A program made the position numbers and the translations under genes. A model generated the notes under the pieces. It did no database searches. It was not told the origin of the DNA and worked only from the letters and a program-made list of their open reading frames with translations. Positions 1 to 64,000 of a stretch of DNA of 64,000 bases are shown here, in pieces; positions within the stretch are counted from its first letter, which is position 1, and each line of letters starts with the position of its first letter. Source of the stretch: an uncultured Desulfobulbaceae bacterium (lineage in GTDB: Bacteria > Desulfobacterota > Desulfobulbia > Desulfobulbales > BM004); contig CALZHP010000001.1 in the NCBI GenBank assembly GCA_945787325.1, positions 73 to 64,072 on the forward strand, given 5' to 3'.

Positions 1-27
1 GCCCCAAATTTAATATCAATATAAAAA

Positions 28-492
28 TTAATTATTCTGTCTGATAGCTTCATATAAGACAATACCCGCTGCGATGGAAAGGTTAATACTGCGGATATTC
101 GGATTGCTCATGGGTATTGTGTAACAGCGATTCTTATACTGCTCCAATACAGATCCTGGAAGCCCTTTAGTCTCTTTACCAAATACAAGAAAATCTCCCG
201 GTTTGTATTCTGCATCAGTATAAGAGCGCTTTACTTTTTTGCTGAGGAAATGAAGCTTTTCAGATTTGTTATTTTCCAAAAAATCTTCAATGCTTTCCCA
301 ATATACAATTTTAACGTATTTCCAGTAATCAAGCCCGGCTCTTTTCAAATGCTTGTCATCTGTACTGAAACCAAGAGGTTTTACAAGATGGAGTACTGAA
401 TCTGTGGCCCCGCAAAGCCTTGCAACCGTCCCCGTATTAGGGGGTATTTCGGGCTCAACCAGCACCACATTAAAAGGTTTATCTTTTAACAT
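28..492 (-). CDS. trmL: tRNA (cytidine/uridine-2'-O)-methyltransferase TrmL (SPOUT/SpoU family)
   Basis: 154-aa ORF. It has N-terminal VVLVEPEIPPNTGTVARLC and C-terminal SINLSIAAGIVLYEA motifs typical of small SpoU-type TrmL enzymes. Confidence 0.85.
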   Translation of the reverse strand: MLKDKPFNVVLVEPEIPPNTGTVARLCGATDSVLHLVKPLGFSTDDKHLKRAGLDYWKYVKIVYWESIEDFLENNKSEKLHFLSKKVKRSYTDAEYKPGDFLVFGKETKGLPGSVLEQYKNRCYTIPMSNPNIRSINLSIAAGIVLYEAIRQNN

Positions 493-555
493 TTGTAACG
501 CGGAATGTTTGTTATTAAGGATTGTTACAGGAATAAATGCTCAGGGATATGATGT

Positions 556-1899
556 TTAAAGAAATGATGATAAATCTTCATCAACCCCCAATGTTACATT
601 TTTCACTTGCAGCACTTTGTGATCTACCTGTGTTTCCATGAGATTCACAAGTTCCGTACTGACAATGTTGAAATCTTTGAGCTCATCTCCCTTAAGGATT
701 GACCTGGGTTTGAATTTCAAAGAGAACGGGTTTTTGAAAACACCGTTCAAATCAATACGATAATCTAGGTGGGGACCGGTAGATAAACCAGTCGAACCGA
801 CATACCCGATAATATCTTTCTGTTTAACACGATTTCCAGTCCGCAATCCTTTTTTGTACCTGGACAGGTGGCCATAGTGTGTTTTATAACCACCGGCATG
901 ACGAATTATTACCTGTTTGCCAAATCCACCGTTTCTGCCTATAAACTTAATGCGACCATCTGAAGCGGCCATAACAGGAGTTCCTGTAGGAGCTGCAAGA
1001 TCTACCCCCAGGTGAGGCCGCGTTATTCCAAGAATTGGGTGTTTACGCCGAAAGGAAAATCTTGATGTGACCCTACCAAATGGTATTGGTGAGCGAAGGA
1101 ATGATGTGCTCAACTCTTCTCCATTGTCATCAAAATAGGCACCGGGATTCTTTTCAGTATTATACAAATAACCAGACCAGCTTTTATCAGCTTGCTGATA
1201 ACGTGCCATTAATATCTTACCGTATGCAACAAACTCATCGTCTTTATAAAATTTTTCAACTATGAGACTGAAGCTGTCCCCCTGTCTTGTTTCAGTATTA
1301 AAATCTATTTTAGAAGCGAAAATATTGGCAAAAGAATGAATCAGTTTTGGATCTTCTCCCAACTCGACAAAGGAAACAAAAAGTGAATTATCAATCGTGC
1401 CTGTTATCCTGGTCGTCTGGCATTCAAGGGGAATTGAAAGTTTAACGGAAGAATATCCATCATCGGTTTTAACAACGGAGTAAATATTAAGTGGCCCGGA
1501 CTCATAGGTTGAACTGACAAGTTTGCCATCCTCATCCAAAACTACAGTATACTGATCGCCAGGACGCAACTTACGGAAATCTAATGTAGGGTTTAATGCA
1601 TTAATTATACATGTACGAACATTCGCATCCAAACCACAGCGCTTTAGAGAGTCATCAAAGCCCTCGCCTGATTTGAGCTCACCCTTAACCTCGGAATAAT
1701 TAACTTTTTCGGGTTCCGGTAAAGCAGAAGTTTGAATTTGTGTATCTATAGCAATAGATGCAACCGCAGTTTTATCGCCTATTGGAAGGTTTTTATCTTT
1801 TTGGTTGTCACCTAAATCTACAATAAAAAGAAAAATTATCAGAGCAGGCCAGAAGACTATGCTAAATATAAGACCTTTATATGAGGAGAGAAGCTTCAT
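556..1899 (-). CDS. M23 family metallopeptidase (murein endopeptidase-like) with N-terminal membrane anchor
   Basis: 447 aa. An N-terminal hydrophobic segment is present. The C-terminal LytM/M23 motifs are HLGVDLAAPTGTPV and GSTGLSTGPHLDY. Confidence 0.85.
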   Translation of the reverse strand: MKLLSSYKGLIFSIVFWPALIIFLFIVDLGDNQKDKNLPIGDKTAVASIAIDTQIQTSALPEPEKVNYSEVKGELKSGEGFDDSLKRCGLDANVRTCIINALNPTLDFRKLRPGDQYTVVLDEDGKLVSSTYESGPLNIYSVVKTDDGYSSVKLSIPLECQTTRITGTIDNSLFVSFVELGEDPKLIHSFANIFASKIDFNTETRQGDSFSLIVEKFYKDDEFVAYGKILMARYQQADKSWSGYLYNTEKNPGAYFDDNGEELSTSFLRSPIPFGRVTSRFSFRRKHPILGITRPHLGVDLAAPTGTPVMAASDGRIKFIGRNGGFGKQVIIRHAGGYKTHYGHLSRYKKGLRTGNRVKQKDIIGYVGSTGLSTGPHLDYRIDLNGVFKNPFSLKFKPRSILKGDELKDFNIVSTELVNLMETQVDHKVLQVKNVTLGVDEDLSSFL

Positions 1900-2258
1900 T
1901 AATATTTATATGCTTTGATAATTAGTTTTGAAGTTTTGAACTACACTAAATTAAGATTTCCCTGCCCATCAGTTAGACGACAGGTTACAGGTCTGTTTTC
2001 ATAACAGCATAAGTTTCTAATTACAAGAGTCTTTTATGGATAATCAAAGTTAAATAATTAAAGTGCAATACGACGATCATTGTTGCTTTTTTAGAAAGAC
2101 CGTTTAAACTGATACGTTTATCAATATTCGACTCATAAGATTAAGAATAAATGATTGTCCACATTCATTACTTCCTTAGATTTGATTTGTAATGTGGATC
2201 AGCGTAAATACCAGAACAAACGCCGCAACAATAACACATTCAGGAGAAGAAGTCATCG

Positions 2259-3494
2259 ATGGCATTAATCGTTCAGAAGTTCGGTGGCACATCGGTCGCC
2301 AACACCGATAAAATAAAAGCTGTTGCCCAGAAAGTCATTAAGTATCAACAAGAGGGAAACCAGATGGTTGTTGTCCTTTCTGCAATGTCTGGTGAAACTA
2401 ACCGTTTTGTTGACATGGCCAATGATGTGCAATCAATACCTGATCCACGTGAAATGGATGTACTTCTCTCAAGCGGAGAACAGGTAACGGTCGCTCTTTT
2501 TTCAATGGCTGTTAAAGATGAGGGCTTTGATTCTATATCTTTGCTTGGTGATCAGGTGAAAATAATCACTGATAATATGCATACAAAAGCTCGCATCAAA
2601 TCTATACATACAGAGCTTATTAATAAACATCTTAATGATGGAAAAATAGTTGTTGTCGCAGGTTTCCAGGGTGTAACAGAAGACAAACACATTACTACAC
2701 TTGGTCGGGGAGGATCAGACACCACTGCAGTAGCGCTTGCCGCTTCTCTTAATGCTGACAAATGTGAAATATTTACAGATGTTGAAGGTGTTTTTACCAC
2801 TGATCCGAATATATGTTCCGCAGCTAGAAAAATTAGCCGCATCTCTTATGACGAGATGTTGGAACTTGCCAGCCTTGGTGCAAAAGTACTGGATATCAGG
2901 TCGGTCGGATTAGCAAAAAGATATAAAGTTCCCGTGCATGTCCGCTCCACATTTACGGATTCGGAAGGAACATGGGTAGTTGAGGAGGACAAAGATATGG
3001 AATCTATGCTGGTCTCAGGAGTGGCATACAGCAAAAATGAAGCAAGAATTACTATTTCAAAAGTTCAGGATACCCCCGGAGTAGCTTCAAAAATATTCTT
3101 GCCTATTTCTGATGCCGGTATCGTTGTCGATATGATCATACAGAACACCAGGGCCGGTGAGCTTACCGATTTAACCTTCACCGTTCCACGCACAGACTAT
3201 GAAAAAGCAATGAAAATTGTTCAAATTGTGTCTAAAGAAATTGGGGCGGAAAATGTTACAGGTTCAGACGATATCGCTAAGATATCTATAGTTGGCGTTG
3301 GTATGAGAAATCATTCCGGTATAGCGACAACCATGTTTCACGTTCTGGCCCGTGAAGGTATTAATATTAAAATGATTAGTACATCGGAAATAAAAGTTTC
3401 TTGTGTTATAGAAGAAAAATACACCGAACTGGCGGTACGTTCTCTGCATGAAGCCTTTGCGCTCGATAAGGACAACCAGCCTGTTGTAGAATAA
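2259..3494 (+). CDS. lysC: aspartate kinase
   Basis: 411 aa. The N-terminus is MALIVQKFGGTSV, with LGRGGSDTTA also present. C-terminal ACT-type repeats include ISIVGVGM. Confidence 0.93.
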   Translation: MALIVQKFGGTSVANTDKIKAVAQKVIKYQQEGNQMVVVLSAMSGETNRFVDMANDVQSIPDPREMDVLLSSGEQVTVALFSMAVKDEGFDSISLLGDQVKIITDNMHTKARIKSIHTELINKHLNDGKIVVVAGFQGVTEDKHITTLGRGGSDTTAVALAASLNADKCEIFTDVEGVFTTDPNICSAARKISRISYDEMLELASLGAKVLDIRSVGLAKRYKVPVHVRSTFTDSEGTWVVEEDKDMESMLVSGVAYSKNEARITISKVQDTPGVASKIFLPISDAGIVVDMIIQNTRAGELTDLTFTVPRTDYEKAMKIVQIVSKEIGAENVTGSDDIAKISIVGVGMRNHSGIATTMFHVLAREGINIKMISTSEIKVSCVIEEKYTELAVRSLHEAFALDKDNQPVVE

Positions 3495-3524
3495 TTTATA
3501 TAATTGATTATACAGGAAATAATA

Positions 3525-5150
3525 ATGACGCAGCAACTAGAGATATACGACACTACTCTTAGAGATGGCACTCAGGCAGAAAATTTCAATTTGTCTGTTG
3601 ATGATAAAGTGAGAATCAGCCTGAAGCTTGATGAGCTCGGCATGGACTTCATAGAAGGTGGATGGCCCGGATCCAATCCCAGTGCTGTTGAGTTTTTTAA
3701 AGATATCAAGAATTACAACTTAAAACATGCAAAGCTTACTTCATTTGGCAGCACTAGGTTATTCAGTAATCCAGCAGAAAAAGATGCCAATTTGCAGGCT
3801 TTAATTGATTCGCAAACACCTGGAATTACTATTTTTGGAAAATCATGGGATATCCATGTTACTGACGCGCTTCGTATCGGACTTGATGACAACCTGCAAA
3901 TAATTGAAGAGTCTCTCTCTTACCTCCGACAACATGCAGAATTTCTTTTTTATGACGCTGAACATTTCTTTGACGGCTTTAAAAAGAACCAGGAATATGC
4001 GCTTTCGACGCTTGATAGAGCTGTAACAGGCGGTGCCGACTGCCTTGTATTATGTGACACCAACGGTGGCACTTTACCACATGAAATGCCTCATATAATC
4101 AGGACTGTTCAAGACCATTTGAAAGCAGGAGGTAAAACCATACCTTTAGGAATTCATTCACATAACGATTCAGAAACAGCTGTAGCCAATTCTCTCATAG
4201 CTGTTTCAATGGGTGTCACACAGGTTCAGGGAACAATGAACGGCTACGGAGAGAGATGCGGTAATGCTAATTTGACATCAATAGTTCCATCTTTAGCTGT
4301 AAAAATGGGACACAAATTTAAGATAGCTGAAAATTTAACTAAACTCAGCGAGGCTTCCAGGTTTGTTAATGAATTAGCCAACCTTCCTCATAATAAATAC
4401 CAGCCTTACGTGGGTAGGGCAGCTTTCGCGCACAAAGGTGGTATTCATGTGAGCGCTGTGAAAAGAAATCCCCTGACTTATGAGCACATTGAACCAGAAA
4501 AAATTGGTAATGTTAGGCGTATATTAATTTCTGACCAGTCAGGCAAAAGCAATGTTCTCCATAAAGCTCAAAAATTTGGTCTTAATCTTGATTCTCAAGA
4601 CCCTGTTGTAAGCTCAATTGTTAAAGAACTTAAAGAGCTGGAAAACAAAGGATTTCAATATGAAGGCGCTGAGGCTTCTTTCGAGCTTCTTATGCGAAGA
4701 GCGCTTGGTTCGCTGGACTCTCAGAAAAGATACTTTGATCTTAAAGGGTACAGGGTCATCAGTTTGAAAAGAAGCATGACGGAACCTCCCCAGGATGAGG
4801 CAACAATTCGTCTTGAGGTGGCAGGTGAAGAAGTACATACAGCTGCGCTGGGTGAAGGTCCGGTTAACGCACTCGACAAAGCCCTCAGAAAGGCTTTAAG
4901 TGATTTCTATCCCAGGCTTAAGGAGATGTCTCTTGAAGATTACAAAGTCAGGGTCTTGTCCGGGGAACATGGTACTGGCGCCAAAATCCGTGTACTTATA
5001 CAATCTCGTGACGCTAAAAGTGAGTGGGGCACAGTCGGTGTTTCTTTTGATATTATTGAAGCGAGTTGGCAGGCACTTGTCGACAGCATTACATACAAAC
5101 TGATGAAAGATGAACAGCAGCGAAATACACCGGAAAACGCCACCAAGTAA
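3525..5150 (+). CDS. cimA: citramalate synthase (long-form, LeuA-like)
   Basis: The translation has EIYDTTLRDGTQAE, HSHNDSETAVANS and a C-terminal LeuA-dimer-like region. An AGGAAA Shine-Dalgarno lies 6 nt upstream of the ATG at 3525. The track ORF starts at a TTG at 3504. Confidence 0.85.
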   Translation: MTQQLEIYDTTLRDGTQAENFNLSVDDKVRISLKLDELGMDFIEGGWPGSNPSAVEFFKDIKNYNLKHAKLTSFGSTRLFSNPAEKDANLQALIDSQTPGITIFGKSWDIHVTDALRIGLDDNLQIIEESLSYLRQHAEFLFYDAEHFFDGFKKNQEYALSTLDRAVTGGADCLVLCDTNGGTLPHEMPHIIRTVQDHLKAGGKTIPLGIHSHNDSETAVANSLIAVSMGVTQVQGTMNGYGERCGNANLTSIVPSLAVKMGHKFKIAENLTKLSEASRFVNELANLPHNKYQPYVGRAAFAHKGGIHVSAVKRNPLTYEHIEPEKIGNVRRILISDQSGKSNVLHKAQKFGLNLDSQDPVVSSIVKELKELENKGFQYEGAEASFELLMRRALGSLDSQKRYFDLKGYRVISLKRSMTEPPQDEATIRLEVAGEEVHTAALGEGPVNALDKALRKALSDFYPRLKEMSLEDYKVRVLSGEHGTGAKIRVLIQSRDAKSEWGTVGVSFDIIEASWQALVDSITYKLMKDEQQRNTPENATK

Positions 5151-5694
5151 CAACGTAGATTTTCGCTTGCTCGTCTTTTTGGTCCTGGCACTATTCCTTA
5201 TTGTTGCCAATATGTCAGATGGTATAAAAGCAACACAGGTATCCTCTTATGATACTTTTTATGTCTGGATCACAGGCAGCACAATAGAATCTGGTCTTCA
5301 TGAATTAGAATCTGACATCACAATTCACAAACTTTACGAAGACCTGGGAGTTGTTGTTCCGGAAACGTCAAAATTTCAGTTAGTTTCTGATTTCATTGCT
5401 GTTGACGACAAAACTCCATTATCTGCAGCATTACAAATTGAAGATGGAAACTTACCACAGCTCGATGCATTTCCACCAGATCTTACCCCCCTGTTTTTTA
5501 GACCCATTCCAGTAAACGTTGCTTCAAAAGCAACCTTGGAACAGCTTCCTGGTATTGGTGATAAATTGTCTATAAGAATAATTGAATACAGGGATGAATT
5601 TGGGGTGTTTTCAAAAGCAGAAGATCTTAATGAGGTCCCTGGGATCAGCTATTCAAAAATGAAAAAGATCAAACCCTACATTATAACAAATTAG
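5110..5694 (+). CDS. comEA: ComEA-like helix-hairpin-helix DNA-binding protein
   Basis: The C-terminus LEQLPGIGDKLSIRIIEYRDEFGVFSKAEDLNEVPGISYSKMKKI is a tandem HhH motif. An N-terminal TM segment (LLVFLVLALFLIVA) is present. The true start is uncertain because the ORF overlaps the cimA 3' end; TTG at 5167 or ATG at 5212 are possible. Confidence 0.7.
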   Translation: MNSSEIHRKTPPSNNVDFRLLVFLVLALFLIVANMSDGIKATQVSSYDTFYVWITGSTIESGLHELESDITIHKLYEDLGVVVPETSKFQLVSDFIAVDDKTPLSAALQIEDGNLPQLDAFPPDLTPLFFRPIPVNVASKATLEQLPGIGDKLSIRIIEYRDEFGVFSKAEDLNEVPGISYSKMKKIKPYIITN

Positions 5695-5765
5695 AATTTA
5701 TATATGTGATTATAAGTTATGGCCAAAACAATAATTAAATTTGTAATCATGTATTCCATAATTAA

Positions 5766-6713
5766 ATGAAAACAAAAGTATTATTTGTAAATCTGATATT
5801 TATCTTCGCAATAGTAAACACTTCTATCGCAGCGGAACTTATTAACAAAGATACCAGCGTGTCCTCTAACAGGATTCGTTATGCAGTCACTATTCATCCT
5901 CTTTCAGAAATAATTAAAAAAGTTGTAGGTTCACGGGCCGAGGTAATAAAAATTCTCCCGCCCGGAGCTTCACCACATACTTTTGCGCCCCGACCATCAA
6001 TTGTAAAAGATATTTCCGGAGCTACTGCATTCTTTTACGCGGGACCCGGGGTTGACCAAGAGTGGGTTGGCAAGTTAGCAGCAAAAAACAAGATCGAAAT
6101 GTTGTCCCTTGTTCCCGAAGTCGATCGATTAGATGTGAAAGGGGTTTCTTCCGAAGCCGGGAAGGAACATGGACATGAAAATAATGACCATAATGCTATT
6201 TCTTATGATCCTCATTTCTGGACAGATCCGCTGACCGTAAAGAAATTGCTGCCGGAGTTAATTAATGTTTTTTCTGAGCTTGATAAAGAAGGTACACATA
6301 TTTATAAGGAAAACGCTCAATATTTTGCCGAAGAACTTACAGCCCTCGATCTTCATTTAAAAAATATTCTCGCACCAGCTCAGGGCAAAGCTTTTTTTCT
6401 TTTTCATCCATCATTCCAATATTTATTTAGAAGGTACAATCTGACTCTTGGCGGCGTTATTGAACAATTTCCTGGGCAGGAACCTTCACCTAAGAAACTC
6501 CTTAAAATTGTTAAGAAATTAAGGAACTCAGGTACACGATATATATTCAGCGAACCGCAACTTTCACCACAGGCTGCCGGTGTAGTTGCAGAAGCTGCCG
6601 AAATAGACGTATTGGTACTTGATCCACTTGGTGGGACAAAAGGAAGACAAAGTTATAGTGAACTTATCCTCTATAACGCCGAAGCTCTGCTTAAAGCTTC
6701 CGCACCCTTATAA
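5766..6713 (+). CDS. znuA: metal (zinc-type) ABC transporter substrate-binding protein, ZnuA/TroA family
   Basis: 315 aa with a signal peptide. TroA-like motifs are PGASPHTF and DPHFW. A His-rich loop (KEHGHENNDHN) is typical of ZnuA. No permease or ATPase genes are adjacent. Confidence 0.75.
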   Translation: MKTKVLFVNLIFIFAIVNTSIAAELINKDTSVSSNRIRYAVTIHPLSEIIKKVVGSRAEVIKILPPGASPHTFAPRPSIVKDISGATAFFYAGPGVDQEWVGKLAAKNKIEMLSLVPEVDRLDVKGVSSEAGKEHGHENNDHNAISYDPHFWTDPLTVKKLLPELINVFSELDKEGTHIYKENAQYFAEELTALDLHLKNILAPAQGKAFFLFHPSFQYLFRRYNLTLGGVIEQFPGQEPSPKKLLKIVKKLRNSGTRYIFSEPQLSPQAAGVVAEAAEIDVLVLDPLGGTKGRQSYSELILYNAEALLKASAPL

Positions 6714-7661
6714 ATGAATAATAAATACCCTCTACTGGTCATTATCGGACCGACCGCTATAGGAAAGACATCCCTATCTCTCAGGATTGCCGAGCAATTT
6801 TCCTGTGAGATTATCGGAGTTGATTCTATGCAGGTCTATAAATATATGGACATTGGGACCGCCAAACCCACACCTGATGAACGGGCCGTCTGCCCACATC
6901 ATCTGATTGATATCATTTTTCCTGATGAGAACTATACAGCTGGACGTTTTGTGGAAGATTCTGAAGCTATCATAAAAAATATTATTGAAAATAATAATAT
7001 TCCTCTGCTGGTAGGTGGTACAGGGCTATACCTAAAAGCTTTATTTAATGGTCTCTTTGACAGTGCACCAACTGACCATGAAGTACGAAGCAAACTTAAG
7101 AAAAGACTGGAAGGGGAGGGGCGAGAAAAATTGTATTCGGAGCTCAAGAAATCTGATCCTGTTTCAGCTGAAAAAATCCATATCAATGATACTCAAAGAC
7201 TAATACGAGCACTTGAAATTTTTCACGTAACGGGTGTTCCCTGGTCTCAACATGTTGAACAACAAAAATCCCTTGAAAATAATCGTACCAATCTCCTTCA
7301 AAACCAAAAAGTGTTGAAAATAGGTCTTACCTGCGATAGAGATTACTTATACGGAAAAATCAATAATCGAGTTGAACATATGGTAACTGAAGGTCTGCTG
7401 GATGAAGCAAAGACCCTACTTGAAATGGGCTACGGACCTTTTTTGAACTCGATGCAGTCTATAGGATACCGCCACATGATAAACTACCTAGAGGGAATAT
7501 GGACTTGGGAGAAATCATTAGAAATGCTGGCAAGAGACACTAGGCGATATGCTAAAAGACAATTTACCTGGTTCGGGCGTGACCCCGATATCAAATGGTT
7601 TCACGTTGGTGATCAGGATAAAATAGTTACAACAGTAAAAGACTTCATAAAAGAGCGATGA
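6714..7661 (+). CDS. miaA: tRNA dimethylallyltransferase
   Basis: The P-loop is IIGPTAIGKTSLS. DSMQVYKYMDIGTAKP and GGTGLY motifs are also present. Confidence 0.93.
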   Translation: MNNKYPLLVIIGPTAIGKTSLSLRIAEQFSCEIIGVDSMQVYKYMDIGTAKPTPDERAVCPHHLIDIIFPDENYTAGRFVEDSEAIIKNIIENNNIPLLVGGTGLYLKALFNGLFDSAPTDHEVRSKLKKRLEGEGREKLYSELKKSDPVSAEKIHINDTQRLIRALEIFHVTGVPWSQHVEQQKSLENNRTNLLQNQKVLKIGLTCDRDYLYGKINNRVEHMVTEGLLDEAKTLLEMGYGPFLNSMQSIGYRHMINYLEGIWTWEKSLEMLARDTRRYAKRQFTWFGRDPDIKWFHVGDQDKIVTTVKDFIKER

Positions 7662-7692
7662 TATTATTACAACCACTTTACGTAATTTATAA

Positions 7693-8259
7693 ATGAATTT
7701 TCCCAACTTAATTACCCTCATTCGCATATTACTCGTTCCGCTGTTAGTTATTTTTCTAATGGAAGGTAAAACAGATCTTGCCCTTCTTACATTTATTATT
7801 GCTGGCGCTAGCGATGCAATTGACGGATTTCTGGCAAGACTCCTGCACCAGCAAACACTTTTTGGGGCTTATATTGATCCCATAGCCGACAAGCTTCTAA
7901 TAAATACATCGTTTATTACTCTGGCAATTCTTGGAAAATTGCCAGGTTGGCTGGCCGTAATTATTGTCAGCCGCGATATCATCATTCTGGCCGGAATTGG
8001 AATACTCATGATAAACAGAAGTGTTCGCAGTGATATTGCTATAGACATAAAACCATCTTTAATCAGTAAAACAACAACATTTGTCCAATTGTTCACAATT
8101 TGTTTTTTTCTGGCAGAAAATTATGTTGCTGGTTTTATGATAACAAAAGACATACTAATTCTGCTGACAAGTTTTATAACTCTTATCTCCGGTTTTCATT
8201 ATATAGCCAGGGGATTTAAAAATCTCGGTAATACAAATAATGTTGAACATTCTCTTTAA
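7693..8259 (+). CDS. pgsA: CDP-alcohol phosphatidyltransferase (phosphatidylglycerophosphate synthase-like)
   Basis: 188 aa and polytopic. The CDP-alcohol motif is DAIDGFLAR...G...DPIADK. Confidence 0.8.
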   Translation: MNFPNLITLIRILLVPLLVIFLMEGKTDLALLTFIIAGASDAIDGFLARLLHQQTLFGAYIDPIADKLLINTSFITLAILGKLPGWLAVIIVSRDIIILAGIGILMINRSVRSDIAIDIKPSLISKTTTFVQLFTICFFLAENYVAGFMITKDILILLTSFITLISGFHYIARGFKNLGNTNNVEHSL

Positions 8260-8297
8260 AACAGAAAGTTTAAACACATATGTTTGAATAATGAACA

Positions 8298-10088
8298 ATG
8301 AATGATTCTTTTCATAATAAATCCTGGCTTCTGCGTACCCAACCTACCGATCCAGTACCATTTGATTGCAATGACATTGCAAATGAATTGAAAATACCTC
8401 CACAAATAGCTTCAATTCTTATTTGTCGAGGACTTACTGATGCCGGTCAAATTCAATCATTTCTGGACCCATCCCTGGATCAACTCCCTTCACCATTTTT
8501 AATGGAAGGCATGGAAGAAGCTGTTTGTCTGCTTGCTGATGCTGTAAAAAATAAGAAGCCGGTCGCAGTCTTTGGTGATTATGACGTAGACGGTATCACT
8601 GCTTCAGCGCTGCTTGTCTCATTTTTTCAAGAGCTTGACATTCCGGTATTCAGTTATCAACCCGATAGGCTTACTGAAGGGTACGGCTTGAGTATTTCTG
8701 GAGTAAAAAAATTATTTGATTCTTGTAAGAAAGCATCTGAAAATGAAGCCGTTCTTATCACAGTCGACTGCGGCATTTCGAATCACCATGAAATTGTGGC
8801 TGCTAAATCCCTTGGTTTTAAAGTAATAGTTACTGATCACCATAAACCCCCAGAAAATTTACCGGAAGCAAACGTAATAATTAATCCTCTGCAACCAGGC
8901 TGCAACTTTCCATATAAACATCTCGCAGGAGTAGGGGTTGCATTTTACCTAATTATGGGCCTGAGAAACCGGCTTGCTAAACTTAATTTTTGGAGTAATA
9001 ATAGAGACATACCAAACCTTAAACAATATATGGACTTGGTAGCACTTGGATCTGTTTGCGACCTTGTGCCTCTAACAGGCGTGAACAGAGTATTAGTTAA
9101 AGCTGGCCTGGAAACTCTACAAGCAGGAACTAGCGTCGGTATTGAAGCACTAAAAGATGTATCGGGCCTTTCAGGACAAACTATTACAGCTGAAAGTATA
9201 GCATTCAGGTTTGGCCCCAGAATAAATGCTGTAGGTAGATTGGGGCGCCCAGCAGTGGCCGTTGAAATGTTGCTGGAAAAAAATGTGCAAAATGCAAAAC
9301 TTCTTGCTAAACAACTGGATGATGCTAACAACGAGCGGAAATCTATAGAAATTAAAGTTTATGAAGAAATCAAACCTATTGCTGAAAAATATTCTGTAGA
9401 AAAGAAAAAAACACTTGTATTGCAGGGTAATTGGCACCCAGGAGTTCTGGGAATAATCGCATCAAAGCTTACTGAAAAGTATTTCAAGCCCGCAATAATA
9501 TTATCAAGTCAATCTGATGGATCTCTGCCGGATATTACTAAAGAAACTCTAAAGGGTTCAGGAAGATCAATACCTGGCCTCAATCTCTACAACATATTAC
9601 TGAGCTGTTCTGAATATCTGGTCAAATTCGGAGGTCATGACGGCGCTGCTGGATTAATGTTACATGAAGAAAACTTTAAGCAGTTTTCAGACTGTTTCGA
9701 GGAGACAGTAGCAAACATACTTGGTAATGATGATTTAATACCGAGTATAACTGTTGATGCTTGTACAGATCTTAATATCTTGTTTGATGATTTTTTTCTC
9801 TCTTGTTATTCGAAACTGCATCCGTTCGGCATGGGGAACCCTGAACCTGTTTTCACAGTTAACAAAACTTTTTTTCATAGTTCAAGAATTGTAGGGCGCA
9901 ACCATTTAAAATTTTCATTGCTTCAAAATGGCTTCATTCGAAATGGAATTGGATTCGGTCTCGGTTATTTGTATGACAAACATAAAGATAGTGAAGTTGA
10001 TCTTGCTTTCAATTTACGTTTAAACGAATTTAAAGGGCAGAAGAACTGGGAATTCAACCTTATAGATGCGAAACATCATATAGAGTAA
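8298..10088 (+). CDS. recJ: single-stranded-DNA-specific exonuclease RecJ
   Basis: 596 aa. DHH motifs are GDYDVDGITA and VTDHHKP, and the DHHA1 motif is GGHDGAAG. Confidence 0.92.
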   Translation: MNDSFHNKSWLLRTQPTDPVPFDCNDIANELKIPPQIASILICRGLTDAGQIQSFLDPSLDQLPSPFLMEGMEEAVCLLADAVKNKKPVAVFGDYDVDGITASALLVSFFQELDIPVFSYQPDRLTEGYGLSISGVKKLFDSCKKASENEAVLITVDCGISNHHEIVAAKSLGFKVIVTDHHKPPENLPEANVIINPLQPGCNFPYKHLAGVGVAFYLIMGLRNRLAKLNFWSNNRDIPNLKQYMDLVALGSVCDLVPLTGVNRVLVKAGLETLQAGTSVGIEALKDVSGLSGQTITAESIAFRFGPRINAVGRLGRPAVAVEMLLEKNVQNAKLLAKQLDDANNERKSIEIKVYEEIKPIAEKYSVEKKKTLVLQGNWHPGVLGIIASKLTEKYFKPAIILSSQSDGSLPDITKETLKGSGRSIPGLNLYNILLSCSEYLVKFGGHDGAAGLMLHEENFKQFSDCFEETVANILGNDDLIPSITVDACTDLNILFDDFFLSCYSKLHPFGMGNPEPVFTVNKTFFHSSRIVGRNHLKFSLLQNGFIRNGIGFGLGYLYDKHKDSEVDLAFNLRLNEFKGQKNWEFNLIDAKHHIE

Positions 10089-10276
10089 TAATTCAGCCAC
10101 CATAAGTTAATTAAACATAATATACATTATGCGACATTGTCGCAATGTGTCTCTAGTTCAATAATTTATAAAATATTTTATTTTGATTACCTCTGTGTTA
10201 ATAAACCCCTTTTAAAATGCAACAGTTAAAATTAACTATTATAAGCCGCCTATATTTTAAATTAATGGAGAAATAA

Positions 10277-11722
10277 ATGAACAGAGATGTCTATCAAGAA
10301 CCACTGGTCAGTAGATATACCAGCCGAGAAATGCAAGAGCTGTTCTCTGAACAAAATAAAATTGAAACATGGCGACGCTGCTGGATAGCACTAGCTGAAG
10401 CACAAAACGAACTTGGTCTTTCAGATATTGTTACCCAGGACATGATCAATGAGTTAAAAGAACATGCAACGGATATTGATTTTGATCTTGCAGCAAAAAA
10501 AGAAAAAGAAATTCGTCATGACGTAATGGCCCATGTATTCGCTTATGGCCAGGTGTGCCCTAAAGCTGAAAGAATTATTCATCTTGGAGCAACATCACAG
10601 TTTGTTGTCTGCAACACTGACCTTATTGTGCAAAGCAAAGCATTGCAGCTAATTAAAAAAGGTGTTGTAAACGTACTACATAATCTTACCAATTTTGCAC
10701 GCAAGTACAAAGACATGGCTACTCTTGGTTATACTCATTATCAGCCTGCACAGCCAACGACTGTTGGCAAAAGAAACACCTTGTACATTCAGGACCTCCT
10801 TATGGATCTTGATTACATAGAATATCTTGAAAAGCAGGTAAAAGCCCGTGGAGCCAAAGGAACTGTTGGGACTCAAGCAACTTTTCTTGAACTATTTAAA
10901 GGTGATCACAGCAAAGTAAGAAAACTGGACAGATTTGTTTCTGACAAGCTGGGGTTTAAAGAGGTCTTCCCTGTTACTGGCCAGACATATACAAGAAAAC
11001 TCGACATGAAAACCTCGGAAACACTTGCAGGCATTGCTTCTTCTGCACACAAATTCGCAGTTGATATGCGGTTACTATCAAACATGAAAGTCCAGGAAGA
11101 ACCTTTTGCAAAAAGTCAGGTAGGCAGTTCTGCCATGGCATACAAACGAAATCCAATGCGTTCCGAAAGGATGACAGGTCTCGCCCGGAAATTAATGGGG
11201 TTACCGTTAAACTTTTCTGGCACCTATTCAAATCAATGGTTCGAAAGAACACTTGACGATTCAGCGATAAGACGTATGGATATGCCACAGGCGTTTTTAT
11301 TGGCAGATGCTATCTTGAAACTCTACATTAACATAACTAGCGATATGGTTGTGTTTCCAAAACAAATAGAACGTCACCTTCTTCAGGAATTACCGTTTAT
11401 GTCTACGGAAAAAATATTGATGGCCGCTGTTGAGCGAGGAAAAAGCCGCCAGGAAATGCATGAAGTTATCAAGCATCATTCTGTTGAAGCTGGCAGAGTT
11501 GTAAAAGAAGAAGGAAAAGAAAACGATCTCCTCGACCGGCTCGCAGAAGATAACGCAGTTCCATTCAGAAGAGAGGAACTTGACGAATTTATTAACGACT
11601 ACCAACAATTTACTGGAAGAGCTTCCCAGCAGACAGAGGAATTTCTTGCCGAGGTGGTAGATCCAATTCTTTTATCTTATAAACATCTTATTGGTGAAGT
11701 CGACTCCACCCTTTCCGTTTAG
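10277..11722 (+). CDS. purB: adenylosuccinate lyase
   Basis: 481 aa. The fumarate-lyase signature is GSSAMAYKRNPMRSE, and the protein has the long C-terminal ADSL form. Confidence 0.93.
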   Translation: MNRDVYQEPLVSRYTSREMQELFSEQNKIETWRRCWIALAEAQNELGLSDIVTQDMINELKEHATDIDFDLAAKKEKEIRHDVMAHVFAYGQVCPKAERIIHLGATSQFVVCNTDLIVQSKALQLIKKGVVNVLHNLTNFARKYKDMATLGYTHYQPAQPTTVGKRNTLYIQDLLMDLDYIEYLEKQVKARGAKGTVGTQATFLELFKGDHSKVRKLDRFVSDKLGFKEVFPVTGQTYTRKLDMKTSETLAGIASSAHKFAVDMRLLSNMKVQEEPFAKSQVGSSAMAYKRNPMRSERMTGLARKLMGLPLNFSGTYSNQWFERTLDDSAIRRMDMPQAFLLADAILKLYINITSDMVVFPKQIERHLLQELPFMSTEKILMAAVERGKSRQEMHEVIKHHSVEAGRVVKEEGKENDLLDRLAEDNAVPFRREELDEFINDYQQFTGRASQQTEEFLAEVVDPILLSYKHLIGEVDSTLSV

Positions 11723-11734
11723 CATTATATTGGT

Positions 11735-11935
11735 ATGGAAAACCTCACTTCGGTTCAAATCCGCATTTCTCCCGAAAGAATTTATTTTTTAAAATTTATT
11801 CTTGAGGGTTATGATAATCTTGCGGTCCTATCAACAGTTGATCGCATAGATGGTATATTAGAAATTCGTTACCCTTCTGAACAGAAACATGAAGTTGATC
11901 AACTCCTGCAAAGTCTGATGCCTTTGCTTTCCTGA
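11735..11935 (+). CDS. small conserved protein (DUF4911-like)
   Basis: 66 aa, lying 12 nt after purB. The sequence IYFLKFILEGYDNLAVLSTVD resembles the small DUF4911 family I recall following purB in delta-type genomes. The family assignment is from memory only. Confidence 0.55.
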   Translation: MENLTSVQIRISPERIYFLKFILEGYDNLAVLSTVDRIDGILEIRYPSEQKHEVDQLLQSLMPLLS

Positions 11936-11960
11936 TTTTCAGTTTTAATTGGTGATTGAA

Positions 11961-13316
11961 ATGAGTTTTCCAAAATCAGCTTTTCTGGTTTCAATAACCG
12001 TATTTTTTATTTTATCGGTTTCTATTTATTCTTTTGCACAGGAATTAAAAAGGGACATCTCTACTTCTTCTCAGGAAATTCTTACGCTCAAGGAATGCAT
12101 ACAGGAGACACTATCCAAAAATCCACGCTTTGGATCAGCCCTTCATGATGTTGAAGAACAAGAGCAAACTTTGGAAAGCTCTAAAAAAGACCTCTACCCT
12201 TCCCTGTCATTCCAGTACATTTTTGACAAGCAGCTGGACAACTCCATAAGCTTTGGTGGAAACAGTCTCAATCTTGATAATTATTACAGTTATGCTTTTT
12301 CGGTGGAACAACCAGTCTACAGGGGTAAATCACTGGTTACAGCTGTCGAGATTGGTGAACTGAACCTGATGAAGTCAGAATCAAATCTTACGAAAACACG
12401 AAATGACATCATTTTTGCAGTTCATGAAGCCTATTTTAACATATTAAAAGCAAGAAAATTTGAAGATGAGGCCAAACAGGCAGTTCTTCGTCTTGAATCT
12501 CATAAAAAGGATGCAAAAGCTTTTTATGATGCTGGACTGATACCAAAAAATGATTACCTTGTGAGCGAAGTGGAACTTGCACAGGGTCTTCAGGATCTTT
12601 TGCGTGCAAAAAATTCTGCTGCACTTGCAACAACTACACTAAGTATTCTGATGAAAAGACCGGCGGCTGAATATTTGTTTCTTGAGGATATAACTCATTA
12701 TGAACCATATTATGTTGATTGGGATAAAGAAGTGCAAAAAGCCCTGTCCAACCGGCCCGAGATCGTTGAAGGTGATATTGCCGTTCAGCAAGCAACTAAA
12801 GATGTAGTGATGACAAAGGCTGAATATCTTCCATCTGTATCTGTTTCAGCAACGTATAAAAAACAGGGTGATAACTTCTGGGCAGATACGTATCCAATCG
12901 GATCAAGCGAGGTACGGTCTGCACAGGCTTTTTTAAATTGGAGATTCTGGGCCTGGGGACAAAAACGAAATAAAACGGTTGCTGCTGAACGCCGAATAAA
13001 AAAGGCCGAAAAGTCAGTAACACAGGTTAAAGATAATATCATATTTGAAATTCGCGAAGCTCATCTGAATCTCTTGCAGGCTGAACAGAATATTTCGGTT
13101 ACACAGACAGCTGTTGAACAGGCTGAAGAAAACTATAGACTTAATGAAGCCAGGTATCAGGCACAACTTGCCACATCAACCGAAGTACTTGACGCACAAA
13201 CGCTTTTGACACGAGCGAATGTCAACTATTACAATGCCCTTTATGACCATAAAATTGCTATCGCTAGCCTGAATTGGGCAACAGGTACAATCGGACAACA
13301 AACAGAAATACAATGA
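11961..13316 (+). CDS. TolC-family outer membrane efflux protein
   Basis: About 451 aa with a signal peptide. It shows a two-fold repeat of coiled-coil/beta segments typical of OEP/TolC, for example YPSLSFQY and YLPSVSVSATY. I chose the ATG at 11961; the track ORF begins at a TTG at 11949. Confidence 0.8.
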   Translation: MSFPKSAFLVSITVFFILSVSIYSFAQELKRDISTSSQEILTLKECIQETLSKNPRFGSALHDVEEQEQTLESSKKDLYPSLSFQYIFDKQLDNSISFGGNSLNLDNYYSYAFSVEQPVYRGKSLVTAVEIGELNLMKSESNLTKTRNDIIFAVHEAYFNILKARKFEDEAKQAVLRLESHKKDAKAFYDAGLIPKNDYLVSEVELAQGLQDLLRAKNSAALATTTLSILMKRPAAEYLFLEDITHYEPYYVDWDKEVQKALSNRPEIVEGDIAVQQATKDVVMTKAEYLPSVSVSATYKKQGDNFWADTYPIGSSEVRSAQAFLNWRFWAWGQKRNKTVAAERRIKKAEKSVTQVKDNIIFEIREAHLNLLQAEQNISVTQTAVEQAEENYRLNEARYQAQLATSTEVLDAQTLLTRANVNYYNALYDHKIAIASLNWATGTIGQQTEIQ

Positions 13317-14695
13317 ACTCTCAACTTGCATATATAGAAACATTCGGCTGCCAGATGAACGAGCGGGATTCTGAAATAATGGGACAACTGCTAACCGGAT
13401 CGAATTATATAGAAACAACCCGGATCTCCGACGCAGACCTCATCCTGGTGAACACCTGTTCCATCAGGGATAAAGCTGAACAAAAAGTGTACAGCCTGCT
13501 TGGACGTCTAAGCAAATACAAGAAACGCAAACCCTCTTTAATTATTTCTGTGGCAGGATGTGTGGCTCAACAGGAAGGCAATCGTCTGCCCAGCAGAATG
13601 CCACAGGTTGACATAGTAATTGGAACACAGAATATATACAAACTGCCCGAACTTGTTAATAAAATTAAAAAAGGGCATACACCACAGATTGCAATTGAGC
13701 TGACAAACACCTTCGAAATTCCTCCATATTCCGCAACTGCCCCCCCTGCCGTTCAAGCTCCTTTGGCCGAGAAATTAGATTGCAGTTCAGAGGGAGAATT
13801 TAAAAAGTTTGTTACAATTATGCAGGGATGCAACAACTTTTGCTCTTATTGCGTGGTCCCTCATACACGAGGCCGGGAAGTAGGTAGAAGTATTGGTGAT
13901 ATTATCTCTGAAGTCGAGAAATTAGCCAACGCCAACATAAAAGAAATTACATTGCTTGGACAGAATGTTAATTCATATGGATTGTCTAATCAGTCATCAG
14001 AAAAAGCAAACAAAAGTGCTTTCCCGGACCTGTTACGTGCAGTTGCCAATATAGACGGTATTAAACGCATACGTTTTACAACGTCACACCCCAAAGACCT
14101 TTCCGAAGAACTTATGGGCTGTTTTACTGAAATTGATAAACTATGCCCTCATTTTCACTTACCGATACAATCCGGATCCAACAAAGTACTGAAAAGTATG
14201 AATCGTAAATATACCATCAAGGATTATCTCAATAAGATTGATGCATTGAGAAACTATCGCCCTGACATTGCAATTTCTACAGATATTATTGTTGGATTTC
14301 CCGGCGAAACCGCTGAGGATTTTGAACAAACAATGGATCTAATGGAGAAAGTTCGATTTCACAGCGCTTTCTCCTTTAAATATTCAGACAGGCCTATGGC
14401 ACGATCAACATCATTTAATGATAAAATATCGGAAGCTGAAAAATCGGAACGTTTATCTCGGTTGCAGAAAAGGCAAAATGAAATAATAATGGACCGCAAC
14501 CGTGAATATGTAGGATCGACTGTACAGGTTATGATTGAAGGAAAAAGCAAATCATCTGATACGCAATGGCAAGGTCGAACCACCACTAATCATATAGTTA
14601 ATTTTGAAGCAAACGATCTAAAAAAAGGTCAACTGGTTGACGTATTGATTACGGAAGCCTGCCAAAATTCATTAAGGGGTATTTATAATGATTGA
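13313..14695 (+). CDS. miaB: tRNA-2-methylthio-N6-dimethylallyladenosine synthase (radical SAM methylthiotransferase)
   Basis: The UPF0004 N-terminus is YIETFGCQMNERDSE, the radical SAM motif is CNNFCSYCVVP, and a C-terminal TRAM domain is present. The ATG at 13313 overlaps the TolC-like stop in an ATGA arrangement. Confidence 0.92.
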   Translation: MNSQLAYIETFGCQMNERDSEIMGQLLTGSNYIETTRISDADLILVNTCSIRDKAEQKVYSLLGRLSKYKKRKPSLIISVAGCVAQQEGNRLPSRMPQVDIVIGTQNIYKLPELVNKIKKGHTPQIAIELTNTFEIPPYSATAPPAVQAPLAEKLDCSSEGEFKKFVTIMQGCNNFCSYCVVPHTRGREVGRSIGDIISEVEKLANANIKEITLLGQNVNSYGLSNQSSEKANKSAFPDLLRAVANIDGIKRIRFTTSHPKDLSEELMGCFTEIDKLCPHFHLPIQSGSNKVLKSMNRKYTIKDYLNKIDALRNYRPDIAISTDIIVGFPGETAEDFEQTMDLMEKVRFHSAFSFKYSDRPMARSTSFNDKISEAEKSERLSRLQKRQNEIIMDRNREYVGSTVQVMIEGKSKSSDTQWQGRTTTNHIVNFEANDLKKGQLVDVLITEACQNSLRGIYND

Positions 14696-15338
14696 TCTTC
14701 ACACCCATTGTCTTTTCAGTGATGGCGAACTAGTGCCTGCCGAACATGTCCGCAGAGCTGAAGTGTTAGGATACAGTGCCATTGCAATTACAGATCATGC
14801 CGATTCTTCCAATATGGATTTTATTATACCAAGGATCATCCAAGCAGCTCGAGAGCTTAATCCCTATACTAAAACTCGCCTTATTCCTGGAATTGAACTT
14901 ACACATATCCCACCACAACTATTTGGTGAACTTGTCGCAAGGGCTAGAAACCTTGGAGCACATATTATCGTAGGCCATGGAGAGACGGTAGTAGAGCCTG
15001 TTATAGCAGGAACAAACAGGGCTGCTATTGAGTCAGGTGTCGATATACTTGCTCATCCTGGATTTATATCGAGAGAAGATGCTGTACTTGCAGCAGAGAG
15101 AGGAGTTTTACTCGAACTTTCAGGTCGCAGAGGGCACTCCCTTACTAACGGTCATGTTGCCGCAACCGCTGTAGCTGTTGGTGCTAAGCTCGCAGTCAAT
15201 GCAGATGCTCATGGTCCCGGAGACTTCCTCACAGCAGAAATGGCCAAAACAGTTGCTCTGGGAGCAGGTCTCAGTGAAGAACGTTACGTTCAGATCAAAA
15301 CAGACATGACAACCCTTGCTGACCGTGTTGAAACCTGA
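14688..15338 (+). CDS. PHP-domain metal-dependent phosphoesterase
   Basis: 216 aa. MIDLHTHCLFSDG, ITDHAD and HPG motifs are characteristic of the PHP (histidinol phosphatase-like) fold. Confidence 0.75.
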   Translation: MIDLHTHCLFSDGELVPAEHVRRAEVLGYSAIAITDHADSSNMDFIIPRIIQAARELNPYTKTRLIPGIELTHIPPQLFGELVARARNLGAHIIVGHGETVVEPVIAGTNRAAIESGVDILAHPGFISREDAVLAAERGVLLELSGRRGHSLTNGHVAATAVAVGAKLAVNADAHGPGDFLTAEMAKTVALGAGLSEERYVQIKTDMTTLADRVET

Positions 15339-15351
15339 AATAATCACTAAT

Positions 15352-16515
15352 TTAAAATTTTGGAGTATCTGCAGGGGGCTGAGGAGTATCCCCTTTTAGC
15401 AACAACCAGAACCTGATAGCAGTTTGGCCAGTAACTTTTTCCCTGGCCTTTATAGCTACACGGTTGGATCTTCTTTGCAGCTCAGCAGGATTTTCAACAC
15501 GCAGAATATCGCCATCAAGTTTTGTCGGCATCCATCCAAGTTCACTTACATATATGGCAAAGCTTCTCGGGTCGTATCTCTGAGGATATAACACTCTGGC
15601 ACTGTATAATTCGGGAGTCGAGTTATTAAGTAGGCCGGAATCAGGTTGAATTGATTCTACAGGAAGATCTGCCCGGTTTAATACCATTTCAAAATGTTCC
15701 ATAGTTGACCAGCTGTTTCCCAGAATAGGCTCCCTGGGAATAGAATATAGTGCGGTATCGGTACTTACTGCTCCGGGATCCTGTGTAAACACGGCGTTGT
15801 AGCCAATATCCCTGGCTACTTCCACAACTGTTGAATTATATTCCCCGTATGGCAGTGCCAGAAATTCTGGTTTATGGCCCAGGTTTTTCTCTATGAGTTT
15901 ATAGCTTTTAAGCAGGTCATCCCTGATCCATTTGCTGTAATGAGCTTTGTCCATACCATCAGGAATAGTTCCCATGCGGTTGTGGGCGTAACTATGATCC
16001 TGAAAGTCTACACCCTGGCCCTGAAGTTCTTTAATCTGTTCCCATGTCATGTAGTCCCAATGCTTATTATCTGTAGCCTTTGAATATATAAAAACAGTAA
16101 ATGGGTAACCAAAAGACTTCAATAGCGGCCACGCTTTTTCGTAAACACTCTTATATCCATCATCTATAGTGATAACGACAGATTTTCTAGGAAGTTTTTC
16201 GCCCTTCTTAAGTAACTCAAACAACACAGAAAGTGATATTACATTGTAATTATTACTTTTCAGATAATCCAGCTGCTCGGCAAATCTTTCAATGGTAACA
16301 TTTGTCGAAGGGTATTTGTCTTCTCCGAATCTATGATAAATAAAAACAGTGACATTATTTGACAATGCAGACTTTTCAAAATTATTAGTCAAATCAATCG
16401 CACTATGGGAATTGTCTGAAGAATGATCAGCTGCAACAAGCAAAGCAGGAGTATTTAATGAGGTCAGGAATACGTGAAAAATTACCAAAAGAACAGAGTT
16501 GTTAAATAATTTCAT
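15352..16515 (-). CDS. secreted polysaccharide deacetylase (NodB/CE4 domain) with extra C-terminal domain
   Basis: 387 aa with a signal peptide. NodB motifs are VITIDDGYKSVY and DHSYAH. About 110 aa at the C-terminus are unassigned. Confidence 0.75.
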   Translation of the reverse strand: MKLFNNSVLLVIFHVFLTSLNTPALLVAADHSSDNSHSAIDLTNNFEKSALSNNVTVFIYHRFGEDKYPSTNVTIERFAEQLDYLKSNNYNVISLSVLFELLKKGEKLPRKSVVITIDDGYKSVYEKAWPLLKSFGYPFTVFIYSKATDNKHWDYMTWEQIKELQGQGVDFQDHSYAHNRMGTIPDGMDKAHYSKWIRDDLLKSYKLIEKNLGHKPEFLALPYGEYNSTVVEVARDIGYNAVFTQDPGAVSTDTALYSIPREPILGNSWSTMEHFEMVLNRADLPVESIQPDSGLLNNSTPELYSARVLYPQRYDPRSFAIYVSELGWMPTKLDGDILRVENPAELQRRSNRVAIKAREKVTGQTAIRFWLLLKGDTPQPPADTPKF

Positions 16516-16527
16516 GGAAAAACCGGA

Positions 16528-17610
16528 TCAGATAGAAACTTTGAGAGATGAAAATATATTGGTGAATTTTATCAGCGCCTTTTTTTTCTTGGCAAGTGTA
16601 CATCTGTCAAACGCCTTAAGATTGTTATCCAGGATCATTTTTTTGACATCCCGAACATATTCTTCCCTTCGTTGAGAATAATTAAGCAAACCGTTTGCCA
16701 GGTCAAGGGAATCAAACGAATTACGCCTTATAACACGCAATCTGCCATAGGCTGAAACACGGTTAAGGATCAATATATATGACCGAACTGATTCTAAGAG
16801 CGAATCGTATATTCTTACTTTGTGAGTTTGCCCTTCTTCCCTGCCCAAAGGAATAATTCCCTTTTCACCCCAAGTCCAAACGCCAAAAAGATTGTTTCCT
16901 TCTCTGGCAAACCTTGAGCGCCCCCAATAGGACTCGATTGCTGCCTGAGATAGTATTAGGCTTAGAGGTAGAATATCTACCCGGTCAAGTAATTTTACCG
17001 TTTTGGATGTCCTGTATTTTTTTGTGAGATTATTTATAAATAACACATCATCTGGATTTAAATTCTTCTTCCAGCCGGAGAGCTTATTAGACAGGTTGAG
17101 TATATCTGAATTATTTCCTATTTTTTCTAAAATCTCCTGGAATTTTGTTCTCTCAAGAGCAACTTCATTGAGAGCTATTAAAGCTACAGGCAACATTGTT
17201 CTCAGGAAAACTTTTTTGCTGAGTTTGAGGTTGCCTGACTTGTTCATGTTTTCGGGAAACCTCTCAAGGATTATTGGAGGTATCTCTGAGTCCGGTGCGA
17301 TATCCCATAATTCCTCAACTTTAAGTATCTCAACAAGTTCTTCAATGGAGCCTGTTACAATTACTCGAACCGTGTCATGAGCAGCAGCGGCAACTTTTAT
17401 AGATTTCTCTTTTTCAGGGTTTGCCAACACCTCATTTCCAGGCACAGCAGTAGGTACAACATCCGATAGTAAATGGAAAACTGCTACAACAGCCACAACA
17501 ATACAAGGAAGTACTAATCTGACAATGACAGGGCGGATTTTTATATCGCCAAAAGTAATGAAAAAACCGCCACTTAACGGTGATATTTCTTTTTTCTCTC
17601 TCGTATCCAT
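16528..17610 (-). CDS. membrane-anchored glucosaminidase-domain (Bax-like) protein
   Basis: 360 aa with an N-terminal TM segment. AAIESYWGRSRFAREGNNLFGVW matches the mannosyl-glycoprotein endo-beta-N-acetylglucosaminidase/Bax-type motif. Confidence 0.65.
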   Translation of the reverse strand: MDTREKKEISPLSGGFFITFGDIKIRPVIVRLVLPCIVVAVVAVFHLLSDVVPTAVPGNEVLANPEKEKSIKVAAAAHDTVRVIVTGSIEELVEILKVEELWDIAPDSEIPPIILERFPENMNKSGNLKLSKKVFLRTMLPVALIALNEVALERTKFQEILEKIGNNSDILNLSNKLSGWKKNLNPDDVLFINNLTKKYRTSKTVKLLDRVDILPLSLILSQAAIESYWGRSRFAREGNNLFGVWTWGEKGIIPLGREEGQTHKVRIYDSLLESVRSYILILNRVSAYGRLRVIRRNSFDSLDLANGLLNYSQRREEYVRDVKKMILDNNLKAFDRCTLAKKKKALIKFTNIFSSLKVSI

Positions 17611-17674
17611 TGATTATTGAGTTTGCAGCATTTTACGGTGGGATTACTAACGCATCCATAAGCGCCTGATGATG

Positions 17675-19675
17675 CTATGTGTCGGCCTTGGCGTCCTTGT
17701 CAAAAAGACCAGGAATAGGTTGTGCCTCTTTATCCTGTTCCGAAACCTTACCTGTAAGCTCGGTTATACGTCTGACAACCCTGTTGGAAATACGCTTACC
17801 TATAGCAGTAGGGTTCTTTACAAGATAGTCATCCATATATACTCGCATAGAGTTTGTCTTCGCTCTGGCAGCTGGAACAAAGTTTACTCGAGCCCGAATC
17901 TCGTTACCAGTTTGCAGAAACTGTATAATTGAGTTTTTGTGTTTAGGAAATAATTGATATTCCTTTCCAAGTATGAACTTTGGTGTATAGAATCTCTTAA
18001 TATAAGATATATTTTGGCTTCCGTCACGATAAATCATATTAAACAGGATTTTGTCTTCAACCTTTCCAGCCCATAGAAGGTCGTGCCCAATAAACATTTT
18101 TTCTTCAACATTAACAACTTTATATTGGCCGTTTTTGTGGATAAGCAAAACCTTATCATATTCGGAGCATGGAAAACCTATATCATCTTCAGACTTTGGA
18201 ACCTGATGCCCAAATAGACCGCTCTCCCTATGATAACCTACTGTCAGGTTTGAAAGAGCTACTGCCCTTGCTTCTACTTCTTGAAATGTTTCAATTATTG
18301 TTCTTCTTGGGTGAAAACGACCATGTTTTTTCAATAGACCATCAATATAATTAATAGTATAGGCCACCATGTCCTTGAGATATGCTTCGACCTCTTTAAT
18401 CGATTTCTTTATCCCTTTGACTTCTTTCTGGTGTTTATTTATGTCATAACGTGAAATACGTTTTATGCGGATTTCAAGAAGGCGTTCAATGTCATCGCGG
18501 GTAACTTCACGCTCCAGCATATCCAAAAACGGTTCAATACCTTTTTCAACCGTGTTTAAGACATCTTTATAAGTTTTACACTCTTCAATATCTTTATAAA
18601 TACGTTCTTCAATAAAAATCTGTTCAAGAAGTTTTGCGTGTAGTTTGTCTTTATAGCGTGACAAATCAATGGTCAATTCTTTTTCAAGATCTTGGACCAG
18701 CTTATCAGTATTATAACGCAGCACCTCTTCCACTGACATAGTGGTCGGATTGTTATCCTTCAGCAGCGTCAGGTTGGGGCTAATGTTAACTTCGCAATCC
18801 GAAAAGGCATACAGTGCTTTAATTGTATCCTTTGAATATATTCCTCGTGCCAGCTTTATTTCTATTTCAACTTCTTCAGCTGTATAATCATTAATGGACT
18901 GAATTTTAATTTTACCTGCACGGGCGGCCTTTTCAACACTGTCAATTATTGATTGGGTCGTTGTGTTGTAAGGAATTTCTTTAATAACAATAGTTTTATC
19001 ATTTTTTTCTTCTATAGTTGCACGGCACTTAAGGCGGCCGTTTCCATCTTCATAGCCGGAAACATCGAGTTTGCCCCCCTTCTGAAAATCTGGATAAATT
19101 ACAAATTGTTTACCTTTAAGTATCTTTTTTTGAGCCTGGAGCAGTTCCTTGAAATTATGAGGCATAATTTTGGTAGCCATACCTACAGCAATACCTTCTG
19201 CACCATGCAAAAGCAGTATGGGAATTTTTGCAGGCAGGGTAACCGGTTCCTTCATCCTTCCATCATAAGAATCTACATATTCGGTAAGATCAGGATTGAA
19301 TAGTGTTTCTTTGGAGAGGGGCGACAGGCGACATTCGATATATCTGGCTGCAGAGGCACCATCACCGGTATAGATGTTTCCAAAATTACCCTGACGTTCT
19401 ATAAGAAATTCTTTATTGGCAACATTGACCAAGGCAGCATAAATGGATGCATCACCGTGTGGATGAAGTTTCATGGCATCACCAACAACGTTGGCAACTT
19501 TCTGGAAGCGGCCGTCATCCATATTATAAAGAGTTTGCAGGATACGGCGTTGGACAGGTTTCAGTCCGTCGTTAATATCTGGGATTGCCCTTTCTTTGAT
19601 GACATACGAGGTGTATTCAATGAAGTTATCATCAAATAGGCGGTGGAGTTTACCGAACTTGGCATTAAGGTCCAT
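17675..19675 (-). CDS. parC: type IIA DNA topoisomerase subunit A (ParC/GyrA-like, short C-terminal domain)
   Basis: 666 aa. GLKPVQRRIL and HPHGDASIY are present, and the catalytic tyrosine context is AARYIECRL. It lies immediately downstream of the B subunit. Confidence 0.85.
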   Translation of the reverse strand: MDLNAKFGKLHRLFDDNFIEYTSYVIKERAIPDINDGLKPVQRRILQTLYNMDDGRFQKVANVVGDAMKLHPHGDASIYAALVNVANKEFLIERQGNFGNIYTGDGASAARYIECRLSPLSKETLFNPDLTEYVDSYDGRMKEPVTLPAKIPILLLHGAEGIAVGMATKIMPHNFKELLQAQKKILKGKQFVIYPDFQKGGKLDVSGYEDGNGRLKCRATIEEKNDKTIVIKEIPYNTTTQSIIDSVEKAARAGKIKIQSINDYTAEEVEIEIKLARGIYSKDTIKALYAFSDCEVNISPNLTLLKDNNPTTMSVEEVLRYNTDKLVQDLEKELTIDLSRYKDKLHAKLLEQIFIEERIYKDIEECKTYKDVLNTVEKGIEPFLDMLEREVTRDDIERLLEIRIKRISRYDINKHQKEVKGIKKSIKEVEAYLKDMVAYTINYIDGLLKKHGRFHPRRTIIETFQEVEARAVALSNLTVGYHRESGLFGHQVPKSEDDIGFPCSEYDKVLLIHKNGQYKVVNVEEKMFIGHDLLWAGKVEDKILFNMIYRDGSQNISYIKRFYTPKFILGKEYQLFPKHKNSIIQFLQTGNEIRARVNFVPAARAKTNSMRVYMDDYLVKNPTAIGKRISNRVVRRITELTGKVSEQDKEAQPIPGLFDKDAKADT

Positions 19676-19744
19676 GACTTGACGTTGGCATCAGGTTAAT
19701 TTAAATTGTTATTGGCGAGCACTAAGGTAATAAATATAACTCTG

Positions 19745-21571
19745 TTACACCAGATTTTCCATAATATACTGTTTGCGGTCCGGTGTATTTTTACCCATGT
19801 AGAAAGAAAGGACCTTAGGGACTTCACTCAACCGATCAATATTAACCTGCTTAACCCGCATATCATCGCCTATAAATTGCTTGAACTCCTTAGGGGAAAT
19901 TTCACCAAGCCCTTTAAAACGAGTCACCTCAACAGAATTACGGATTTTACCTTTCCCCCCAAGCTTTACTATCGAATCCTTCTTTTCCCTGTCTGTATAG
20001 CAGTAATTTGTTTTCTTTTTATTACGCACACGGAAAATAGGGGTTTCAAGAATATATATATGCCCCATCTTTACAAGTGCTTCAAAGTAATGAAGAAAAA
20101 AGGTAAGCAAAAGGTTTCTGATATGAAGGCCGTCCACATCTGCATCAGTAGCAAGAATAATTTTATCATACCGAAGGTTACCCACCGACTCTTCTATATC
20201 AAGGGCCTGCATGATATTATATAGCTCATCATTCTTATAAAGCAGGGGCAGACGCTGACCTAAAACATTCATAGGTTTGCCCTTGAGAGAAAAAACGGCC
20301 TGGGTCATCGGGTCGCGGGAACTTACAATAGAGCCTGCGGCAGACTGCCCCTCGGTGATAAAAATCATGTTTTCTTTACCCGGATCAGAAGGTCTACCTT
20401 TAGATGGATGGTATTTGCAGTCTTTCAGGTTTGGTATCTTGAGTGCAACCTTTTTTGCTTTAGCACGTGCTTCCTTCCTCACATGTTGCAGTTCTTTTCT
20501 AACCTTTTCATTCTGCTGTATCTTCTGAATTATCGTTTCGGCCGCTTCAGTGTTCTTATAAAGAAAAGAGGTGACAACTTCTTTTATTTCATTAACGATC
20601 CAGCCCCTGATTTCCGTATTCCCCAATTTATTCTTGGTTTGTGATTCAAAAACAGGGTCTTTAATTTTTACTGCAAGAGTGCCTACTATGCCTTCCCTGG
20701 CATCTTTACCAGAAAATTTTTTATTGGAATATTCATTTATCCCTTTAAGTATTCCTTCTCGAAACGCAGAAAGGTGGGTTCCACCTTCGCTGGTAAATGT
20801 TCCATTAACAAATGAAAAATAGGACTCGCCGTAATTGTCAGTGTGACAAAAAGCAAACTCAAGAGTGCCATTTTTAAAATGTATAGGGTCGTAAAGTTGA
20901 CTGCCGTTAATTTCAACCGCAAGAAGATCCCTTAGTCCATTGGATGAGAAAAAGCGTTCTTCACCTAAATAAAGATTAAGGTTCGAATTAAGGTAGGCAT
21001 AGCGCCATATTCTCTTTTTTATGAAATCATAATCGTATTCAAAGTCAGGAAACAATCCGCAATCAGGTAAAAATTCTATCAATGTTCCGTTTTTTTCATC
21101 AGTTGAACCACAATCCTCTTTTTGCAGAATTCCTTCGGAAAATGTGGCAGCAGCAAATTCACCTTCACGAAAAGAAGTAACTTTAAAGTGTTCAGACAAA
21201 GCATTAACAGCTTTTGTGCCCACACCGTTCAGTCCCACTGAAAATTGGAAAACATCAGTGTTATACTTGGCTCCGGTGTTGATTACTGATACACATTCAA
21301 CCAGCTTCCCCAGCGGAATTCCTCTACCGAAATCCCTAATCCTGACATGGCCGTTTTCTTCAATCGAAATATCAATACGTTTACCGGCTCCCATAATGAA
21401 TTCGTCAATGGAATTATCAATTACTTCTTTTAACAGAATATAAATTCCGTCGTCGGGATGGGTGCCATTACCAAGTCTCCCGATATACATACCAGGACGC
21501 AACCTAATATGTTCAAGGGAACTCAGGGTTTTTATCTTGCTTTCGTCGTACTGGTGTGCAGTTTGAGTCAT
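19745..21571 (-). CDS. parE: type IIA DNA topoisomerase subunit B (ParE/GyrB-like, short form)
   Basis: 608 aa. GHKL ATPase motifs are EVIDNSIDE and GLNGVG. The Toprim motifs are FITEGQSAAGS and ILATDADVDGLHI. Confidence 0.88.
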   Translation of the reverse strand: MTQTAHQYDESKIKTLSSLEHIRLRPGMYIGRLGNGTHPDDGIYILLKEVIDNSIDEFIMGAGKRIDISIEENGHVRIRDFGRGIPLGKLVECVSVINTGAKYNTDVFQFSVGLNGVGTKAVNALSEHFKVTSFREGEFAAATFSEGILQKEDCGSTDEKNGTLIEFLPDCGLFPDFEYDYDFIKKRIWRYAYLNSNLNLYLGEERFFSSNGLRDLLAVEINGSQLYDPIHFKNGTLEFAFCHTDNYGESYFSFVNGTFTSEGGTHLSAFREGILKGINEYSNKKFSGKDAREGIVGTLAVKIKDPVFESQTKNKLGNTEIRGWIVNEIKEVVTSFLYKNTEAAETIIQKIQQNEKVRKELQHVRKEARAKAKKVALKIPNLKDCKYHPSKGRPSDPGKENMIFITEGQSAAGSIVSSRDPMTQAVFSLKGKPMNVLGQRLPLLYKNDELYNIMQALDIEESVGNLRYDKIILATDADVDGLHIRNLLLTFFLHYFEALVKMGHIYILETPIFRVRNKKKTNYCYTDREKKDSIVKLGGKGKIRNSVEVTRFKGLGEISPKEFKQFIGDDMRVKQVNIDRLSEVPKVLSFYMGKNTPDRKQYIMENLV

Positions 21572-21852
21572 ACCTGTTACTCTGGTTATTATTTGTATAA
21601 GTTTATCGACAAAATTATTAAAAAATTATAATCGTTTAATTTGTTTCTAGAAGCATTTAACAAAGTCTGTTAATAATATTATAACATTGATATGCCACAA
21701 TATAACATGTCTTTACACTACATGTTGGTGTGCGCTTAAGACTCTATACACGATATAGTGTATGCTATCAATCAAAAAAAATACAACTTTTAAAAAACAA
21801 GCAAGTCATTATTCACTATTTGACATGATTATACAAGGAGCAGAGAGATATC

Positions 21853-22692
21853 TTGATCAAAAATAATCAGCGAATCAAAGCGGTCATGGCAGTCGCGGGG
21901 TCAGATCCATCAGGGGGAGCAGGCATACAAGCCGATTTAAAAACATATAATACTCTTGGGGTATATGGTTGTGCTGCGATAACCTGTCTCACTGTGCAAA
22001 ACACAACAGGAGTAAAGAGTTATCAACCAGTGGATCCAAACCTTGTAAAAAAGCAAATGGAAGCAGTTCTTGAAGATATTGAAGTAACTCACATTAAGAT
22101 TGGCATGGTTGGCACAGATAGTATTGCACAGGCTATCGGGTCGGCTTTGTCTGGATTTTCCGGCGAGGTAATTTACGACCCTGTCCTGTCCTCTTCCGCT
22201 GGACAGAACTTGATAGACACAACGAAATTAAATATTTTGTGTGAAGAGGTAGTCAATAGGGTCACTGTGTTGATACCAAATCTACCTGAGTTAGAAATTA
22301 TTTCAGCAAAAAAATGTGAATCAACTGAAAAGATCGCCAGTGCAGCTGGGGGACTTCTTGATAAATATCCGCACCTTCGTTCAGTTATAGTTAAAGGAGG
22401 ACATGTTGATGTTGATAAAAAGGAAGTTGAAGACGTGTTGATACAACGAAGCGATAAACCTCAACAAACTCCATATACTCTGCATCCTGAAACGCATCCA
22501 CGCATTCAGACTTCAAACAGCCATGGAACAGGTTGTACATTTGCCTCGGCATTTACGGCATTTCATATGAAGACAGGCAACGATGTTCTAGCTTTCAAAA
22601 AAACAACAGGTTTTCTGGACCAGCTGCTCACAAAAAGTGCGGCATACCATATCGGCCATGGCAATGGCCCCCTGCTCCACCACCTCATATAA
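21853..22692 (+). CDS. thiD: hydroxymethylpyrimidine/phosphomethylpyrimidine kinase
   Basis: AVAGSDPSGGAGIQADLKT, VKGGH and HGTGCTFASA motifs are present. The start is a TTG at 21853; an in-frame ATG at 21886 is an alternative. Confidence 0.9.
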   Translation: MIKNNQRIKAVMAVAGSDPSGGAGIQADLKTYNTLGVYGCAAITCLTVQNTTGVKSYQPVDPNLVKKQMEAVLEDIEVTHIKIGMVGTDSIAQAIGSALSGFSGEVIYDPVLSSSAGQNLIDTTKLNILCEEVVNRVTVLIPNLPELEIISAKKCESTEKIASAAGGLLDKYPHLRSVIVKGGHVDVDKKEVEDVLIQRSDKPQQTPYTLHPETHPRIQTSNSHGTGCTFASAFTAFHMKTGNDVLAFKKTTGFLDQLLTKSAAYHIGHGNGPLLHHLI

Positions 22693-22695
22693 TAA

Positions 22696-23253
22696 TTACA
22701 GTAGAATTTTTTCTATATCTTTTCTTAGTGTGCTTTCTTTTGGCGGTCCAAAGTATTTTTTTATAACTTTTCCTTTTTGATCAATCAGGAAAGCGGTAGG
22801 AATGATCGATATCCCTCCGAACCTTTTTTCAATTTGACCGTTGGACAGAAGAACCGGGTAGATAACTTCTGCCTTGCGAATCATCTTCAAAACCATACTT
22901 CTATTTTCTTTTTCCACAGAAATACCGATTACAGTAAATTTTCTGTCTGCATATGAGTTTTGAACCCTGATTAATGTTTCCATCTCTTCCACACAGGCCC
23001 TGCACCAGAAAGTGAAAAAAGTTATGTATACTGCTTTGTCATTAAGAGAATCACTTGAATAATATGAGTCATTATCAATTAACTGCAATTTAAAACCGGG
23101 CATTGTCATATTAGTTGGGCTTTCGGAAGTCGAAACTGTTTGAGAGTCACTCAATGTATATTGGATCTGAGCATCGCTTCCGAAATCACATCCAGACAAA
23201 CAAACTGTTGTGATTATGGATAACAACAATATGCTAATTTTTTTTTGTTTCAC
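22696..23253 (-). CDS. TlpA/ResA-like thiol:disulfide oxidoreductase lipoprotein
   Basis: 185 aa. The lipobox is LSGC, and the thioredoxin-fold active site is FWCRAC. Confidence 0.8.
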   Translation of the reverse strand: MKQKKISILLLSIITTVCLSGCDFGSDAQIQYTLSDSQTVSTSESPTNMTMPGFKLQLIDNDSYYSSDSLNDKAVYITFFTFWCRACVEEMETLIRVQNSYADRKFTVIGISVEKENRSMVLKMIRKAEVIYPVLLSNGQIEKRFGGISIIPTAFLIDQKGKVIKKYFGPPKESTLRKDIEKILL

Positions 23254-23262
23254 GGCACCATC

Positions 23263-24489
23263 TCATTTCTTTATTTTATCTTCAGTAATGCCGTATTTTT
23301 CAAGAAGGCATTTAGGACAAACACCGTGTGAAAATAAGGCATCGGAATGATTACTTATGTAACTTTCAAGCTGGTTCCATGCTCCTTTTTCATCACGGAT
23401 ATTTTTACATAAAGTGCAAATTGGAATTATACCTTGTAGTTTCTTGATCTCATCAAGTGCTTGCTGTAATTCTTGAATCAATTCCTCTTTTTCCTTTTCG
23501 GCCTTTTTCCTCATGTTAATATCATCAATAGCTTTACGATATAGAATCAATACCGCAAGCCCGATGAAAACACTCAGTGCGATTATGGCTTTTCCTGCTA
23601 TTTTAAAAAAAGGGGTCGTGATTCTTTCCGAAACTGTCTGCAGGTCATGCAGGTAAATAACCCGCCATCCAGGCAGAGAGGAAATGTCATGCCTGTGAAT
23701 AATAAATTGGTCGCCTTTTATATTAGATGCATTATTGTCCTCATATTCGGCAATTCCAGTCCATTTCCAGGGGCCTTTGCCGAATTGTCTGGACAAAAAC
23801 AGTTCTTCTCGCTTTTCAGGAGTTATTTCCCACAAGACTTGAAACATCCATTCTTTCTTACCCGAAGCAAAAATCACCCCGGAATCTGAAACAAACATCA
23901 TAGTCCCCTGACGGTCCGGATCATCCATCTCAACATCAAGAAATTGTAGAGACATTTTGAAGACAACCACTCCAAGAATATCGCCGTCATTATTAAAAAC
24001 AGGTTGACCGTAGTAAATACCTCTTATCCCTGTTGTGACACCCAAAGCTAGGTAAATAGATGTATCACCTTTGATTGCTTGTTGAAAGTATGGTCTGAAT
24101 GCGTAGTTATTACCAACAAGACTATTAGGTTCAGCGTAATTAGATGAAGACAGCACATTACCGTCAGGGTCCATAAGATAAGCGAGACTTGCACCCATGG
24201 AATCCTGGATAAGTTTTAATTTTCTATTGGCTCCTCTAGTATTATCAATATCTGGACGTATTAATACGCTTTGAAAATCATCATATTCAGATAACTTTTT
24301 AGTCGGCTCTTTTAACTCGACAATATGCTTATCAATATGTGCAGCTACTGATATTGTTTTTGCTTCCGCGTTTTTATGGGAATCTTCCAGTGTTTGTTTT
24401 TTCAGCGAAGTATAATATAGATATCCACCTGTTATTGTAGAAAGGAAGGATAGTAGAGCTAGTACAAATATTATGGTTCTGAGTTTCAT
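23263..24489 (-). CDS. membrane sensor: TM / Cache-like extracytoplasmic domain / TM / coiled coil / C-terminal Cys-His-rich domain
   Basis: 408 aa. TM1 is IIFVLALLSFLSTITGGYLYY and TM2 is AIIALSVFIGLAVLILY. The roughly 260-aa extracytoplasmic region looks like a double-Cache domain. The C-terminus is IPICTLCKNIRDEKGAWNQLESYISNHSDALFSHGVCPKCLLEKYG. No kinase, GGDEF, MCP or HTH domain is present. Confidence 0.7.
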   Translation of the reverse strand: MKLRTIIFVLALLSFLSTITGGYLYYTSLKKQTLEDSHKNAEAKTISVAAHIDKHIVELKEPTKKLSEYDDFQSVLIRPDIDNTRGANRKLKLIQDSMGASLAYLMDPDGNVLSSSNYAEPNSLVGNNYAFRPYFQQAIKGDTSIYLALGVTTGIRGIYYGQPVFNNDGDILGVVVFKMSLQFLDVEMDDPDRQGTMMFVSDSGVIFASGKKEWMFQVLWEITPEKREELFLSRQFGKGPWKWTGIAEYEDNNASNIKGDQFIIHRHDISSLPGWRVIYLHDLQTVSERITTPFFKIAGKAIIALSVFIGLAVLILYRKAIDDINMRKKAEKEKEELIQELQQALDEIKKLQGIIPICTLCKNIRDEKGAWNQLESYISNHSDALFSHGVCPKCLLEKYGITEDKIKK

Positions 24490-24526
24490 GTTTTATATTT
24501 TGGGGAAAGATTAAGAATGAGTTATT

Positions 24527-24736
24527 TTATTCAATTCTCAGTATTCTTTCGCAATCAGGGCAAATCCAGGTAGGACCATTGGTAATACCCCACCTGTTTT
24601 CATGAAAGCATGAATCGCAGATCTGGAATCCGCAAGGGCATGTTCTGCAGAAAGGAAGTTGAGCTTTGCAACAATGACAAATGTGAATTTTTTTCCGGTG
24701 TCGCCTGTAACCTGTTTCATTTCGCTCTTGTTTCAT
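24527..24736 (-). CDS. cysteine-rich miniprotein (zinc-ribbon-like)
   Basis: 69 aa from the ATG at 24736, or 83 aa from a GTG at 24778 that overlaps the cutA 3' end. It has 11 Cys residues, including HICHCC, CRTCPC, CDSC and CPDC. Confidence 0.5.
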   Translation of the reverse strand: MKQERNETGYRRHRKKIHICHCCKAQLPFCRTCPCGFQICDSCFHENRWGITNGPTWICPDCERILRIE

Positions 24737-24750
24737 ATTTTTTTGTAAAT

Positions 24751-25071
24751 TTAAGGTTTCAATTCTTTTGACATCCACTCTAAATAATCTGAATTCCCAT
24801 CCAATAAAGGCACAGACAATATTTCCGGTACATCATACGGATGTAATTTTTTAATAATTTGTTCAAGTTCAGTGAATAAGTCATCACGGCTTTTTATTAT
24901 GCACAAATATTCTTCGGAATTTTCAATTCTATCATTCCACCAATACATACTGGCGATAGGTCCAATAACCTGAATACATGCCGCATACCTTTTTTCGAGA
25001 ATACTTCGCGCAGTTCTTTCGGCGTCGGATTTTGTCTCAAAAGTAGTTATCACCTGTATATAATTTGTCAT
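24751..25071 (-). CDS. cutA: divalent-cation tolerance protein CutA
   Basis: 106 aa. AACIQV, MYWWNDRIE and HPYDVPEI motifs match the CutA1 family. Confidence 0.88.
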   Translation of the reverse strand: MTNYIQVITTFETKSDAERTARSILEKRYAACIQVIGPIASMYWWNDRIENSEEYLCIIKSRDDLFTELEQIIKKLHPYDVPEILSVPLLDGNSDYLEWMSKELKP

Positions 25072-25246
25072 TCGTGCCTCCTTATAGACTATAATTACGT
25101 ATTAGTGTTATTACTATATATGAACAAACACTAATTTACACCACGAGGATAATCCTATAAAAATTATATTGTGTATTAACATCAATTTTCATATCGTATT
25201 AAACATCAAATGAAAAGTAACTCATATTAATAATTAGGATAATATT

Positions 25247-26017
25247 ATGCTTATTGCTATAGATGTTGGTAATTCTCATACTGTTAGCGGGATTTTTGAA
25301 AACAATAAACTTTTGTATCATTGGCGTATAAAAACCGACCGCAAAAAAACAGCTGATGAACTTGCTGCCAGATTCCATACATTTTTTACAATGAATGAAA
25401 TCAGGTTTAGAGACATTTCTGATGCAGTGCTGGCAAGCGTTGTTCCAACACAGCAAGCAGCTTGGGTTGATTTTTGCAATGATTTGAATTGGCAGCTTTT
25501 GCAGGTAAATGACAAATTTACACAAACTGGCATGAAGGTGCTCACCGATCGGCCAGAAGAAGTCGGTGCAGACAGAATAGTTAACTCGGCAGCTGCATAT
25601 GAAATTGTCGGCAATGCTTTAATTGCAATCGATTTCGGTACTGCTATTACATTTGATTGTGTCTCAGATTCAGGTGATTATCTGGGAGGTTCCATAGTCC
25701 CCGGAATATCAATATCACTAGATGCCTTATCTAACCGTACTGCGAAACTCCCACGTGTTGACATATCTAAACCACCGCCTAGTCCAATTGGCAAAAACAC
25801 TGTTGATGCCATTAAAAGTGGAATTCTTTATGGATATGGAAGCCTGGTAGATGGTGTAATTGAAAAGCTGAAAAAAGAGTTTAACAATAAAAAACCAGCC
25901 GTGATCGCAACAGGTGGTATGGCAATGCTGATTCAACCCTACACAACTTCAATTGAAAGAGTTGAACCAATGCTAACTCTTCAAGGTTTAAAGCTCATTC
26001 ATGAAAGAAACAACTGA
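25247..26017 (+). CDS. coaX: type III pantothenate kinase
   Basis: 256 aa. MLIAIDVGNSHT, VGADRIVN and IDFGTAITFD motifs are present. Confidence 0.92.
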   Translation: MLIAIDVGNSHTVSGIFENNKLLYHWRIKTDRKKTADELAARFHTFFTMNEIRFRDISDAVLASVVPTQQAAWVDFCNDLNWQLLQVNDKFTQTGMKVLTDRPEEVGADRIVNSAAAYEIVGNALIAIDFGTAITFDCVSDSGDYLGGSIVPGISISLDALSNRTAKLPRVDISKPPPSPIGKNTVDAIKSGILYGYGSLVDGVIEKLKKEFNNKKPAVIATGGMAMLIQPYTTSIERVEPMLTLQGLKLIHERNN

Positions 26018-26945
26018 TCTTATCCTTCCACCCAGGCTCAAAACAGGAGATACAATAGGTCTTGTTTCACCTGCAGGACCAGTAAAAAACGCCGAACTTT
26101 TCGGAGCCGGTGTCTCTGCTTTGAAGAACATGGGTTTCAAAGTGCGATACAACCAGATTGGTACTGAATCTGATGATTATCTTGCAGCTTCTGATGAATA
26201 TCGGGCCCAAGAGTTCAACAAGCTATGGGCCGATACAGAAGTTAATGGTCTTATGGCTGTTAGAGGCGGATATGGATCATTACGCATGGTCAAGGCACTT
26301 GACATGGGAATGATCCGTAACAACCCCAAAATACTTGTTGGTTTCAGTGACATTACAGTCCTTTTAACTGCCATTATGAAAGAAACTGGGCTTGTCACAT
26401 TTCATGGTCCGGTGTTGACTACTCTGGATTCATTAAACGATTCTTCACGTCTTGCCTTTTTTGAAATGCTTACTTCAAAAAAGGCACATAAAATAGAACT
26501 GGCAAGTGAAGAATCTGAAGATTTGAAGATATTGAAAAAAGGCAAAACCAAGGGCCGTTTAATCGGCGGCAATCTTACTAATCTTGTGCATCTTATATCG
26601 ACACCATACGAGTTAAACTGGGACGGTTCGATATTGTTTATCGAAGACGTCGGTGAAGCCCCTTACCGCATTGATAGAATGCTCACCCATCTTGCAGAAG
26701 CCGGGCGGCTTGAAGGGCTAGCAGGATTGCTGTTGGGGTCCATTTCCGAAGGTGATGAGGATAAATGTGATACTGAAGCCTGTTTCAAAAGGGTAATGGA
26801 AATCCTAGAAGATGTGAACATTCCCATCTGGGGGAATTTCCCAGTGGGACATGGAGTTAGAAATCATATTCTGCCGTTAGGAGTTGAGGTGGAAATGAAC
26901 TCGGAAAAAAAAGAGTTGAAAATTCTTAGACCTTGCCTCTGCTGA
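26001..26945 (+). CDS. ldcA: LD-carboxypeptidase (S66 family, muramoyltetrapeptide carboxypeptidase-like)
   Basis: 314 aa. GDTIGLVSPAG, the nucleophile motif GFSDITVL and the C-terminal GHG are present. Confidence 0.85.
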   Translation: MKETTDLILPPRLKTGDTIGLVSPAGPVKNAELFGAGVSALKNMGFKVRYNQIGTESDDYLAASDEYRAQEFNKLWADTEVNGLMAVRGGYGSLRMVKALDMGMIRNNPKILVGFSDITVLLTAIMKETGLVTFHGPVLTTLDSLNDSSRLAFFEMLTSKKAHKIELASEESEDLKILKKGKTKGRLIGGNLTNLVHLISTPYELNWDGSILFIEDVGEAPYRIDRMLTHLAEAGRLEGLAGLLLGSISEGDEDKCDTEACFKRVMEILEDVNIPIWGNFPVGHGVRNHILPLGVEVEMNSEKKELKILRPCLC

Positions 26946-26948
26946 GTA

Positions 26949-28421
26949 TCAGCTCTCGTCTTCAGAAGATAGCTTGTTGACGATACCCGTAGTACTAATT
27001 CCGTGCATGAGAGGTACAAGGCGAACTGAACCACCACTCGATTGAACAATTTCCTGCCCAACCACTTCCTCTTCCTTGTAATCAGCACCTTTCACCAGAA
27101 CATCAGGGCGAAGTGCATCTATAATCGATAATGGTGTATCGTCTTCAAAAATAACTACCAAATCAACACATTCAAGGGCGCTTAACATAGCAGCCCGGTC
27201 ATTTTCAGAAAGTATGGGGCGGTCGACACCCTTCAGCCTTTTTACTGAATTGTCAGAGTTTAGGCCGATAACAAGACGATCTCCAAAATCTCCAGCCTGG
27301 TGAAGAAGATGAATATGGCCTGGGTGCAGTAAATCGAAACATCCATTGGTAAACACAATCTTTTCACCAGACGTTCTCCAAGCACTCACCCTTATTTTAG
27401 CAGCCTCTAGTGAAGTTATTTTAACCTGATGTTCTGATTTGCTCTCAAGTTCGTGAAGTTTATATGCAGATTGAAGTTCAGCAAAAGATATGGGCTGTGT
27501 TCCTAGTTTTCCGACAACAACTCCGGCTGCAAGGTTTGCAAGTTCGGTTGCCTCGTGAAATTCAAGACCGCCACCCAGACCGGCGGCCAGGGTGGCAATA
27601 ACCGTATCTCCGGCACCTGATACATCGAAAACCTCGGAAGCATTTGCATTAATAAGTATGGGTTCTCCACTTCCTGTAAGGCACATGCCCTTTGAGCCGC
27701 GCGTTACCAGAAGCCATTCCAAACCATACATATCATGAATCTTTCTGGAAGCAGCTATAATGCTCTTATCATCTCTGCCAAGCGGTCCATCTAGGACAAG
27801 TTCCAGTTCGGCCGAATTGGGGGTGATGCATGTCGCTCCCTGGTATCTTTCCCAGTCTTTTCCTTTTGGATCGACCAGAACGTGTACATTCTGCTGACGA
27901 CATAATGTAATTATGTGCTGAGTTAATTTTTCCGAAGTGAACATCCCCTTACCATAATCAGACAAAACAACTGCCTGACAATGTGGAAGCATTTCTGTTA
28001 TTTTTGTAAACAAATGATCTTGAAGATCGGGGTTAAAGGATTGTTTTTCTTCTTCATCAAGCCTGATAAGCTGTTGACCCTGCGACATTACCCTCGTTTT
28101 TGTAATAGTCGGTCGCGATTCATCAATAAGTAAATATTCATCAATATTTTTTTCATGAAAAAGAGCTGACAGCTTTTTTCCTTTTTCATCATTTCCGCGA
28201 AAACCTATTACACTTACAGAACTACCGAGACTGGAAAGGTTGGCAGCAACATTACCGCCGCCACCCAGAACTTCGGATTTTTCACAAATCCTTACAATGG
28301 GCACTGGTGCTTCCGGGGATATCCTGCCTACCTTGCCCCACAGGTAGCGATCCAGCATGACATCACCTATTACCAGGATTTTTGCCTTTTTAAGTATGTC
28401 AATATCAATTGAATATTTCAT
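26949..28421 (-). CDS. hldE: bifunctional D-beta-D-heptose 7-phosphate kinase / D-beta-D-heptose 1-phosphate adenylyltransferase
   Basis: 490 aa. The N-terminal PfkB kinase domain has GDVMLDRY and DVSGAGDT. The C-terminal cytidylyltransferase domain has FTNGCFDLLHPGH. Confidence 0.92.
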   Translation of the reverse strand: MKYSIDIDILKKAKILVIGDVMLDRYLWGKVGRISPEAPVPIVRICEKSEVLGGGGNVAANLSSLGSSVSVIGFRGNDEKGKKLSALFHEKNIDEYLLIDESRPTITKTRVMSQGQQLIRLDEEEKQSFNPDLQDHLFTKITEMLPHCQAVVLSDYGKGMFTSEKLTQHIITLCRQQNVHVLVDPKGKDWERYQGATCITPNSAELELVLDGPLGRDDKSIIAASRKIHDMYGLEWLLVTRGSKGMCLTGSGEPILINANASEVFDVSGAGDTVIATLAAGLGGGLEFHEATELANLAAGVVVGKLGTQPISFAELQSAYKLHELESKSEHQVKITSLEAAKIRVSAWRTSGEKIVFTNGCFDLLHPGHIHLLHQAGDFGDRLVIGLNSDNSVKRLKGVDRPILSENDRAAMLSALECVDLVVIFEDDTPLSIIDALRPDVLVKGADYKEEEVVGQEIVQSSGGSVRLVPLMHGISTTGIVNKLSSEDES

Positions 28422-28434
28422 GAAAAGACTTCAC

Positions 28435-28992
28435 TTATAATTTTTCTTCAATCAGGGCGGCCCAATAATGAATAATAAAGATGTGCGTTTCCTGGATATG
28501 AGCAGTTATTTCCCCAGTAACAGTAATATCAAAATCAACATGTTCTTTTATAGATCCGCCGTCACTGCCTAAAAGCCCAACTGTATGCATTCCAATTGAT
28601 TTTCCTTTTTTAACAGCCCGTAAGATATTTTCAGAGTTACCGGATGTTGAAATCCCAAGCAGAATATCACCTTTATTACCCAGTCCTTCAACCTGTCGTG
28701 CAAAAACATCTGAAAAACTGTAATCATTTGCGAGTGCAGTAAGTATTGATGTGTCAGTAGTCAGCGAAATGGCAGGTAAAGCCGCTCGTTCCTTCTGAAA
28801 TCGCCCAATAATTTCAGCGGCAAAATGTTGCGAATCAGATGCAGAACCTCCGTTTCCGCAAATAAGTATTTTATTTCCGTTGAGGAGGGCATGTGATATC
28901 AGTTTACCCACACGGGTAAGTTGTGGCTCCATCGCAGGAAGCTGATCAAAACAGCTAGCATGATTTGAGTATAATCTCGCAAACATAGTCAT
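28435..28992 (-). CDS. gmhA: D-sedoheptulose 7-phosphate isomerase
   Basis: 185 aa SIS domain. ICGNGGSASDSQHFAAE and ISTSGNS motifs are present. Confidence 0.92.
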   Translation of the reverse strand: MTMFARLYSNHASCFDQLPAMEPQLTRVGKLISHALLNGNKILICGNGGSASDSQHFAAEIIGRFQKERAALPAISLTTDTSILTALANDYSFSDVFARQVEGLGNKGDILLGISTSGNSENILRAVKKGKSIGMHTVGLLGSDGGSIKEHVDFDITVTGEITAHIQETHIFIIHYWAALIEEKL

Positions 28993-29034
28993 TTAATATA
29001 ATACTCTCAAATTGTATTCTATGCTGGTTGCAGG

Positions 29035-29997
29035 TTAATCCCCTGCTGTTTCGTAAATTGTTGCGGCCAGCAATGGTATCATTATCTCGTGGTGCCCAGT
29101 AATTGAATAGCCGGTACCTCCGGGAATTACAGGTCGATTAACAACATTAACCTGTGGTCTGTAATGCTGCTGCATATCAAAGTTTGCAGTAGTGAAACCG
29201 GTAACACCTCCTGCAACATTGCGGGCAACGGCAAGTGCTTTAAGAAATACCTCGGGCATAATCACAGCACTGCCGAAATTAAGAACGACACCACCGTCCC
29301 CAAGTTTCGATACGGTACATGCCATAATCCTGAAATCCCGCATAGATGCTTCACCGATTGCTGCTCCTTTGGCTGAGGGGTGCTGGTGAACAATATCAGT
29401 GCCGATGGCCACATGGAGAGTGTAAGGAATATTTAACCGGTAACATTCGGCAAGCAGTGCCCTTTTAACAAATTGTGGATTTTCATCTAGAAGCAGAGCG
29501 CCCACAGCTTCCCCGTATCCTTCTTTATTTTGAACAGCCCTTTCAGCAGCTGCGTTAACCAGTTGTGCAGTGTCTGATGCCATACCGAATGATCCATCCT
29601 CAAGTTGTTCAGCAACATCTTCGGAAGTATGACCAAAACGGGCAAGTTCGGTATCATGAATAGCGGCGGCACCGTTGGAGGCAATATGTGTTATGTATCC
29701 TTGGGAAACAAGATCAGCTAGGATCGGACTGCACCCTGTTTTAATGACATGGCCGCCAATCATGGCAATTACAGGTTTCTTTCTGGACTTGGCCCGGACA
29801 ACATCCGCTGCTATATTTTTTAGGTCGTCCGCTTTTAGAATAGACGGCAGGTTGGAAAGAAACTCACGAACAGTCATGCCTGCCTTTGGTGGTTTAGCTT
29901 CTTCTCCGACATGAACCTTTGAGGGCCTATCAGTTGCCGAATATGTGCGAACACCGGATAAATCTAACTCTTTATAACGACCCATTATTCGTACCAC
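29035..29997 (-). CDS. deoxyhypusine synthase-like (DHS-like NAD-binding fold) protein
   Basis: 320 aa. The pattern IGGHVIKTGCSPILADLVSQGYITHIASNGAAAIHDTELA resembles the DHS layout (S/T-G-x-R/x..I..LV....V..h..T.G...ED/HD). The call rests on remembered family features only. Confidence 0.45.
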   Translation of the reverse strand: MVRIMGRYKELDLSGVRTYSATDRPSKVHVGEEAKPPKAGMTVREFLSNLPSILKADDLKNIAADVVRAKSRKKPVIAMIGGHVIKTGCSPILADLVSQGYITHIASNGAAAIHDTELARFGHTSEDVAEQLEDGSFGMASDTAQLVNAAAERAVQNKEGYGEAVGALLLDENPQFVKRALLAECYRLNIPYTLHVAIGTDIVHQHPSAKGAAIGEASMRDFRIMACTVSKLGDGGVVLNFGSAVIMPEVFLKALAVARNVAGGVTGFTTANFDMQQHYRPQVNVVNRPVIPGGTGYSITGHHEIMIPLLAATIYETAGD

Positions 29998-30086
29998 TTA
30001 TATGTGATTGAAATTAATAACAAGAATTAATCTTATAGTACGGACCGGCTTACTTTTCAAGTTTTCAGGAAACAACAGAAAATAAT

Positions 30087-30896
30087 CTAGATATACTTGT
30101 TTATTCCATTATCACACCAGGTCGATTTGTTCTGTATGGTATTTTCAAGAATGAGATCATTTTCTTTAATATTGTCACGAGTGTTTTCATTATGAAACAG
30201 ATGATAGCCTATAGCTTTAAACCTGAGGTTGAGCCTCTTGACGCCATTACTCATAAGCCGGGCGGCAAATTCACTGTCTTCCCTGCCCCAGCCCACAAAA
30301 TCTTCATTAAATCCGTTAACAGCAATGGCATCTGATTTCCAGAAAGAAAAGTTACAAGTACGTATACCGGCCATTTTGCAGGAGATTTTTGTAAATACTT
30401 TTGAAAGTATTTCAGAACGGATCTGATTTTTTCTGTTTTCAATCCCTGAATCAGTTAAAGAAATCTTCAGCGATTGAGTATCAATCAGTTCTCTGGTTTT
30501 CTCTTTATTCAGCAGAACCCGAGAACCTTGAATAAACTGGCCCCTGAAAGCTGTCGACAAATGATCTTCAATAAATTGATCGCCCAGAATAATATCTCCA
30601 TCTACAAAAATAATATAATCCCCTTTCGCACGTGCAATAGCTTTGTTCCTGCTCATGGCAGCTCGGAAGCCTTTATCCTCCTGCCAGGAATGTATAACTG
30701 GAATTAAAGCAGTAGAAGCGATTTTTTTAACAAGATCCTCTGTACCATCTGTTGAACCGTCATCCGCCACAATAATTTCATCAGGTAATTTTGACTGGGC
30801 AAGAGCACTTAACAGTGATAACCCAAGAGCATCTTTCCAGTTATATGTTGTGATTATGAGAGAAGAAGTCATTTCGTTAGCAAATTTATTTATCAA
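30087..30896 (-). CDS. family 2 glycosyltransferase
   Basis: 269 aa. SLIITTYNWKDAL....IIVADDGSTDGT and FVDGD (DxD) motifs are present. Confidence 0.85.
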   Translation of the reverse strand: MINKFANEMTSSLIITTYNWKDALGLSLLSALAQSKLPDEIIVADDGSTDGTEDLVKKIASTALIPVIHSWQEDKGFRAAMSRNKAIARAKGDYIIFVDGDIILGDQFIEDHLSTAFRGQFIQGSRVLLNKEKTRELIDTQSLKISLTDSGIENRKNQIRSEILSKVFTKISCKMAGIRTCNFSFWKSDAIAVNGFNEDFVGWGREDSEFAARLMSNGVKRLNLRFKAIGYHLFHNENTRDNIKENDLILENTIQNKSTWCDNGINKYI

Positions 30897-32020
30897 ATCT
30901 TACTATTGGCTACACGAATATAGAGTTTTTCATATTCCTGGGCTGCAGTGTCCCATGAATTCTTTTCTGCTGTAATTCTGGCATTTTTCCCAATCGTTTG
31001 GCGAGTGTTTGAATTCTTAAGCCTGACAAGAATGTTGCTGATCTCCGAACTATCGGCAACAGTAAAACCATTAAATTCGTTTTCGATTAATGATGAAACA
31101 CCAGAATTGATACTGGCAATAACAGGAAGCCCACATGCCATGCCCTCCAGAATGCTCATACCGAATGCTTCTGATAGAGATGGAAGGACTACAACATCTG
31201 CAGCAGCATAATATTCCCGTACATTATCGGCAAGTCCGACAAACTTAACCCGGTCAGAAATCCCATGTTTTTCAAGCAATCGTTTGTAATGGTTCAGACG
31301 CTCACCCCTGCCCACCACAATTAATTTCATTCCAGGACCAATAGTTGGGATGAGAGAATCTAGCCCCTTGCGCCGGAACTCTGAACCCACAAAAATTACT
31401 GCCAAATCATTTTCTGAAATTTTTTCTCTTTTACGAATCTGACTTCGATTCTCGGCGATCCAGTCAGGGTTAAACCAGTTTATATCAGCTCCCGGAGTAA
31501 TTACAGAAACATTTTTACGTCGATGGTAGTTGACTAAAACATCTTCTTTTATAACAGAAGAGACAGCCACAAGCTGTGGCACAGACATTTGCTTATTTTC
31601 AAGCCATAAATGCAGACCACTTCTTGGACTCAAATATATCTGGGTCAGTTTCTTTATTAATGAATAGTGACTGGTAGCACCAATGTAAGAAAAACTGTGT
31701 AGAGTTGAAATATCCTGCGGCATATAGCCACGTTCATGTGAATGGATGACATCGTACTTTTTCCCACGAAGCAATTTTGCAGTTTCATGACCGAATGAGA
31801 AAAGATTTAAAACGCTTGAGTACTGCATTTTATTAGGCACTTCAATAACATTCATTCCTCGCGAAAGCTCCGGATCTGCCTCACGCGTATACAGGTCTAT
31901 AACATGACCTTTATTAGAAATGCGGCGGGCTATTTCAGCTGTATACTTTTGTGAACCACCTGTTGATACAAAACTTTTTACCAGTACAGCAATATGTAAT
32001 GATCTCATTTTCATGCTCAT
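30893..32020 (-). CDS. GT4 (GT-B fold, RfaG-like) glycosyltransferase
   Basis: 375 aa. The C-terminal EAFGMSILEGMACGLPVIAS motif is the E-x7-E type. Confidence 0.85.
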   Translation of the reverse strand: MSMKMRSLHIAVLVKSFVSTGGSQKYTAEIARRISNKGHVIDLYTREADPELSRGMNVIEVPNKMQYSSVLNLFSFGHETAKLLRGKKYDVIHSHERGYMPQDISTLHSFSYIGATSHYSLIKKLTQIYLSPRSGLHLWLENKQMSVPQLVAVSSVIKEDVLVNYHRRKNVSVITPGADINWFNPDWIAENRSQIRKREKISENDLAVIFVGSEFRRKGLDSLIPTIGPGMKLIVVGRGERLNHYKRLLEKHGISDRVKFVGLADNVREYYAAADVVVLPSLSEAFGMSILEGMACGLPVIASINSGVSSLIENEFNGFTVADSSEISNILVRLKNSNTRQTIGKNARITAEKNSWDTAAQEYEKLYIRVANSKI

Positions 32021-33231
32021 CAGGTTTCGAGATTCTTATATAATATTGCACTGGATATTGAGAAAAGAAGTGCTCCTTCATGTCCTTGCAGATAAGACTC
32101 AAATAGAGAAACAGTCATAAAGAGTAGCGGTATTGAATACCTCAGATGTCTCAAACTACCATGTAATCTTGCCGCAGTAATAAATTGTGACAAAAAAACC
32201 ATCAACAATACAATGGAACCGGTTAAACCGAGTTGTGCTTGTGTAGAAACATATTGATTGTGAGGATTATCTGTGGGCCTCATTAATGGAGACTTATTGT
32301 CGTTTATTTTTTTGTACTCATTTGGAAAATCACCGGTTCCTACGCCTAAAAGTGGATGGGCTTTTATTATTTCAAGTGAATTTACCAGAAACGTCAATCT
32401 TTCATCGATAGGGGTAACATCTTGTCCTGAATGATTTATGTTGTAGTTCCTGGCGTTTTGGAATGATGCATTAATTCTGGCTTGAAAGTTATCACTGAAA
32501 AAGTACGCCGTCAGAAATATTCCAGGAAGTAACAGTGCAATTATAAGAATTGCTGTTGCTTTTTTATTCTCAAAGTATTGATATACAAGAAGAGCAGAAA
32601 GAACAAAAAAACCAATTTGCCCTGCCCTGCCGGTTGTGATGAACATACTGCCTACCATTAGTAACAAGATAATACATCCTATAAACTTGATTGCGGTCGT
32701 GTTTTTTTTGAAAAGTAGGACATGTCCGAGTAGATAAATGGCAAAACCCAGGAACAGATTATATGAAATGCGGTCAATAAAAGGCGTTGGCTCTATTTGG
32801 CGAGCACCTTCAATAACTACAACTCCCAACCAAACAAGATACGAAGTTATGGCGGAAATGGCCATTGAACAAATAAAAGCTAATAAATAGTATTTGTAAT
32901 GTTCTTTTTTTACAGAGGTAAGAATAACTGCCAGGAGAATCAGCTTCCATTGTTTCTTGATAATAATCATGCCCCAGGACAGATTATCAGTCCATAATAA
33001 ACCCAAAATATGAAGAGCAACAAATACAATTACCACCATGGCAACTTTATTGGCAGATAATTCAGTAAATTTCCTTTTGAAATTTCCTTCGCATAACCAG
33101 AAAAGAATTGTTAGGGCCGATAATATGCTAGATGCAGCAGTAGAAATTGGCAGTGAGAAAATTAACAGAATGATTGTGCCAGAAATAATCGTACCGTTTT
33201 TCCAGTATTTTTTTATATATCCATTTGTCAT
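32020..33231 (-). CDS. O-antigen ligase (WaaL/Wzy_C) family membrane protein
   Basis: 403 aa with about 10-12 predicted TM segments. A large loop (ARNYNINHSGQD...PHNQYV) is typical of O-antigen ligase-like proteins. It sits inside the core-LPS cluster. Confidence 0.6.
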   Translation of the reverse strand: MTNGYIKKYWKNGTIISGTIILLIFSLPISTAASSILSALTILFWLCEGNFKRKFTELSANKVAMVVIVFVALHILGLLWTDNLSWGMIIIKKQWKLILLAVILTSVKKEHYKYYLLAFICSMAISAITSYLVWLGVVVIEGARQIEPTPFIDRISYNLFLGFAIYLLGHVLLFKKNTTAIKFIGCIILLLMVGSMFITTGRAGQIGFFVLSALLVYQYFENKKATAILIIALLLPGIFLTAYFFSDNFQARINASFQNARNYNINHSGQDVTPIDERLTFLVNSLEIIKAHPLLGVGTGDFPNEYKKINDNKSPLMRPTDNPHNQYVSTQAQLGLTGSIVLLMVFLSQFITAARLHGSLRHLRYSIPLLFMTVSLFESYLQGHEGALLFSISSAILYKNLET

Positions 33232-34154
33232 TTTTTCTGAGCTACACAGGTTATATAATCAGAAAGACAGCGTTTTTTTACAAAGGAAGCAAATATACCA
33301 CTTAGAGACCCCGCCCTGCCCTCTTTAATTGTGTGTGACCATGATTCTATCTTTAAGGGTTCATACCCCGTTTTGTTAAGCAATAATGAAAGGCTTTTCC
33401 TATTGAATGAGTAAACGTGCCAGGGGAAACCAAAATGTTTAAAATCACATTTCTTTAAACCCTTACGGCACAAGAATGTCTTCCACCTATCTGATATACC
33501 GAAATAATTTGGTACCTGTAAAAATAGATACGCATTTTCCGTGCTAATCTCGTTACATCGTATCAACAGTCGCACAGGATCATAAACATGCTCCAGCACA
33601 TCCCACAAAACTATCCCCTGATACAGATGTTCCGGAGTAAAAGTTTCAATTGATGTGTTATGAATAGAGACTCCAAGTTTATTTTGGCCAATCCCGGAAA
33701 GCATAGAACTTGGCTCAAGTCCCTCTACATTTTTGAATCCCTGTTTAGATGCTTCAAGACAAAACAAGCCCATCGAACATCCTACATCAAGAATAGTATC
33801 TTCTCTTCCAAGATATTTACTTACCAAAGCAGTTTTGAGCCTGGAAGTGACATAACTGCTGTCCATTGAAAACGTCCAATCATCATATGACCAGTTCTCA
33901 AATTTTGCATAATCATTACTATTAATGAATGCCGGTGTTTCGTATATTTTGAGGAGTGATTCTTCAGTAAATCTCGGTGAAGCGTACATAAGTTCACAAC
34001 TGGGACACTTAAGAATATTGACACCATTTTCCTTTGAATATACCAGGTCAGGATTAGGACGTTCAGGACTACAGATCGGACAGTTTACTTCTTCTGTCTC
34101 ACCTGAAAAATCACCACAAGTAATAATTTTATTTTGAGAATATTCTGATTTCAT
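33228..34154 (-). CDS. class I SAM-dependent methyltransferase with N-terminal zinc ribbon
   Basis: 308 aa. The zinc-ribbon cysteines are CPICS...CPSC, and SAM motif I is ILDVGCSMGLF. Confidence 0.75.
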   Translation of the reverse strand: MKSEYSQNKIITCGDFSGETEEVNCPICSPERPNPDLVYSKENGVNILKCPSCELMYASPRFTEESLLKIYETPAFINSNDYAKFENWSYDDWTFSMDSSYVTSRLKTALVSKYLGREDTILDVGCSMGLFCLEASKQGFKNVEGLEPSSMLSGIGQNKLGVSIHNTSIETFTPEHLYQGIVLWDVLEHVYDPVRLLIRCNEISTENAYLFLQVPNYFGISDRWKTFLCRKGLKKCDFKHFGFPWHVYSFNRKSLSLLLNKTGYEPLKIESWSHTIKEGRAGSLSGIFASFVKKRCLSDYITCVAQKK

Positions 34155-34176
34155 TCACGTAATTGTAACTCGATGT

Positions 34177-35040
34177 CTATAAAGGTTTTCTTAAAAAAAC
34201 TATCATTTCATGCCCCTTTCCCAGCAACTTTGAAGGTGCGTTGAGCGTTTCTGAAAAAATTTTAAAAAATCTGTAGGGGAGATATGGAATATCCCCCTTT
34301 TCGTAGAGCCCTACAGAGTGTGTTCTTATACTATGCACTTCAAATCCTGCTTTTTCAGCAAGCAGTTTCATGGTTGATGTTTTATAAAAACTGACATGGC
34401 CCCCGTGTATTTCAAGATGAAAATATAACCACCGCCCCTTCATAAACCTTACTGTAAAGCTGTCTGTATTTCCTGTTCTTAAGACCATATAACCGCCGGG
34501 TTTCAGTATCCTCAGGCACTCTTTCATCAGACTCAAGGGGTCCTTTAAATGCTCTATAACCTCAAATAGTGTAAGTGCATCAAAGGAACTCTTTTCAAAA
34601 TTTACATCTTCTATAAAACCCTGGTGGACTTTCAACCCGGCATTAACAGCATGTTGGGCTGGCCCGGGCGAAGGCTCAACTCCTTCAGCTTCAACTCCAT
34701 AAGAACATGCTGCGGAAACAAATGAGCCATTGGAACAGCCAACATCCAGCAAATGAATATTGTTTCTGGACGTTGACAATAACATTTCCAGTTTTTTTAT
34801 TATACGTCCTGTCTGTTGTTTCAGTCTCCTGGAAGCGCTCCCGATCGGCCAGGTGCCTTCAGGATCATCAAATTCCCGCATGGAAGAAAGATATGCAGCT
34901 TCACTACATTGGCTGACTAGCTGACCACAGGCTGAACACATTTTTAAAGGTCCCTCCGGCAGAAAAATGTCGGTTGGTAGTAAATCAGAATCGCAGCCGA
35001 CAGGGCAGGAAGTAATATATGAATTATGGGGAACTTGCAT
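34177..35040 (-). CDS. class I SAM-dependent methyltransferase with N-terminal Cys cluster
   Basis: 287 aa. The Cys cluster is CPVGC...CSACG. SAM motif I is LLDVGCSNGSF, and LFEVIEHL is also present. Confidence 0.75.
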   Translation of the reverse strand: MQVPHNSYITSCPVGCDSDLLPTDIFLPEGPLKMCSACGQLVSQCSEAAYLSSMREFDDPEGTWPIGSASRRLKQQTGRIIKKLEMLLSTSRNNIHLLDVGCSNGSFVSAACSYGVEAEGVEPSPGPAQHAVNAGLKVHQGFIEDVNFEKSSFDALTLFEVIEHLKDPLSLMKECLRILKPGGYMVLRTGNTDSFTVRFMKGRWLYFHLEIHGGHVSFYKTSTMKLLAEKAGFEVHSIRTHSVGLYEKGDIPYLPYRFFKIFSETLNAPSKLLGKGHEMIVFLRKPL

Positions 35041-36091
35041 ATTTTATTGAATTGTTTAGTAATTTTTGTGTGGCCTCGACAACCATATCAACAGAAATAT
35101 TATTCATACATTCCACAGATCCGCATGTTCTTTTTAGACATGGAACACACTCCAGATCTTCCTGCAAAACAATATTGTTTTCACCGTAAGGTCCGGTTCG
35201 TCCAGGTTTGGTTGGTCCGAACAATGCTACTACTGGTGTTCCCACAGCTGCGGCAATATGCATAGGCCCAGTATCCGTTGAGATGACTGCATCCGCTTTT
35301 TGATATAATGCTGCTAGAGTTTTAAGAGACGTAGCACCCGCAAGATTAACACTTCTCTTTTTCATCTGGGAAATTATAGAATTTAGAATCTCAACATCAT
35401 CTCTACTTCCAGTGAATACTATATCCACCCCAGAATCAACAAGCCTATCAGCAACCTTTGCAAATTTATCATTTTGCCATAATTTCGTATCCCATTTACA
35501 CATGGGGTTTATGGCGACAAGTTTCCTGGCAGAAGATACATCATGTTTTGCAAGTAATTCTCTTGCCTCCTGCCGGTTTTGTTCTTCAATCGGGAGGTCA
35601 AACACAACTTTGTCATATTTTACTCCTATAGCTTCAAGCAGCATTAATTCCCGACTAACAGCATGGTTGTCCATATTTACTGGCGGTATACGTTCATTTA
35701 GAAATATATAACTGAATTCTGAATGCTCCATTCCCCTGCCGTAACCAACCTTTCTCTTACCACGAGCCAGACCAATGAAAATGCCGCTTTTTAAAAGGCT
35801 TTGAAAATCAATGACAAGTTCATACTCTGTATCACGGAGTTCTTTTATAAAGCTTATTATCTGTTTGAAGACTGAAAAAAAAGATCCATTTTTAATATCT
35901 CTTATCCAGCTTTTTCGTCTGGAAACAAGCACACGATCAAGCGCCGGATGACCATCAATTATGTTTGATGCGGCCTCCTCGATAAACCAGGTTATACGTG
36001 CGGAAGGGTAATTACTGCGAAGTGCATTTAAGGCCGGAAGTGTATGAATAACATCACCGATAGCACTTGTCTTAACGAGAAGGATATTCAC
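35024..36091 (-). CDS. waaC: ADP-heptose:LPS heptosyltransferase I (GT9)
   Basis: 355 aa. The N-terminus MNILLVKTSAIGDVIHTLPALNALR is WaaC-like. The GT9 C-terminal motif STDTGPMHIAAAVGTPVVALFGPT is present. Confidence 0.8.
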   Translation of the reverse strand: MNILLVKTSAIGDVIHTLPALNALRSNYPSARITWFIEEAASNIIDGHPALDRVLVSRRKSWIRDIKNGSFFSVFKQIISFIKELRDTEYELVIDFQSLLKSGIFIGLARGKRKVGYGRGMEHSEFSYIFLNERIPPVNMDNHAVSRELMLLEAIGVKYDKVVFDLPIEEQNRQEARELLAKHDVSSARKLVAINPMCKWDTKLWQNDKFAKVADRLVDSGVDIVFTGSRDDVEILNSIISQMKKRSVNLAGATSLKTLAALYQKADAVISTDTGPMHIAAAVGTPVVALFGPTKPGRTGPYGENNIVLQEDLECVPCLKRTCGSVECMNNISVDMVVEATQKLLNNSIKYASSP

Positions 36092-36897
36092 TGTAATCTT
36101 TTTATTGGTGGGCTTGCAGGAGGTTGCCAGTTGGATTGTTTTTCATGAAGCTTGGCATACCGGTAAAAGGTCCCTTCAAAATTACCAAGGGCTATTACAA
36201 AACCGGCCCAACCATCCAATATACCTTTTTTCATTATCCAATGTTGAATAAACGCCCATATCGCATGCATAAATGCAGTCATCATGCCTGGCTTCTTGCC
36301 TCTATCTTCAAGCTTGGTGGCACCCAAAGTAGAATATTTATTTGCTTTATGCAGGATTTCATCAAAATTCTTGAATGGAAATTGCCAGATCGCCTGTTTT
36401 AAATACCCAAGAGGTTTTGAGGTATGCATAACATAACCTTCATGAACAGGGTCTAAAGTATAAGTCATCGTACCTTTGCGAAACAGCTGTGGTTGCCTGT
36501 AATTTGGATAAAATCCGGAATGCTTTATCCATTTACCCATAAAAAAATTCTTCCTGGGGACATGGTACACATCATGACCGGTTTCGTTATTGAGTATATT
36601 TAATATTTCATCACGCACTTCGACAGTACAACGTTCATCGGAATCCAGGCTGAAAATCCACTCATGTGTACACGCATCTATCGCCTTATTCCTTAAATCG
36701 CCGTATCCATTAAAGTCTATCTGTACTATTCTGGCTCCCAATGATTCTGCAATTTCGGCAGTTTTGTCTTCACTATGGGAATCGGCTACAACAATTTCGT
36801 CGGCCCACAGTACACTGTTTATGGCTGAAGCAATTTTTTCCTCTTCATTGAAAGCAATTATATAGGCCGATATTTTACTCATTTTATTATCTCCCAA
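36088..36897 (-). CDS. family 2 glycosyltransferase (LPS core type)
   Basis: 269 aa. ISAYIIAFNEEEKI...IVVADSHSEDKT and SLDSDE motifs are present. Confidence 0.8.
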   Translation of the reverse strand: MGDNKMSKISAYIIAFNEEEKIASAINSVLWADEIVVADSHSEDKTAEIAESLGARIVQIDFNGYGDLRNKAIDACTHEWIFSLDSDERCTVEVRDEILNILNNETGHDVYHVPRKNFFMGKWIKHSGFYPNYRQPQLFRKGTMTYTLDPVHEGYVMHTSKPLGYLKQAIWQFPFKNFDEILHKANKYSTLGATKLEDRGKKPGMMTAFMHAIWAFIQHWIMKKGILDGWAGFVIALGNFEGTFYRYAKLHEKQSNWQPPASPPIKRLQ

Positions 36898-36906
36898 AAG
36901 GGATTA

Positions 36907-37488
36907 TTACTTCTCTACTAACATATCCTGTAGAATCCATTCTACAGCTTCATAAAGATCATTCGCGATGAATCGAGGCTGAATTTCCTGGCCGGGACTG
37001 ATATATTCAAGGTCACCCTTTCCGTATCCTGTTAATACAAGAATAGGCGTCGCTCCAATATTAACTGCTGCTTTCAGGTCTGACCACCTGTCCCCTACTA
37101 CATAGGATTTTGTTAGATCGATTCCAAGTTCTACAGCAGCTTTTTCAAACAGGCCTGTTTTGGGTTTTCGGCAATCACACGCAATTTTATACTCGTCTTT
37201 TTTTGCTTCCGGATGATGTGGACAGATATAAATACCATCAACATGCGCATCATCATCTGACAACAGCCGAATCATCTTATCATTTACCTCATTCAGCAAT
37301 TCTTCTGGGAAGTATCCTCTCGCCAGACCGGACTGATTTGTAATAACAACAGCTGGAATTTCATTCTGGTTGAGAAGTTGGATAGCAGAAGCAACACCAG
37401 GAAGAAGATGAAATCGGGATATATGGTTTATGTATCCCATTTGCTCATTAATTGTCCCGTCTCTGTCTAAAAATACCGCCGGTTGCAA
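36907..37488 (-). CDS. gmhB: D-glycero-beta-D-manno-heptose 1,7-bisphosphate 7-phosphatase
   Basis: 193 aa. The HAD motif is FLDRDGTIN, the Zn-finger insert is CPHHP...CDCRKP, and GDRWSD is also present. Confidence 0.9.
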   Translation of the reverse strand: MQPAVFLDRDGTINEQMGYINHISRFHLLPGVASAIQLLNQNEIPAVVITNQSGLARGYFPEELLNEVNDKMIRLLSDDDAHVDGIYICPHHPEAKKDEYKIACDCRKPKTGLFEKAAVELGIDLTKSYVVGDRWSDLKAAVNIGATPILVLTGYGKGDLEYISPGQEIQPRFIANDLYEAVEWILQDMLVEK

Positions 37489-37489
37489 T

Positions 37490-38548
37490 TTAAGCTTTCT
37501 CCTCTAATGTATTAATTATTGCAGCATAAACTTCATCAGAGCTAATATCTTCCATACAGCTGAAATCTGTCTTACAATGTGTTTTCATGCACGGGCTGCA
37601 TGGCATATCTTTCTGGATGATAACATTATTGTCGGAATATGGCCCGGTTGTCACAGAATTTGTTGACCCAAAAATAGCAATAGTTGGCGTTTTCAATGCA
37701 GCGCCAACATGCATAAGACCGGAATCGTTAGTAACAAAAACATTGCACATTTCTATGAGCGTCATAGCTTCGGCAAGTGACGTTCTACCGGTAAAATCCA
37801 TAACCTTCTGCGGAGCAGCCTCGCTTATTATATTCGCTGTATCCCTGTCAGCATTGGTACCAAAAATAAGGATCCTGGTATTGTCCGGCAGATTTTTATG
37901 TATTATCATCGCGAGTTCGGCGAATTTATTTGCTGGCCACCTCTTGGCAGGTCCGTACGCTGCGCCTGGGTTGATACCAATTAACAAATCGTCTTCATGC
38001 GGTGCAACATATTTCCGCGAACTTGTTCTGGCTTCTTCAGGGAGTTGTAAGAAAAGTTCAGTGGGTGACGGATTCAAGCCCAGATCCTGCAACAAACCCT
38101 GATAATAATGGACCTGATGAATTTTTTTTCTATCAATTGGAAGCTTCACACCATGTGTAAGAAGAAGACCTCTACCGTCAGTTGTATATCCTGCCCGGTT
38201 AGGAATCCTGGCCAACGCCGTAATAAGCGCTGCTTCAAATGCGTTCTGCAGCAGTATTGTCAAATCAAAATGTTGTTCCTTCAAGTCTTTTACGAGTTTA
38301 AGTCTGCCTTTTATACCACTGTGTTTCCCTTTTTTTTCATACAGAAATATCTTATCGACAAATGGGCTTGCCGCAAACACATCGGCAACCCACGGCAAAG
38401 CGAGAAGGGTTATCTCCGCTTCCGGAAAATTCTCACGGATTGTGCGAACTGCAGGTGTAGTCATTATACCATCACCAATCCAGTTAGTGGATCTTATGAG
38501 AATTTTTTTGGGAGAAATTGAAAGTATAGAGTGTTTCATTAGTGTCAT
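37490..38548 (-). CDS. waaF: ADP-heptose:LPS heptosyltransferase II (GT9)
   Basis: 352 aa. The N-terminus ILIRSTNWIGDGIMTTPA is WaaF-like. The C-terminal motif TNDSGLMHVGAALKTPTIAIFGST is present. Confidence 0.8.
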   Translation of the reverse strand: MTLMKHSILSISPKKILIRSTNWIGDGIMTTPAVRTIRENFPEAEITLLALPWVADVFAASPFVDKIFLYEKKGKHSGIKGRLKLVKDLKEQHFDLTILLQNAFEAALITALARIPNRAGYTTDGRGLLLTHGVKLPIDRKKIHQVHYYQGLLQDLGLNPSPTELFLQLPEEARTSSRKYVAPHEDDLLIGINPGAAYGPAKRWPANKFAELAMIIHKNLPDNTRILIFGTNADRDTANIISEAAPQKVMDFTGRTSLAEAMTLIEMCNVFVTNDSGLMHVGAALKTPTIAIFGSTNSVTTGPYSDNNVIIQKDMPCSPCMKTHCKTDFSCMEDISSDEVYAAIINTLEEKA

Positions 38549-38564
38549 TTAAAAAGTTTCTAAC

Positions 38565-38599
38565 AAAAAAATCACCCGAGTGATTTCAACTCGGGTGAT
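38565..38599 (-). terminator. rho-independent terminator downstream of the YcaO-TPR gene
   Basis: On the minus strand the sequence reads ATCACCCGAG-ttgaaatca-CTCGGGTGAT, a perfect 10-bp stem, followed by TTTTTTT. It starts about 40 nt after the stop at 38638. Confidence 0.85.
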
Positions 38600-38637
38600 C
38601 TTAACAACTTATGAATATAAGTAAATATTTTTATGTA

Positions 38638-40392
38638 TTAGATAGTCTGAGCCTCAACAAGTTGTTCAAGATTACTTTTGGCAAACTCTATTGATGGGTC
38701 AAGAGAAAGTGCCAGCTCAAAATACTTAATGGCCTCATCGTTCTTATTAAGTTTTCTATAATTAACACCAAGGTTAGCATAATCTATGGCAGAGGCTGGG
38801 TTAAGTTCAACGGTTTTACTGAAATGTGAAACAGCCGTTTCATATTCACCAAGCTTGAAGTGGCAGAATCCTAGCATATTATGAAGATCTGGGCGAGTGT
38901 TGTCCATAGCCGTTCCTTTTTCCAGAACAGTAATTGCTTCACTATATTGTTCCAGATCCTTAAGGCAATTACCCATGTAGGAGTAAATATAGGGCATGTC
39001 CTCTTCTTCAGGATTGAGCTGAAGTGTTTTTTTGAAATGCGCCATCGCTTCATCATGCATTCCTAAAGCAAGCTTATTGCGTCCCAGGTAGAATTCAATA
39101 TAATATGAATTAGGTTGAATCTTCTGAAGATTTAACAAGTGTTCATTGGATTCGACGGGATCTTTAACAAGTTCTGCCAAAAGTTTAGCCGCGAAAAGCC
39201 CCACGCTTTTACTTCTAGATCGCTCTCTGAAATGAGCCCCAGGTATAATTGTGTATATTGTTGGTATCCGCAGCTTTTCATGCATGGTATTCATGATATA
39301 TACATCCATATCAATTTTCTTAAGTGCTGCAAGACATCTATCAATCTCTGTTTTCATATTGTCATCGGTAAGATCATCCATATCCTGAAGATCTATAGTT
39401 TTGCCGGGATTAGTCAAGTACTCAACCTCATCCATACTCAACGGCTTAGGAAGCCCACTGGCCACATAATTAGCCTTGGTATTGAAGTCGCCGGCTAATT
39501 GCGCTACCTCAGTATAAGCCCTGATAAGTGATTTTTCAGGGTTGGGAGTAGTTCCTGCCGTGTAAACAATCTCACTAGTCATCGGAAAAGTGGATCTGTC
39601 GATCGCAAGAGCACCTATAGTCGGAATACCAGTGTCCAAAGAAAAATCGTTCAGGTAGACTTCAATGTTATGTTTCCTGAATTTGTTAATCAGTTCTTTG
39701 GAGACAGGATCATTAGCGGAATCAAGATTTATCAGCGGTGATTTTATTTCATCATGGCTAATTACAGCGCATACGTGACGCTCAACAATTTCACAAATAC
39801 CCTGACTTATAGCTTCTTCGTATGTATTGCCTGCGGAAGGACCATTAAATTCATTAATCGCATAGAACCATGAGAAAGGAATCAGTAACTCCTCTTCTTT
39901 GTTTAAATGAGTAACCCAGGTCCATTGAATTGGAATGTCGGCCAGCATTTTTTCAAGTGTTTCTTCATCAGTTGTCTCATCATGCACTGACTGCAGCATC
40001 TTTTTAAGAGGAAGAAGCGGATAACCCTGTGCTTTGAGATTGGGATATGTATCAGTGATAAAATTATCAGGATTTTTTATAAAACTGAAGAAACTGTAAC
40101 GTTCGGCAAGCTCCATACATGCACTTGCACGTGACTGTTCCGGTGTGCTTCCTTTTCCCATCTGTTTTTTATTGCCGATTGTCTCACGAGCGTCTTTTCC
40201 GGTAACACTGAAATAAACAGGTATATCAAGTCGTCCGTTATCAATGCGTCGCACCTCTTTGAGAATGTCAAGATCTACTTCCTTAAGCATCTTCATGAAA
40301 CGATCAACAGTTTCTACTGGCGACATTACCTTATCCTGATCGTATGTATAATGCTTAAAACAATCTTTTAATCTGATGGGCCTCTTTTCCAT
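38638..40392 (-). CDS. YcaO-domain protein fused to C-terminal TPR repeats
   Basis: 584 aa. YcaO motifs are RIDNGRLDIPVYFSV and SRASACMELAERYS. From about aa 430 there are 4-5 TPR-like repeats, for example YIEFYLGRNKLALGMHDEAMAHFKKTLQLNP and LGFCHFKLGEYETAVSHFSKTVELNP. Confidence 0.85.
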   Translation of the reverse strand: MEKRPIRLKDCFKHYTYDQDKVMSPVETVDRFMKMLKEVDLDILKEVRRIDNGRLDIPVYFSVTGKDARETIGNKKQMGKGSTPEQSRASACMELAERYSFFSFIKNPDNFITDTYPNLKAQGYPLLPLKKMLQSVHDETTDEETLEKMLADIPIQWTWVTHLNKEEELLIPFSWFYAINEFNGPSAGNTYEEAISQGICEIVERHVCAVISHDEIKSPLINLDSANDPVSKELINKFRKHNIEVYLNDFSLDTGIPTIGALAIDRSTFPMTSEIVYTAGTTPNPEKSLIRAYTEVAQLAGDFNTKANYVASGLPKPLSMDEVEYLTNPGKTIDLQDMDDLTDDNMKTEIDRCLAALKKIDMDVYIMNTMHEKLRIPTIYTIIPGAHFRERSRSKSVGLFAAKLLAELVKDPVESNEHLLNLQKIQPNSYYIEFYLGRNKLALGMHDEAMAHFKKTLQLNPEEEDMPYIYSYMGNCLKDLEQYSEAITVLEKGTAMDNTRPDLHNMLGFCHFKLGEYETAVSHFSKTVELNPASAIDYANLGVNYRKLNKNDEAIKYFELALSLDPSIEFAKSNLEQLVEAQTI

Positions 40393-40516
40393 AATTCACC
40401 TCATTCGGGTACTAATTTGCATATATTTGTAACATTCTCATCTAATAAATCGAAATTATAATGGAATAACTGTGCCACTTTGTGGCATGCGTATAATTAT
40501 CATAAAAATAATTATT

Positions 40517-40993
40517 TTAAATAAAATCTTTCAAAATCTGCAATTTTTTTTCCCAGGAGCTACCTACCGGTTCAATTGTAATTGATCTTTCATCATGAGA
40601 TGTGATTATTATATTCAAACGAAGTCTTTCTGAAGGTATTAAATTGCCAAGCCTGTCAGGCCATTCAATTACCGTGAGCCCTTCTCCGTAAATATAGTCC
40701 TCAAAACCCAGGTCGGTGATCTCTTCTGTGCTGGAAAGACGATACAAATCTATATGATAAAGAGGTATACGTCCGGGATATTCGTGCAGCAGGCTAAATG
40801 TTGGGCTTGTGATATAGCAGGCTTCGGGAACATCCATACCCCGGCCGATAGACTGTGTCAATGTAGTCTTGCCGGCCCCAAGGTCGCCTTCAAGTGTTAT
40901 AACTTCACCTGGGGCTGCTTTTTTTCCAAGTAATATTCCCAGAGCCTGTATTTTGGCCAATGTAAACTTATCGTATTGTAAATTCATTTCCAT
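40517..40993 (-). CDS. tsaE: tRNA threonylcarbamoyladenosine biosynthesis ATPase TsaE
   Basis: 158 aa. LEGDLGAGKTTL (Walker A), SPTFSL and HIDLYRL motifs are present. Confidence 0.9.
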   Translation of the reverse strand: MEMNLQYDKFTLAKIQALGILLGKKAAPGEVITLEGDLGAGKTTLTQSIGRGMDVPEACYITSPTFSLLHEYPGRIPLYHIDLYRLSSTEEITDLGFEDYIYGEGLTVIEWPDRLGNLIPSERLRLNIIITSHDERSITIEPVGSSWEKKLQILKDFI

Positions 40994-41180
40994 GTTTGTT
41001 TATAAAATCCACGTTAATGCACTCTCAGCGCAGAAAAGCAATCTTATACCATATTTTTTACTGTTCATCTATCAATGGCTACTTGTAATTGTTAAAGCGA
41101 ATCATTACGTTACAATTTATATAAAGAGCAACATGATATTTTTTAATTGAAGTAATTAAATTTTTAAAAGGAGGAAAAGA

Positions 41181-41657
41181 ATGAAAATCAACCAGACTAT
41201 ATTTAAAGTTCTTGCATTAGTGATGTTGGTTGCCTTGATTGGATGTAGTAAAGCTGAAGAGAAAGCTGAAAGTGTTGCCGAAAAAGCAGGATCTGTCATC
41301 AAGGAAAAAGCTGCAGCTGTAAAAGATGCTATGCCGACTGCGGAAGAAGCAAAAAAATCCATGAGCGATGCAGCATCCGGAGTAGCAGAAAAAACTGGCA
41401 GTATGACCGAAAAGGCCGGCGAAATGAAAGACCAGCTTATGAAAGAAGCCGAGACCTATGGAAAACAGGCAGTTGAAGGTGCAAAAGATAAAATGAATGA
41501 AAAAATTGATGAAGTCATGCCTGGTAAAACAGATGTAACCGCCGAATCCGTTCAGAAAAATGTTGAAGACGCAGCGATGCAAAAGGCTGAAGAAACAGCT
41601 ACTGAAGCAATGAAAGACAAAATGCCAGGTGGTATGAAAATCCCTTCATATAAATAA
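41181..41657 (+). CDS. Lys/Glu/Ala/Met-rich lipoprotein (LEA/YtxH-like low complexity)
   Basis: 158 aa. The lipobox is LIGCS. There are degenerate AEKAGS / AEKTGS / EKAGE repeats and many Met residues. The Shine-Dalgarno is AAAGGAGGAAAAGA. Confidence 0.7.
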   Translation: MKINQTIFKVLALVMLVALIGCSKAEEKAESVAEKAGSVIKEKAAAVKDAMPTAEEAKKSMSDAASGVAEKTGSMTEKAGEMKDQLMKEAETYGKQAVEGAKDKMNEKIDEVMPGKTDVTAESVQKNVEDAAMQKAEETATEAMKDKMPGGMKIPSYK

Positions 41658-41681
41658 TTTATAATAACAGCGACATTTTAA

Positions 41682-41710
41682 AGGGTTCCCAGCCGGGAGC
41701 CCTTTTTTTT
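41682..41710 (+). terminator. rho-independent terminator after the Met-rich lipoprotein gene
   Basis: The stem is AAGGGTTCCC-agcc-GGGAGCCCTT, 8-10 bp with one G-U pair, followed by a T8 tract. Confidence 0.8.
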
Positions 41711-41794
41711 AACAGGTATTTTAGTATAGTATCACCGTCGTAATTTTATTATCAGCAATTGGTTCTAAATAAAATAGATAAAGTTCAACCGGGG

Positions 41795-42220
41795 ATGTTC
41801 AAAGTGATCAGATTCAAGTGTCTACTCTTATTAAATATTATTTGTATTATAACCATATACGGTTGCAGCAATGTTCCCAAAAATGTAAGTGAAAAAAGTG
41901 AGAACGGCAGTTTCACAATCGAAATGCGAATGGAAAAGAAACTAAAGCAGGGGCCAAATAAAGTTGTATTATTCCTATCAGATGTTGACGACCACGCTGT
42001 TACCGATGCTGAGATATCTATAAAACCCTGGATGCCGTCAATGGGTCATGGGGTCATGTGGATTCCTAAGATAACCGAGAAAGGCAATGGTATCTATGAT
42101 GCCCTTATCATGCTAAATATGGGTGGTCACTGGGAACTTCAAATGGAAATAAAGAAAGATGCAGTTTCCGATAAGCTTGTTATGAATTTTCCAGAGGTGG
42201 AAGGTGAAAAAAAGAAATAA
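41795..42220 (+). CDS. YtkA/FixH-like domain lipoprotein
   Basis: The lipoprotein signal is MFKVIRFKCLLLLNIICIITIYGCS. The body (GPNKVVLFLSD..., KPWMPSMGHGVMW, GNGIYDALIMLNMGGHWELQMEI) matches the YtkA-like beta-sandwich pattern. The track ORF starts at a TTG at 41759. Confidence 0.6.
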   Translation: MFKVIRFKCLLLLNIICIITIYGCSNVPKNVSEKSENGSFTIEMRMEKKLKQGPNKVVLFLSDVDDHAVTDAEISIKPWMPSMGHGVMWIPKITEKGNGIYDALIMLNMGGHWELQMEIKKDAVSDKLVMNFPEVEGEKKK

Positions 42221-42226
42221 AATCGA

Positions 42227-43210
42227 TTAAATATTCTTAATTTTTTTTGCGTATTTCGGATAATATTTTTTCGCACATTCAGGGCACATACCGTGACTGA
42301 ATTCAGCTTCCGAATGCTCACGAATATATAATTCTATTTGATTCCAATACCCCTTATCATCTCGGATTTTCTTACAGGATGCACAGATCGGCAGATATCC
42401 GGACAACTTTTTTACTTCCTTTAATGCATTCTCTAGTTCAGCCGTCCTTTGACTAACAAGTTCTTCCAAGTGGTTCTGATAGTTGGAAACATCTGCTTCA
42501 GCTTTGCGTCTTCGGCGTCTTTCAGCCAAGCCCTTATTAATAATATACAATGACAAAAAAGCTATAATCAGAAGAATAACAAGCGAGATATAAGTAAGCC
42601 TTTTTGTAACCTTAGCTATTTCACTGTGTACATCATCGAAATAAACTCCAGTACCAATTATCCACTCCCAGGGGCTAAACAATTTCACAAACGAAACTTT
42701 TGCAACAATTTTTTCAGGTTCATCATTCCACTGCCATAAATATGGCAAAAATCCAGACCCACTTTTTTGGGCTGTACCAACCATATCGATAAAAGGGCGT
42801 TTACCGTTTGGATCAGAGTAATTTGTTAAGCTTTGCCCTTCGAGATCAGGTCTATATGGGTGCATAATCATTTTAGGACCCATATCATTGATCCAGAAAT
42901 AACTTTTCCCATCCGGGCCATACCGAACAGATCTTAAATGTTGAATCGCTGAATCCTGCGCATTTTCCATAGATAGATTGCCGGACACAACTTGCTGATG
43001 ATAATAATCCAGTGTATGCCATGCCGTCTGGACCAGCGTACTTGTCATAATCTTCTTCTGTTCCATAAGGTTTTCTTTTGAAGCAGGTAATAGTACAAAG
43101 AAAAGAGAAATAATAAACAGAACCACAGCAAGTAGAGATGGAAATATAATTTTTCCTATTTCGGAAAAAGAAAAGTTGTTTTCTGTATTTTTTAGCAAAG
43201 TAGATTCCAT
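42227..43210 (-). CDS. membrane sensor: TM / single Cache-like domain / TM / coiled coil / C-terminal Cys-His-rich domain (paralogous output to 23263..24489)
   Basis: 327 aa. TM1 is IIFPSLLAVVLFIISLFFVLL. The Cache-like region contains YFWINDMGPKMIMHPYRPDLEG. TM2 is LTYISLVILLIIAFLSLYII. The C-terminus is LPICASCKKIRDDKGYWNQIELYIREHSEAEFSHGMCPECAKKYYP. Confidence 0.7.
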   Translation of the reverse strand: MESTLLKNTENNFSFSEIGKIIFPSLLAVVLFIISLFFVLLPASKENLMEQKKIMTSTLVQTAWHTLDYYHQQVVSGNLSMENAQDSAIQHLRSVRYGPDGKSYFWINDMGPKMIMHPYRPDLEGQSLTNYSDPNGKRPFIDMVGTAQKSGSGFLPYLWQWNDEPEKIVAKVSFVKLFSPWEWIIGTGVYFDDVHSEIAKVTKRLTYISLVILLIIAFLSLYIINKGLAERRRRRKAEADVSNYQNHLEELVSQRTAELENALKEVKKLSGYLPICASCKKIRDDKGYWNQIELYIREHSEAEFSHGMCPECAKKYYPKYAKKIKNI

Positions 43211-43577
43211 AAAAATTAAATAAATACATCAATATAGTAGATAGTTATACAAACAAATATAATTAGCTTATTTTTAAAAAGGCAAGATTATGGCAGGTTA
43301 TCTGAAAAAAGCAAATATAATTACACAAAAAAATCAATTAATCAATTCAGATAGGTGTATTTTACTCCATAAAAAGCTATACAACATTTAAATTTATCAA
43401 TAGAACAATGATTTGCAAAACAACCTGTTTAATAATTTTCTCTTGACACCAATCAAGCAATCGTTGTATCAGATTAATTTAACAACATTTATTCATACCA
43501 GGGCGAAAATCATTTGATTATTTTTTTAGCAGCCATGTTTACTCCAGTTTTAATAAACACCTCTTTAAGGAAATACT

Positions 43578-45104
43578 TTGTTTAAATTTTTTCAAAAAAA
43601 ACTGAGTTGGACCATATTATCTATTCTCGCTCTCGCACTAGCCTTACCTCTCATAATACTTGTCTTTTTTTCTGCTTCTTATCAGGCCCGCAATATGATC
43701 TCGGAAATGACCACTTTCGGACACGACATTTTTCATACTGTGTATCAGGGTATTCAATATCCCATGGCCAAAGGTGACAGTGCTGCTGTGCGTTCACAAA
43801 TGGTTGATATGAACAATAAACTTAAAGATGTTTCTATTTTCATCTGCAACAATGACCAGGAGATCATTTATTCAACTAAAGAAGATATGATAGGCCAGAC
43901 AATTAAAAGCTCCGTGGTCGACAGTAGTATTTGGAATGAGCTTGTGTCCCGCAAAAACTCTCGTGAAGAGCTTACAAAATCCTTAGAAGAAACAAATGAC
44001 GGGAAAAAATATCTTACCACCGTTCACCTCATACGAAACAAGAGCAAATGCCATGAGTGCCACGGTTCAAAAAAAGAAATCCTTGGCGGCATGGTTGTTC
44101 AAATGGCAACAGACAGAACCTATAACGCCATTATGCAATATACCAGAAACAACCTCATCCTGGGGCTTCTGGGTATCACCCTGATAGTACTTGTTTTTTA
44201 TTTCCTGCTCTTCAAACTCGTTACTGAACCCATCAAAAAACTAGCTGGGTATATTAAAAATCTTCCGGAAGAGCTTGAAGAAGAACAGCTTGAACCAAGA
44301 GAAGTCGTAATACGGGAAGACGAGATAGGTTGTCTTGAGAAAAATTTTTATAAAATGCGTAAAGAAATCAGGGAAAAAAATGAAGCTATAAGAATCGCCA
44401 ATGAAGAGTTAATGACTTCCAATAAGGAACTTGAGGCCTTTGCGTATTCAGTTTCACATGACCTGCGGGCCCCACTCCGAAATATTGACGGTTTCTCAAA
44501 AATTTTACTTGATGAACATAGTGACAAACTTGATGGACAAGGCAAAAATTTCCTGAACAGGGTGAGAAACGGAACCGTAAAAATGTCACATTTGATTGAT
44601 GATATGCTTTCTTTTTCACGCGCTGGCCGTAAGGAAATGCAGAATATTAAGATTGATACTAATAAGATTGTCAATGAATGTCTGCGCGATTTCACCCAGA
44701 GCATCAGAGAAAAAGATATTGATGTAACGGTGGACGAAATGCCGGAAATATTCGGAGACATGTCTATGATCCAGCATATTTTTTCAAACCTGATTTCTAA
44801 CGCTGTCAAATATACACGAGAAACGAAACATCCTAAAATCAGCATAGGCTATAATGCGAAGGACAAGGCCTTCTACATTAAGGACAACGGTATAGGTTTT
44901 GATACAAAATATAACGACAAAATATTTCAGATATTTCAAAGACTCCATCTTCCTGAAGAGTATGAGGGAACCGGTGTAGGGCTTGCAATCGTTCAACGCC
45001 TTGTTGAAAGGCATAAAGGGGAAATCTGGGCAGAATCTGAACCTGGACATGGTTCAACTTTTTATCTGCGTCTGCCCTTAAACAAGCAGGCTCAATTAAC
45101 ATAG
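43578..45104 (+). CDS. sensor histidine kinase with extracytoplasmic CXXCH (heme c) domain, HAMP, HisKA, HATPase_c
   Basis: 508 aa with a TTG start. Two TM segments flank an extracytoplasmic domain of about 160 aa that ends in KCHECHGSKKEILGG (CXXCH at 44049..44063). The H-box is SHDLRAPL, and the G-boxes are DNGIGF and GTGVGL. Confidence 0.85.
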   Translation: MFKFFQKKLSWTILSILALALALPLIILVFFSASYQARNMISEMTTFGHDIFHTVYQGIQYPMAKGDSAAVRSQMVDMNNKLKDVSIFICNNDQEIIYSTKEDMIGQTIKSSVVDSSIWNELVSRKNSREELTKSLEETNDGKKYLTTVHLIRNKSKCHECHGSKKEILGGMVVQMATDRTYNAIMQYTRNNLILGLLGITLIVLVFYFLLFKLVTEPIKKLAGYIKNLPEELEEEQLEPREVVIREDEIGCLEKNFYKMRKEIREKNEAIRIANEELMTSNKELEAFAYSVSHDLRAPLRNIDGFSKILLDEHSDKLDGQGKNFLNRVRNGTVKMSHLIDDMLSFSRAGRKEMQNIKIDTNKIVNECLRDFTQSIREKDIDVTVDEMPEIFGDMSMIQHIFSNLISNAVKYTRETKHPKISIGYNAKDKAFYIKDNGIGFDTKYNDKIFQIFQRLHLPEEYEGTGVGLAIVQRLVERHKGEIWAESEPGHGSTFYLRLPLNKQAQLT

Positions 45105-45152
45105 ATATTTATAAGAGGATAGCCTCAATAACATTAAATCGAGGAGACCAGA

Positions 45153-45599
45153 ATGCATATGGATAATGCAAACGAGATTTTGTTGGTGGAAGACAACCCT
45201 GATGATGTTGAACTCGCTCTGCATGCTTTGAAACGAAATAATATCCTTAATCCTATTAAAGTTATGCGCGATGGTCAGGATGCTTTAGATTATCTGTTTA
45301 GTAAAGGTGAATTTGAAGGAATGGTTTCCTATCCTCCACAACTGATACTTCTCGATTTAAAATTACCGAAAGTTGACGGGATAGAGGTGCTTAGAAAAAT
45401 CAAAAAAGATGAAACACTGAAGAAAGTACCGGTTGTTGTTTTAACATCCTCCAAAGAGGAAAGGGACATTGTCGAAAGCTATGATCTGGGAGTTAACAGC
45501 TATATTAGAAAACCAGTTGATTTCGATCAATTTGTCGAGACAGTACGTTATATTGGATATTATTGGCTCTTACTCAACGAGGCACCGGATAAAAATTAA
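45153..45599 (+). CDS. single-domain response regulator (CheY-like receiver)
   Basis: 148 aa. ILLVEDNPDD, LILLDLKLPKVDG (phospho-accepting Asp), VLTSS and a conserved Lys in IRKP are present. Confidence 0.88.
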   Translation: MHMDNANEILLVEDNPDDVELALHALKRNNILNPIKVMRDGQDALDYLFSKGEFEGMVSYPPQLILLDLKLPKVDGIEVLRKIKKDETLKKVPVVVLTSSKEERDIVESYDLGVNSYIRKPVDFDQFVETVRYIGYYWLLLNEAPDKN

Positions 45600-45629
45600 A
45601 TCCAATCATTTTGCCTCCTATATATATTT

Positions 45630-47228
45630 ATGGAAGAAAATATTCGTCACATAAAGATTTTATTTCTTGAAGACAATCCTGATGACGTTGAGCTGGAACT
45701 TTATCAGCTGCGTAATAACAATTTTGAGGTTGAACACGACATTGCCAGGAACAAAAAAGAATTCATGGAAAGACTCCCGGACCTTCAGGCTGATATTATA
45801 ATCGCCGATTACTCACTACCCGATATAACAGGTATTGAGGCTATTCACATCCTCAAGGTTCATCTCATTGACATTCCTGTAATCCTTATAACCGGCGTGG
45901 GAAATGAACAAATTGCGGTTGACTCTCTTCGTGAAGGTGCAACTGACTATATCCTCAAAAAGAATATTACCGGCTTGTCGGCAAGAATTAACAGGGCCCT
46001 TGATGTCTGGGCCGACCGAAAAGCGGTGGAAAAGGTTCGTGAAGAAAAAAGAAACCTCCAAAGCCAGCTTTTCCAATCACAGAAACTTGAATCGGTTGGC
46101 AGGCTTGCCGGTGGTATCGCACATGACTTTAATAATATGCTCACCGCCATTATGGGCTATGCTGGACTGAGCCTCAAAACTCTGCAGGAAAACTCACCAC
46201 ACCATAAAAACCTGAAAACAATTACCGAAGTTTCCAAAAAGGCCGCCAACCTTGTTCAGAAACTGCTCCTGTTCAGTAAAAAGATCTCACTGGATCTCAA
46301 GCCTGTTGACATCAATGCGCTCATCACAAACAGCACGGATTTCATCAATCGAATGCTGGAGGAATCAATTGAAATCAAACTTGACCTGCAGGATGATCTA
46401 CCATGGGTCAACTCCGATGAAGGACAGCTCACACAAGTCCTCATTAATTTTGCGGTTAATGCCAGAGATGCCATGCAAGGCAAGGGAACCTTTATTATTA
46501 AAACTGAATCATTTAACGGTATTGAAAATCCCATAGCACAAACACCAGTTCAGAATATTGACGAATATATCCTTATGACAGTATCCGATACAGGATGCGG
46601 AATAACTGAAGAAAGCATTTCGAAGATATTTGATCCATTTTACACTACCAAAGATGTAGATAAAGGCACTGGTCTTGGCCTTTCAATAGTTTACTCTATT
46701 GTAGCTGGACATGGCGGATGGATTGATGTCACCAGTAAAGTGGACAGCGGCACAACCTTTAAAATTTACTTACCGAATATCGCCAGTAAGGATTCATCTG
46801 CTCATATAGCTGTTCTGGATTCACCGCTTGTGGCTTCACAGCTTATCAACAAGGGCAAGGAAACAATTCTTATCGCAGAAGATGAAGAAATTCTCAGGCA
46901 ATATACAATCGAGATGCTTACTGATATCGGTTACAATGTCCTGACTGCTCGAGACGGTGTTGAAGCTCTGGATCTTTTCAAAAAGTCACCTGAAAGTATC
47001 GATCTGATACTTTCCGATATGGTCATGCCGAACAAAACCGGCCTAGAACTTTTCCGTGATGTGAAAACCATCAAGCCGGATGTAAAATTCATCCTTGTTT
47101 CTGGCTATTGTATGGAACAGATTGATGGAGGTATACTCAGGGATATGCAGGCCATACTATTAAAACCGTATACTACAGAAAAAATCAGCAATCTTATCAG
47201 AAATGTTCTCGATGAAGTTCCTAATTAG
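45630..47228 (+). CDS. hybrid histidine kinase REC-HisKA-HATPase_c-REC
   Basis: 532 aa. The N-terminal receiver has IIIADYSLPDITG. The H-box is HDFNNMLTAI. The N- and G-boxes are NFAVNARDAM, DTGCGI and GTGLGLS. The C-terminal receiver has LILSDMVMPNKTG. Confidence 0.88.
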   Translation: MEENIRHIKILFLEDNPDDVELELYQLRNNNFEVEHDIARNKKEFMERLPDLQADIIIADYSLPDITGIEAIHILKVHLIDIPVILITGVGNEQIAVDSLREGATDYILKKNITGLSARINRALDVWADRKAVEKVREEKRNLQSQLFQSQKLESVGRLAGGIAHDFNNMLTAIMGYAGLSLKTLQENSPHHKNLKTITEVSKKAANLVQKLLLFSKKISLDLKPVDINALITNSTDFINRMLEESIEIKLDLQDDLPWVNSDEGQLTQVLINFAVNARDAMQGKGTFIIKTESFNGIENPIAQTPVQNIDEYILMTVSDTGCGITEESISKIFDPFYTTKDVDKGTGLGLSIVYSIVAGHGGWIDVTSKVDSGTTFKIYLPNIASKDSSAHIAVLDSPLVASQLINKGKETILIAEDEEILRQYTIEMLTDIGYNVLTARDGVEALDLFKKSPESIDLILSDMVMPNKTGLELFRDVKTIKPDVKFILVSGYCMEQIDGGILRDMQAILLKPYTTEKISNLIRNVLDEVPN

Positions 47229-47283
47229 CCACCTATCCTCTTTATCCATCCTTCTTAGTTCAACACTTTTAACATATAAATAG

Positions 47284-50200
47284 TTATTCAGCCGAAGGAG
47301 GACGCAAAGGTTTCGGATTAATCGCTATAAATCTCTTTGCAGCTTTTTTTAAAATAGCATGTATAGCATCTGCCTCTTCTTTCTGAAAACCTTTTTCCAG
47401 CTCTTCAATGTACTTTCCTAGTAACTCACGTAAATCTTGCAGTCCGTCTTTTGATATGTTCTCGATTGATACATTAGCGCCCCGTGCCAGTCGCCTTTTC
47501 AGTGCTTCACGATTAAAACCGAGGTCCGGATAGAGACACTGATAAATAACTCCTCCGGTCATTCCAGCACACATCCAAGGGCCGGGGTCTCCAAGCACAA
47601 CTGCTCGTCCTCCGGTCATATATTCAAAGGCAAATCCTTTCAAATGAGCCCGACTGGCGATGTTACCAAGTTCGTCTCGGACTGGTTCAGTAATTCTTCT
47701 TCCAAACACTACATCAGCACCTGACATTCTTATACAGGCTCTTGAATCAGCAAGATTCTGCACCATAAGTAGCCCACCTATAGCGCCATAAGCAAAACTT
47801 TTACCTGTAGACCCGTCGATTCTGCTGCCCATTATATTCTGGCCCTTAAACACACCAAGGAACCCTCCCATACTTCCCTTGGCAGCACCATCTTGTGAAC
47901 CGCCTTCAACAACCGTTTCAAGACCTTGTGAAATAAAAGCACAAAGACCATTCCCTGGAACGGAAGAACCAAGCATAAGTAACGCCTTCATATCATTTTT
48001 ATTTTGACCGAATTTTCTTGCAATGGCACCTGCAAGGTATGTCCCTACAGCCCTGTCTGTACTGTGAACGCCTTCTTCTGCAAAACGTACAAGTGAATCT
48101 CCCTTTTCAAAACGTTCCATGGCCAGATCAGAAATCAATCTGGTTAAATAATTTAATGGTTTTCTGACAATTTGCGATTTCGGATACGAGTCAGGGTTGC
48201 TTGATATAGAAGGTTTTTTCAAGATATCCGCAGTATCAAGCAGGCTATTCATTCTGTATTGATACAGCAAATCTGTTCTGCCAACCAGGTCCTGCAGGCG
48301 CTGTTCTCCAAGCTCAGCAACCCTCATTTTAATTTCATCACCAATGGCTGTCAGCAGACGTGCCAGGTTTTCGGATTCTGCATCCAGAATGCGTGGTTTA
48401 AAAGCTTTAACTCCGCGTGCTTCAGCATCTTCGACGTTTCTTAACTGGGTAGATATACCCCTTGGACAGCGATCGAGATGACACTTTCGGCAGCTTATAC
48501 AACCCACTCCCATAAGCGACACTGTACCGAGTCCAACCCTATTGGCGCCAAGCAGGATCATTTTCAAAACATCATAACCGCTTCGCATACCCCCATCAGC
48601 CCAGATCTCAATTCCATGACGCAACCCTGATTCAATCAAATACCGATGCGCTTCGCTTACACCTATCTCTGCAGGAAGTCCAACAAACCGCTTGGCATGT
48701 TCGCGTGCTGCACCGGTACCTCCTTCAAAACCGCTTATATTCAGTATATCAGCACCGGCTTTTGCAATACCCACCGCGATTGTTCCCACTCCGCTCGTAA
48801 CAGGTATTTTTACAGAAATACGGGCGTATGGGTTTGCTGTTTTAAGCTCGGTAATAATCTGAGCAAGATCTTCAATGGAGTAGATATCATGATGATTCGA
48901 AGGGGATATCAGTGTAATACCTTCCTTGCAATGCCTAGATTTTGCCACCATATCAGAGACTTTGTTTCCAGGAAGATGCCCCCCCTCTCCAGGCTTCGCA
49001 CCCTGACCAATCTTGATTTCCAGAAAATCAGTTGAATTAAGAAAACTCATGAAAACCCCGAAACGGCCTGAAGCAATCTGTTGTCCCCTATTATGCTTGT
49101 ATTTTCCAAGCATGTCGGGAATTTCTCCCCCTTCTCCGTTCATGCAGATTATATTCGCTTTTAAAGCTGCCTCAGCATAAGCTCGAAATGAATTCTCCCC
49201 CTGTGAACCAAAAGACATGGCAGCTATTACTAAGGGCATGGAGTGCCGGCCAATGGAAATATCAACCTTATCCATCGTCAAACGCTGCTTTTGTTCAACA
49301 GGCTTCGACTCTAAAAGATGCCTTATGCCGGTCGGCAATTTTTCTACAACATTTTCTAATTCCTGGGCCATTTCAAGATAGCCCGTTTTACCCACAGCGA
49401 CATTCCTGATTATACGCCCTACTTTCGGGTTTCTGGCGGGCTCTTTATATACGGCGTTTACTTCGTCAGAAACAGCTTTCGAATATCTCTGCAATGCTAT
49501 AGCATCAAGACCGGCGATACTCAATCCTCCTTTATCAGAAGGACAGAAATTTGGAATCCTCATGATTGCTGCAAGATCAGACTGAAGACCAATTGAAGAA
49601 AAAATCCGGCCATATCCACATAATTCATGAATACCCATTGTCGACATGACTTTTTCAATCCCTTTTTGCAGAACAGAAAAAGTATTATCGATCACTTTGG
49701 CAGCATCCTGATTTTCTCCAGCATATTTACATGATATATGCCACAGGAGATATGGATTAATTGCGTCCGCTCCAAGTCCCGTGACGAGCATCAGGTCATG
49801 AAGATTTCGTATAGCAGCAGATTGCACAATAAGACTGACTTCGCGTCTGATACCGGCGTTTATCATGAATTCATGTAAATAAGCAACTAGAATGGCAGGG
49901 TCAATAAATACCTTTGAACAAGTAAAACTTTTTGAATCATCAAATATTATGAGTACAGCCCCTTCCTTTACAGCTTTTTCAACTTCAGCCGCCAGAACTT
50001 CTAACCTGGCAGTAAGGCCTTCCGCCGGCATATAGGTGGCGTCAACAAACTTCACCAGGCCGGGATCCCTGTTCTGACATGTGAAAAAATCAACTACATC
50101 TTCAAAAAGAATTGTAGAGTGCTTTTCGCAAATTTCCCGGCAACTTTTAGTTGCAATAACACCTGAAAAAGCTTGAGCACCAAGCAACAAGGGGGTATCA

Positions 50201-51876
50201 AGTTCGAGACCCAATGGAGGAATAATTCTTTCACCACGAATATCAGGTCTGCTTCCCAATACAACCCTGGTAGAGAAATGTTCGTATTCACGCTCCCTGT
50301 CAATGGCAGGGTTTGTAACTACTGCGACATTTTCTTTACAATAGTCAGAAATATTTGGAAGTGAATCAGGAACAAACGAAGCCAGTGGCCCGGTATGTCC
50401 CATGGAACCAATTACTTCCCTGCCGTTTCGAGCAACCTTCTGACGAATCATAAGGTCGTAATTGTTCCAGCCGAATGCTGCCAGTAAACCAGGATCATGA
50501 TAAACTTCAACAGAAAAATCTTTTCTTAAAAATTGGCTGGAAGTTACTGAGCTTTTGATTTTATTTGTATTTTTTCCTTCAACTGGTATGCCGCTGTAGA
50601 GAGAGTTGAGATATTTTTTAATACGATTTTTACTGCTGAAAAGTTTTACAAGACGCTGTTGGATTGTTCCATAATCAAGGGCTTCCGCCCTTTTCCCCCT
50701 GCCACCCACTAGGGCAATTTTCTCTCCAGGTGCCAAAGGCCGCGGATCGGTCATGTTATGTTCAATATCAACAACGCCTTTCTCGGAAGACAGGAAATAG
50801 TTGTAATCACTTTCACCAAACCATAGCGGTCTTAATCCAAGGGCATCGACACTCCCTACACATGTATCGCCGTTTCGAGCCAAAACAGCTGCTGGCCCTT
50901 GCGCAGAACATGAAAAAAACCATCTGAAAAATTCGTAAACTTCTCGTAATTTATTGGGATACTTTTCAACTTCACTGTAGATAGCCGGAAAAACCATCTC
51001 CATGGCTTCCAGAACATCAAGGTCATAAAGATTGATAAGACCTTCAATAATACGGTTCAAGTCCTGCGAGTCGCTGCCTCCCGGGACTGGTTCAATATTG
51101 AGGGTTCTCCCAGTGCTACGTATTCGTTCGATAGTATTTATTTCACCATTGTGACCCAGTATAGAAAAAGGCTGTGACCGCTCTACTGTTGGCAGCGTGT
51201 TTGTTGAGTAGCGTCCATGGCCAAGAGATATAACAGAACGTGTATCTTCATCTCTAAGTTCTGGAAAAACCCGAGGAAGAAGATCCGGCATCCCCTGTAC
51301 TTTGAAAACAACTGTATCCAGGCTGAGAGAGGATATATGTACTTCAGGAAATTGCTTTTCAATTTCAAGCTGAAGCCTGAACAGACTTTTTTTTGATGCG
51401 TCCCGGCTGGCTTCGGGAATCATACCGCCTATTTGCCAGAAAAGTGGAGCGTCCTGCCTCGCTCGAGGGCCCAGCTCCAAATCACTTGTTTTCCCAATCA
51501 ATTCCAGCAGAATGTCGACGCTCTGCTGTTGAAATATTTTTCTGATTCTTGTTAAAATCTTCTTTGATTGTGATCTGATTGAAGCAGGTAAAAGAAAATG
51601 ACCGACCAGAAAACTGTTTGATTCGGCAAGGTGCGGACTCAGATTATTTCCTGCAAGGCGTCTGGCCCATAAGTCCCGGGGTATGTCAATAGAGATACCA
51701 CATCCATCCCCTTCACCGTTGATGTCTCCTGAGCGATGCCCCATTTTCCGCAAAGCATCGATAGTTTGAACTATATTTGCATGGGTGCTGTGTCCGCGTT
51801 TGTCAACAAAGGCGATAATAGCACAGGCGTCTTTTTCCCTTTCTCTGTGATATGGTGAATGCATAATATTTTTCAA
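47284..51876 (-). CDS. gltB: glutamate synthase large subunit (GltB/Fd-GOGAT-like)
   Basis: 1530 aa. There is an Ntn amidotransferase domain with the Cys in DACAIIAF, an FMN-binding TIM barrel (GEGGE, ISGFEGGTGA) and a C-terminal GXGXG beta-helix domain. Confidence 0.93.
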   Translation of the reverse strand: MKNIMHSPYHREREKDACAIIAFVDKRGHSTHANIVQTIDALRKMGHRSGDINGEGDGCGISIDIPRDLWARRLAGNNLSPHLAESNSFLVGHFLLPASIRSQSKKILTRIRKIFQQQSVDILLELIGKTSDLELGPRARQDAPLFWQIGGMIPEASRDASKKSLFRLQLEIEKQFPEVHISSLSLDTVVFKVQGMPDLLPRVFPELRDEDTRSVISLGHGRYSTNTLPTVERSQPFSILGHNGEINTIERIRSTGRTLNIEPVPGGSDSQDLNRIIEGLINLYDLDVLEAMEMVFPAIYSEVEKYPNKLREVYEFFRWFFSCSAQGPAAVLARNGDTCVGSVDALGLRPLWFGESDYNYFLSSEKGVVDIEHNMTDPRPLAPGEKIALVGGRGKRAEALDYGTIQQRLVKLFSSKNRIKKYLNSLYSGIPVEGKNTNKIKSSVTSSQFLRKDFSVEVYHDPGLLAAFGWNNYDLMIRQKVARNGREVIGSMGHTGPLASFVPDSLPNISDYCKENVAVVTNPAIDREREYEHFSTRVVLGSRPDIRGERIIPPLGLELDTPLLLGAQAFSGVIATKSCREICEKHSTILFEDVVDFFTCQNRDPGLVKFVDATYMPAEGLTARLEVLAAEVEKAVKEGAVLIIFDDSKSFTCSKVFIDPAILVAYLHEFMINAGIRREVSLIVQSAAIRNLHDLMLVTGLGADAINPYLLWHISCKYAGENQDAAKVIDNTFSVLQKGIEKVMSTMGIHELCGYGRIFSSIGLQSDLAAIMRIPNFCPSDKGGLSIAGLDAIALQRYSKAVSDEVNAVYKEPARNPKVGRIIRNVAVGKTGYLEMAQELENVVEKLPTGIRHLLESKPVEQKQRLTMDKVDISIGRHSMPLVIAAMSFGSQGENSFRAYAEAALKANIICMNGEGGEIPDMLGKYKHNRGQQIASGRFGVFMSFLNSTDFLEIKIGQGAKPGEGGHLPGNKVSDMVAKSRHCKEGITLISPSNHHDIYSIEDLAQIITELKTANPYARISVKIPVTSGVGTIAVGIAKAGADILNISGFEGGTGAAREHAKRFVGLPAEIGVSEAHRYLIESGLRHGIEIWADGGMRSGYDVLKMILLGANRVGLGTVSLMGVGCISCRKCHLDRCPRGISTQLRNVEDAEARGVKAFKPRILDAESENLARLLTAIGDEIKMRVAELGEQRLQDLVGRTDLLYQYRMNSLLDTADILKKPSISSNPDSYPKSQIVRKPLNYLTRLISDLAMERFEKGDSLVRFAEEGVHSTDRAVGTYLAGAIARKFGQNKNDMKALLMLGSSVPGNGLCAFISQGLETVVEGGSQDGAAKGSMGGFLGVFKGQNIMGSRIDGSTGKSFAYGAIGGLLMVQNLADSRACIRMSGADVVFGRRITEPVRDELGNIASRAHLKGFAFEYMTGGRAVVLGDPGPWMCAGMTGGVIYQCLYPDLGFNREALKRRLARGANVSIENISKDGLQDLRELLGKYIEELEKGFQKEEADAIHAILKKAAKRFIAINPKPLRPPSAE

Positions 51877-51928
51877 TTAAAATCCTTCGTTCAATTAACT
51901 CATACTTTCATACTATAAGAATAATTGT

Positions 51929-52291
51929 CTAAAATACGACATCTTTAGGATAACTGAACGTAGCCACCACTTTCCACTTGTCTTTTGATTCATCACTGGA
52001 GCTTCCAAACCAGACGAGATATATTTTTTCGTTGTCGGTATAAATCCATTCTTCATATGGATCTGAAGGTTTCAATACTGAAATCAATATCTCTTGTGGA
52101 CCGTAAAAAGGCTGTTCAGGAACTATTTCATGAATCACCTTTTCCGGCTCACCAAGAATATATTCAATATCCTGTCTTGACATATCATTTTCAACTACTC
52201 GAAAATTCTTTTTAATTGTACCGGCAAAAGAATGAGAATTAAATATGACAAAGGTATAAGCTGTTAAGAAATAGATAAATTTTGTTTTCAT
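51929..52291 (-). CDS. small secreted protein (BamE/SmpA-like motif)
   Basis: 120 aa with a signal peptide ending SFAG. The segment MSRQDIEYILGEPEKV resembles the BamE/SmpA_OmlA helix-turn motif. The function is unsupported. Confidence 0.45.
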   Translation of the reverse strand: MKTKFIYFLTAYTFVIFNSHSFAGTIKKNFRVVENDMSRQDIEYILGEPEKVIHEIVPEQPFYGPQEILISVLKPSDPYEEWIYTDNEKIYLVWFGSSSDESKDKWKVVATFSYPKDVVF

Positions 52292-52400
52292 AAAATTATT
52301 TTACATATAAATTGTTTATTCTCTCATTCTTTTGACATAATCAGACAACTTAGTTTTCTCAAAGAATAAAATCGATATACTCCCAGACATATAATCCATA

Positions 52401-52431
52401 AAAGAAAAAACCGGGGTCAAACCCCGGTTTT
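52401..52431 (-). terminator. rho-independent (bidirectional-looking) terminator ending the ParA-like transcription unit
   Basis: On the minus strand the sequence reads AAAACCGGGG-tttga-CCCCGGTTTT followed by TTCTTT. The mirror A/T tracts would let it work on either strand. Confidence 0.8.
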
Positions 52432-52564
52432 AAATTATATGATCAATTTGTAATATTACTTTATGAAGTATTTCTAATAGATTTGCGAAAATATTGTGGT
52501 CAAAATATTCACCATACTCTGAAGCTTGATCACTTCCTTTAAACTATTAACACCTCAACTACTC

Positions 52565-52861
52565 TTAATCGTTTTCAATGTTATCTTCAGAGGGTTTTAA
52601 GGTTTCAGAAAGAGAGTTTACGACATCTTGGAGTAAAGCATAAGCACCCTGGAACCAGGCGGCATTCATGTTGACCTGTCCGTTCCTAAGTTCGATGCCC
52701 AAGCAGGAATTTTTTAGAACTTCAAGCTTCGACACATTTTCAATTATCAATTTTGAGTCGTATTTGTTTTCTTTTGATTCTTTGTTACTTGATTCTTCGC
52801 TTGAAAGAAAAAAATGAGAAACTTCATTAAAACTTCTAGACGGTTTTTTGTGTGCTTGCAT
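52565..52861 (-). CDS. hypothetical small protein with basic N-terminus, candidate ParA partner
   Basis: 98 aa, lying 33 nt downstream of the ParA-like gene on the same strand. The N-terminus is MQAHKKPSRSF, followed by a Ser/Glu/Lys-rich low-complexity stretch and an acidic C-terminus. I recognise no family. Confidence 0.5.
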   Translation of the reverse strand: MQAHKKPSRSFNEVSHFFLSSEESSNKESKENKYDSKLIIENVSKLEVLKNSCLGIELRNGQVNMNAAWFQGAYALLQDVVNSLSETLKPSEDNIEND

Positions 52862-52894
52862 TGAAAGGTAATACTCATAAAAGTGTTAATAATT

Positions 52895-53974
52895 TCAGAT
52901 GTTGATTATGGAATTTCTACCTCCACATAAGTCATCAACAAAGTTTTCGTTTTTCGGATCCGCGATCCACTTATCATTTACCACGTATTTATAGGCATAA
53001 GAACCTGGTTTCAATGGTATTGTTTTACACCACATTACCTTTCCACCGGAATTTATCAGGTTGAGTGGTTCTGGAACCCAGTTATTGAAATCCCCCGCGA
53101 TACACACTTCAGCGTTTTCAGGTGCATCCATTGAAAACAAAACTTTCCCATGCTCCATGTCCTCCTGGCGCATATGATTTTGCAGGAGAAATTCTATAAT
53201 AGAAGTGTCAACCTCTATCTCAGATTCAGGACTCATTGTTTCTCTGGTGAGTTCAGTAAAATCTCGAAAAGCTATACAATCCTTATTGTGCTCGACTAAT
53301 GGAATCCCAAGGCCGGCCGCCTCCCTCAATGCAGTACAAGTATTAATAACGGTTCGAAAACAATTATCGGGATAAGTAGTCTTGAGAAATTCTGCCATTT
53401 CCCTGCAGAACTTAGTCCTGCGGTCAATATTATTTGCAAGGATTTTGGCGGAAAGATGGTGACCTGTTTTTTTCGCCAATACTCGAATAGTTTCAAGTTG
53501 TTTTTCAACACCATCAATAGAAAAATAACTTGGGTCTACGGGAATAATAACCTCTGAAGCTGCCATCAGACCGTTAATGGTAATAAGTCCTACACTTGGT
53601 GGGCAATCCAATATTAGATAATCGTACTTTGATTGAATCCCTTCAGTGCATTTTGCCAGTTTAAGTTCCCTGCCCTGCTCACCTGACATCACTTGTTCAA
53701 AGGCGCTGAGAACAACGTCACTGCAAACTATATCAAGGTTGTCCCTTACACTGATCACTGCTTCCTCAATTGTGGATTCACCGATCAGTACTTCATAAAT
53801 GCTTTTTTCAACTGTAACAGGTGCAACACCAAGACCCATAGCCGAGTGTCCCTGAGGGTCCAGATCAATGAGTAGCACTTTTCTACCCTTAGCCGCAAGA
53901 GAACTTGACAGGTTTATTGCTGTTATGGTTTTACCACACCCACCCTTCTGATTCACGAGAGCTATCCTTCTCAT
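52895..53974 (-). CDS. ParA/MinD-family ATPase fused to C-terminal CBM48 / AMPK-beta-type glycogen-binding domain
   Basis: 359 aa. The deviant Walker A is VNQKGGCGKTIT, with LLIDLDPQGH and ILDCPP also present. About aa 275-359 (nt 52898..53152) read VLFSMDAPENAEVCIAGDFNNWVPEPLNL...KPGSYAYKYVVNDKWIADP, the classic AMPK-beta/CBM48 pattern. The Shine-Dalgarno is AAGGAGAAGGGG. Confidence 0.85.
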   Translation of the reverse strand: MRRIALVNQKGGCGKTITAINLSSSLAAKGRKVLLIDLDPQGHSAMGLGVAPVTVEKSIYEVLIGESTIEEAVISVRDNLDIVCSDVVLSAFEQVMSGEQGRELKLAKCTEGIQSKYDYLILDCPPSVGLITINGLMAASEVIIPVDPSYFSIDGVEKQLETIRVLAKKTGHHLSAKILANNIDRRTKFCREMAEFLKTTYPDNCFRTVINTCTALREAAGLGIPLVEHNKDCIAFRDFTELTRETMSPESEIEVDTSIIEFLLQNHMRQEDMEHGKVLFSMDAPENAEVCIAGDFNNWVPEPLNLINSGGKVMWCKTIPLKPGSYAYKYVVNDKWIADPKNENFVDDLCGGRNSIINI

Positions 53975-54185
53975 ACCCCTTCTCCTTACTGCTTTGTTGA
54001 AAATTTCAGATAGTTATGGAGCACACTGTAACAATCGAAATGCAGCTGGTCTGAAGACATAAAATGTCACATATCAACCAACGTCGTTATTAGGATGCTA
54101 TCATATATTTCTTATGAATTGCAAAGGAAAATTAAGCCAGAAATTCAATTAGTAAATTAATTAGTTTTTAGAACTATTTTTATAT

Positions 54186-54232
54186 AAAAAAGCCAGGTCA
54201 ATGCTATAAAATCTATATTACAAGACCTGGCT
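54186..54232 (-). terminator. putative terminator hairpin downstream of the PKS gene
   Basis: On the minus strand the sequence reads AGCCAGGTC-(24-nt AT-rich loop)-GACCTGGCT followed by TTTTTATATA. It begins about 50 nt after the PKS stop at 54282. The large loop weakens the call. Confidence 0.45.
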
Positions 54233-54281
54233 CCTGTTACCTCACTTATCCAGTTATTTTAATGGTATCGCGGGCACATAA

Positions 54282-57200
54282 CTACTTTTCAGCTTCTACC
54301 AATACTATGCTACCAGTCTCATCATGTTTAGTCCAAATCTTGTCATTATCAAATCCGGCACTTAGCATAATTTCCTGCATCTCATTTTCTGTACGGTACA
54401 CCAGCCACCAGTCAAGTAACCATTCCATTTTTGGTATGGATTGATGATCTGAGCGGTAATTGCTTGTCATCATGTGCATCCCAGGCCGACCACCTTGATG
54501 TACTGCCTCTATAATCGCTGTTGCAGCATCTTTCTCAAGGTATTCGATCAGTCCCATACATATGCAGACATCTACTTCTTCTGCTACTTCTTTAATGCGT
54601 GCAACACCTTGAGGAGAAATCAAATTATGTTTTTCGGTAACCAATGTTGCCCTTGGATCTACAAGGTTTTCCTTAACAAATCGAATGGCACGTTCATCCA
54701 AATCAAATCCAGTAATTGAAAAAGTAATGTCCGGCGCAGAATTTTCAATGACTGTTCTCTCAATTGCCATTGGACCGAAGCCGAGGTCCAACAACCTGAT
54801 ATGCTTCATACCCTTTTCTTCCATTATCGACCTGACTCTTTCAGCGACCCAGTAAGATCGCTGACGAACAGCTTCACTACCTATATTCTCGATAAAATTG
54901 CGGTCAAAATGGTATCCGATTCCTGTCGAAAAAAGTTGTTTATAAAACATCATATTCATCAAAAGATGATCACCTGGATACCCATACGGCTTTTCTAGCG
55001 TTCGTCGGAACACTTTTGAATCATGAAGATAATGTTTTATTTTCTCGTACATATAATTTCGTTTGTTCTTTAATTCTTCATCTGAAAAATGTTTTTCTAA
55101 TTCACTTAAAGATTCTACTGTTGTATCAAGTACAGAATTAAATATTTTGAAATGTTCTTCTGTATCAGGATGCTCAGGATCATTTTTGAAAAGTTCAATA
55201 CCAGCATCAAGTTTTCCAAAAAAGTTTTCCGCTATTTCATTAAATCTCTTTTCTGGCGATTTTGATAAAGATATATTTAAATTGTGAGAGTTATCTACTA
55301 GAGGATGTTGATCTATTCCCGGTTCATCAACTGCTACTGCCATTGCCTGAACGGTTTTTCCATTCTTTTCATTATAAAAAACTGTACTCAATAGATTAAC
55401 GTCGTTGCCGTCAAAATCACCTTTAAAAAGGTACCAGGGTCCACCAAGATGTGTTTTAAATTTAGGAACATGCCTTTTTAATGAATTTGACTTCTTACCT
55501 GCCTCTAAAAGAGACCAGACCCTGGTAGCAGTCTTGTCAAAAGGTTCCGAGGTTTTCGCTACAAGCTCACGTGCAAGGTGATAACCGTCTTCACCCAATA
55601 ATCCACGCCATGTTTCAGCATCGTGATTCTGTACAGTTTCGAAATCAAGTCCTATTGATGACGGACCAACCATGGCAATCGATTTTTCCGCATCATCAGC
55701 CAGACTCATACCTGTACTGTTCAGCACTTGTGCGCTAGGCTCGCTGTTTATGTGTAGATCAGGTTTTCCATCCGGTTGATGACGAATTGCGATATCGGTC
55801 GGATTTAGGTCCAGGTTATGTTGATCCCTGGCATATTGCACAGTGGCACGGCGCGTAGCAAGAAGGTTGGAAATTGCCGTAGTACGCCTTGATGCAGCAA
55901 TTTCCTTTTGAAAATACTCGAGTTCGTCACTTCTAATTTCATCATTATCAGTCAAGGATTCAACTTCTGTATGTTCGATAGCAGCCAGGCCAAATGATTC
56001 ACTTTCAAGAAAAGACTGTAGATCAGTTACAACACGTGACATTGGAATCTGAGGGTAAGGTTTCGCAACACTTATTCCCGCATTAGGAGCCTGCAGAATC
56101 AGTCCTTTTATTGTTTCCAGGATCTGTCCGTCTTCGTCGTATAGATTGATATTAGCACTGTAACGTTCAGCAGTTCGTTTTTGACCAATAACGTGACAAA
56201 TAATTCTGGAACCTGGTTTCATATTGCGGTATATACGAAGTTCATCCATTTCCACAGGGAGATACCCTGTAGGCATAAGAAGAGCACCGCTTTGCAGAGC
56301 AGAATCTCTTGCTGCAGGAGAGACCGTAAGAAGAGATTTGTTGGTTACGTTGCCGAAATACTTTTCATCTTCAGGCACCTTAATCTCTGTAATACTCTCA
56401 CTCGATGTTTCGAGTTTATAGATCGCACTTATCCTCCGCATAAACTTACCCTGAAAAAGAGGGGTCGGACTGAAATCCTCCGGGCTGACAGGTAGTTTTT
56501 CAGGCAAATTCGGACAGGAAGGAATTTGGGATACATGAGTGCTATCCGCACCGAAAATACAATCAGCTCGAAAATGATTTTCTCTAAAACCATCACCTTC
56601 AGAACGAATTGCCATTTTCACCCTTATCATTCCACTCGTTTGCGGATCAGCAACAGCCATCACACGCATTATAATTTTACTGTCAGCCGGGACTATCAAA
56701 GGACGCTTGAAACGGATACTTTGCAACACAGGATAATCATTTCTCCCGGTACATGCCTGAGCCGCTTCTACCATGGCTTCAATTGCCATTACTCCTGGAA
56801 ACAAAGGAGTGCCGTCAAAAACATGTTCTGAAATATATTTGTCTCTATCATGAGAAATTAATGTGTCTGCAACCAATTCGCCGGACGGGACCCAACGCTG
56901 TATCTTTTCAAGAAATCTACCTGCTGGTTTCTGAATTGGTGCAAAAAGAGTGGCCTCAAGCTCTGGGGTCATGCGTCCTATGATCAGGAAAGTGGATCCC
57001 AAGCAAGGCTGCCGGGTAAGCTTTATGTAGGAATCTATGCCTTCTTTGTTGCTGATAGGAGTGATTCCCTGCATTGCAAGAGATTCTACAGCACCCAGCC
57101 TTTTGCCAAGACCGGTTTCAGACCAGACGGAATATCCCAATGATAAACAATGTATATGGGGATAATAATGTAATACGCTTTGAACAGCGCCATTCAACCA

Positions 57201-60200
57201 GGCATTTGCATAGGTATAATCACTCTGGCCGATCATTCCGGTTGAACCAAGAATGGAGGAAATTACATGCAGTGCTTTTAATTTATCTAAGGAAACAGCA
57301 GATAAAATATTATAGAGGCCACGGGTTTTGACGTGAATATTAGCTAAACAGGATTCCAGGTCCATTTCTCGGAAGAGTTTTAATTGACTCAAACCGGCAC
57401 CATGCAGGATCCCTGTAATTTTACCCATACTCTGACTCACTTCAAGTACTGTTTTTTGTACCGCTTGCTGATCTGTTACATCACACTGAAAATACCTGTA
57501 GTGAATGCCTTCATTGTCATATCGCTGCAAATTTTGAAAGATTTCATTTTTCCGTTTTGATGATGTTTCAGCATCTACAAGGGGGGATGAGCCGAGTATT
57601 GCGAGTTTAACACCTGTACTACGGGATAATTCACGGGCAAGTTCAAAAGTAATTCCTTTTGCTCCTCCTGTTACAAGAAATGTGTCTGTATCGTTTAAAT
57701 GCAAAACTTCCTTCTCGTTGAACTCAGAAGGCTGCGCTACCATGGCCATGCGCTGGCCATCTTCAATAAAGTTGTATACCAGGCGTCCTGTTGCGACCTC
57801 CATTTCCTGCATGGCTGTTTCAGCCCACTGTTCAGCGGACCAGGAGTCTGGCAAAGAGACCCATTTAAAGTTTGCAGAAGGATATTCAAGGCACATTGAT
57901 TTCATAAAACCTGTTCCAGCCTCAAGGTCTATATCTGAGTTGTAATCATCAGATACAGGTCGCAATACAAGGCTGCGAAAACCGGACCAGCCAGATTCTA
58001 AAGTTTTATCCAATAGTTTATAACAATTGAAAAGATTCGAAATGAGTCCGTCTATACGAACGTCAAATTCCTCTGATGTGCAAGAGAAGAAAGCATTTTG
58101 ATTTTCCGGTAAGATAATAATCATGCCAATGAGATTATCTGGAAGTTGGTTTACTTCAAAAATAGATGAAAAATCGTAAAATACAGTTGATAGCCCTTTC
58201 CTGTTTAGTATATTTGAAAGGCTCTGATGCCTGTGAGATTCTGATTCACCGACCAGTAATACGGTACCTGCTGAAGGTAGAGGCAGGCTTTTCTCATGTG
58301 CAATTGGATAGAAATATGAGTTCATCTGGAAGTTACGAATATTATCGGGAATTATATTCTCCAGACTTATATAGTCAGTTCCGACTTCTTCTTTTTCAAT
58401 GCTCTTTTTTCTATCAATTTTTTTATTCTGAGCTTCGAGCTGCATTGCTTCAACCATCTCTGACAAAGGTGAATTAGCATATATCGAAGGATCATCTGCA
58501 AAATTTCCATTAAATTCTCGGGCAAGTACAATAGCAAGCTCACCAACTTTGATAGAGTCAAGATTAAGGTCATCACGAAGTTTCATTTCAGGCTGTATCG
58601 AATCAGGTGGAAATCCTGTGCGATCAGCTATACTTTTGATAGCAAATGTAAGTATATCACCCCTCAATGCAGGTTCGACTGGTTGCAATAATTCCTGTTC
58701 AGAAGCTACTTCATCAGATTCTGCAGCAGTATCGTCATGCTGTATATCTGGTTTAATAAATTCGGTAGGCAAGCTGCTGGGAAAGTTCTGATAATCCAGA
58801 GCAATATAATCTTTGAGAAATTGTTGGCGTCTGTTGAAATACGATTCAAAGAGTTCAGGGTTAATCCCTTCAGGTATTAATTTTTCTTCCAGCATGTTGA
58901 CAGGTTGAATTTTTTCAAGATGGCTGATATCAACTTGATTCTCACAAGGATTAGTAATAAATTGCGGATCATATGCTTCGACTGAGAACGGACGATGAAA
59001 TCTATGTTCAAAAAAATTATTTAAGTTGAGAGGAAACCCAAGAACATATGCCCTACCCAGTAATTCGTTCAATGGTTTTGAAGTGTCTGAATCGTTAGCA
59101 TCGGTGGGCATACAGGGACTGTTGATATTACCAAGGATATCTTTGACCAAATTGCTGAGGACCTGCCCCGGCCCTATTTCAATCCATAGGTCTGGTGAGT
59201 GAGCGGTTACTTCTTCAATAGCGTCTGTAAATCGTACAGGGTTTTGAATTTGTTGCCCAAGTAGTTTTTTTATGTCTTCCGAATTGGAAACTTCCATTCC
59301 GGTTGAAGTGGAAATTACCGTCCCATTTAAAGTTTGAAAATCTATGTCCCTCAAGCTTTCTAAAAAACTTTCAGAGGCAGGTGCTACAATATTTGAGTGG
59401 AAAGCATGTGAAACAGGAAGAATTGCACATTGAATATTTTGCTTTTTACACTCACCAGCCAAGGCCTCTATTGCTGCTGATGTTCCAGAAACAACCGTTT
59501 GTTTTAAGGAATTATAGTTAGAAATAATCGCCTTACCCATAAAAGGTTCAATAAGTATTTCAATATTTTTTGGGGTATCCGCAATTGCCAGCATGCCGCC
59601 GGGATCTTGTATATTCAGTGACGACATTGCATTACCACGTAGTGATGCAATTCTCACAGCAGTTTGTTCGTCATACACACCCATGGTATGAAATGCCGCA
59701 ATTTCACCAAGACTGTGTCCTACAGCGATATCGGGTTTAAGTCCCAAAAACTCCAGTACCTGAAGTATAGCAATGGATGTAAGGATAATTGCCGGTTGTG
59801 ATACTCGAGTATCTCGCAGGTTTGCACCGGCCTGATGGATGGTCTGTTCATTATGCGCAAATTGATCAATGAAAATAGAATCCATTAACCCTTCAGGCAT
59901 AACTGTAAAAACTGCATCTTCGCTGCTTTCATATAGTTCTTGAACAAAAGGAAATCTTCGTACTAAATCTTCACCCATATTGAATTTCTGACTTCCCTGT
60001 CCCGGAAAGAGTGCAACAGACTTAGGATTTTTTCTTGCTATCCCAGCAAAAATGCCTGCCGACTGGTTTTCAAGCTGGTTTATTTTCACACCTGAAACTA
60101 ATTTCAAGTGAATCAATTGGAGAGATTCTTCCAAGTCCCAAGGAGATTCGCAGACTATTGCCAGCCGGAGCTTACCTCCCATTGGTTCTTTGGTTAATGC

Positions 60201-61778
60201 AGCGGAAAGGTCAATTAATTCTGCACGGCAAATACGGCCAGCAAATTTTAATAGTTTTTCCACAGTATTCTGAAGTTCGGAATAATTTTCTGCAGCAATT
60301 AAAATTAACTCACTTTTTTGATAACTTTCCAGGATGGCAACATCCACTTGTGACGGTTTAGTGTCAGGATCAACTTCTTCAAGAGTTACATGGGAGTTTG
60401 CTCCTCCAAATCCCATAGAACTAATTGAGGACCGTCGAGGTCCATTATTTGCCTGCCATTCTCTTCCTGAAGCAACTGGCCGAAGAGTCCCAAGAGGTCT
60501 GCCGAACTGAGGATTGGGGCTTATACAGTTCATGGTAGGAGGTAATATTTTTCTTTTTAAAGCCATAATTGTTTTGGCCATTCCTGCAGCACCAGCAGCG
60601 GCTTTGCAGTGACCTATATTGCTTTTGATACTTCCAATCCAGCAAGGTCCATGGTCTGGTGAATTGTCTATAAGATCTTTTAAAGCAATAATTTCAACAT
60701 TGTCTCCCACAGGTGTACCGGTCCCGTGTCCTTCAAAAAGATCAACGGATGAGATTGGATACCCTGCCAAGTCATATGCTTTTTTTAATGCCCTCTTCTG
60801 CCCTTCTGGCTCAGGAGATGTTATTCCTCCATTGCCGTCAGATGAATATCCCCAACCTTTTATGAGGGCATGGATTCTAAGACCGGATTTACGAGCAAAT
60901 TCTTCTTTTACAAGGACAAAAATACCGCAACCTTCTCCTGCAAGCATACCTTCCGCCTGCTCATCATATGGCTTAATGTCTTCTTTTGCTAAGGCTCTAG
61001 TTTTGGCAAATCCAATAATTTCGAATGGATCAAGACTTACATCAACACCACCCGCCAAGGCAATTTCCATATCATCGTTGCGCAAGGCATTACATGCATG
61101 AGCTACAGACAAAAGGGATGAAGAACAAGCACCGTCAACCGTATAGCCGCCAGCTCCAAAATTAAAATAATTGCAGATCCGACCTGCGATAGTATTTGAC
61201 ATGTTACCCGCAAGACTGTCTTCATTCAATTCAGGTAACGCAGACTCATAGGAATACTGAAAAGCCATATCCAACTGATCAATTTGTTGCTTGTCGAAAT
61301 TGTTGTGCTCAAGAACTCTTCGAATAGATCGTGAAACATATGGCCAACGGAATTTTAGTGTATGACTTCGGGAAAACTCTCCTGCCAGAGTGTTACCAAG
61401 TATCAGCCCAATTTTGGCTCGATCAAGTTTGTCGAGATCAATCCCTGCATCAGAAATTGCCTTATCTGCAGTCCATAACGCAAGCCAATGAGCCATATCG
61501 GAAGCTTTAACAACAGTCGGGGGAATACGAAACTGGAGTGGATCAAATGCCCAATCGGTAATGACTGCCATCTGATCGCAATAGGTTTTTCCAGGAGTTG
61601 AGGGGTCAGAATCGAAATAGTCATTTCTTGGCAGTCTTTCGTCAGGCATCTTGCGAAAATAACGTCTTCCTGCCAATACGTTCTGCCAGAGTTCTTCTGG
61701 TGAATGTGCACCGGGATATACACACCCCATGCCAATTACAGCAATAGCAGAACTACTATCCGATCTGGCTTTACTCAT
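54282..61778 (-). CDS. single-module (iterative-type) type I polyketide synthase: KS-AT-ACP-KR-DH-PPTase-like-methyltransferase
   Basis: 2498 aa with a strong Shine-Dalgarno (AAAAAGGGGGGAGAAT before the ATG).
- KS: DGAC218SSS, EGH351GTGT and SNIGH390.
- AT: FPGQGSQ, GHS689LGE and HAFHS (malonyl-type).
- ACP: LNLDS1075IKVGE.
- KR: VTGGAKGIT and SDYTYANAW.
- DH: H1652VFDGTPLFPG and D1825SALQ.
- Sfp-like PPTase motifs: DGKPDL, IGLDFE and VWSLLEAGKK.
- C-terminal class I SAM methyltransferase: IRLLDLGFGPMAIE, ITGFDLDERAI and VCICMGLIEYL. Confidence 0.92.
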   Translation of the reverse strand: MSKARSDSSSAIAVIGMGCVYPGAHSPEELWQNVLAGRRYFRKMPDERLPRNDYFDSDPSTPGKTYCDQMAVITDWAFDPLQFRIPPTVVKASDMAHWLALWTADKAISDAGIDLDKLDRAKIGLILGNTLAGEFSRSHTLKFRWPYVSRSIRRVLEHNNFDKQQIDQLDMAFQYSYESALPELNEDSLAGNMSNTIAGRICNYFNFGAGGYTVDGACSSSLLSVAHACNALRNDDMEIALAGGVDVSLDPFEIIGFAKTRALAKEDIKPYDEQAEGMLAGEGCGIFVLVKEEFARKSGLRIHALIKGWGYSSDGNGGITSPEPEGQKRALKKAYDLAGYPISSVDLFEGHGTGTPVGDNVEIIALKDLIDNSPDHGPCWIGSIKSNIGHCKAAAGAAGMAKTIMALKRKILPPTMNCISPNPQFGRPLGTLRPVASGREWQANNGPRRSSISSMGFGGANSHVTLEEVDPDTKPSQVDVAILESYQKSELILIAAENYSELQNTVEKLLKFAGRICRAELIDLSAALTKEPMGGKLRLAIVCESPWDLEESLQLIHLKLVSGVKINQLENQSAGIFAGIARKNPKSVALFPGQGSQKFNMGEDLVRRFPFVQELYESSEDAVFTVMPEGLMDSIFIDQFAHNEQTIHQAGANLRDTRVSQPAIILTSIAILQVLEFLGLKPDIAVGHSLGEIAAFHTMGVYDEQTAVRIASLRGNAMSSLNIQDPGGMLAIADTPKNIEILIEPFMGKAIISNYNSLKQTVVSGTSAAIEALAGECKKQNIQCAILPVSHAFHSNIVAPASESFLESLRDIDFQTLNGTVISTSTGMEVSNSEDIKKLLGQQIQNPVRFTDAIEEVTAHSPDLWIEIGPGQVLSNLVKDILGNINSPCMPTDANDSDTSKPLNELLGRAYVLGFPLNLNNFFEHRFHRPFSVEAYDPQFITNPCENQVDISHLEKIQPVNMLEEKLIPEGINPELFESYFNRRQQFLKDYIALDYQNFPSSLPTEFIKPDIQHDDTAAESDEVASEQELLQPVEPALRGDILTFAIKSIADRTGFPPDSIQPEMKLRDDLNLDSIKVGELAIVLAREFNGNFADDPSIYANSPLSEMVEAMQLEAQNKKIDRKKSIEKEEVGTDYISLENIIPDNIRNFQMNSYFYPIAHEKSLPLPSAGTVLLVGESESHRHQSLSNILNRKGLSTVFYDFSSIFEVNQLPDNLIGMIIILPENQNAFFSCTSEEFDVRIDGLISNLFNCYKLLDKTLESGWSGFRSLVLRPVSDDYNSDIDLEAGTGFMKSMCLEYPSANFKWVSLPDSWSAEQWAETAMQEMEVATGRLVYNFIEDGQRMAMVAQPSEFNEKEVLHLNDTDTFLVTGGAKGITFELARELSRSTGVKLAILGSSPLVDAETSSKRKNEIFQNLQRYDNEGIHYRYFQCDVTDQQAVQKTVLEVSQSMGKITGILHGAGLSQLKLFREMDLESCLANIHVKTRGLYNILSAVSLDKLKALHVISSILGSTGMIGQSDYTYANAWLNGAVQSVLHYYPHIHCLSLGYSVWSETGLGKRLGAVESLAMQGITPISNKEGIDSYIKLTRQPCLGSTFLIIGRMTPELEATLFAPIQKPAGRFLEKIQRWVPSGELVADTLISHDRDKYISEHVFDGTPLFPGVMAIEAMVEAAQACTGRNDYPVLQSIRFKRPLIVPADSKIIMRVMAVADPQTSGMIRVKMAIRSEGDGFRENHFRADCIFGADSTHVSQIPSCPNLPEKLPVSPEDFSPTPLFQGKFMRRISAIYKLETSSESITEIKVPEDEKYFGNVTNKSLLTVSPAARDSALQSGALLMPTGYLPVEMDELRIYRNMKPGSRIICHVIGQKRTAERYSANINLYDEDGQILETIKGLILQAPNAGISVAKPYPQIPMSRVVTDLQSFLESESFGLAAIEHTEVESLTDNDEIRSDELEYFQKEIAASRRTTAISNLLATRRATVQYARDQHNLDLNPTDIAIRHQPDGKPDLHINSEPSAQVLNSTGMSLADDAEKSIAMVGPSSIGLDFETVQNHDAETWRGLLGEDGYHLARELVAKTSEPFDKTATRVWSLLEAGKKSNSLKRHVPKFKTHLGGPWYLFKGDFDGNDVNLLSTVFYNEKNGKTVQAMAVAVDEPGIDQHPLVDNSHNLNISLSKSPEKRFNEIAENFFGKLDAGIELFKNDPEHPDTEEHFKIFNSVLDTTVESLSELEKHFSDEELKNKRNYMYEKIKHYLHDSKVFRRTLEKPYGYPGDHLLMNMMFYKQLFSTGIGYHFDRNFIENIGSEAVRQRSYWVAERVRSIMEEKGMKHIRLLDLGFGPMAIERTVIENSAPDITFSITGFDLDERAIRFVKENLVDPRATLVTEKHNLISPQGVARIKEVAEEVDVCICMGLIEYLEKDAATAIIEAVHQGGRPGMHMMTSNYRSDHQSIPKMEWLLDWWLVYRTENEMQEIMLSAGFDNDKIWTKHDETGSIVLVEAEK
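54285..55256 (-). other. C-terminal class I SAM-dependent methyltransferase-like domain (aa ~2175-2498)
   Basis: Motif I is LLDLGFGP, with an acidic post-I residue in GFDLDE and a motif II/III-like segment VCICMGLIEYLEKD. A helical region containing EKPYGYPGDHLLMNMMFY precedes it. Confidence 0.65.
55329..56006 (-). other. Sfp-type 4'-phosphopantetheinyl transferase-like domain (aa ~1925-2150)
   Basis: The motif order is RR...LLATRRA, then DGKPDL, then SIGLDFE (Asp2045 codon at 55644..55646), then TRVWSLLEAGKK. This parallels the Sfp/ACPS motifs GKP, (V/I)G(V/I)D.E and W..KEA..K. The match is degenerate, so an HMM check is needed. Confidence 0.6.
56079..56906 (-). other. PKS dehydratase (PS-DH double hotdog) domain (aa ~1625-1900)
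   Basis: The HxxxGxxxxP motif is HVFDGTPLFPG, with the His1652 codon at 56823..56825. A downstream DSALQ (DxxxQ) motif is present. Confidence 0.8.
56979..57686 (-). other. PKS ketoreductase catalytic subdomain (aa ~1365-1600)
   Basis: The Rossmann motif is TGGAKGIT, with the Thr1370 codon at 57669..57671. The S...Y..AN catalytic motif is SSILGSTGMIGQSDYTYANAW. Confidence 0.85.
58443..58673 (-). other. PKS acyl carrier protein domain (aa ~1036-1112)
   Basis: In LNLDSIKV, the Ser1075 codon is at 58554..58556 (checked in frame). Confidence 0.8.
59139..60020 (-). other. PKS acyltransferase domain (aa ~587-880), malonyl-type
   Basis: The Ser of GHSLGE is encoded at 59712..59714 (checked in frame). 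FPGQGSQ and HAFHS motifs are present. Confidence 0.88.
60381..61751 (-). other. PKS ketosynthase domain (aa ~10-466)
   Basis: The active-site Cys218 codon is at 61125..61127 (checked in frame). The His motifs are EGHGTGT and KSNIGH. Confidence 0.9.
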
Positions 61779-62257
61779 ATTCTCCCCCCTTTTTCAGTTT
61801 TTGATAACGAATTAATTTTATAAGTATTTAAGACAACAGGTTTAATTGCTGTTGGTGAATATTTGTTAAATTCAAAACAAATCTGAATATGAAGCCAGAA
61901 AAGGCAATTAAAGGCAGATTGACTGGTAGGAATGTTAGGTAAGCCTTCTTTGAAGTGAAGAAAATTTCTTTCTAAGCAGGTTTGTAATTTGTATGTCGAA
62001 ATAATTTGGATAAATCTAAATCCAAATACTGTTTTTAATACAAATTTTTTTTCTAGATGATTATTAGCAGGCATCAAAACAATTATGCATGCGTATTTCT
62101 TGTTTGGCTTGAACGCATAACTACCTTTGGTTACGCAAAAAATATATAATAATGCTCGCTGCCAATGATAATGCAAAAGGGATTTCTGGCGGATATATGG
62201 TTCTTCTTCCACATCTTTAAGAAAAGAAATGATTGAATTCACTGTATTAATTTCCAT
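61775..62257 (-). CDS. hypothetical 160-codon ORF in AT-rich leader, stop overlaps PKS start (ATGA)
   Basis: This is the only long open frame in a stretch of roughly 20-38% GC per 60-nt line, counted by hand, where stop codons should be frequent. It lies about 40 nt downstream of the predicted sigma54 promoter. There is no Shine-Dalgarno before either in-frame ATG (62257 or 62074), and I recognise no family. Confidence 0.3.
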   Translation of the reverse strand: MEINTVNSIISFLKDVEEEPYIRQKSLLHYHWQRALLYIFCVTKGSYAFKPNKKYACIIVLMPANNHLEKKFVLKTVFGFRFIQIISTYKLQTCLERNFLHFKEGLPNIPTSQSAFNCLFWLHIQICFEFNKYSPTAIKPVVLNTYKINSLSKTEKGGRI

Positions 62258-62307
62258 AGATTAAATTAAGAAATCGGCTTTTAAAAAGCCTGACAGTAAT
62301 TCAGAAA

Positions 62308-62323
62308 AGCAGTTTACGTGCCA
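62308..62323 (-). promoter_or_regulatory. sigma54 (-24/-12) promoter oriented toward the AT-rich ORF and the PKS gene
   Basis: The minus strand reads TGGCACGTAAACTGCT. Against the consensus TGGCACG-N4-TTGCW, the GG and GC are at exact spacing. The only deviation is C for T at the first base of the -12 element. Confidence 0.65.
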
Positions 62324-62397
62324 GCAAAATACGACTTTGCATATTCCGCATTAATTCAAACAAATATTATGAGATTAGAAGAATAAATGGGTAAAAA

Positions 62398-62416
62398 GTG
62401 AACATCGGATGTTCAC
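62398..62416. promoter_or_regulatory. perfect palindrome GTGAACATC-G-GATGTTCAC (candidate enhancer/UAS or weak terminator)
   Basis: 9+9 bp dyad about 75 nt upstream of the -24 element. On the minus strand it is followed by TTTTTAC, so it could alternatively terminate the upstream activator gene. Confidence 0.5.
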
Positions 62417-62425
62417 TAAACTGGG

Positions 62426-62454
62426 ACAAATGTTCTGAAAATGTGAACGTTTGT
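62426..62454. promoter_or_regulatory. inverted repeat ACAAATGTTC-N9-GAACGTTTGT sharing the TGTTC/GAACA half-site
   Basis: 9 of 10 arm positions are complementary. It contains another GTGAAC copy (62443..62448). It lies 17 nt downstream of the activator stop and about 103 nt upstream of the -24 element. Confidence 0.45.
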
Positions 62455-62470
62455 TTAAGGAAAAGAACTG

Positions 62471-63913
62471 CTAGGGTTTGAAATTATCAGAAGACCAACC
62501 AAGTCTTGAGACACCGTGTTTTTTCAGGAGAGTGTATAATCTTGTACGGCTTAAACCAGATACCTCGCAGGCCTGCTTCAGATCTCCTTTAGTAAATGCT
62601 ACTAAGTCCTGAAAATATTTTTTTTCAGCATCTGCCAACACGGTTTCTTTGAATGGTCGATATTTCAATGGATCATTAGGTGGTAAATTTTCTTTCATTA
62701 TAATGCCAAAATCATGTGTATCGTCCTGTATATCAGCAAGGGGCCATAAAGAATGGATTCGAACCTGGTCAGGTAAATGTTTAGGTACCAGAATCGGTTC
62801 ATGTAACGCTTTGCTGATTGCACCCTCGAGGGCCTTAATCAGCTCCCGTACATTCCCAGGCCAGTTATAAGCCTGCAGGGCATCAAAAAAATCAACTGAA
62901 AATCCTTTTGTTTCAATACCGTATTTTTCACAAATTCTGGTAGTGTAGTAAACAGCCAGTTCTTTTATATCTCGAGCATGTTCTCTAAGCGGTGGCAAAT
63001 CAAGAGTAATGGATCGTAAACGATAAAGAAGGTCATGCCTGAAAAGCCCTTTTGTGACAAGTTTTTCAGGATCTTTGTTTGTTGCAGCAATAAGCCTAAA
63101 GTTACTTTCGATCTCCCGGTTTCCTCCTACAGGACGAAAGCGGCCTTCCTGAAGGACCCGTAAAAATATTTTCTGAAGATTTAAGCTCAGATCGCCGACC
63201 TCATCCAGAAACAAGGTACCACCATTCGCCTGTTTAATCAGCCCATCTGTTGACTTTTCTGCACCGGTGAATGAGCCCTTTTCATATCCAAACAGGGAAC
63301 TTTGCACCAATGTTTCCGGAAGAGCGGCACAATCTACAACCACAAAATTATGATGCGACCGTAAGCTGTTAAAATGGATTGACCGTGCAAATAATTCCTT
63401 TCCAGTACCTGTCTCACCGGTAATCATAACACTTGCATCTCCACCGGCAGCCTGTGCTACGGTATCCAGGCAAGTTCTAACCTGTCGGCTTCTTCCGACA
63501 ATTCCACTAGTATCCAATGCGACAGTTGGTTGTTGAATATTCTTCTTACTCTCTCGATAAGCAAGAACACGATTGAGAGAGAGCCTCACTCTTTTAGAAT
63601 GCAAAGGTTTTTGTAGATAGTCCCATGCTCCATTCTTCACTGCAAGTTCGGCGCCATCAGGTGTACCAACCCCAGTAATAATTATAACCTCTGGGGATGA
63701 TTTAGTATCACGGATAACCGGCAATGCCTGTAGGCCATCTCCATCCGGCAGCATTACATCCAGTAAGACAACATCAAATTCTTCATTTTTCGCAATGTCC
63801 AGACCATTGTCGAGTGTCAATGCTGTAGAAACAAGATAGCCCAACTTTTCCAGCAACCTTGTCAGAAATCCGCATACTCCTGGATCATCATCTATGATAA
63901 GAACTTTTGACAC
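62471..63913 (-). CDS. sigma54-dependent response regulator (NtrC family: REC - AAA+ - Fis-type HTH)
   Basis: 480 aa with a GTG start. The receiver has VLIIDDDPGV and VVLLDVMLPDGDG. The AAA+ domain has GETGTGKE, the sigma54-contact loop GSFTGA (GAFTGA variant) and LDEVGDL. The C-terminal HTH is ACEVSGLSRTRLYTLLKKHGV. Confidence 0.92.
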   Translation of the reverse strand: MSKVLIIDDDPGVCGFLTRLLEKLGYLVSTALTLDNGLDIAKNEEFDVVLLDVMLPDGDGLQALPVIRDTKSSPEVIIITGVGTPDGAELAVKNGAWDYLQKPLHSKRVRLSLNRVLAYRESKKNIQQPTVALDTSGIVGRSRQVRTCLDTVAQAAGGDASVMITGETGTGKELFARSIHFNSLRSHHNFVVVDCAALPETLVQSSLFGYEKGSFTGAEKSTDGLIKQANGGTLFLDEVGDLSLNLQKIFLRVLQEGRFRPVGGNREIESNFRLIAATNKDPEKLVTKGLFRHDLLYRLRSITLDLPPLREHARDIKELAVYYTTRICEKYGIETKGFSVDFFDALQAYNWPGNVRELIKALEGAISKALHEPILVPKHLPDQVRIHSLWPLADIQDDTHDFGIIMKENLPPNDPLKYRPFKETVLADAEKKYFQDLVAFTKGDLKQACEVSGLSRTRLYTLLKKHGVSRLGWSSDNFKP

Positions 63914-64000
63914 GTTAAAATAAAGCCTTCTTTGTGGGTTTATTGTTAAAAATTGATTTATAGAAAATCGTGCATTGTAGATAAAGATATCAAATAAACC

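Follow-up and report, generated by a model that had tools for sequence, protein, structure and literature searches.

A conserved Cys4-His module as a candidate output domain of two Cache-type sensors from an uncultured Desulfobulbaceae bacterium

Introduction

The usual outputs of bacterial sensing are phosphotransfer, cyclic nucleotides, methyl-accepting arrays and DNA binding. Several small Cys or Cys/His sites offer further points of comparison with the tail studied here. The Fe(Cys)4 site of rubredoxin has the ligand pattern C-x2-C-x29-C-P-x-C, as in the Clostridium pasteurianum sequence. ZAS anti-sigma factors (zf-HC2, H-x3-C-x2-C) carry a His just before a CxxC, within a small Cys/His site for regulatory protein-protein contacts. 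DksA/TraR proteins have a C4 finger beside a coiled coil, also used in regulatory protein contacts, and in DksA 17 residues separate the two Cys pairs. Among C-terminal domains of bacterial signalling proteins, CZB is associated with zinc and functions as a sensor; it is a four-helix bundle, about 150 residues long, that has a 3His/1Cys site. Finally, HalOD2 is a predicted zinc-finger output of response regulators from a few halobacteria, in which a HalX-like helical region is followed by two CXXC motifs 20-25 residues apart (Galperin et al. 2018, PMC5847659).

The window analysed here, that is, the whole stretch of 64,000 nucleotides, encodes two membrane sensors ending in the same Cys4-His module. 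Like the HisKA-HATPase_c kinases and the GGDEF cyclases, this module is C-terminal to Cache/TM, HAMP, PAS, GAF or REC domains and sits on a helical linker of fixed register, and one and the same dCache_1 sensor can carry a kinase, a GGDEF domain or the module. It differs from them in having only about 45-65 residues, without a nucleotide-binding or catalytic fold, and in showing no sequence or fold similarity to either. With HalOD2 it has in common the REC linkage, the helical N-terminal part and two C-terminal CXXC motifs, but it is set apart, by the description of HalOD2 only, through a spacing of 29 residues, its bacterial hosts and its many input types.

Two Cache-type sensors with a common tail

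The features of the two sensor loci are listed below, with residue numbers referring to the encoded proteins.

22696..23253, minus strand: gene for a Redoxin/TlpA-like lipoprotein (Pfam Redoxin, E=4.3e-16)
23263..24489, minus strand: sensor 1 gene, ORF of 408 aa (TM, dCache_1, TM, helix, Cys4-His module)
24415..24489, minus strand: sensor 1 N-terminal hydrophobic segment, TM1 or signal anchor, residues 1-25 (Kyte-Doolittle scan)
23656..24393, minus strand: sensor 1 extracytoplasmic dCache_1, residues 33-278 (Pfam PF02743, E=1.1e-14, 55 bits, cut-off 45)
23524..23613, minus strand: sensor 1 TM2, second hydrophobic segment, residues 293-322 (hydrophobicity scan)
23434..23487, minus strand: sensor 1 conserved helix leading into the module, EELIQELQQALDEIKKLQ, residues 335-352 (I/L/A/L/V/L pattern; modelled helix)
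23290..23433, minus strand: sensor 1 Cys4-His core, residues 353-400 (C358, C361, H388, C391, C394)
42227..43210, minus strand: sensor 2 gene, ORF of 327 aa (TM, sCache_2, TM, helix, Cys4-His module)
Residues 13-48 and 198-230 of sensor 2: hydrophobic segments with sCache_2 between them (hydrophobicity scan)
42605..43069, minus strand: sensor 2 extracytoplasmic sCache_2, residues 48-202 (Pfam PF17200, E=3.9e-39, 134.5 bits, cut-off 25)
42401..42454, minus strand: sensor 2 conserved helix preceding the module, SQRTAELENALKEVKKLS, residues 253-270
42257..42400, minus strand: sensor 2 Cys4-His core, residues 271-318 (first Cys C276, last Cys C312)

Both proteins belong to the Cache-type sensors, with Pfam matches above the gathering score and hydrophobic segments on both sides of the Cache domain. 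Sensor 1 ends in IIPICTLCKNIRDEKGAWNQLESYISNHSDALFSHGVCPKCLLEKYGITEDKIKK immediately before its stop codon (translation of 23263-23430, minus strand), and the tail at the C-terminal end of the 327-aa ORF of sensor 2 reads LPICASCKKIRDDKGYWNQIELYIREHSEAEFSHGMCPECAKKYYP... The two tails follow the pattern P-I-C-x2-C-K-x-I-R-D-[DE]-K-G-x-W-…-H-S-x-A-x-F-S-H-G-x-C-P-x-C. They are 56% identical over 68 aligned residues, and the 38 identical columns include the four Cys and both His. A six-frame regex scan of the window found exactly these two occurrences of the motif. Searches of the full proteins against Pfam-A and NCBIfam revealed no kinase, cyclase, phosphodiesterase, MCP or DNA-binding family in either sensor.

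These results agree with the original prediction, which had given the 408-aa sensor the order TM, Cache, TM and coiled coil, had pointed to a nearly superimposable tail on the protein at 42227..43210, and had found none of these effector domains in the sensor. The dCache_1 match and the hydrophobic segments at residues 1-25 and 293-322 account for the first point and the alignment of all four Cys for the second, and the third extends to both sensors.

Distribution and conservation of the module

The tail is a genuine domain of about 65 residues, made of a conserved helix and a C-x2-C-x29-C-x2-C core. A 50-column profile of the tail, run against 1.84 billion entries, retrieved 23,409 cluster representatives (50% identity clusters) at E<=1e-3, and 18,849 at the stricter threshold of E<=1e-10. 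A protein-database search with the tail of sensor 2 gave more than 1,100 homologues with 70-88% identity. For sensor 1, which has no exact entry in the assembly index, there are 693 at E<=1e-10. The module was found at more than 583 genome loci. The best 80 of them cover about 15 bacterial phyla, including Desulfobacterota, Acidobacteriota, Nitrospirota, Nitrospinota, Ignavibacteria, Gemmatimonadota, Verrucomicrobiota, Lentisphaerae, Chloroflexota and Hydrogenedentota. The original prediction had placed similar tails on PAS/Cache proteins of sulfate reducers and spirochaetes; in the genome loci, sulfate reducers are one of the principal groups that carry the module, and no spirochaete appears among the best 80 of the more than 583 loci. 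Viruses are nearly devoid of it (2 loci in 2.9 million contigs), and plasmids yielded one IS-flanked remnant only.

The C-x2-C-x29-C-x2-C spacing was found in all 389 occurrences, with gaps of 20-36 permitted. Among 85 proteins there is no exception to the four Cys or to the His of SHG. The expected conservation of Cys and His thus held for the four Cys and for this His, which is present in 93-100% of the sequences, but not for the first His (HS[DE]A), which is kept in only about 88% and is therefore not a strict ligand candidate. About 30 of the 45 core positions are at least 80% conserved in a sample that favours high-scoring matches, and the helix ahead of the first Cys keeps an I/L/A/L/V/L pattern at positions -19 to -6. 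Identity of the module is about 60-85% both across phyla and between paralogues.

Proteins consisting of a coiled coil and the module alone also exist (P0067, in two assemblies, and P0071), and they suggest that the module is self-contained and autonomous. Some other small matches that appeared to stand alone turned out to be frameshift-split or truncated gene calls.

Predicted structure and comparison with known domains

AlphaFold2 models of the core have a β-α-α-β-α topology, with each CxxC at a strand-to-helix junction and a mean pLDDT of 85-90. The proposal that the tail is zinc-ribbon-like gained no support from this comparison: in the models the CxxC motifs are not on β-hairpin knuckles, and no zinc-ribbon Pfam family (zinc-ribbon, DZR) was matched at E<=10 above its cut-off, the best value being that of DZR_2 (E=0.014-0.05, far below cut-off). 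HNH and treble-clef readings were likewise rejected on the predicted topology. The Cys4 pattern suggests that the module may bind a metal, most likely zinc. An iron site, a second metal site or a small catalytic centre would, however, be compatible as well with the conserved His, Asp-Asp, Glu and Ser and with the rubredoxin-like spacing.

The comparison with the small sites introduced above gave likenesses without membership. The module has the ligand pattern of rubredoxin, including the spacing of 29 and the CPxC, but it lacks the Gly after each knuckle, the segment between the pairs is predicted to be helical rather than β or loop, and no Pfam match was obtained at E<=10. As in the ZAS proteins, a His stands just before a CxxC, but as H-x2-C-x2-C (S-H-G-x-C-P-x-C), and there is no Pfam zf-HC2 match. 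Its helix and Cys4 core resemble the arrangement in DksA/TraR, from which it differs in a spacing that is always 29 and in the lack of a Pfam match. The predicted topology is different from that of both ZAS and DksA/TraR. CZB has the C-terminal location in signalling proteins in common with the module and was not matched in Pfam here.

The module gave no match in Pfam-A or NCBIfam when the full proteins were searched, nor in Pfam with ten diverse tails at E<=10, where only noise-level matches far below the cut-offs were seen (NMD3, DUF3039, DZR_2, CxC5 and the ClpX finger). PF23545 occurs in 2 of 112 cluster representatives and on none of the ten tails scanned, and is therefore ascribed to another part of those two proteins. 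The best match in a PDB sequence search (E=0.055, 25 residues) was to an unrelated membrane protein. Foldseek comparison of both AlphaFold2 models with the PDB returned nothing at E<=0.001, which argues only weakly for a new fold, given that such comparisons work poorly on very small domains. A full-text literature search found no paper on the module, and a survey of D. vulgaris regulators makes no mention of zinc, of cysteine, or of an unknown, missing or novel output. Neither an existing family (DUF) nor an assigned function came to light in these resources; for the function, the original prediction had likewise named none.

Position and domain partners

Four kinds of evidence, namely position, exchange, REC coupling and linker, place the module as a putative output (transmitter) domain. 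It is C-terminal in almost all of the proteins examined, and in most of the best 80 genome loci it lies 7-30 residues from the C-terminus. PAS is present in 32 of 85 host proteins, REC in 22, HAMP in 7, dCache_1 in 7 and GAF in 6, with Reg_prop, SBP_bac_3 and TPR as additional host domains; the 112 cluster representatives add MASE6, PocR and HisKA_7TM. No other output family accompanies the module among the 25 families listed for the 85 host proteins, nor in the 112 cluster representatives. Among the best 120 homologues of the sensor 1 Cache domain, 45 end in the module, and the others listed carry HisKA or HisKA_3 with HATPase_c, GGDEF, or sensor domains alone (some of them partial). The module is thus interchangeable with kinase and cyclase domains on homologous sensors.

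With a length of about 230 aa, the REC–module proteins retain both the phospho-acceptor Asp and the Lys of the KP motif. In 125 of 141 non-redundant sequences the first Cys stands exactly 35 residues (5 heptads) from the PAS 'DIT' motif, and in REC–module proteins it stands 48, 55 or 90 residues from the REC Lys, with differences of 7 and 42; this regularity, like the conservation figures, may be overstated, since the samples are enriched for close relatives of the query. These distances show a fixed linker length, in line with a rigid helical coupling of the module to its inputs.

The module is therefore found with the marks of the output class: it is the only non-input domain, C-terminal to diverse inputs, it can be exchanged for known outputs, and it is fused to REC in proteins with kinases nearby. 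The view of the tail as the sole candidate output of both sensors, acting like a transmitter, gains from each of these observations. The profile search and the host-domain census also answer which inputs precede it in the hosts examined, namely PAS, REC, Cache, HAMP, GAF and MASE6.

Gene neighbourhoods

The REC–module proteins adjoin histidine kinases, which shows that they are part of two-component pathways and coupled to these kinases. A recurring family of large neighbours was found at 18 loci, at a median distance of 370 bp, and its single scanned member is a hybrid histidine kinase. Otherwise the same-strand neighbours in the Pfam census are only HK, REC, Hpt and PAS proteins. Clustering of 795 neighbour ORFs and the same-strand census found no conserved partner gene, with only two-component proteins recurring.

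Genes for a redoxin, CutA1 and a YtkA-like protein are neighbours in the window. The redoxin gene has the orientation of sensor 1 and begins 10 bp past its stop codon, which makes it a possible operon mate in this genome only. It is not kept in the two closest orthologue neighbourhoods examined, and for this reason redoxin was dropped as a functional partner of sensor 1.

Discussion

The best explanation, which we put forward tentatively and at somewhat less than even confidence, is that the tail forms an output domain in its own right, about 65 residues long and held together by a metal, that engages a shared downstream component. The conserved helix would be followed by a compact β-α-α-β-α unit whose two CxxC most likely bind a single structural metal ion, with Zn(II) the probable one. 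Binding of a ligand by the periplasmic Cache domain would be signalled through TM2 and the rigid, fixed-register helical linker, as in histidine kinases and diguanylate cyclases. The C-terminal modules of the sensor dimer would thereby be reoriented or paired differently, so that the module would engage or release its downstream component. Within this model the metal, the dimerisation and the kind of partner are inferred.

The partner is probably one shared and conserved cellular component, a protein or a complex, rather than gene-specific DNA, because the module is nearly identical across paralogues and phyla. The strongest alternative, which we regard as rather unlikely, holds that the module is a DNA- or RNA-binding zinc finger, a small nucleic-acid-binding output. 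The REC–module proteins would then be transcription or RNA regulators, and the membrane sensors would act like tethered regulators of the ToxR type. A 45-residue unit could bind nucleic acid, and this reading draws on the position of the REC–module proteins beside histidine kinases, as for classical DNA-binding regulators, and on a conserved basic patch, C-K-K-I-R, after the first CxxC. It also has a precedent in HalOD2, a REC-linked double-CXXC domain predicted to bind DNA or RNA (Galperin et al. 2018, PMC5847659). However, the mean net charge of the core is about -0.5, none of the ten tails matched a DNA-binding Pfam family, and the 60-85% identity across phyla and paralogues leaves little room for differing target sequences. 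Moreover, many host proteins are membrane-anchored, a large share having Cache, HAMP, MASE6 or 7TM inputs, paralogues share the same surface residues, and the neighbourhoods searched contain no conserved neighbour gene. Such a range of inputs is what one usually finds with kinase, cyclase and MCP outputs, and not with DNA-binding ones. We therefore favour a shared protein partner over DNA.

It is less likely still that the Cys4-His site is a redox- or metal-responsive switch (a Zn-thiolate, a rubredoxin-like Fe or a Fe-S cluster) forming a second input, which would gate the N-terminal sensor or integrate its signal with the cytoplasmic redox or metal state. Two CxxC at helix N-termini have the geometry of thioredoxin-type reactive cysteines, the C-x2-C-x29-C-P-x-C spacing equals that of rubredoxin (a likeness of pattern that is no evidence of homology), anaerobe-rich phyla are over-represented in the family, and the redoxin, CutA1 and YtkA-like protein are close by in the window. 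These redox- or metal-related neighbours are, however, not kept in the orthologue neighbourhoods examined, and neither a rubredoxin or Fe-S Pfam match nor the Gly after each rubredoxin knuckle is present. A sensing role also fits poorly because no other output domain accompanies the module: were the module only an input, these proteins would all be left without an output, and it is the kinase and GGDEF domains that the module replaces on the same sensor.

A purely structural cap, in which the module would staple the end of the coiled coil like a zinc-hook dimer clamp and the proteins would heterodimerise with, or titrate, other sensors, appears improbable. Its very small size, its constant place after a coiled-coil helix and the absence of a partner gene among those searched are in line with such a role. 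Against it, conservation across phyla goes far beyond the Cys and the hydrophobic core and takes in about a dozen polar positions (K, K, R, D, D, G, E, H, S, S, H), sensor-less proteins of coiled coil and module exist, and the existence of REC–module regulators that have a cognate kinase implies that the module has a real output. Least probable is a minimal catalytic centre, a dimeric metallo-enzyme or phosphotransfer site built on His388 with Asp, Glu and Ser: an invariant His beside the putative metal site, the conserved D-D, E and S, and a slot normally held by enzymes would suit it, but 45 residues are far below the size of known signalling enzymes, no catalytic family shows similarity (Pfam, PDB sequence, Foldseek), and the same-strand neighbour census contains no co-encoded ATPase or substrate-related gene.

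If the reading as a metal-held output domain with a shared partner is taken further, thousands of sensors of the PAS, Cache, REC, HAMP and MASE kinds from at least 15 phyla would converge, via a nearly identical metal-stapled mini-domain, on a single conserved hub and thus form a previously unrecognised signalling route. We consider this extension doubtful. Were it true, candidate hubs would be the transcription, translation or proteolysis machinery, or an unknown adaptor, and the route would stand next to phosphotransfer and nucleotide second messengers as a third general mode of output.

The module fills the kinase or cyclase slot on the same sensors. It is present in more than 23,000 protein clusters, whose hosts are mostly groups of environmental importance that have been little studied, among them sulfate reducers, Acidobacteriota and Nitrospirota. 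Neither Pfam-A nor NCBIfam nor the PDB has an entry for it, and it is probably an unexplored way for sensors to relay their signal. Since it is so widespread and uncatalogued, many proteins labelled "PAS domain protein", "response regulator" or "hypothetical" have an output that cannot be read from their annotation. The experimental handle is unusually clean, with a 65-residue fragment, five invariant residues and natural proteins of coiled coil and module. Once its metal, structure and partner are defined, a large block of microbial signalling could be annotated, perhaps together with a new mechanism of transmission.

Two Cache sensors of the window end in the same module

A six-frame scan of the whole window confined the Cys/His motif to two sensor genes, which are listed here with their surroundings.

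23263..24489 (-), sensor 1, ORF of 408 aa
23263..23430 (-), C-terminal tail ending sensor 1, translated as IIPICTLCKNIRDEKGAWNQLESYISNHSDALFSHGVCPKCLLEKYGITEDKIKK and stop
42227..43210 (-), sensor 2, ORF of 327 aa, with the C-terminal end LPICASCKKIRDDKGYWNQIELYIREHSEAEFSHGMCPECAKKYYP
22696..23253 (-), Redoxin/TlpA-like lipoprotein gene, starting 10 bp past sensor 1 on the same strand
24751..25071 (-), CutA1 gene, upstream of sensor 1
41759..42220 (+), YtkA-like gene, convergent with sensor 2
43578..47228 (+), two-component cluster (HK–REC–hybrid-HK), divergent from sensor 2
43578..45104 (+), histidine kinase with a Mcp40H-20-like sensor
45153..45599 (+), stand-alone receiver
45630..47228 (+), hybrid kinase with two receiver stretches
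38638..40392 (-), 584-aa protein with a YcaO cyclodehydratase-type domain and C-terminal TPR repeats
54282..61778 (-), multidomain synthase of 2,498 aa with KS, AT, KR and DH domains

Sensor 1 carries a dCache_1 domain (Pfam E=1.1e-14, 55 bits, cut-off 45) between two hydrophobic segments (residues 1-25 and 293-322), the second being followed by a charged helix and then by the Cys/His tail. Sensor 2 has the same layout, but with a sCache_2 domain (E=3.9e-39), and the two tails are identical in 38 of 68 columns. No kinase, cyclase, phosphodiesterase, MCP or DNA-binding family of Pfam-A or NCBIfam was matched in either sensor. The original prediction had described both proteins accurately.

At 39.8% G+C, the window is ordinary chromosomal DNA; it holds genes for topoisomerase IV-type subunits, ThiD, CoaX, GltB and a large PKS-like protein, and the 2,498-aa synthase resembles those that make polyketides or polyunsaturated fatty acids. 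Next to the sensors lie three small genes (Redoxin/TlpA-like, CutA1 and YtkA-like) that are envelope or metal-related. Since the two orthologues closest to sensor 1 lack the redoxin gene in their neighbourhoods, the flanking genes were treated as local.

A very large family absent from the catalogues

The module family is real and very large. Of 1.84 billion cluster representatives, the tail profile A2 (50 columns, built from 20 tails) matched 23,409 at E<=1e-3, or 18,849 when E<=1e-10 was required, and the sensor 2 tail as query gave more than 1,100 proteins of 70-88% identity among the matches listed. In a set of one genome per species, the module is encoded at more than 583 loci, the best 80 of which belong to Desulfobacterota (many orders), Acidobacteriota, Nitrospirota, Nitrospinota, Ignavibacteria, Gemmatimonadota, Verrucomicrobiota, Lentisphaerae, Kiritimatiellia, Chloroflexota, Hydrogenedentota, Latescibacterota, Poribacteria, Aminicenantes and others. 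The closest named homologues are from Desulfobacterales-type MAGs, and a marine-sediment metagenome run contains related sequence. The module is almost missing from viral contigs (2 loci in 2.9 million), and 72,556 plasmids gave a single match, an IS-flanked remnant. This unannotated remnant (locus L087, 5001..5138; Dongshaea marina NZ_CP028898.1; 54% identity) has the transposase genes of IS21 and IS91 on its two sides.

Homologues are named in the sequence sources only as "hypothetical protein", "PAS domain S-box protein" and similar. The tails had no match above noise, up to E<=10, in Pfam-A (2025 copy) or NCBIfam 20.0, and a profile search of all PDB sequences gave nothing significant. A weak match (E=0.055) pairs the motif's first half (IPICLVCK-IREEKGTYKNLEE) with residues 17-41, at the N-terminus, of 7yjw_A, an entry of 330 aa whose only description is "Membrane protein"; it is probably due to chance. 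AlphaFold2 gave a mean pLDDT of 85.3 for the core alone; for helix plus core (122 aligned sequences) the best model reached 89.9 and the other four only 68-75. Both predictions show a helix and then β-α-α-β-α, and place each CxxC where a strand passes into a helix; neither model had a Foldseek match in the PDB at E<=0.001. Full-text literature searches with motif strings and keyword combinations found no description of the module. By its description, HalOD2 of halobacteria comes nearest among published domains: it is receiver-linked, has two CXXC 20-25 residues apart, against 29 in the module, and was predicted to be a Zn finger (PMC5847659). By these searches the module belongs to no catalogued family. 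The original statement that it has no assigned function holds; its proposed zinc ribbon was not borne out.

Conservation of the module

Across 85 full-length proteins, including divergent paralogues such as those of locus L055, the four Cys and the His of the SHG motif are invariant (C358, C361, H388, C391 and C394 in sensor 1; the alignment's own numbering is offset by one). The consensus of 376 distinct cores is LPIC-x2-CKKIRDDKGYW-x-QIE-x-YI-x2-HSEAEFSHGICP-x-C-x2-KLYP. If the first Cys is counted as position 1, 88% of these cores have the first His (position 24) and 93% the SHG His (position 31); both are upper estimates because the sample is biased to high-scoring matches. All 389 occurrences had a gap of 29 between the CxxC pairs, although 20-36 was permitted. 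The preceding helix belongs to the module unit, as it has conserved hydrophobic residues at -19, -16, -13, -12, -9 and -6 and a Gly at -4.

The module as an output domain

Five lines of evidence, namely position, domain swapping, two-component wiring, rigid coupling and autonomy, place the module as an output (transmitter) domain, the role originally proposed. In most of the best 80 loci it lies 7-30 residues from the C-terminus. The inputs in the 85 host proteins include PAS (32), REC (22), HAMP (7), dCache_1 (7) and GAF (6), along with Reg_prop/Y_Y_Y, SBP_bac_3 and TPR, and 112 cluster representatives add MASE6 (18), PocR and HisKA_7TM; no enzymatic or DNA-binding output family is among those listed for either set. 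The 120 best homologues of sensor 1 have dCache_1 in common (32-54% identity). The module ends 45 of them, and the others listed carry HisKA/HisKA_3 with HATPase_c, GGDEF, or sensor domains only.

The largest protein cluster in the loci (41 members, 36 loci) consists of REC–module proteins of ~230 aa in which the acceptor Asp and the Lys of KP are retained. Eighteen loci share a family of large neighbours, a median of 370 bp away, and the single member scanned is a PAS-HisKA-HATPase_c-REC hybrid kinase. Among 61 same-strand neighbours, the only recurrent domains are REC, PAS, HATPase_c, HisKA and Hpt.

Fixed, heptad-phased linkers, as found here, are the hallmark by which signalling helices coupled to kinases and cyclases are recognised. 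Of 141 non-redundant sequences, 125 place the first Cys exactly 35 residues from the PAS "DIT", and in 127 this distance is in phase 0 modulo 7. From the REC Lys to the first Cys it is 48 (n=8), 55 (n=4) or 90 (n=1), in steps of 7 and 42.

Proteins of coiled coil and module alone also exist, such as P0067 (105 aa, in two assemblies) and P0071 (98 aa, following cheB in a chemotaxis operon). At locus L081 (5001..5297) such a 98-aa protein closes a cheW–MCP–cheR–cheD–cheB operon, with GAF–HD-GYP, GGDEF and HDOD genes downstream; it shares the N-terminus MKDESxTKEQ with P0067. Two-module proteins (P0121-P0153, e.g. P0122, P0125 and P0130) repeat [multi-TM sensor–helix–module] in tandem within one ORF, P0177 is REC–module–REC, and L048 and L055 each have three consecutive module genes. 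The members of a recurrent family called at ~93 aa are in fact small membrane proteins of ~200 aa, shortened by gene callers (L084, 3680..4282), in the order His-rich hydrophobic segment (HPIIHIISVFHFHTGHS), helix and module. In two long-contig MAG assemblies (L082, 4460..5342; L083, 4777..5360) PAS and module parts form overlapping ORFs; these look like frameshift errors and not like genuine small genes.

Possible mechanism

The four Cys would hold one structural metal, with Zn as the presumed default for Cys4 sites of this type. Fe may occupy the site, as C-x2-C-x29-C-P-x-C equals the rubredoxin ligand pattern; the module has no rubredoxin profile match, however, and its predicted secondary structure is unlike. 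The sensors are presumably dimers, by analogy with all helix-coupled transmitters, and a signal would shift the helix register and re-orient the two modules.

We favour a protein partner shared by the family as the downstream target. About 30 of 45 core positions, a dozen of them polar, are conserved across phyla and between paralogues, leaving no room for target diversification, and a large share of the hosts is membrane-anchored. Moreover, no partner gene travels with the module (neighbour ORFs, same-strand neighbours and the neighbourhoods of the two closest sensor 1 orthologues), as would be expected if the target were global and encoded elsewhere. With a mean net charge of -0.5 the core is not basic, which favours a protein partner over the rival that the module binds nucleic acid. 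Redox or metal gating is a further rival, and a redox-responsive module, as first suggested, is less likely. The remaining rivals are that the module serves only as a structural cap or forms a minimal catalytic site.

Taken whole, the proteins are modular bacterial sensors or response regulators with a helix-coupled C-terminal output. That the module marks a new signalling route is a tentative, rather unlikely possibility.

Follow-up and report, generated by a model that had tools for sequence, protein, structure and literature searches.

ATPases of the ParA/MinD family are the main known means of positioning large objects in bacteria where no cytoskeleton is involved, and their known cargos comprise DNA, carboxysomes, flagella, chemoreceptor arrays and the divisome. 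In the classical diffusion ratchet, the activator of the ATPase sits on the cargo. PhaM of Ralstonia eutropha tethers PHB granules to the nucleoid, and is not known to be an ATPase or to have an activator. The partners of ParA/MinD ATPases work through N-terminal peptides (PMC12462528, PMC10241942), and a motif for the ParA-activating peptide has been defined (PMC12462528). The locus described here, which encodes a ParA-type ATPase fused to a carbohydrate-binding module (ParA-CBM48) together with a peptide-bearing partner, is a candidate variant of these positioning systems. The original prediction had remarked that such a system seemed uncharacterised, and our literature search likewise found no paper describing one.

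The ParA-CBM48 gene occupies 52895..53974 on the minus strand of the window (the whole 64-kb stretch of DNA analysed), exactly the coordinates first assigned to it, and the ORF table gives it an ATG start and 359 codons followed by a stop. Against Pfam, the protein matches AAA_31 at residues 1–174 (179 bits, cut-off 27), with the N-terminal part also matching CbiA, MipZ and ParA, while its C-terminal part matches both AMPK1_CBM at residues 288–358 (37.2 bits, cut-off 26.8) and CBM_48 at residues 272–339 (24.6 bits, cut-off 22.4). All four of the families against which the prediction was to be checked (AAA_31, CbiA, AMPK1_CBM and CBM_48) are therefore present, and the claim that a ParA is fused to a CBM48 stands: one chain joins a ParA of the Soj type to a CBM48 that is intact, both above Pfam thresholds. 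An AF2 model of the protein has a mean pLDDT of 85. At least 118 species-level genomes, under about 13 phylum-level labels, carry full-length relatives, and this answers the question raised earlier of how widely the fusion is distributed. Since the two-domain architecture is kept at 35–60% identity in more than 118 clusters or genomes, the two domains have not come together by accident, and we regard it as confirmed that the fusion is real and not a one-off.

All of the carriers found are MAGs, among them Planctomycetota, Omnitrophota, Myxococcota and relatives of sediment sulfate reducers. An exact look-up of the window protein in public assemblies gave no record. Scanning with a back-translated N-Q-K-G-G-C-G-K-T signature recovered 38 further full-length carriers, again all MAGs. 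Cultured isolates picked up by the same scan (Acinetobacter, Psychrobacter, Cupriavidus and Clostridium) proved to be ParA-only proteins of 25–31% identity; the scan scored only the best alignment piece, and carriers with a very long linker may thus be counted as ParA-only. The fusion was not found on 72,556 plasmids. That search gave more than 5,000 ParA matches, of which only two records cover 80% or more of the ParA-CBM48 query, and all of the 15 matches listed end before the CBM, which speaks against a plasmid partition protein. The CBM alone matched only six chromid genes in the plasmid set, and three of these carry the annotation isoamylase early set protein. The module itself is common, residues 240–359 giving 6,592 matches at E ≤ 0.001 among 1.84 billion representatives. 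A census of the fusion by this route was abandoned, the top ranks being filled by proteins with 2–17 tandem CBM48-type repeats among which the fusion was uncountable. When sequencing runs were searched for the locus, no RNA run matched, and the only DNA matches were faint ones from metagenomes of marine and other sediments.

The ATPase domain spans residues 1–250 (53225..53974, minus strand), as supported by AAA_31, phmmer, Foldseek and pLDDT. Conservation was counted in an alignment of 66 ParA-CBM48 sequences from about 12 phyla. The deviant Walker A motif, N8-Q-K-G-G-C-G-K-T16 (53927..53953, minus strand), is invariant in 66/66, so that the KGGCGKT with its signature Lys (Lys10) reported in the original prediction recurs throughout the alignment. 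Also invariant in this alignment are D37, D39 and D123 (the Walker A'/catalytic Asp and Walker B Asp), D39 aligning with the D60A position of the Myxococcus xanthus ParA chain 8ray. Judged by sequence, the domain keeps every catalytic motif of Soj/ParA, sharing the deviant Walker A, catalytic Asp and Walker B with M. xanthus ParA (8ray), H. pylori Soj and T. thermophilus Soj. A phmmer comparison with chain 8ray_B scores 138 bits. The modelled fold (pLDDT mostly 82–97) is Soj-like: the top Foldseek matches are Soj/ParA structures, with TM 0.88–0.93, the best at TM 0.92–0.93 and rmsd 1.6–1.9 Å, and these are nearer (E 1e-26 to 1e-20) than McdA (about 1e-17), which ranks below Soj in sequence as well.

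R186, kept in 65/66, aligns with a conserved Arg of the chromosomal ParA structure 8ray, at the position of the DNA-binding arginine of Soj. Position 217 is K/R in 59/66 and position 215 in 58/66, the latter being Ala in the window protein. Position 215 is the equivalent of M. xanthus R238, and R238E has been used as a DNA-binding-deficient ParA; DNA binding by the window protein may thus be weaker. In M. xanthus ParA, the ParB peptide inserts its central Arg into a pocket that includes Y81/E82, residues matched here by Y60 (61/66) and E/D61 (56/66). The remaining pocket residues, D110 and E117, have no acidic counterpart in the window protein, leaving two of four; a family-specific L-S-A-x-E-Q motif replaces that region. 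A further difference from Soj is the family-specific Cys13 within Walker A, invariant where Soj has Val.

The ATPase is followed by a disordered tether at residues 251–275 (53150..53224, minus strand; pLDDT <50), of unconserved sequence. Among family members, the segment corresponding to residues 250–286 is between 16 and 93 residues long, and the disordered tether itself amounts to about 25 to 90 residues. Beyond the tether lies a CBM48/AMPK-beta-type module at residues 276–359 (52898..53149, minus strand), defined by Pfam, PDB alignments and conserved contact residues. Over their full length, the last 108 residues align with the AMPK beta1/beta2 CBMs of known structure (E about 1e-5) and with a pullulanase CBM48 (E 4e-7); the PDB matches of the module comprise the AMPK beta1/2 CBM, pullulanase, LSF1 and GlgB. 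The model places eight beta-strands in residues 277–358 with a block pLDDT of 77–93, the Foldseek list for the whole model being dominated by ParA. Like the CBM48 of AMPK beta, GlgB, isoamylase, pullulanase and LSF1, the module belongs to the same Pfam families and has the pattern F-N-x-W ... Y-K ... W-x-x-D-P; unlike that of AMPK beta or the GlgB type, it is attached to a P-loop ATPase and not to a kinase scaffold or glycoside hydrolase. W299, K329 and W336 are the counterparts of AMPK beta1 W100, K126 and W133, mutation of which abolishes or weakens glycogen binding (PMC6274970). Whether the sugar-contacting residues are conserved had been set as a check on the original prediction, and they are: W299 and W336 in 66/66 and K/R329 in 65/66, with N/D354 also in 66/66. 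Thus the glycogen-contact residues are intact in the alignment, and the module is a predicted glycogen-binding one.

The gene was originally described as having its own strong Shine-Dalgarno and as sitting directly downstream of a PKS. The former is borne out by an AAGGAG at 53982..53987 (minus strand), 7 nt upstream of the ATG. As for the latter, the PKS is indeed directly upstream, its stop (54282) separated from the ParA-CBM48 start by an AT-rich spacer of 307 nt, and we rule out membership of a PKS operon on the grounds of this gap, the gene's own ribosome-binding site and the lack of the adjacency in relatives. An intrinsic terminator, also found as an inverted repeat, lies at 52407..52431 (minus strand), with an 11-bp stem containing six G-C pairs followed by a T-run; it is strong and closes a two-gene unit made up of ParA-CBM48 and its partner. 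Taking the ribosome-binding site, the terminator and the unconserved adjacency together, the PKS neighbourhood is without meaning.

No glycogen-metabolism gene was found among the annotated genes of the window or at the loci of the closest relatives. In 10–12 loci of Omnitrophota/Planctomycetota, a GH57 glycogen-branching enzyme is conserved nearby on the same strand, and its place in a conserved block with ParA-CBM48 is limited to that clade. There are no carboxysome/BMC genes among the annotated genes of the window, and no carboxysome, chemotaxis or division genes near the locus. The absence of a nearby parB or parS, the presence of which would have spoken for a conventional ParA, was also looked into. 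The families that recur as neighbours in 68 loci do not include ParBc, which is absent from the loci of relatives too, and the annotated genes of the window include no ParB domain. Within the 64-kb window, the parS consensus has two matches only, at 7160 and 34095, each with three mismatches and more than 18 kb from the locus, a number (at least two) that was also reached in 4/100 shuffles. No repeat array lies near the locus, and its flanks are housekeeping genes that differ between relatives.

The gene immediately downstream, at 52565..52861 (minus strand), starts 33 nt after the ParA-CBM48 stop and encodes 98 aa plus a stop, with no match in Pfam or NCBIfam. Relatives L081 and L085 have homologues of 116 and 172 aa, respectively, in the corresponding place. 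Residues 5–21 (52799..52849, minus strand) read K-K-P-S-R-S-F-N-E-V-S-H-F-F-L-S-S, with a core of R-S-F-N-E-V-S-H-F-F-L-S from R9, and score 27 bits against a motif HMM as a ParB-like ParA-interaction peptide; the family consensus is L-G-R-G-L-E-D-V-S-H-L-F-L-S. With the window left out of the HMM, the peptide still scored 20.9 bits, compared with 6.8 for the next-best segment of the window. Over 1.04 Mb, the HMM gave 36 matches of at least 12 bits, all on the same strand, and 35 of them fall between 16 nt upstream and about 190 nt downstream of a ParA-CBM48 stop. Put another way, the peptide is present just downstream of the ParA-CBM48 stop in 35/81 loci and almost nowhere else. It fits the ParA-activating pattern of hydrophobic residues around a central Arg/Lys, in which respect it resembles the N-terminal peptide of ParB/Spo0J, and from this likeness the 98-aa partner is a predicted activator of ParA-CBM48. 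A search of the peptide against PDB sequences returned only PRDM9 zinc-finger linkers (G-R-G-F..S-H-L), a false positive.

The same peptide is borne by at least six unrelated protein bodies across the loci, which by clade include a MinD-like P-loop, a possibly NucS-like domain and an HTH plus RodZ_C. In the window, the body is a small helical domain, about residues 38–87 (52601..52750, minus strand), recognised by alignment with the L081 and L085 homologues and with the pattern S-C-x-G ... W-F-x-G-A-x-A-x-x-Q-D. Compared with the profile of the c1 partner, the window's 98-aa protein aligns by its N-terminal peptide alone, the bodies being unrelated; for the c1 body itself, the best PDB match is a NucS endonuclease core motif, which at a non-significant E of 0.4 is no more than a hint. 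It had been assumed that the fused cargo module replaces the small adaptor of other systems, and this assumption is not supported, given that a partner bearing a ParB-like peptide is encoded immediately downstream. The survey of gene neighbours that had been suggested showed the partner peptide to recur (in the 35/81 loci above) and a link to glycogen genes to be confined to one clade. The peptide partner being the most conserved feature of the neighbourhood, we are dealing with a two-component system, one in which the CBM may be a cargo hook or a surface anchor.

Set beside McdA-McdB, PomXYZ and ParC/PpfA, ParA-CBM48 shares a ParA ATPase, a proposed non-DNA cargo, likely the nucleoid as matrix, and an adjacent small, fast-evolving partner that belongs to no database family and is recognised by its N-terminal peptide alone. 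It differs from all three in carrying a cargo-binding domain on the ATPase, where in those systems the partner alone binds cargo. As in MinD, a surface-binding element lies at the C-terminus and dimerisation could raise avidity, and as with MinE an activator peptide would drive release; unlike in MinD, a long linker carries a folded carbohydrate module of 85 aa in place of an amphipathic membrane-targeting helix, the core is Soj-like, and no MinC, MinE or other Min genes lie near the locus. From ParABS it is set apart by the lack of a ParB CTPase, of a convincing parS in the window and of a parAB context, by partner bodies unrelated to ParB, and by the CBM48 added to the ATPase on a C-terminal tether. 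The proposed outcome, granule inheritance, is that of PhaM, with the difference that ParA-CBM48 would be nucleotide-gated and dynamic.

Our preferred reading, to which we assign a probability of roughly 0.45, is that the two-gene module positions alpha-glucan granules (glycogen or polyglucose) through an ATP-gated tether to the nucleoid that is recycled by the partner peptide. ATP-bound ParA-CBM48 would dimerise as a sandwich and attach to the nucleoid without sequence specificity, with its two tethered CBM48 modules gripping the surface of a glycogen granule. The CBM contacts would be individually weak, yet numerous enough in sum that granules would be held on the nucleoid and not squeezed to the pole. 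Docking of the partner's N-terminal peptide at the dimer interface would then trigger ATP hydrolysis, upon which the dimer would leave the DNA and be recycled, making the tether a dynamic one, and the variable partner body would set the place or time of release. The net outcome would be granules spread along the nucleoid and shared by both daughter cells. In E. coli, glycogen forms nucleoid-excluded condensates at the old pole, which are inherited unequally and shift the nucleoid and the division site (PMC12706056); unpositioned glycogen thus displaces the nucleoid, a difficulty that such a system could remedy. We infer granule positioning from the domains and the partner, and some of the evidence is against it. 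The link to glycogen genes exists in one clade only and is absent from the window and its closest relatives, and comparison with the classical arrangement finds the cargo hook on the ATPase, and partner bodies with no apparent tie to glycogen. Also against it count Ala215 of the window protein, the two pocket residues that lack an acidic counterpart, and the other roles that E-set/CBM48 folds can take.

Another reading, which we consider unlikely, makes glycogen the surface and something else the cargo, with the CBM48 playing the part of the MinD C-terminal helix, ATP-driven dimerisation doubling its avidity for the granule, and the partners being clients. Peptide-tagged clients would, in this unlikely case, be recruited to, patterned on or released from the granule. 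The C-terminal appendage on its flexible tether, in two copies per dimer, would suit such a role, as would the loss of one conserved basic residue (Ala215) in the window protein. So would the sharing of one peptide tag among at least six unrelated bodies, which resembles a portable address label (PMC10241942). However, R186 in 65/66 and K/R at 215 and 217 in most relatives would be needless without DNA binding, none of the partner bodies can be recognisably linked to glycogen, and, given that a monomeric CBM also binds its ligand, the nucleotide switch could act through avidity alone. In a bolder form, which we hold to be improbable, the glycogen granule would be a third bacterial positioning surface after the nucleoid and the membrane, with ParA-CBM48 as an ATP-switched coat or granule-nucleoid bridge and the SHFFLS peptide as a portable address tag. 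The tagged proteins (MinD-like pseudo-ATPases, nuclease-like, RodZ-like membrane and small helical proteins) would then, with the same doubt attached, be organised relative to the carbon store.

E-set/CBM48 folds can double as protein-interaction or regulatory modules, the AMPK-beta CBM being an example. It is conceivable, if distinctly improbable, that the CBM48 is a sensor or protein-interaction module and not a hook, coupling a ParA-driven process to the state of the carbon reserve; the process might be the positioning of a partner-marked object, or nucleoid or division-site placement, and is equally improbable. The AMPK-beta CBM senses glycogen and inhibits the kinase (PMC6274970; see also PMC2642990), and the HTH plus RodZ_C and MinD-like partner bodies point to the machinery of cell shape and division. 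Against this, a disordered tether of such variable length argues against a fixed allosteric contact between CBM and ATPase, and the conserved positions of the CBM are those of sugar contact.

The weakest alternative, a conventional partition ParA (of a chromosome, plasmid or integrated element) with an accessory domain and a non-canonical centromere-binding protein as partner, draws on the nearness of the ATPase to chromosomal Soj/ParA in sequence and fold, on the ParB-like N-terminus of the partner, on weak HTH_17 matches in the partners of the nearest named relatives (24.8 and 22.9 bits, where the cut-off is 27) and on the non-significant NucS-like hint in the c1 body, but against the lack of ParB in 68 loci, of a convincing parS in the window and of a repeat array near the locus, the variable housekeeping flanks and a window partner without a DNA-binding domain, we find it very hard to credit.

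The design of ParA-CBM48 is unusual in that a cargo or surface module resides on the ATPase while a separate ParB-like peptide serves activation, so that two functions combined in ParB are split apart. With its short conserved peptide and self-contained two-gene unit, it is a possible minimal positioning module for synthetic biology. Should the third-surface reading be true, it would amount to a phylum-spanning system using a storage polymer as an organelle-like scaffold. A storage polysaccharide as ParA cargo would, if true, be a new cargo class, and for another store, polyphosphate, the means by which its granules are positioned is described as yet to be discovered (PMC13556221). The ParA-CBM48 family offers a concrete, testable candidate for glycogen partitioning across many uncultured phyla.

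The ParA-CBM48 gene is an open reading frame encoding 359 aa at 52895..53974 on the minus strand, with an ATG start and the Shine-Dalgarno sequence AAGGAG 7 nt 5' of it. The original prediction of a ParA-type ATPase fused to a glycogen-binding domain, with its own strong Shine-Dalgarno and a polyketide synthase directly upstream, is borne out: AAA_31 covers residues 1-174 (179 bits; CbiA, MipZ and ParA match too), AMPK1_CBM residues 288-358 (37.2 bits, cut-off 26.8) and CBM_48 residues 272-339 (24.6 bits, cut-off 22.4), the Pfam matches to AAA_31 and both carbohydrate-binding families all exceeding their cut-offs, and the synthase gene ends 307 nt away. No NCBIfam equivalog scores above its cut-off; ParA_partition gets to 111 bits where 180 are needed. 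Over its whole length, the C-terminal stretch of 108 residues aligns with the AMPK beta1 and beta2 CBM structures (E about 1e-5) and with pullulanase CBM48 (E 4e-7). An AlphaFold2 model from 57 homologues (mean pLDDT 85) has two folded domains with a disordered linker between them at residues 251-275 (pLDDT < 50). In a fold search with the whole model the top ranks go to Soj/ParA structures of the chromosomal kind (9a6n, 8ray, H. pylori Soj and T. thermophilus Soj; TM 0.88-0.93, rmsd 1.6-2.4 Å), with McdA, MinD, BcsQ and FlhG below them. Sequence search agrees, the top match being chain 8ray_B (138 bits), which its D60A substitution identifies as M. xanthus ParA (numbering offset 19).

We tabulated residue frequencies over an alignment of 66 full-length relatives from about 12 phyla. 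In the ATPase core K10, G11, G12, C13, G14, K15, D37, D39, Q41 and D123 are invariant. Cys13 of the Walker A motif KGGCGKT (window 53936-53938), where Soj has Val, is present in 66/66 and is a signature of the family. Arg occupies position 186 in 65/66, in register with the Arg in the D-x-R-x-N segment of chromosomal ParA; we take this position to be that of the DNA-binding Arg of Soj, R189 in B. subtilis. Position 215 (window 53330-53332) is K/R in 58 of the 66 and Ala in the window protein, while position 217 is K/R in 59. The M. xanthus counterpart of position 215 is R238, and the R238E variant has been used as a DNA-binding-deficient ParA (PMC12462528). Judged from the alignment, R186, 215 and 217 are likely to be the DNA-binding positions of ParA-CBM48. 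Y60 (61/66) and E/D61 (56/66) are the counterparts of Y81/E82 in M. xanthus ParA, which together with D110 and E117 make up the pocket that takes the ParB peptide's central Arg (PMC12462528). D110 and E117 have no acidic counterpart here, and a family-specific L89-S-A-x-E93-Q94 motif occupies their place.

The carbohydrate-binding module is likewise conserved, with F296, W299, G324, Y328, W336, D339, G351 and S355 invariant, K/R at position 329 in 65/66 and N/D at position 354 in all 66. The sugar-contacting residues, including the aromatics whose loss would have spoken against a glycogen-binding domain, are retained: W299, K329 and W336 match W100, K126 and W133 of AMPK beta1 (full-length chain numbering). 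In the beta1 CBM, glycogen binding is abolished by W100G and by K126Q, and weakened by W133L (PMC6274970). The tether is unconserved, segment 250-286 spanning 16 to 93 residues across the relatives.

The fusion represents a widespread family without a name of its own. The top 120 clusters from the homology search are 52-60% identical to the query, carry PF16561 in all but two truncated cases, and are labelled no more specifically than 'AAA family ATPase' or 'chromosome partitioning protein'. In the best 80 loci from species-representative genomes every match extends to residue 342-359, and the phylum labels comprise Desulfobacterota/Thermodesulfobacteriota, Nitrospirota, Myxococcota, Planctomycetota, Omnitrophota, Rokubacteria, Gemmatimonadota, Acidobacteriota, Spirochaetota, Krumholzibacteriota, Eisenbacteria and Bdellovibrionota. 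A further 38 full-length loci, Gammaproteobacteria MAGs among them, came from a signature scan. Mapping the fusion in this way gives at least 118 full-length loci over many phyla, all 118 in MAGs and none in a cultured carrier. Sequencing runs gave only faint matches to the locus, in marine and other sediment metagenomes.

Directly downstream, starting 33 nt past the ParA-CBM48 stop, lies a 98-aa partner ORF (52861..52565, minus strand) that matches no Pfam or NCBIfam family and is followed by a strong intrinsic terminator (52431..52407, minus strand). When neighbours were clustered over 69 loci, the same-strand gene directly 3' of ParA-CBM48 fell into many unrelated clusters, yet very often began with one common N-terminal peptide (consensus K-x-L-G-R-G-L-E-D-V-S-H-L-F-L-S; in the window K-K-P-S-R-S-F-N-E-V-S-H-F-F-L-S-S). 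An 18-mer HMM of this peptide, run on all six-frame segments of 81 sequences (1.04 Mb, 17,716 segments), gave 36 matches of at least 12 bits, every one on the ParA-CBM48 strand. Thirty-five lie between 16 nt before and about 190 nt after the ParA-CBM48 stop, each from a different locus; roughly 16 were outside the HMM seed. With the window left out of the HMM, its peptide scores 20.9 bits against 6.8 for the runner-up segment in the window. The remaining match is a second copy in locus L016 (position 11860, plus strand, 18.5 bits), in another gene about 2.7 kb 3' of ParA-CBM48, so that one ATPase may serve more than one tagged partner.

ParB's ParA-binding motif consists of aliphatic residues around a central Arg/Lys, and the peptide suffices to stimulate ParA (PMC12462528); by its sequence pattern the partner peptide matches this motif. 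It also fits, by analogy, the general rule that ParA/MinD partners act via an N-terminal peptide (PMC10241942). The bodies behind the peptide vary by clade. Among several, one cluster is a MinD/ParA-like P-loop protein (CbiA 32.9 bits) with an often degenerate Walker A; another is a domain of roughly 230 aa that matches no Pfam family and whose likeness to the NucS nuclease core is not significant (E 0.4); and a third, in the nearest named relatives, is a weak HTH followed by RodZ_C. The window's 98-aa ORF is a genuine gene. At the equivalent position L081 and L085 have homologues, of 116 and 172 aa, with the same peptide and with its C-terminal domain, some 50 residues long (S-C-x-G ... W-F-x-G-A-x-A-x-x-Q-D). 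Past the terminator, a 120-aa ORF (51929-52291, minus strand) whose N-terminus resembles a signal peptide, and which has a BamE-like match below threshold, probably encodes a small lipoprotein and belongs to a transcription unit of its own.

A Pfam census of four genes either side in 68 loci found GH57 to be the commonest upstream family (8 members at -1/-2, 2 more at -3/-4), the representative tested being a 1,4-alpha-glucan branching enzyme (Glyco_hydro_57 + BE_C). These genes sit in a conserved block limited to Omnitrophota/Planctomycetota (L044, L051, L053, L060, L062, L065, L067, L075-L078 and L080), in the order porin-like gene (Alginate_exp), GH57, 189-aa membrane protein, ParA-CBM48, DUF4870-like membrane protein and 130-aa protein. 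The SHFFLS peptide occurs in none of the block loci. The 189-aa protein has its own conserved N-terminal peptide (M-D-K-K-D-[LI]-Y-E-H-L-A-K-[IV]-Y-L-D), and the 130-aa protein is Lys-rich, has a poly-Lys tail and contains a barrel similar to EF-Tu domain 2; for this clade, either is a possible activator. The window and its closest relatives keep only the pair of ATPase and partner, flanked by housekeeping genes that are unrelated. Two loci have a further AMPK1_CBM-containing protein 3-4 genes upstream; the one in L064 (2582-5044, plus strand; 821 aa) clusters with the ParA-CBM48 family. A large set of prokaryotic proteins (P0121-P0270) carries 2-17 tandem CBM48-type modules close to that of ParA-CBM48, many being about 480 aa with 4 copies.

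The window is ordinary chromosomal DNA, encoding aspartokinase, MiaA, RecJ, PurB, MiaB, type II topoisomerase subunits, CoaX, HldE, GltB and two-component systems; its topoisomerase A subunit is 64-67% identical to those of Desulfopila, Desulfofustis and Thermodesulfobacteriota MAGs. The polyketide synthase (54282-61778, minus strand; 2,498 aa) is a single KS-AT-KR-DH module by Pfam with a long C-terminal extension outside Pfam coverage. It is unlinked to the ParA unit in relatives, and a sigma-54 activator (62471-63913) lies next upstream. A YcaO cyclodehydratase domain fused to a C-terminal TPR array (38638-40392, minus strand) adjoins TsaE. The only carbohydrate-polymer-related gene seen in the window encodes a polysaccharide deacetylase domain protein (15352-16515, minus strand; secondary Glyco_hydro_57 match, weak at 28 bits), 36 kb from the locus.

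Taken together, we observe the fused architecture, conservation in both domains, a flexible tether and a position-specific ParB-like peptide on the next gene, with a link to glycogen-branching enzyme limited to one clade. We propose, with a probability of roughly 0.45 and arguing from sequence, that ParA-CBM48 and its partner form a nucleoid-bound holder of glycogen granules. The ATP-bound dimer would bind the nucleoid, its two tethered CBM48 modules would hold granules, and the partner peptide would trigger hydrolysis and then release, such that granules would stay on the nucleoid, be distributed along its length and be shared out when the cell divides. The main weakness of this reading is its ratchet logic, in that the hook is on the ATPase and the partner bodies have no recognisable link to glycogen, which leaves room for two alternatives. 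One, which we consider unlikely, is that glycogen is the surface and the tagged partners are the clients; the other, somewhat less likely again, is that the CBM is a sensor of reserve state.

A conventional role in DNA partition, to which the Soj/ParA fold would lend itself, is very improbable: ParB is absent from the recurrent neighbour families in the 68 loci, the window holds no parS-like site with fewer than 3 mismatches and the locus no repeat array, and plasmid context is lacking. Among 72,556 plasmids there are >5,000 ParA matches, of which, among the matches listed, 15/15 end before the CBM, and only 2 records cover at least 80% of the query. A search with just the CBM hits only 6 genes, which lie on Vibrio/Pseudoalteromonas chromids, and 3 of the 6 have the annotation isoamylase early set protein.

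Full-text literature searching turned up neither a described ParA-CBM48 fusion nor a ParA-type system that handles glycogen, in keeping with the expectation that such a system is uncharacterised, and a survey of ParA/MinD cargos makes no mention of glycogen (PMC10241942). In E. coli glycogen is nucleoid-excluded, polar and asymmetrically inherited (PMC12706056), and polyP positioning is held to be governed by a yet-to-be-discovered mechanism (PMC13556221). What is new here is a ParA/MinD-type module, predicted to act in positioning, that has a polysaccharide-binding domain fused to the ATPase and comes with an activator tag of its own.

Follow-up and report, generated by a model that had tools for sequence, protein, structure and literature searches.

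A self-priming iterative polyketide synthase of the enediyne-PKSE architectural type with a C-terminal PhcB-family methyltransferase in an uncultured Desulfobulbaceae bacterium

The gene and its domains

A 64-kb stretch of DNA (hereafter, the window) from an uncultured, Desulfobulbales-like bacterium carries a large polyketide synthase (PKS) gene on its minus strand, with a gene for an NtrC-type response regulator directly upstream. The assignment of the host fits the anaerobe proposed by an earlier reading based on the DNA letters alone (the sequence-only reading). The features of the locus are the following:

54282..61778, minus strand: whole gene, 2498-aa iterative type I PKS with the order KS-AT-ACP-KR-DH-PPTase-MT (open reading frame list and translation)
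60525..61748, minus strand: ketosynthase (KS), aa 11-418 (Pfam PF00109 and PF02801; catalytic C218/H351/H390)
59136..60011, minus strand: acyltransferase (AT) of the malonyl type, aa 590-881 (Pfam PF00698, E 3e-36; GHS689LGE, R714, HAFH794)
58449..58634, minus strand: single ACP, aa 1049-1110 (Pfam PF00550 below threshold, E 0.0036; phosphopantetheine site S1075 in LDS)
57177..57683, minus strand: ketoreductase (KR), aa 1366-1534 (Pfam PF08659, E 3e-28; TGGAKGIT, K1484, S1508, Y1521, N1525)
56088..56885, minus strand: PKS-type dehydratase (DH), aa 1632-1897 (Pfam PF21089, PKS_DH_N, and PF14765, PS-DH; H1652xxxGxxxxP, D1825xxxQ)
55323..55991, minus strand: Sfp-type 4'-phosphopantetheinyl transferase (PPTase), about aa 1930-2152 (AcpS profile match and Sfp structural match)
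55257..55322, minus strand: disordered linker between PPTase and methyltransferase, about aa 2153-2174 (pLDDT below 50 at model residues 240-258, about aa 2154-2172)
54285..55256, minus strand: class I SAM methyltransferase (MT) of the PhcB family, 'type A', aa 2175-2498 (hhalign, PDB profile match to 3OCJ, Foldseek)
62471..63913, minus strand: NtrC-type response regulator/sigma-54 activator, directly upstream of the PKS gene (Pfam Response_reg, Sigma54_activat and AAA lid)
62308..62323, minus strand: candidate sigma-54 -24/-12 promoter element TGGCACGTAAACTGCT, tentative, in the 690-bp gap that precedes the PKS gene

The KS matches its two Pfam families with E values of 1e-54 and 1e-35, and its catalytic triad is invariant among 59 aligned sequences. 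The AT also matches the NCBIfam FabD model (E 2.5e-55); its residues, including H794 in the HAFHS motif, are invariant in both the 34-homologue and the 59-sequence alignments, and the KR residues are conserved in the same two sets. As for the DH, H1652 and D1825 are invariant in the 34 homologues and at least 90% conserved in the wider set of 59 sequences. The ACP aligns with that of a Streptomyces enediyne PKS (PKSE), and its residues L1071, D1074 and S1075 are invariant in the 34 homologues. No enoyl reductase (ER) domain was found by Pfam in the 2498-aa protein, and the 64-kb window contains no second PKS gene.

The C-terminal part of the protein called for profile methods, since a PDB search with this region as a single sequence returned only noise. 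Neither Pfam nor NCBIfam gives an ACPS match on the 2498-aa protein (PF01648 stays below threshold), while the relatives P0073 and P0075 do carry PF01648. The profile of the PPTase region matches Bacillus subtilis AcpS (1F80, E 5.5e-7), and an AlphaFold2 model (pLDDT 85) matches Sfp in Foldseek (4MRT, E 8.5e-8; 1QR0, E 1.1e-7; probability 1.00 and TM 0.57-0.59 on the target), which bears out the Sfp-like region seen in the sequence-only reading. The region combines the pseudo-dimeric fold with the three motifs, about 45 residues apart, of an Sfp-type PPTase: G2004-K-P, G2043-L-D2045-F-E2047 (IGLD2045FE) and W2088-x3-E2092-x3-K2096 (W2088SLLE2092AGKK2096). All motif residues are invariant in the 34 homologues, and 45 residues separate G2043 from W2088.

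The MT carries the motifs KPYGYPGD (2263-2270), LDLG2333FG2335P (LLDLGFGP), D2359 (GFDLD2359E) and MEWLLDWWLVYRTE (2451-2464). As a single sequence it stays below the Pfam threshold (E about 0.004), which its relatives exceed; the family profile matches the class I methyltransferase 3OCJ (E 2e-11), also the top structural match in Foldseek, so that profile and structure agree on the class I MT-like C-terminus first proposed from the letters. A comparison with the MT of a phcBSRQ-like operon gave an hhalign probability of 100% (E 5.6e-40, 263 columns), and the match spans the family motifs KPxGYxGD and MEx..W.L.YR.E, both outside the Rossmann core; by tblastn the two are related with E 5e-11, at an identity of only about 21-24%. 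The reference used here, a 468-aa MT from a Paraburkholderia graminis plasmid (L086:4437-5843), is a presumed PhcB orthologue, judged by gene order, and not the characterised Ralstonia protein: its operon runs MT, histidine kinase, response regulator, response regulator, which is the phcBSRQ order. Independently, IMG applies the name PhcB orthologue to separate MT fragments and to free-standing relatives in this family. Judged by this full-length homology, which includes motifs outside the SAM-binding core, the fused MT is a member of the PhcB family.

PhcB is the methyltransferase that makes methyl 3-hydroxymyristate or palmitate, the quorum-sensing signals of Ralstonia (PMC8578825). It shares with the window's domain KPxGYxGD, GCGP/GFGP, the acidic beta-2 residue and the C-terminal MEx..W.L.YR.E, and it methyl-esterifies a 3-hydroxy acyl chain, the functional group that ends a PKSE-type chain. 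However, PhcB is free-standing, has 467-468 aa with its own N-terminal region of about 190 aa and draws on fatty-acid metabolism, whereas the window's MT is fused to its presumed substrate factory.

These data confirm that the gene encodes KS-AT-ACP-KR-DH followed by a genuine Sfp-type PPTase and a genuine class I SAM methyltransferase, and we are highly confident of this architecture and of the activity of its domains. The sequence-only reading, which had described a PKSE layout that includes a PPTase and gains an additional MT at the C-terminus, was right for every domain; all the motifs it quoted lie at the residues it gave and are invariant, or nearly so, in 34 full-length homologues.

The neighbourhood of the gene

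The window covers 54 kb on one side of the PKS gene and only 2.2 kb upstream. In tblastn searches of its 64 kb, neither the E3, E4, E5 and E10 queries from a Streptomyces clavuligerus cassette nor two E10-type thioesterases from homologue loci found a match. Genes of the size of pfaB, pfaC or pfaD are likewise lacking from the window: the only other ORF above 700 aa is a glutamate synthase, and those of 500-670 aa have housekeeping or signalling annotations. The absence of a thioesterase, a warhead cassette and pfaBCD, previously noted close to the gene, therefore holds throughout the 64 kb, 2.2 kb of which lie upstream. Neither a transporter gene nor an envelope-lipid gene adjoins the PKS gene.

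A 160-aa ORF at 61775-62257, which overlaps the PKS start codon, was considered as the missing thioesterase and rejected; it has no Pfam match and an odd composition, lacks a conserved counterpart upstream of the homologue with 72% identity, and is probably not a gene. The NtrC-type gene may regulate the PKS gene. The candidate sigma-54 element, located directly downstream of this activator gene, has one mismatch to TGGCAC-N5-TTGCW, a pattern with four such sites on both strands of the 64 kb, and is not conserved in the homologous locus L001. Upstream of the PKS gene, no leader or riboswitch was matched in Rfam, and nothing beyond the ribosome-binding region is conserved with L001.

Relation to enediyne synthases and spread of the fusion

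To our knowledge, nearly all known PKSE-type synthases catalyse the opening step in the making of enediyne antitumour antibiotics by actinomycetes. The window enzyme shares with SgcE, CalE8 and DynE8 the order KS-AT-ACP-KR-DH-PPTase, the single ACP and the lack of an ER; the solved DynE8 and CalE8 chains are not among its best 60 PDB matches. It differs in being about 540 residues longer, owing to the linker and the PhcB-family MT, in having no E3/E4/E5 nearby and no E10 beside genes of its subtype, and in its anaerobic, Desulfobulbales-like host, which is not an actinomycete. We compared it with two cassette-linked Streptomyces plasmid enzymes (L087:5606-11473 and L089:4552-10506). The window protein is colinear with a Streptomyces PKSE (39% identity over KS-AT, 27% from ACP to PPTase) that belongs to a DUF1702/VCBS/'enediyne biosynthesis protein'/PKS cassette; an acyl-CoA thioesterase gene lies about 7 kb downstream of it. 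Both cassettes that we examined keep E3-E4-E5 contiguous with the PKS, and E10 comes directly after the PKS in one and about 7 kb downstream in the other. In a KS-AT tree (neighbour joining, 928 columns, 100 bootstraps, two verified PKSE references), the window enzyme falls in a clade of 41 sequences (bootstrap 89); the cassette-linked PKSEs form its sister clade (100), and the node uniting both has a support of 100. The description of the enzyme as enediyne-PKSE-like thus stands for the layout, with its domain order, single ACP and PPTase; as to kinship, the enzyme belongs to a sister clade and not among the true PKSEs.

With PfaA (TIGR02813) the window protein has in common a KS-AT that is colinear with the model from residue 8 (E 7.7e-187) and a KR-DH that follows the carrier domain. 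Nonetheless, it scores 623 bits against a cutoff of 1010, has one ACP instead of a tandem array, possesses an integrated PPTase and lacks pfaB/C/D as neighbours; pfaBCD are also absent beside eight closer relatives. Another comparable system is RerA/RerB of Rhodococcus erythropolis PR4, in which KS-AT-ACP-KR-DH domains and a PPTase of the system's own form a PKSE-like synthase that is not an enediyne enzyme and yields free conjugated polyenes in E. coli; by the published description, RerA differs in having two ACPs, the PPTase and a thioesterase are on the second protein, and there is no MT (PMC11563203). This pair exemplifies what a cassette-free PKSE-like enzyme does.

The fusion, for which the sequence-only reading knew of no precedent, is not a one-off. 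A protein search with the 2498-aa ORF found full-length homologues at 40-72% identity; dozens of metagenomic homologues of the PKS-MT fusion exist, full-length fusions account for about 45 of the best 120 homologues, and the PPTase-MT pair occurs in at least 18 clusters at 50% identity. A word-indexed search with the C-terminal 596 aa had returned a single match, and the rarity this implied was overturned by exhaustive and full-length searches. The homologue clade spans Desulfobulbales-like bacteria, Nitrospirota, Victivallales, Verrucomicrobiota and Bacteroidota, all uncultured and mostly anaerobic or from sediment. A literature search, largely confined to papers outside subscription, gave no specific prior account of a PKSE-MT fusion or of hglE-KS clusters with methyltransferases. 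IMG labels the fusion family 'enediyne polyketide synthase', and both this name and the other label used in databases, 'SDR family oxidoreductase', are misleading for the fusion proteins.

The fused MTs fall into two subtypes with different surroundings. An E10-type thioesterase lies directly downstream in all seven type-B loci and is adjacent in none of nine loci with type A, the window's subtype; nor does any other hydrolase stand beside the type-A genes at these nine loci. Where retained, the thioesterase is of the PKSE hotdog type (30-39% identical to E10) and is the only part of the PKSE cassette that type-B relatives keep. Searches around eight other type-A homologues, reaching out to 10 kb at most, gave no match to E3, E4, E5 or E10. 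E4-like matches in L003 and L011 were discarded as generic FG-GAP/VCBS repeat similarity inside unrelated operons. One relative (P0016) has both MT types in tandem together with a thioesterase, which implies that the methylation sites of the two types probably differ. Type A as found in the window, with the motif W-W-L-V-Y-R-T-E, resembles the PhcB-like W-Y-L-I-Y-R-N-E more closely than type B does.

No neighbouring biosynthetic gene is common to the eight other type-A loci. A two-component gene is directly beside the PKS in four of the eight type-A loci with gene tables, the other half having no adjacent signalling gene; this weakly echoes phcB-phcS. The two-component partners differ in type, such genes are common in these genomes, and the sample is small. 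As for clade members without an MT, two loci carry other tailoring genes and no stand-alone MT gene. Around one such member, from Desulfuromonas, the flanking genes encode an MMPL transporter, a LolA-like protein and FAD oxidoreductases. At locus L095, a phytoene-desaturase-like FAD oxidase lies directly downstream of the PKS gene.

Proposed product and role

It is well supported that the gene encodes a stand-alone, chromosomal, self-priming iterative type I PKS of the enediyne-PKSE architectural type, with a PhcB-family MT attached to its C-terminus by a flexible linker. PKSEs make 3-hydroxy-4,6,8,10,12,14-hexadecahexaenoyl-S-PKSE, from which a thioesterase releases a heptaene (PMC9992847), and free hepta- to nonaenes are the products of a Rhodococcus synthase that is PKSE-like without being an enediyne enzyme (PMC11563203). 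By analogy, we favour, with some reserve, a self-priming synthase of polyenes and a methylation of its 3-hydroxy-polyenoyl product, the methyl ester being the likeliest outcome. The polyene nature of the product is probable; its identity as the methyl ester of a 3-hydroxy acid is a more tentative proposal. In this reading, the product would not be an enediyne precursor.

According to this proposal, the Sfp-type domain would convert the single ACP into its holo form, the malonyl-specific AT would load malonyl units, and KS, KR and DH would iterate, the lack of an enoyl reductase giving a conjugated polyene chain. As in PKSEs, the chain would end as an ACP-bound 3-hydroxy-polyenoyl thioester. 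Hydrolysis would be carried out by an enzyme encoded elsewhere or proceed unassisted, given that type-A genes never have the PKSE thioesterase adjacent. The tethered MT would then methylate the released acid, by analogy with PhcB most likely at the carboxyl oxygen, to give a methyl 3-hydroxy-polyenoate. Once esterified, the product could no longer undergo the decarboxylation and dehydration by which the PKSE product becomes the hydrocarbon heptaene, and a neutral, diffusible lipid would result. The sequence-only guess of a methyl ester or signalling lipid gains support from the placement of the MT in the PhcB family; the chemistry itself we infer.

As to function, we can only speculate that the product serves as a signal or a protective lipid. 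With the same chemistry, it might be a structural or protective lipid or pigment of the envelope (an antioxidant or membrane polyene) rather than a diffusible signal, a reading that we regard as somewhat unlikely. The flank of the Desulfuromonas member suggests a context of lipid or pigment export and tailoring, and the FAD oxidase of L095 points the same way, as does the lack of an adjacent signalling gene at half of the type-A loci; moreover, polyenes often act as protectants (PMC11563203). On the other hand, the MT has a single characterised relative, which produces a quorum-sensing signal; the other half of the type-A loci (4/8) have a sensor kinase or response regulator directly adjacent; and the window gene lacks a transporter or envelope-lipid neighbour.

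The chemistry too has a competitor, which we judge unlikely: the MT could act on a carrier-bound species instead of the released acid, release being independent of it. It might O-methylate the 3-hydroxyl or the enol, act as a C-methyltransferase or, in the manner of BioC, methylate malonyl-ACP at its free carboxyl to make a methyl-ester starter; the product would then be a methoxy polyene, a branched polyene or a monoester of an alpha,omega-diacid. Since thioester cleavage is beyond a SAM methyltransferase, the methyl-ester reading needs a separate hydrolytic step, which counts against it, and it is type B, always paired with an E10-type thioesterase, that is arguably the better candidate if either subtype is a carboxyl MT. 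The tethering of the MT beside the ACP-modifying domain, reminiscent of embedded PKS MT domains, and the thioesterase pattern of the two subtypes also favour action on the carrier; so do the two methylation sites implied by the P0016 tandem, weak BioC matches in 9 of 30 family members (best E 2.4e-6), and the presence of CurJ and AprA MT2, C- and O-methyltransferases of PKSs, among the structural matches. However, the likeness to BioC, CurJ and AprA is that of a generic Rossmann core (E 1e-6 to 1e-7), against E 5.6e-40 and shared family motifs for the PhcB-like MT, to which the window's type A is nearer than type B. In-line PKS C-methyltransferases, furthermore, normally lie between DH and KR and not after a PPTase.

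That the window's MT is degenerate and inactive, leaving a plain PKSE-like polyene synthase, is very improbable. The sub-threshold Pfam score and a motif I that reads GFGP where most relatives have GCGP might suggest it, but the F occupies the variable x of GxG, and all the family-invariant residues are present (K2263, P2264, G2266, Y2267, D2270, G2333, G2335, E2340, D2359, G2409, E2452 and W2453). The model of the domain is confident (block pLDDT mostly 83-97, with a dip to about 65 near model residues 341-360), and the 66% identity of the C-terminal 584 aa to the nearest homologue indicates purifying selection. Least likely of all, and by a wide measure improbable, is a true enediyne (or other cassette-dependent) PKSE with E3/E4/E5/E10 elsewhere in the genome and the MT as a tailoring add-on: the IMG family name, the identical architecture up to the PPTase and the 2.2-kb upstream view would allow it, but the window and the surroundings of the eight type-A homologues lack these genes, the enzyme lies outside the fully supported clade of cassette-linked Streptomyces PKSEs, the inspected cassettes are contiguous or nearly so, and type-B relatives keep the thioesterase alone.

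Returning to the methyl-ester proposal, its boldest extension, which we consider decidedly doubtful, is that the type-A fusion is a one-protein synthase for a new class of diffusible signals, methyl 3-hydroxy-polyenoates, with which anaerobic sediment bacteria communicate from cell to cell and which they sense through the two-component genes often adjacent to the synthase gene. It names Desulfobulbales, Nitrospirota and others as users. If true, this would be a polyketide counterpart of the Ralstonia phc quorum sensing, built on a recruited enediyne-type PKS chassis.

The clade described here is a well-populated sister of the PKSEs. In it the self-priming scaffold known from PKSEs occurs on its own, and fusions of this scaffold to PhcB-family methyltransferases have arisen repeatedly, giving a concrete picture of how this scaffold is used outside enediyne pathways. 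Given that PKSE chains stop at the stage of a 3-hydroxy acyl thioester and that 3-hydroxy acyl chains are what PhcB esterifies, polyene methyl esters are the products predicted from the fusion. The perfect correlation between MT subtype and E10-type thioesterase (7/7 against 0/9) offers a handle on the coupling of release and methylation, and the gene lends itself readily to heterologous expression, as it is a single one of 7.5 kb and requires no partner PPTase.

Domain architecture of the synthase

The ORF listing gives a single minus-strand ORF at 54282..61778, encoding 2498 aa, in which Pfam places the following domains.

Pfam domains of the window enzyme
aa 11-418, (-), KS
aa 590-881, (-), AT
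aa 1049-1110, (-), ACP (PP-binding, weak match)
aa 1366-1534, (-), KR
aa 1632-1897, (-), PKS dehydratase (DH), in two parts

The enzyme has a single ACP and lacks an enoyl reductase. Across 34 aligned full-length homologues, C218/H351/H390, G687-H-S689, R714, H794, S1075, Y1521, H1652 and D1825 are invariant or nearly so. Every motif quoted in the sequence-only reading lies at the residue assigned to it and is conserved to the same degree; the catalytic motifs are all intact.

That reading had also proposed an Sfp-like PPTase followed by a C-terminal class I SAM methyltransferase (MT). Pfam and NCBIfam gave no ACPS match and only sub-threshold MT matches in the C-terminal 570 aa of the window sequence, whereas family profiles matched AcpS and the uncharacterised Bordetella protein 3OCJ. 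The PPTase profile, built from the window sequence and 15 fragments and C-termini recovered by exhaustive search, matches Bacillus subtilis AcpS with E 5.5e-7. The AlphaFold2 model of aa 1915-2498 (mean pLDDT 85) is made up of two domains with a disordered linker (model residues 240-258) between them, and Sfp is a structural match of this model (4MRT, E 8.5e-8; 1QR0, E 1.1e-7). Furthermore, the Sfp motifs G2004-K-P2006, G2043-L-D2045-F-E2047 and W2088-x3-E2092-x3-K2096, the last two spaced by 45 residues, are invariant in the 34-homologue alignment. Together, the profile, the model and the motifs show that the built-in PPTase is real. The synthase is able to prime itself.

As for the final 324 residues, the MT family profile matches 3OCJ with E 2e-11, the same protein is the top structural match of the modelled domain, and relatives of the window enzyme pass the Pfam MT thresholds. 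This region is a class I SAM methyltransferase, tethered to the synthase by a flexible linker. A tblastn search of plasmids identified a 468-aa methyltransferase in Paraburkholderia graminis (E 5e-11), whose gene is the first of an operon (methyltransferase, histidine kinase, response regulator, response regulator) in which the genes follow one another as in Ralstonia phcBSRQ, a quorum-sensing operon. Ralstonia PhcB forms methyl 3-hydroxymyristate or palmitate, i.e. 3-hydroxy acid methyl esters (PMC8578825). In a profile-to-sequence comparison, our MT profile matched the P. graminis protein, a PhcB orthologue inferred from gene order and not the characterised Ralstonia enzyme, over 263 columns (probability 100%, E 5.6e-40). 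Beyond the SAM-binding core, the window MT and this protein share the motifs KPxGYxGD, CxGLFDYL and MEx..W.L.YR.E. Independently, stand-alone relatives of the MT carry the IMG name '3-hydroxypalmitic acid methyl ester biosynthesis protein', as does a 343-aa contig-edge fragment whose 90%-identity cluster mate is a 2480-aa fusion protein. Because of the P. graminis match and these names, we assign the domain, on sequence grounds, to the PhcB family.

Relationship to enediyne synthases

With the DH-PPTase region as query, the plasmid search recovered Streptomyces type I PKSs. The S. clavuligerus PKS belongs to a canonical minimal enediyne cassette (DUF1702, VCBS/UnbV, UnbU, PKS, with an acyl-CoA thioesterase directly 3'). 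In Streptomyces sp. NBC_00209, the PKS comes after DUF1702, VCBS and 'enediyne biosynthesis protein' genes, with a thioesterase ~7 kb downstream; this PKS is colinear with the window enzyme, with 39% identity over 946 KS-AT residues and 27% from the ACP onward. In a neighbour-joining KS-AT tree (928 columns, 59 sequences, 100 bootstraps), the two cassette-linked Streptomyces enzymes cluster with four metagenomic proteins of ~1950 aa (support 100%). The sister group, with 41 sequences and 89% support, includes the window enzyme, and the two clades join at 100%. Within the sister clade, MT-fused (~2450-2500 aa) and MT-less (~2100 aa) proteins are interspersed, and the MT has hence been gained or lost more than once, several times in all. 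The term PKSE-like (PKSE, enediyne polyketide synthase), used in the sequence-only reading, is accurate for the window enzyme; 'enediyne PKS', the IMG name for its family, is not supported.

On a plasmid of Gloeothece verrucosa PCC 7822 (L088, 3585-18026), two proteins make up a PKSE-like synthase: one is KS-AT, and the other is ACP-KR-DH-PPTase fused to an E10-type thioesterase. Three tryptophan-7-halogenase genes come next, and this cultured cyanobacterium may therefore have a pathway to halogenated polyenes. A conjugative IncFII plasmid of an Enterobacter ludwigii gull isolate (L085, 1-12783) carries a multi-protein PKS cluster; the last protein of this cluster has a C-terminal methyltransferase that is a distant relative of the window MT (22.7% identity, E 1e-9). 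In Desulfuromonas, the genes on either side of an MT-less clade member (L090, 3626-18096) encode an MMPL transporter, a LolA-like (TP_0789-like) protein, a flavodoxin-like reductase, a GMC oxidoreductase and an FAD enzyme resembling amine oxidases and phytoene desaturases; at L095 (8115-9656), an FAD enzyme of similar type is encoded after the type-A gene (see below). The gene content of these two loci suggests that some relatives export a polyene lipid or tailor it oxidatively.

Distribution, methyltransferase subtypes and gene neighbourhood

Full-length coverage was found in ~45 of the best 120 homologues, and a contiguous PPTase-MT pair in at least 18 clusters (50% identity). Among GTDB species representatives, the full pair is present at seven loci, all from MAGs (two Nitrospirota, two Victivallales, one Verrucomicrobiales and two unclassified); at one Pedosphaera and one Desulfobulbaceae locus only the MT portion is matched, inside other PKS architectures. 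A separate search yielded a full-length fusion, P0016, from a Bacteroidetes MAG.

The fused MTs fall into two subtypes. Type A, which includes the window enzyme, carries KPxGYPGDH and MEWLLDWWLVYRTE (support 71%), and its motif is nearer than that of type B to the PhcB-like sequence; type B carries GYAGDF and MEWFMDFHLGYR (support 100%). In all seven loci with a type-B domain, the gene directly after the PKS gene encodes an E10-type hotdog thioesterase (30-39% identity to Streptomyces E10), which none of the nine type-A-only loci has. This rule has no exception in the sampled loci, which are phylogenetically non-independent. P0016 (2778 aa; L004, 10001-18768) carries both types in tandem, A then B, and is followed by an E10-type thioesterase gene, so the two types probably differ in the position they methylate. 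At another type-B locus (L003, 5196-9001), an operon that also encodes a multi-haem cytochrome contains, 1-5 kb upstream of the PKS gene, genes for an FG-GAP/UnbV_ASPIC and an HZS-alpha-like protein; a weak tblastn match to enediyne E4 at this locus was judged to reflect generic similarity between repeats and was rejected.

In the window, tblastn with the S. clavuligerus proteins and two E10-type thioesterases from homologue loci found no E3 (DUF1702), E4 (UnbV/VCBS), E5 (UnbU) or E10, and no other ORF is large enough for PfaB, PfaC or PfaD; the reported absence of the cassette, thioesterase and pfaBCD thus holds across the window. The genes around the PKS gene encode a sigma-54 response regulator, glutamate synthase, two-component proteins and a ParA-like ATPase that carries a glycogen-binding module; an LPS core cluster and housekeeping genes are also among the neighbours. 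A 160-aa ORF at 61775-62257 (-), overlapping the PKS start codon (ATGA), is probably spurious, given its unusual composition, the lack of a Pfam match and the lack of a counterpart upstream of the 72%-identical homologue. The neighbourhoods of eight other type-A homologues have nothing in common with one another. The synthase is a solitary gene.

Other window loci
17675-21571, (-), adjacent short type IIA topoisomerase subunits: 666-aa ParC-like (PRK09631 type, above cutoff) and 608-aa GyrB/ParE-like
26949-38548, (-), LPS inner-core/O-antigen cluster, unrelated to the PKS: HldE, two GT9 heptosyltransferases, GT2 and GT4 transferases, Wzy_C O-antigen ligase, HAD phosphatase, two class I methyltransferases
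38638-40392, (-), YcaO-domain protein with C-terminal TPR region; best NCBIfam match the McrA-glycine thioamidation YcaO type, below cutoff
52895-53974, (-), ParA/MinD-type P-loop ATPase (AAA_31, CbiA) fused to a C-terminal glycogen-binding module (AMPK1_CBM/CBM48)

The best named matches of the ParC-like protein (69-72% identity) are from Desulfobulbales/Thermodesulfobacteriota MAGs, on which basis the host is placed as an uncultured Desulfobulbales/Thermodesulfobacteriota-like bacterium. The ATPase/CBM48 pairing is unusual and might connect glycogen granules with an ATPase of the partition type.

Four of the eight type-A loci that have gene tables encode a histidine kinase or a response regulator right beside the PKS gene.

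Two-component neighbours of type-A genes
Window, sigma-54 response regulator
L002, response regulator and HWE kinase
L092, hybrid kinase, 57 bp upstream, same strand
L093, HWE kinase

A candidate sigma-54 -24/-12-like element, TGGCACGTAAACTGCT (62308-62323, (-), one mismatch; one of four such sites in 64 kb), is situated in the non-coding gap of 690 bp that separates an NtrC-type sigma-54 activator gene (62471-63913, (-)) from the PKS gene, and would imply a PKS leader of ~500 nt. The gap has no Rfam match, nor is the element conserved at locus L001. A two-component gene beside the synthase recalls phcB-phcS and gives a weak hint of a possible link to signalling, but genes of this kind are common in these genomes.

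Proposed product and significance

PKSEs iterate to 3-hydroxy-4,6,8,10,12,14-hexadecahexaenoyl-S-enzyme, from which the thioesterase gives pentadecaheptaene by hydrolysis, decarboxylation and dehydration (PMC9992847); a Rhodococcus PKSE-like system without the cassette makes free hepta- to nonaenes (PMC11563203). By analogy, the window enzyme would build a 3-hydroxy-polyenoyl chain whose carboxyl group, after hydrolysis, would be esterified by the MT, giving a methyl 3-hydroxy-polyenoate; once esterified, the acid would no longer decarboxylate to the hydrocarbon.

The methyl-ester proposal for the window's subtype is weakest at thioester cleavage. A SAM methyltransferase cannot cleave a thioester and no thioesterase lies near genes of this subtype. 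A serious rival to the PhcB-like esterification described above is therefore methylation at a different position, or BioC-like methylation of the malonyl starter.

Overall, the sequence-only finding is real and was correctly read: the window enzyme is a PKSE-like, self-priming iterative synthase, presumably of polyenes, with a fused PhcB-family methyltransferase. We found no prior description of this fusion in the searchable literature. The fusion is widespread in uncultured bacteria and mislabelled in current databases. We consider it of moderate to high interest because the product prediction is specific and a single gene suffices for testing it.
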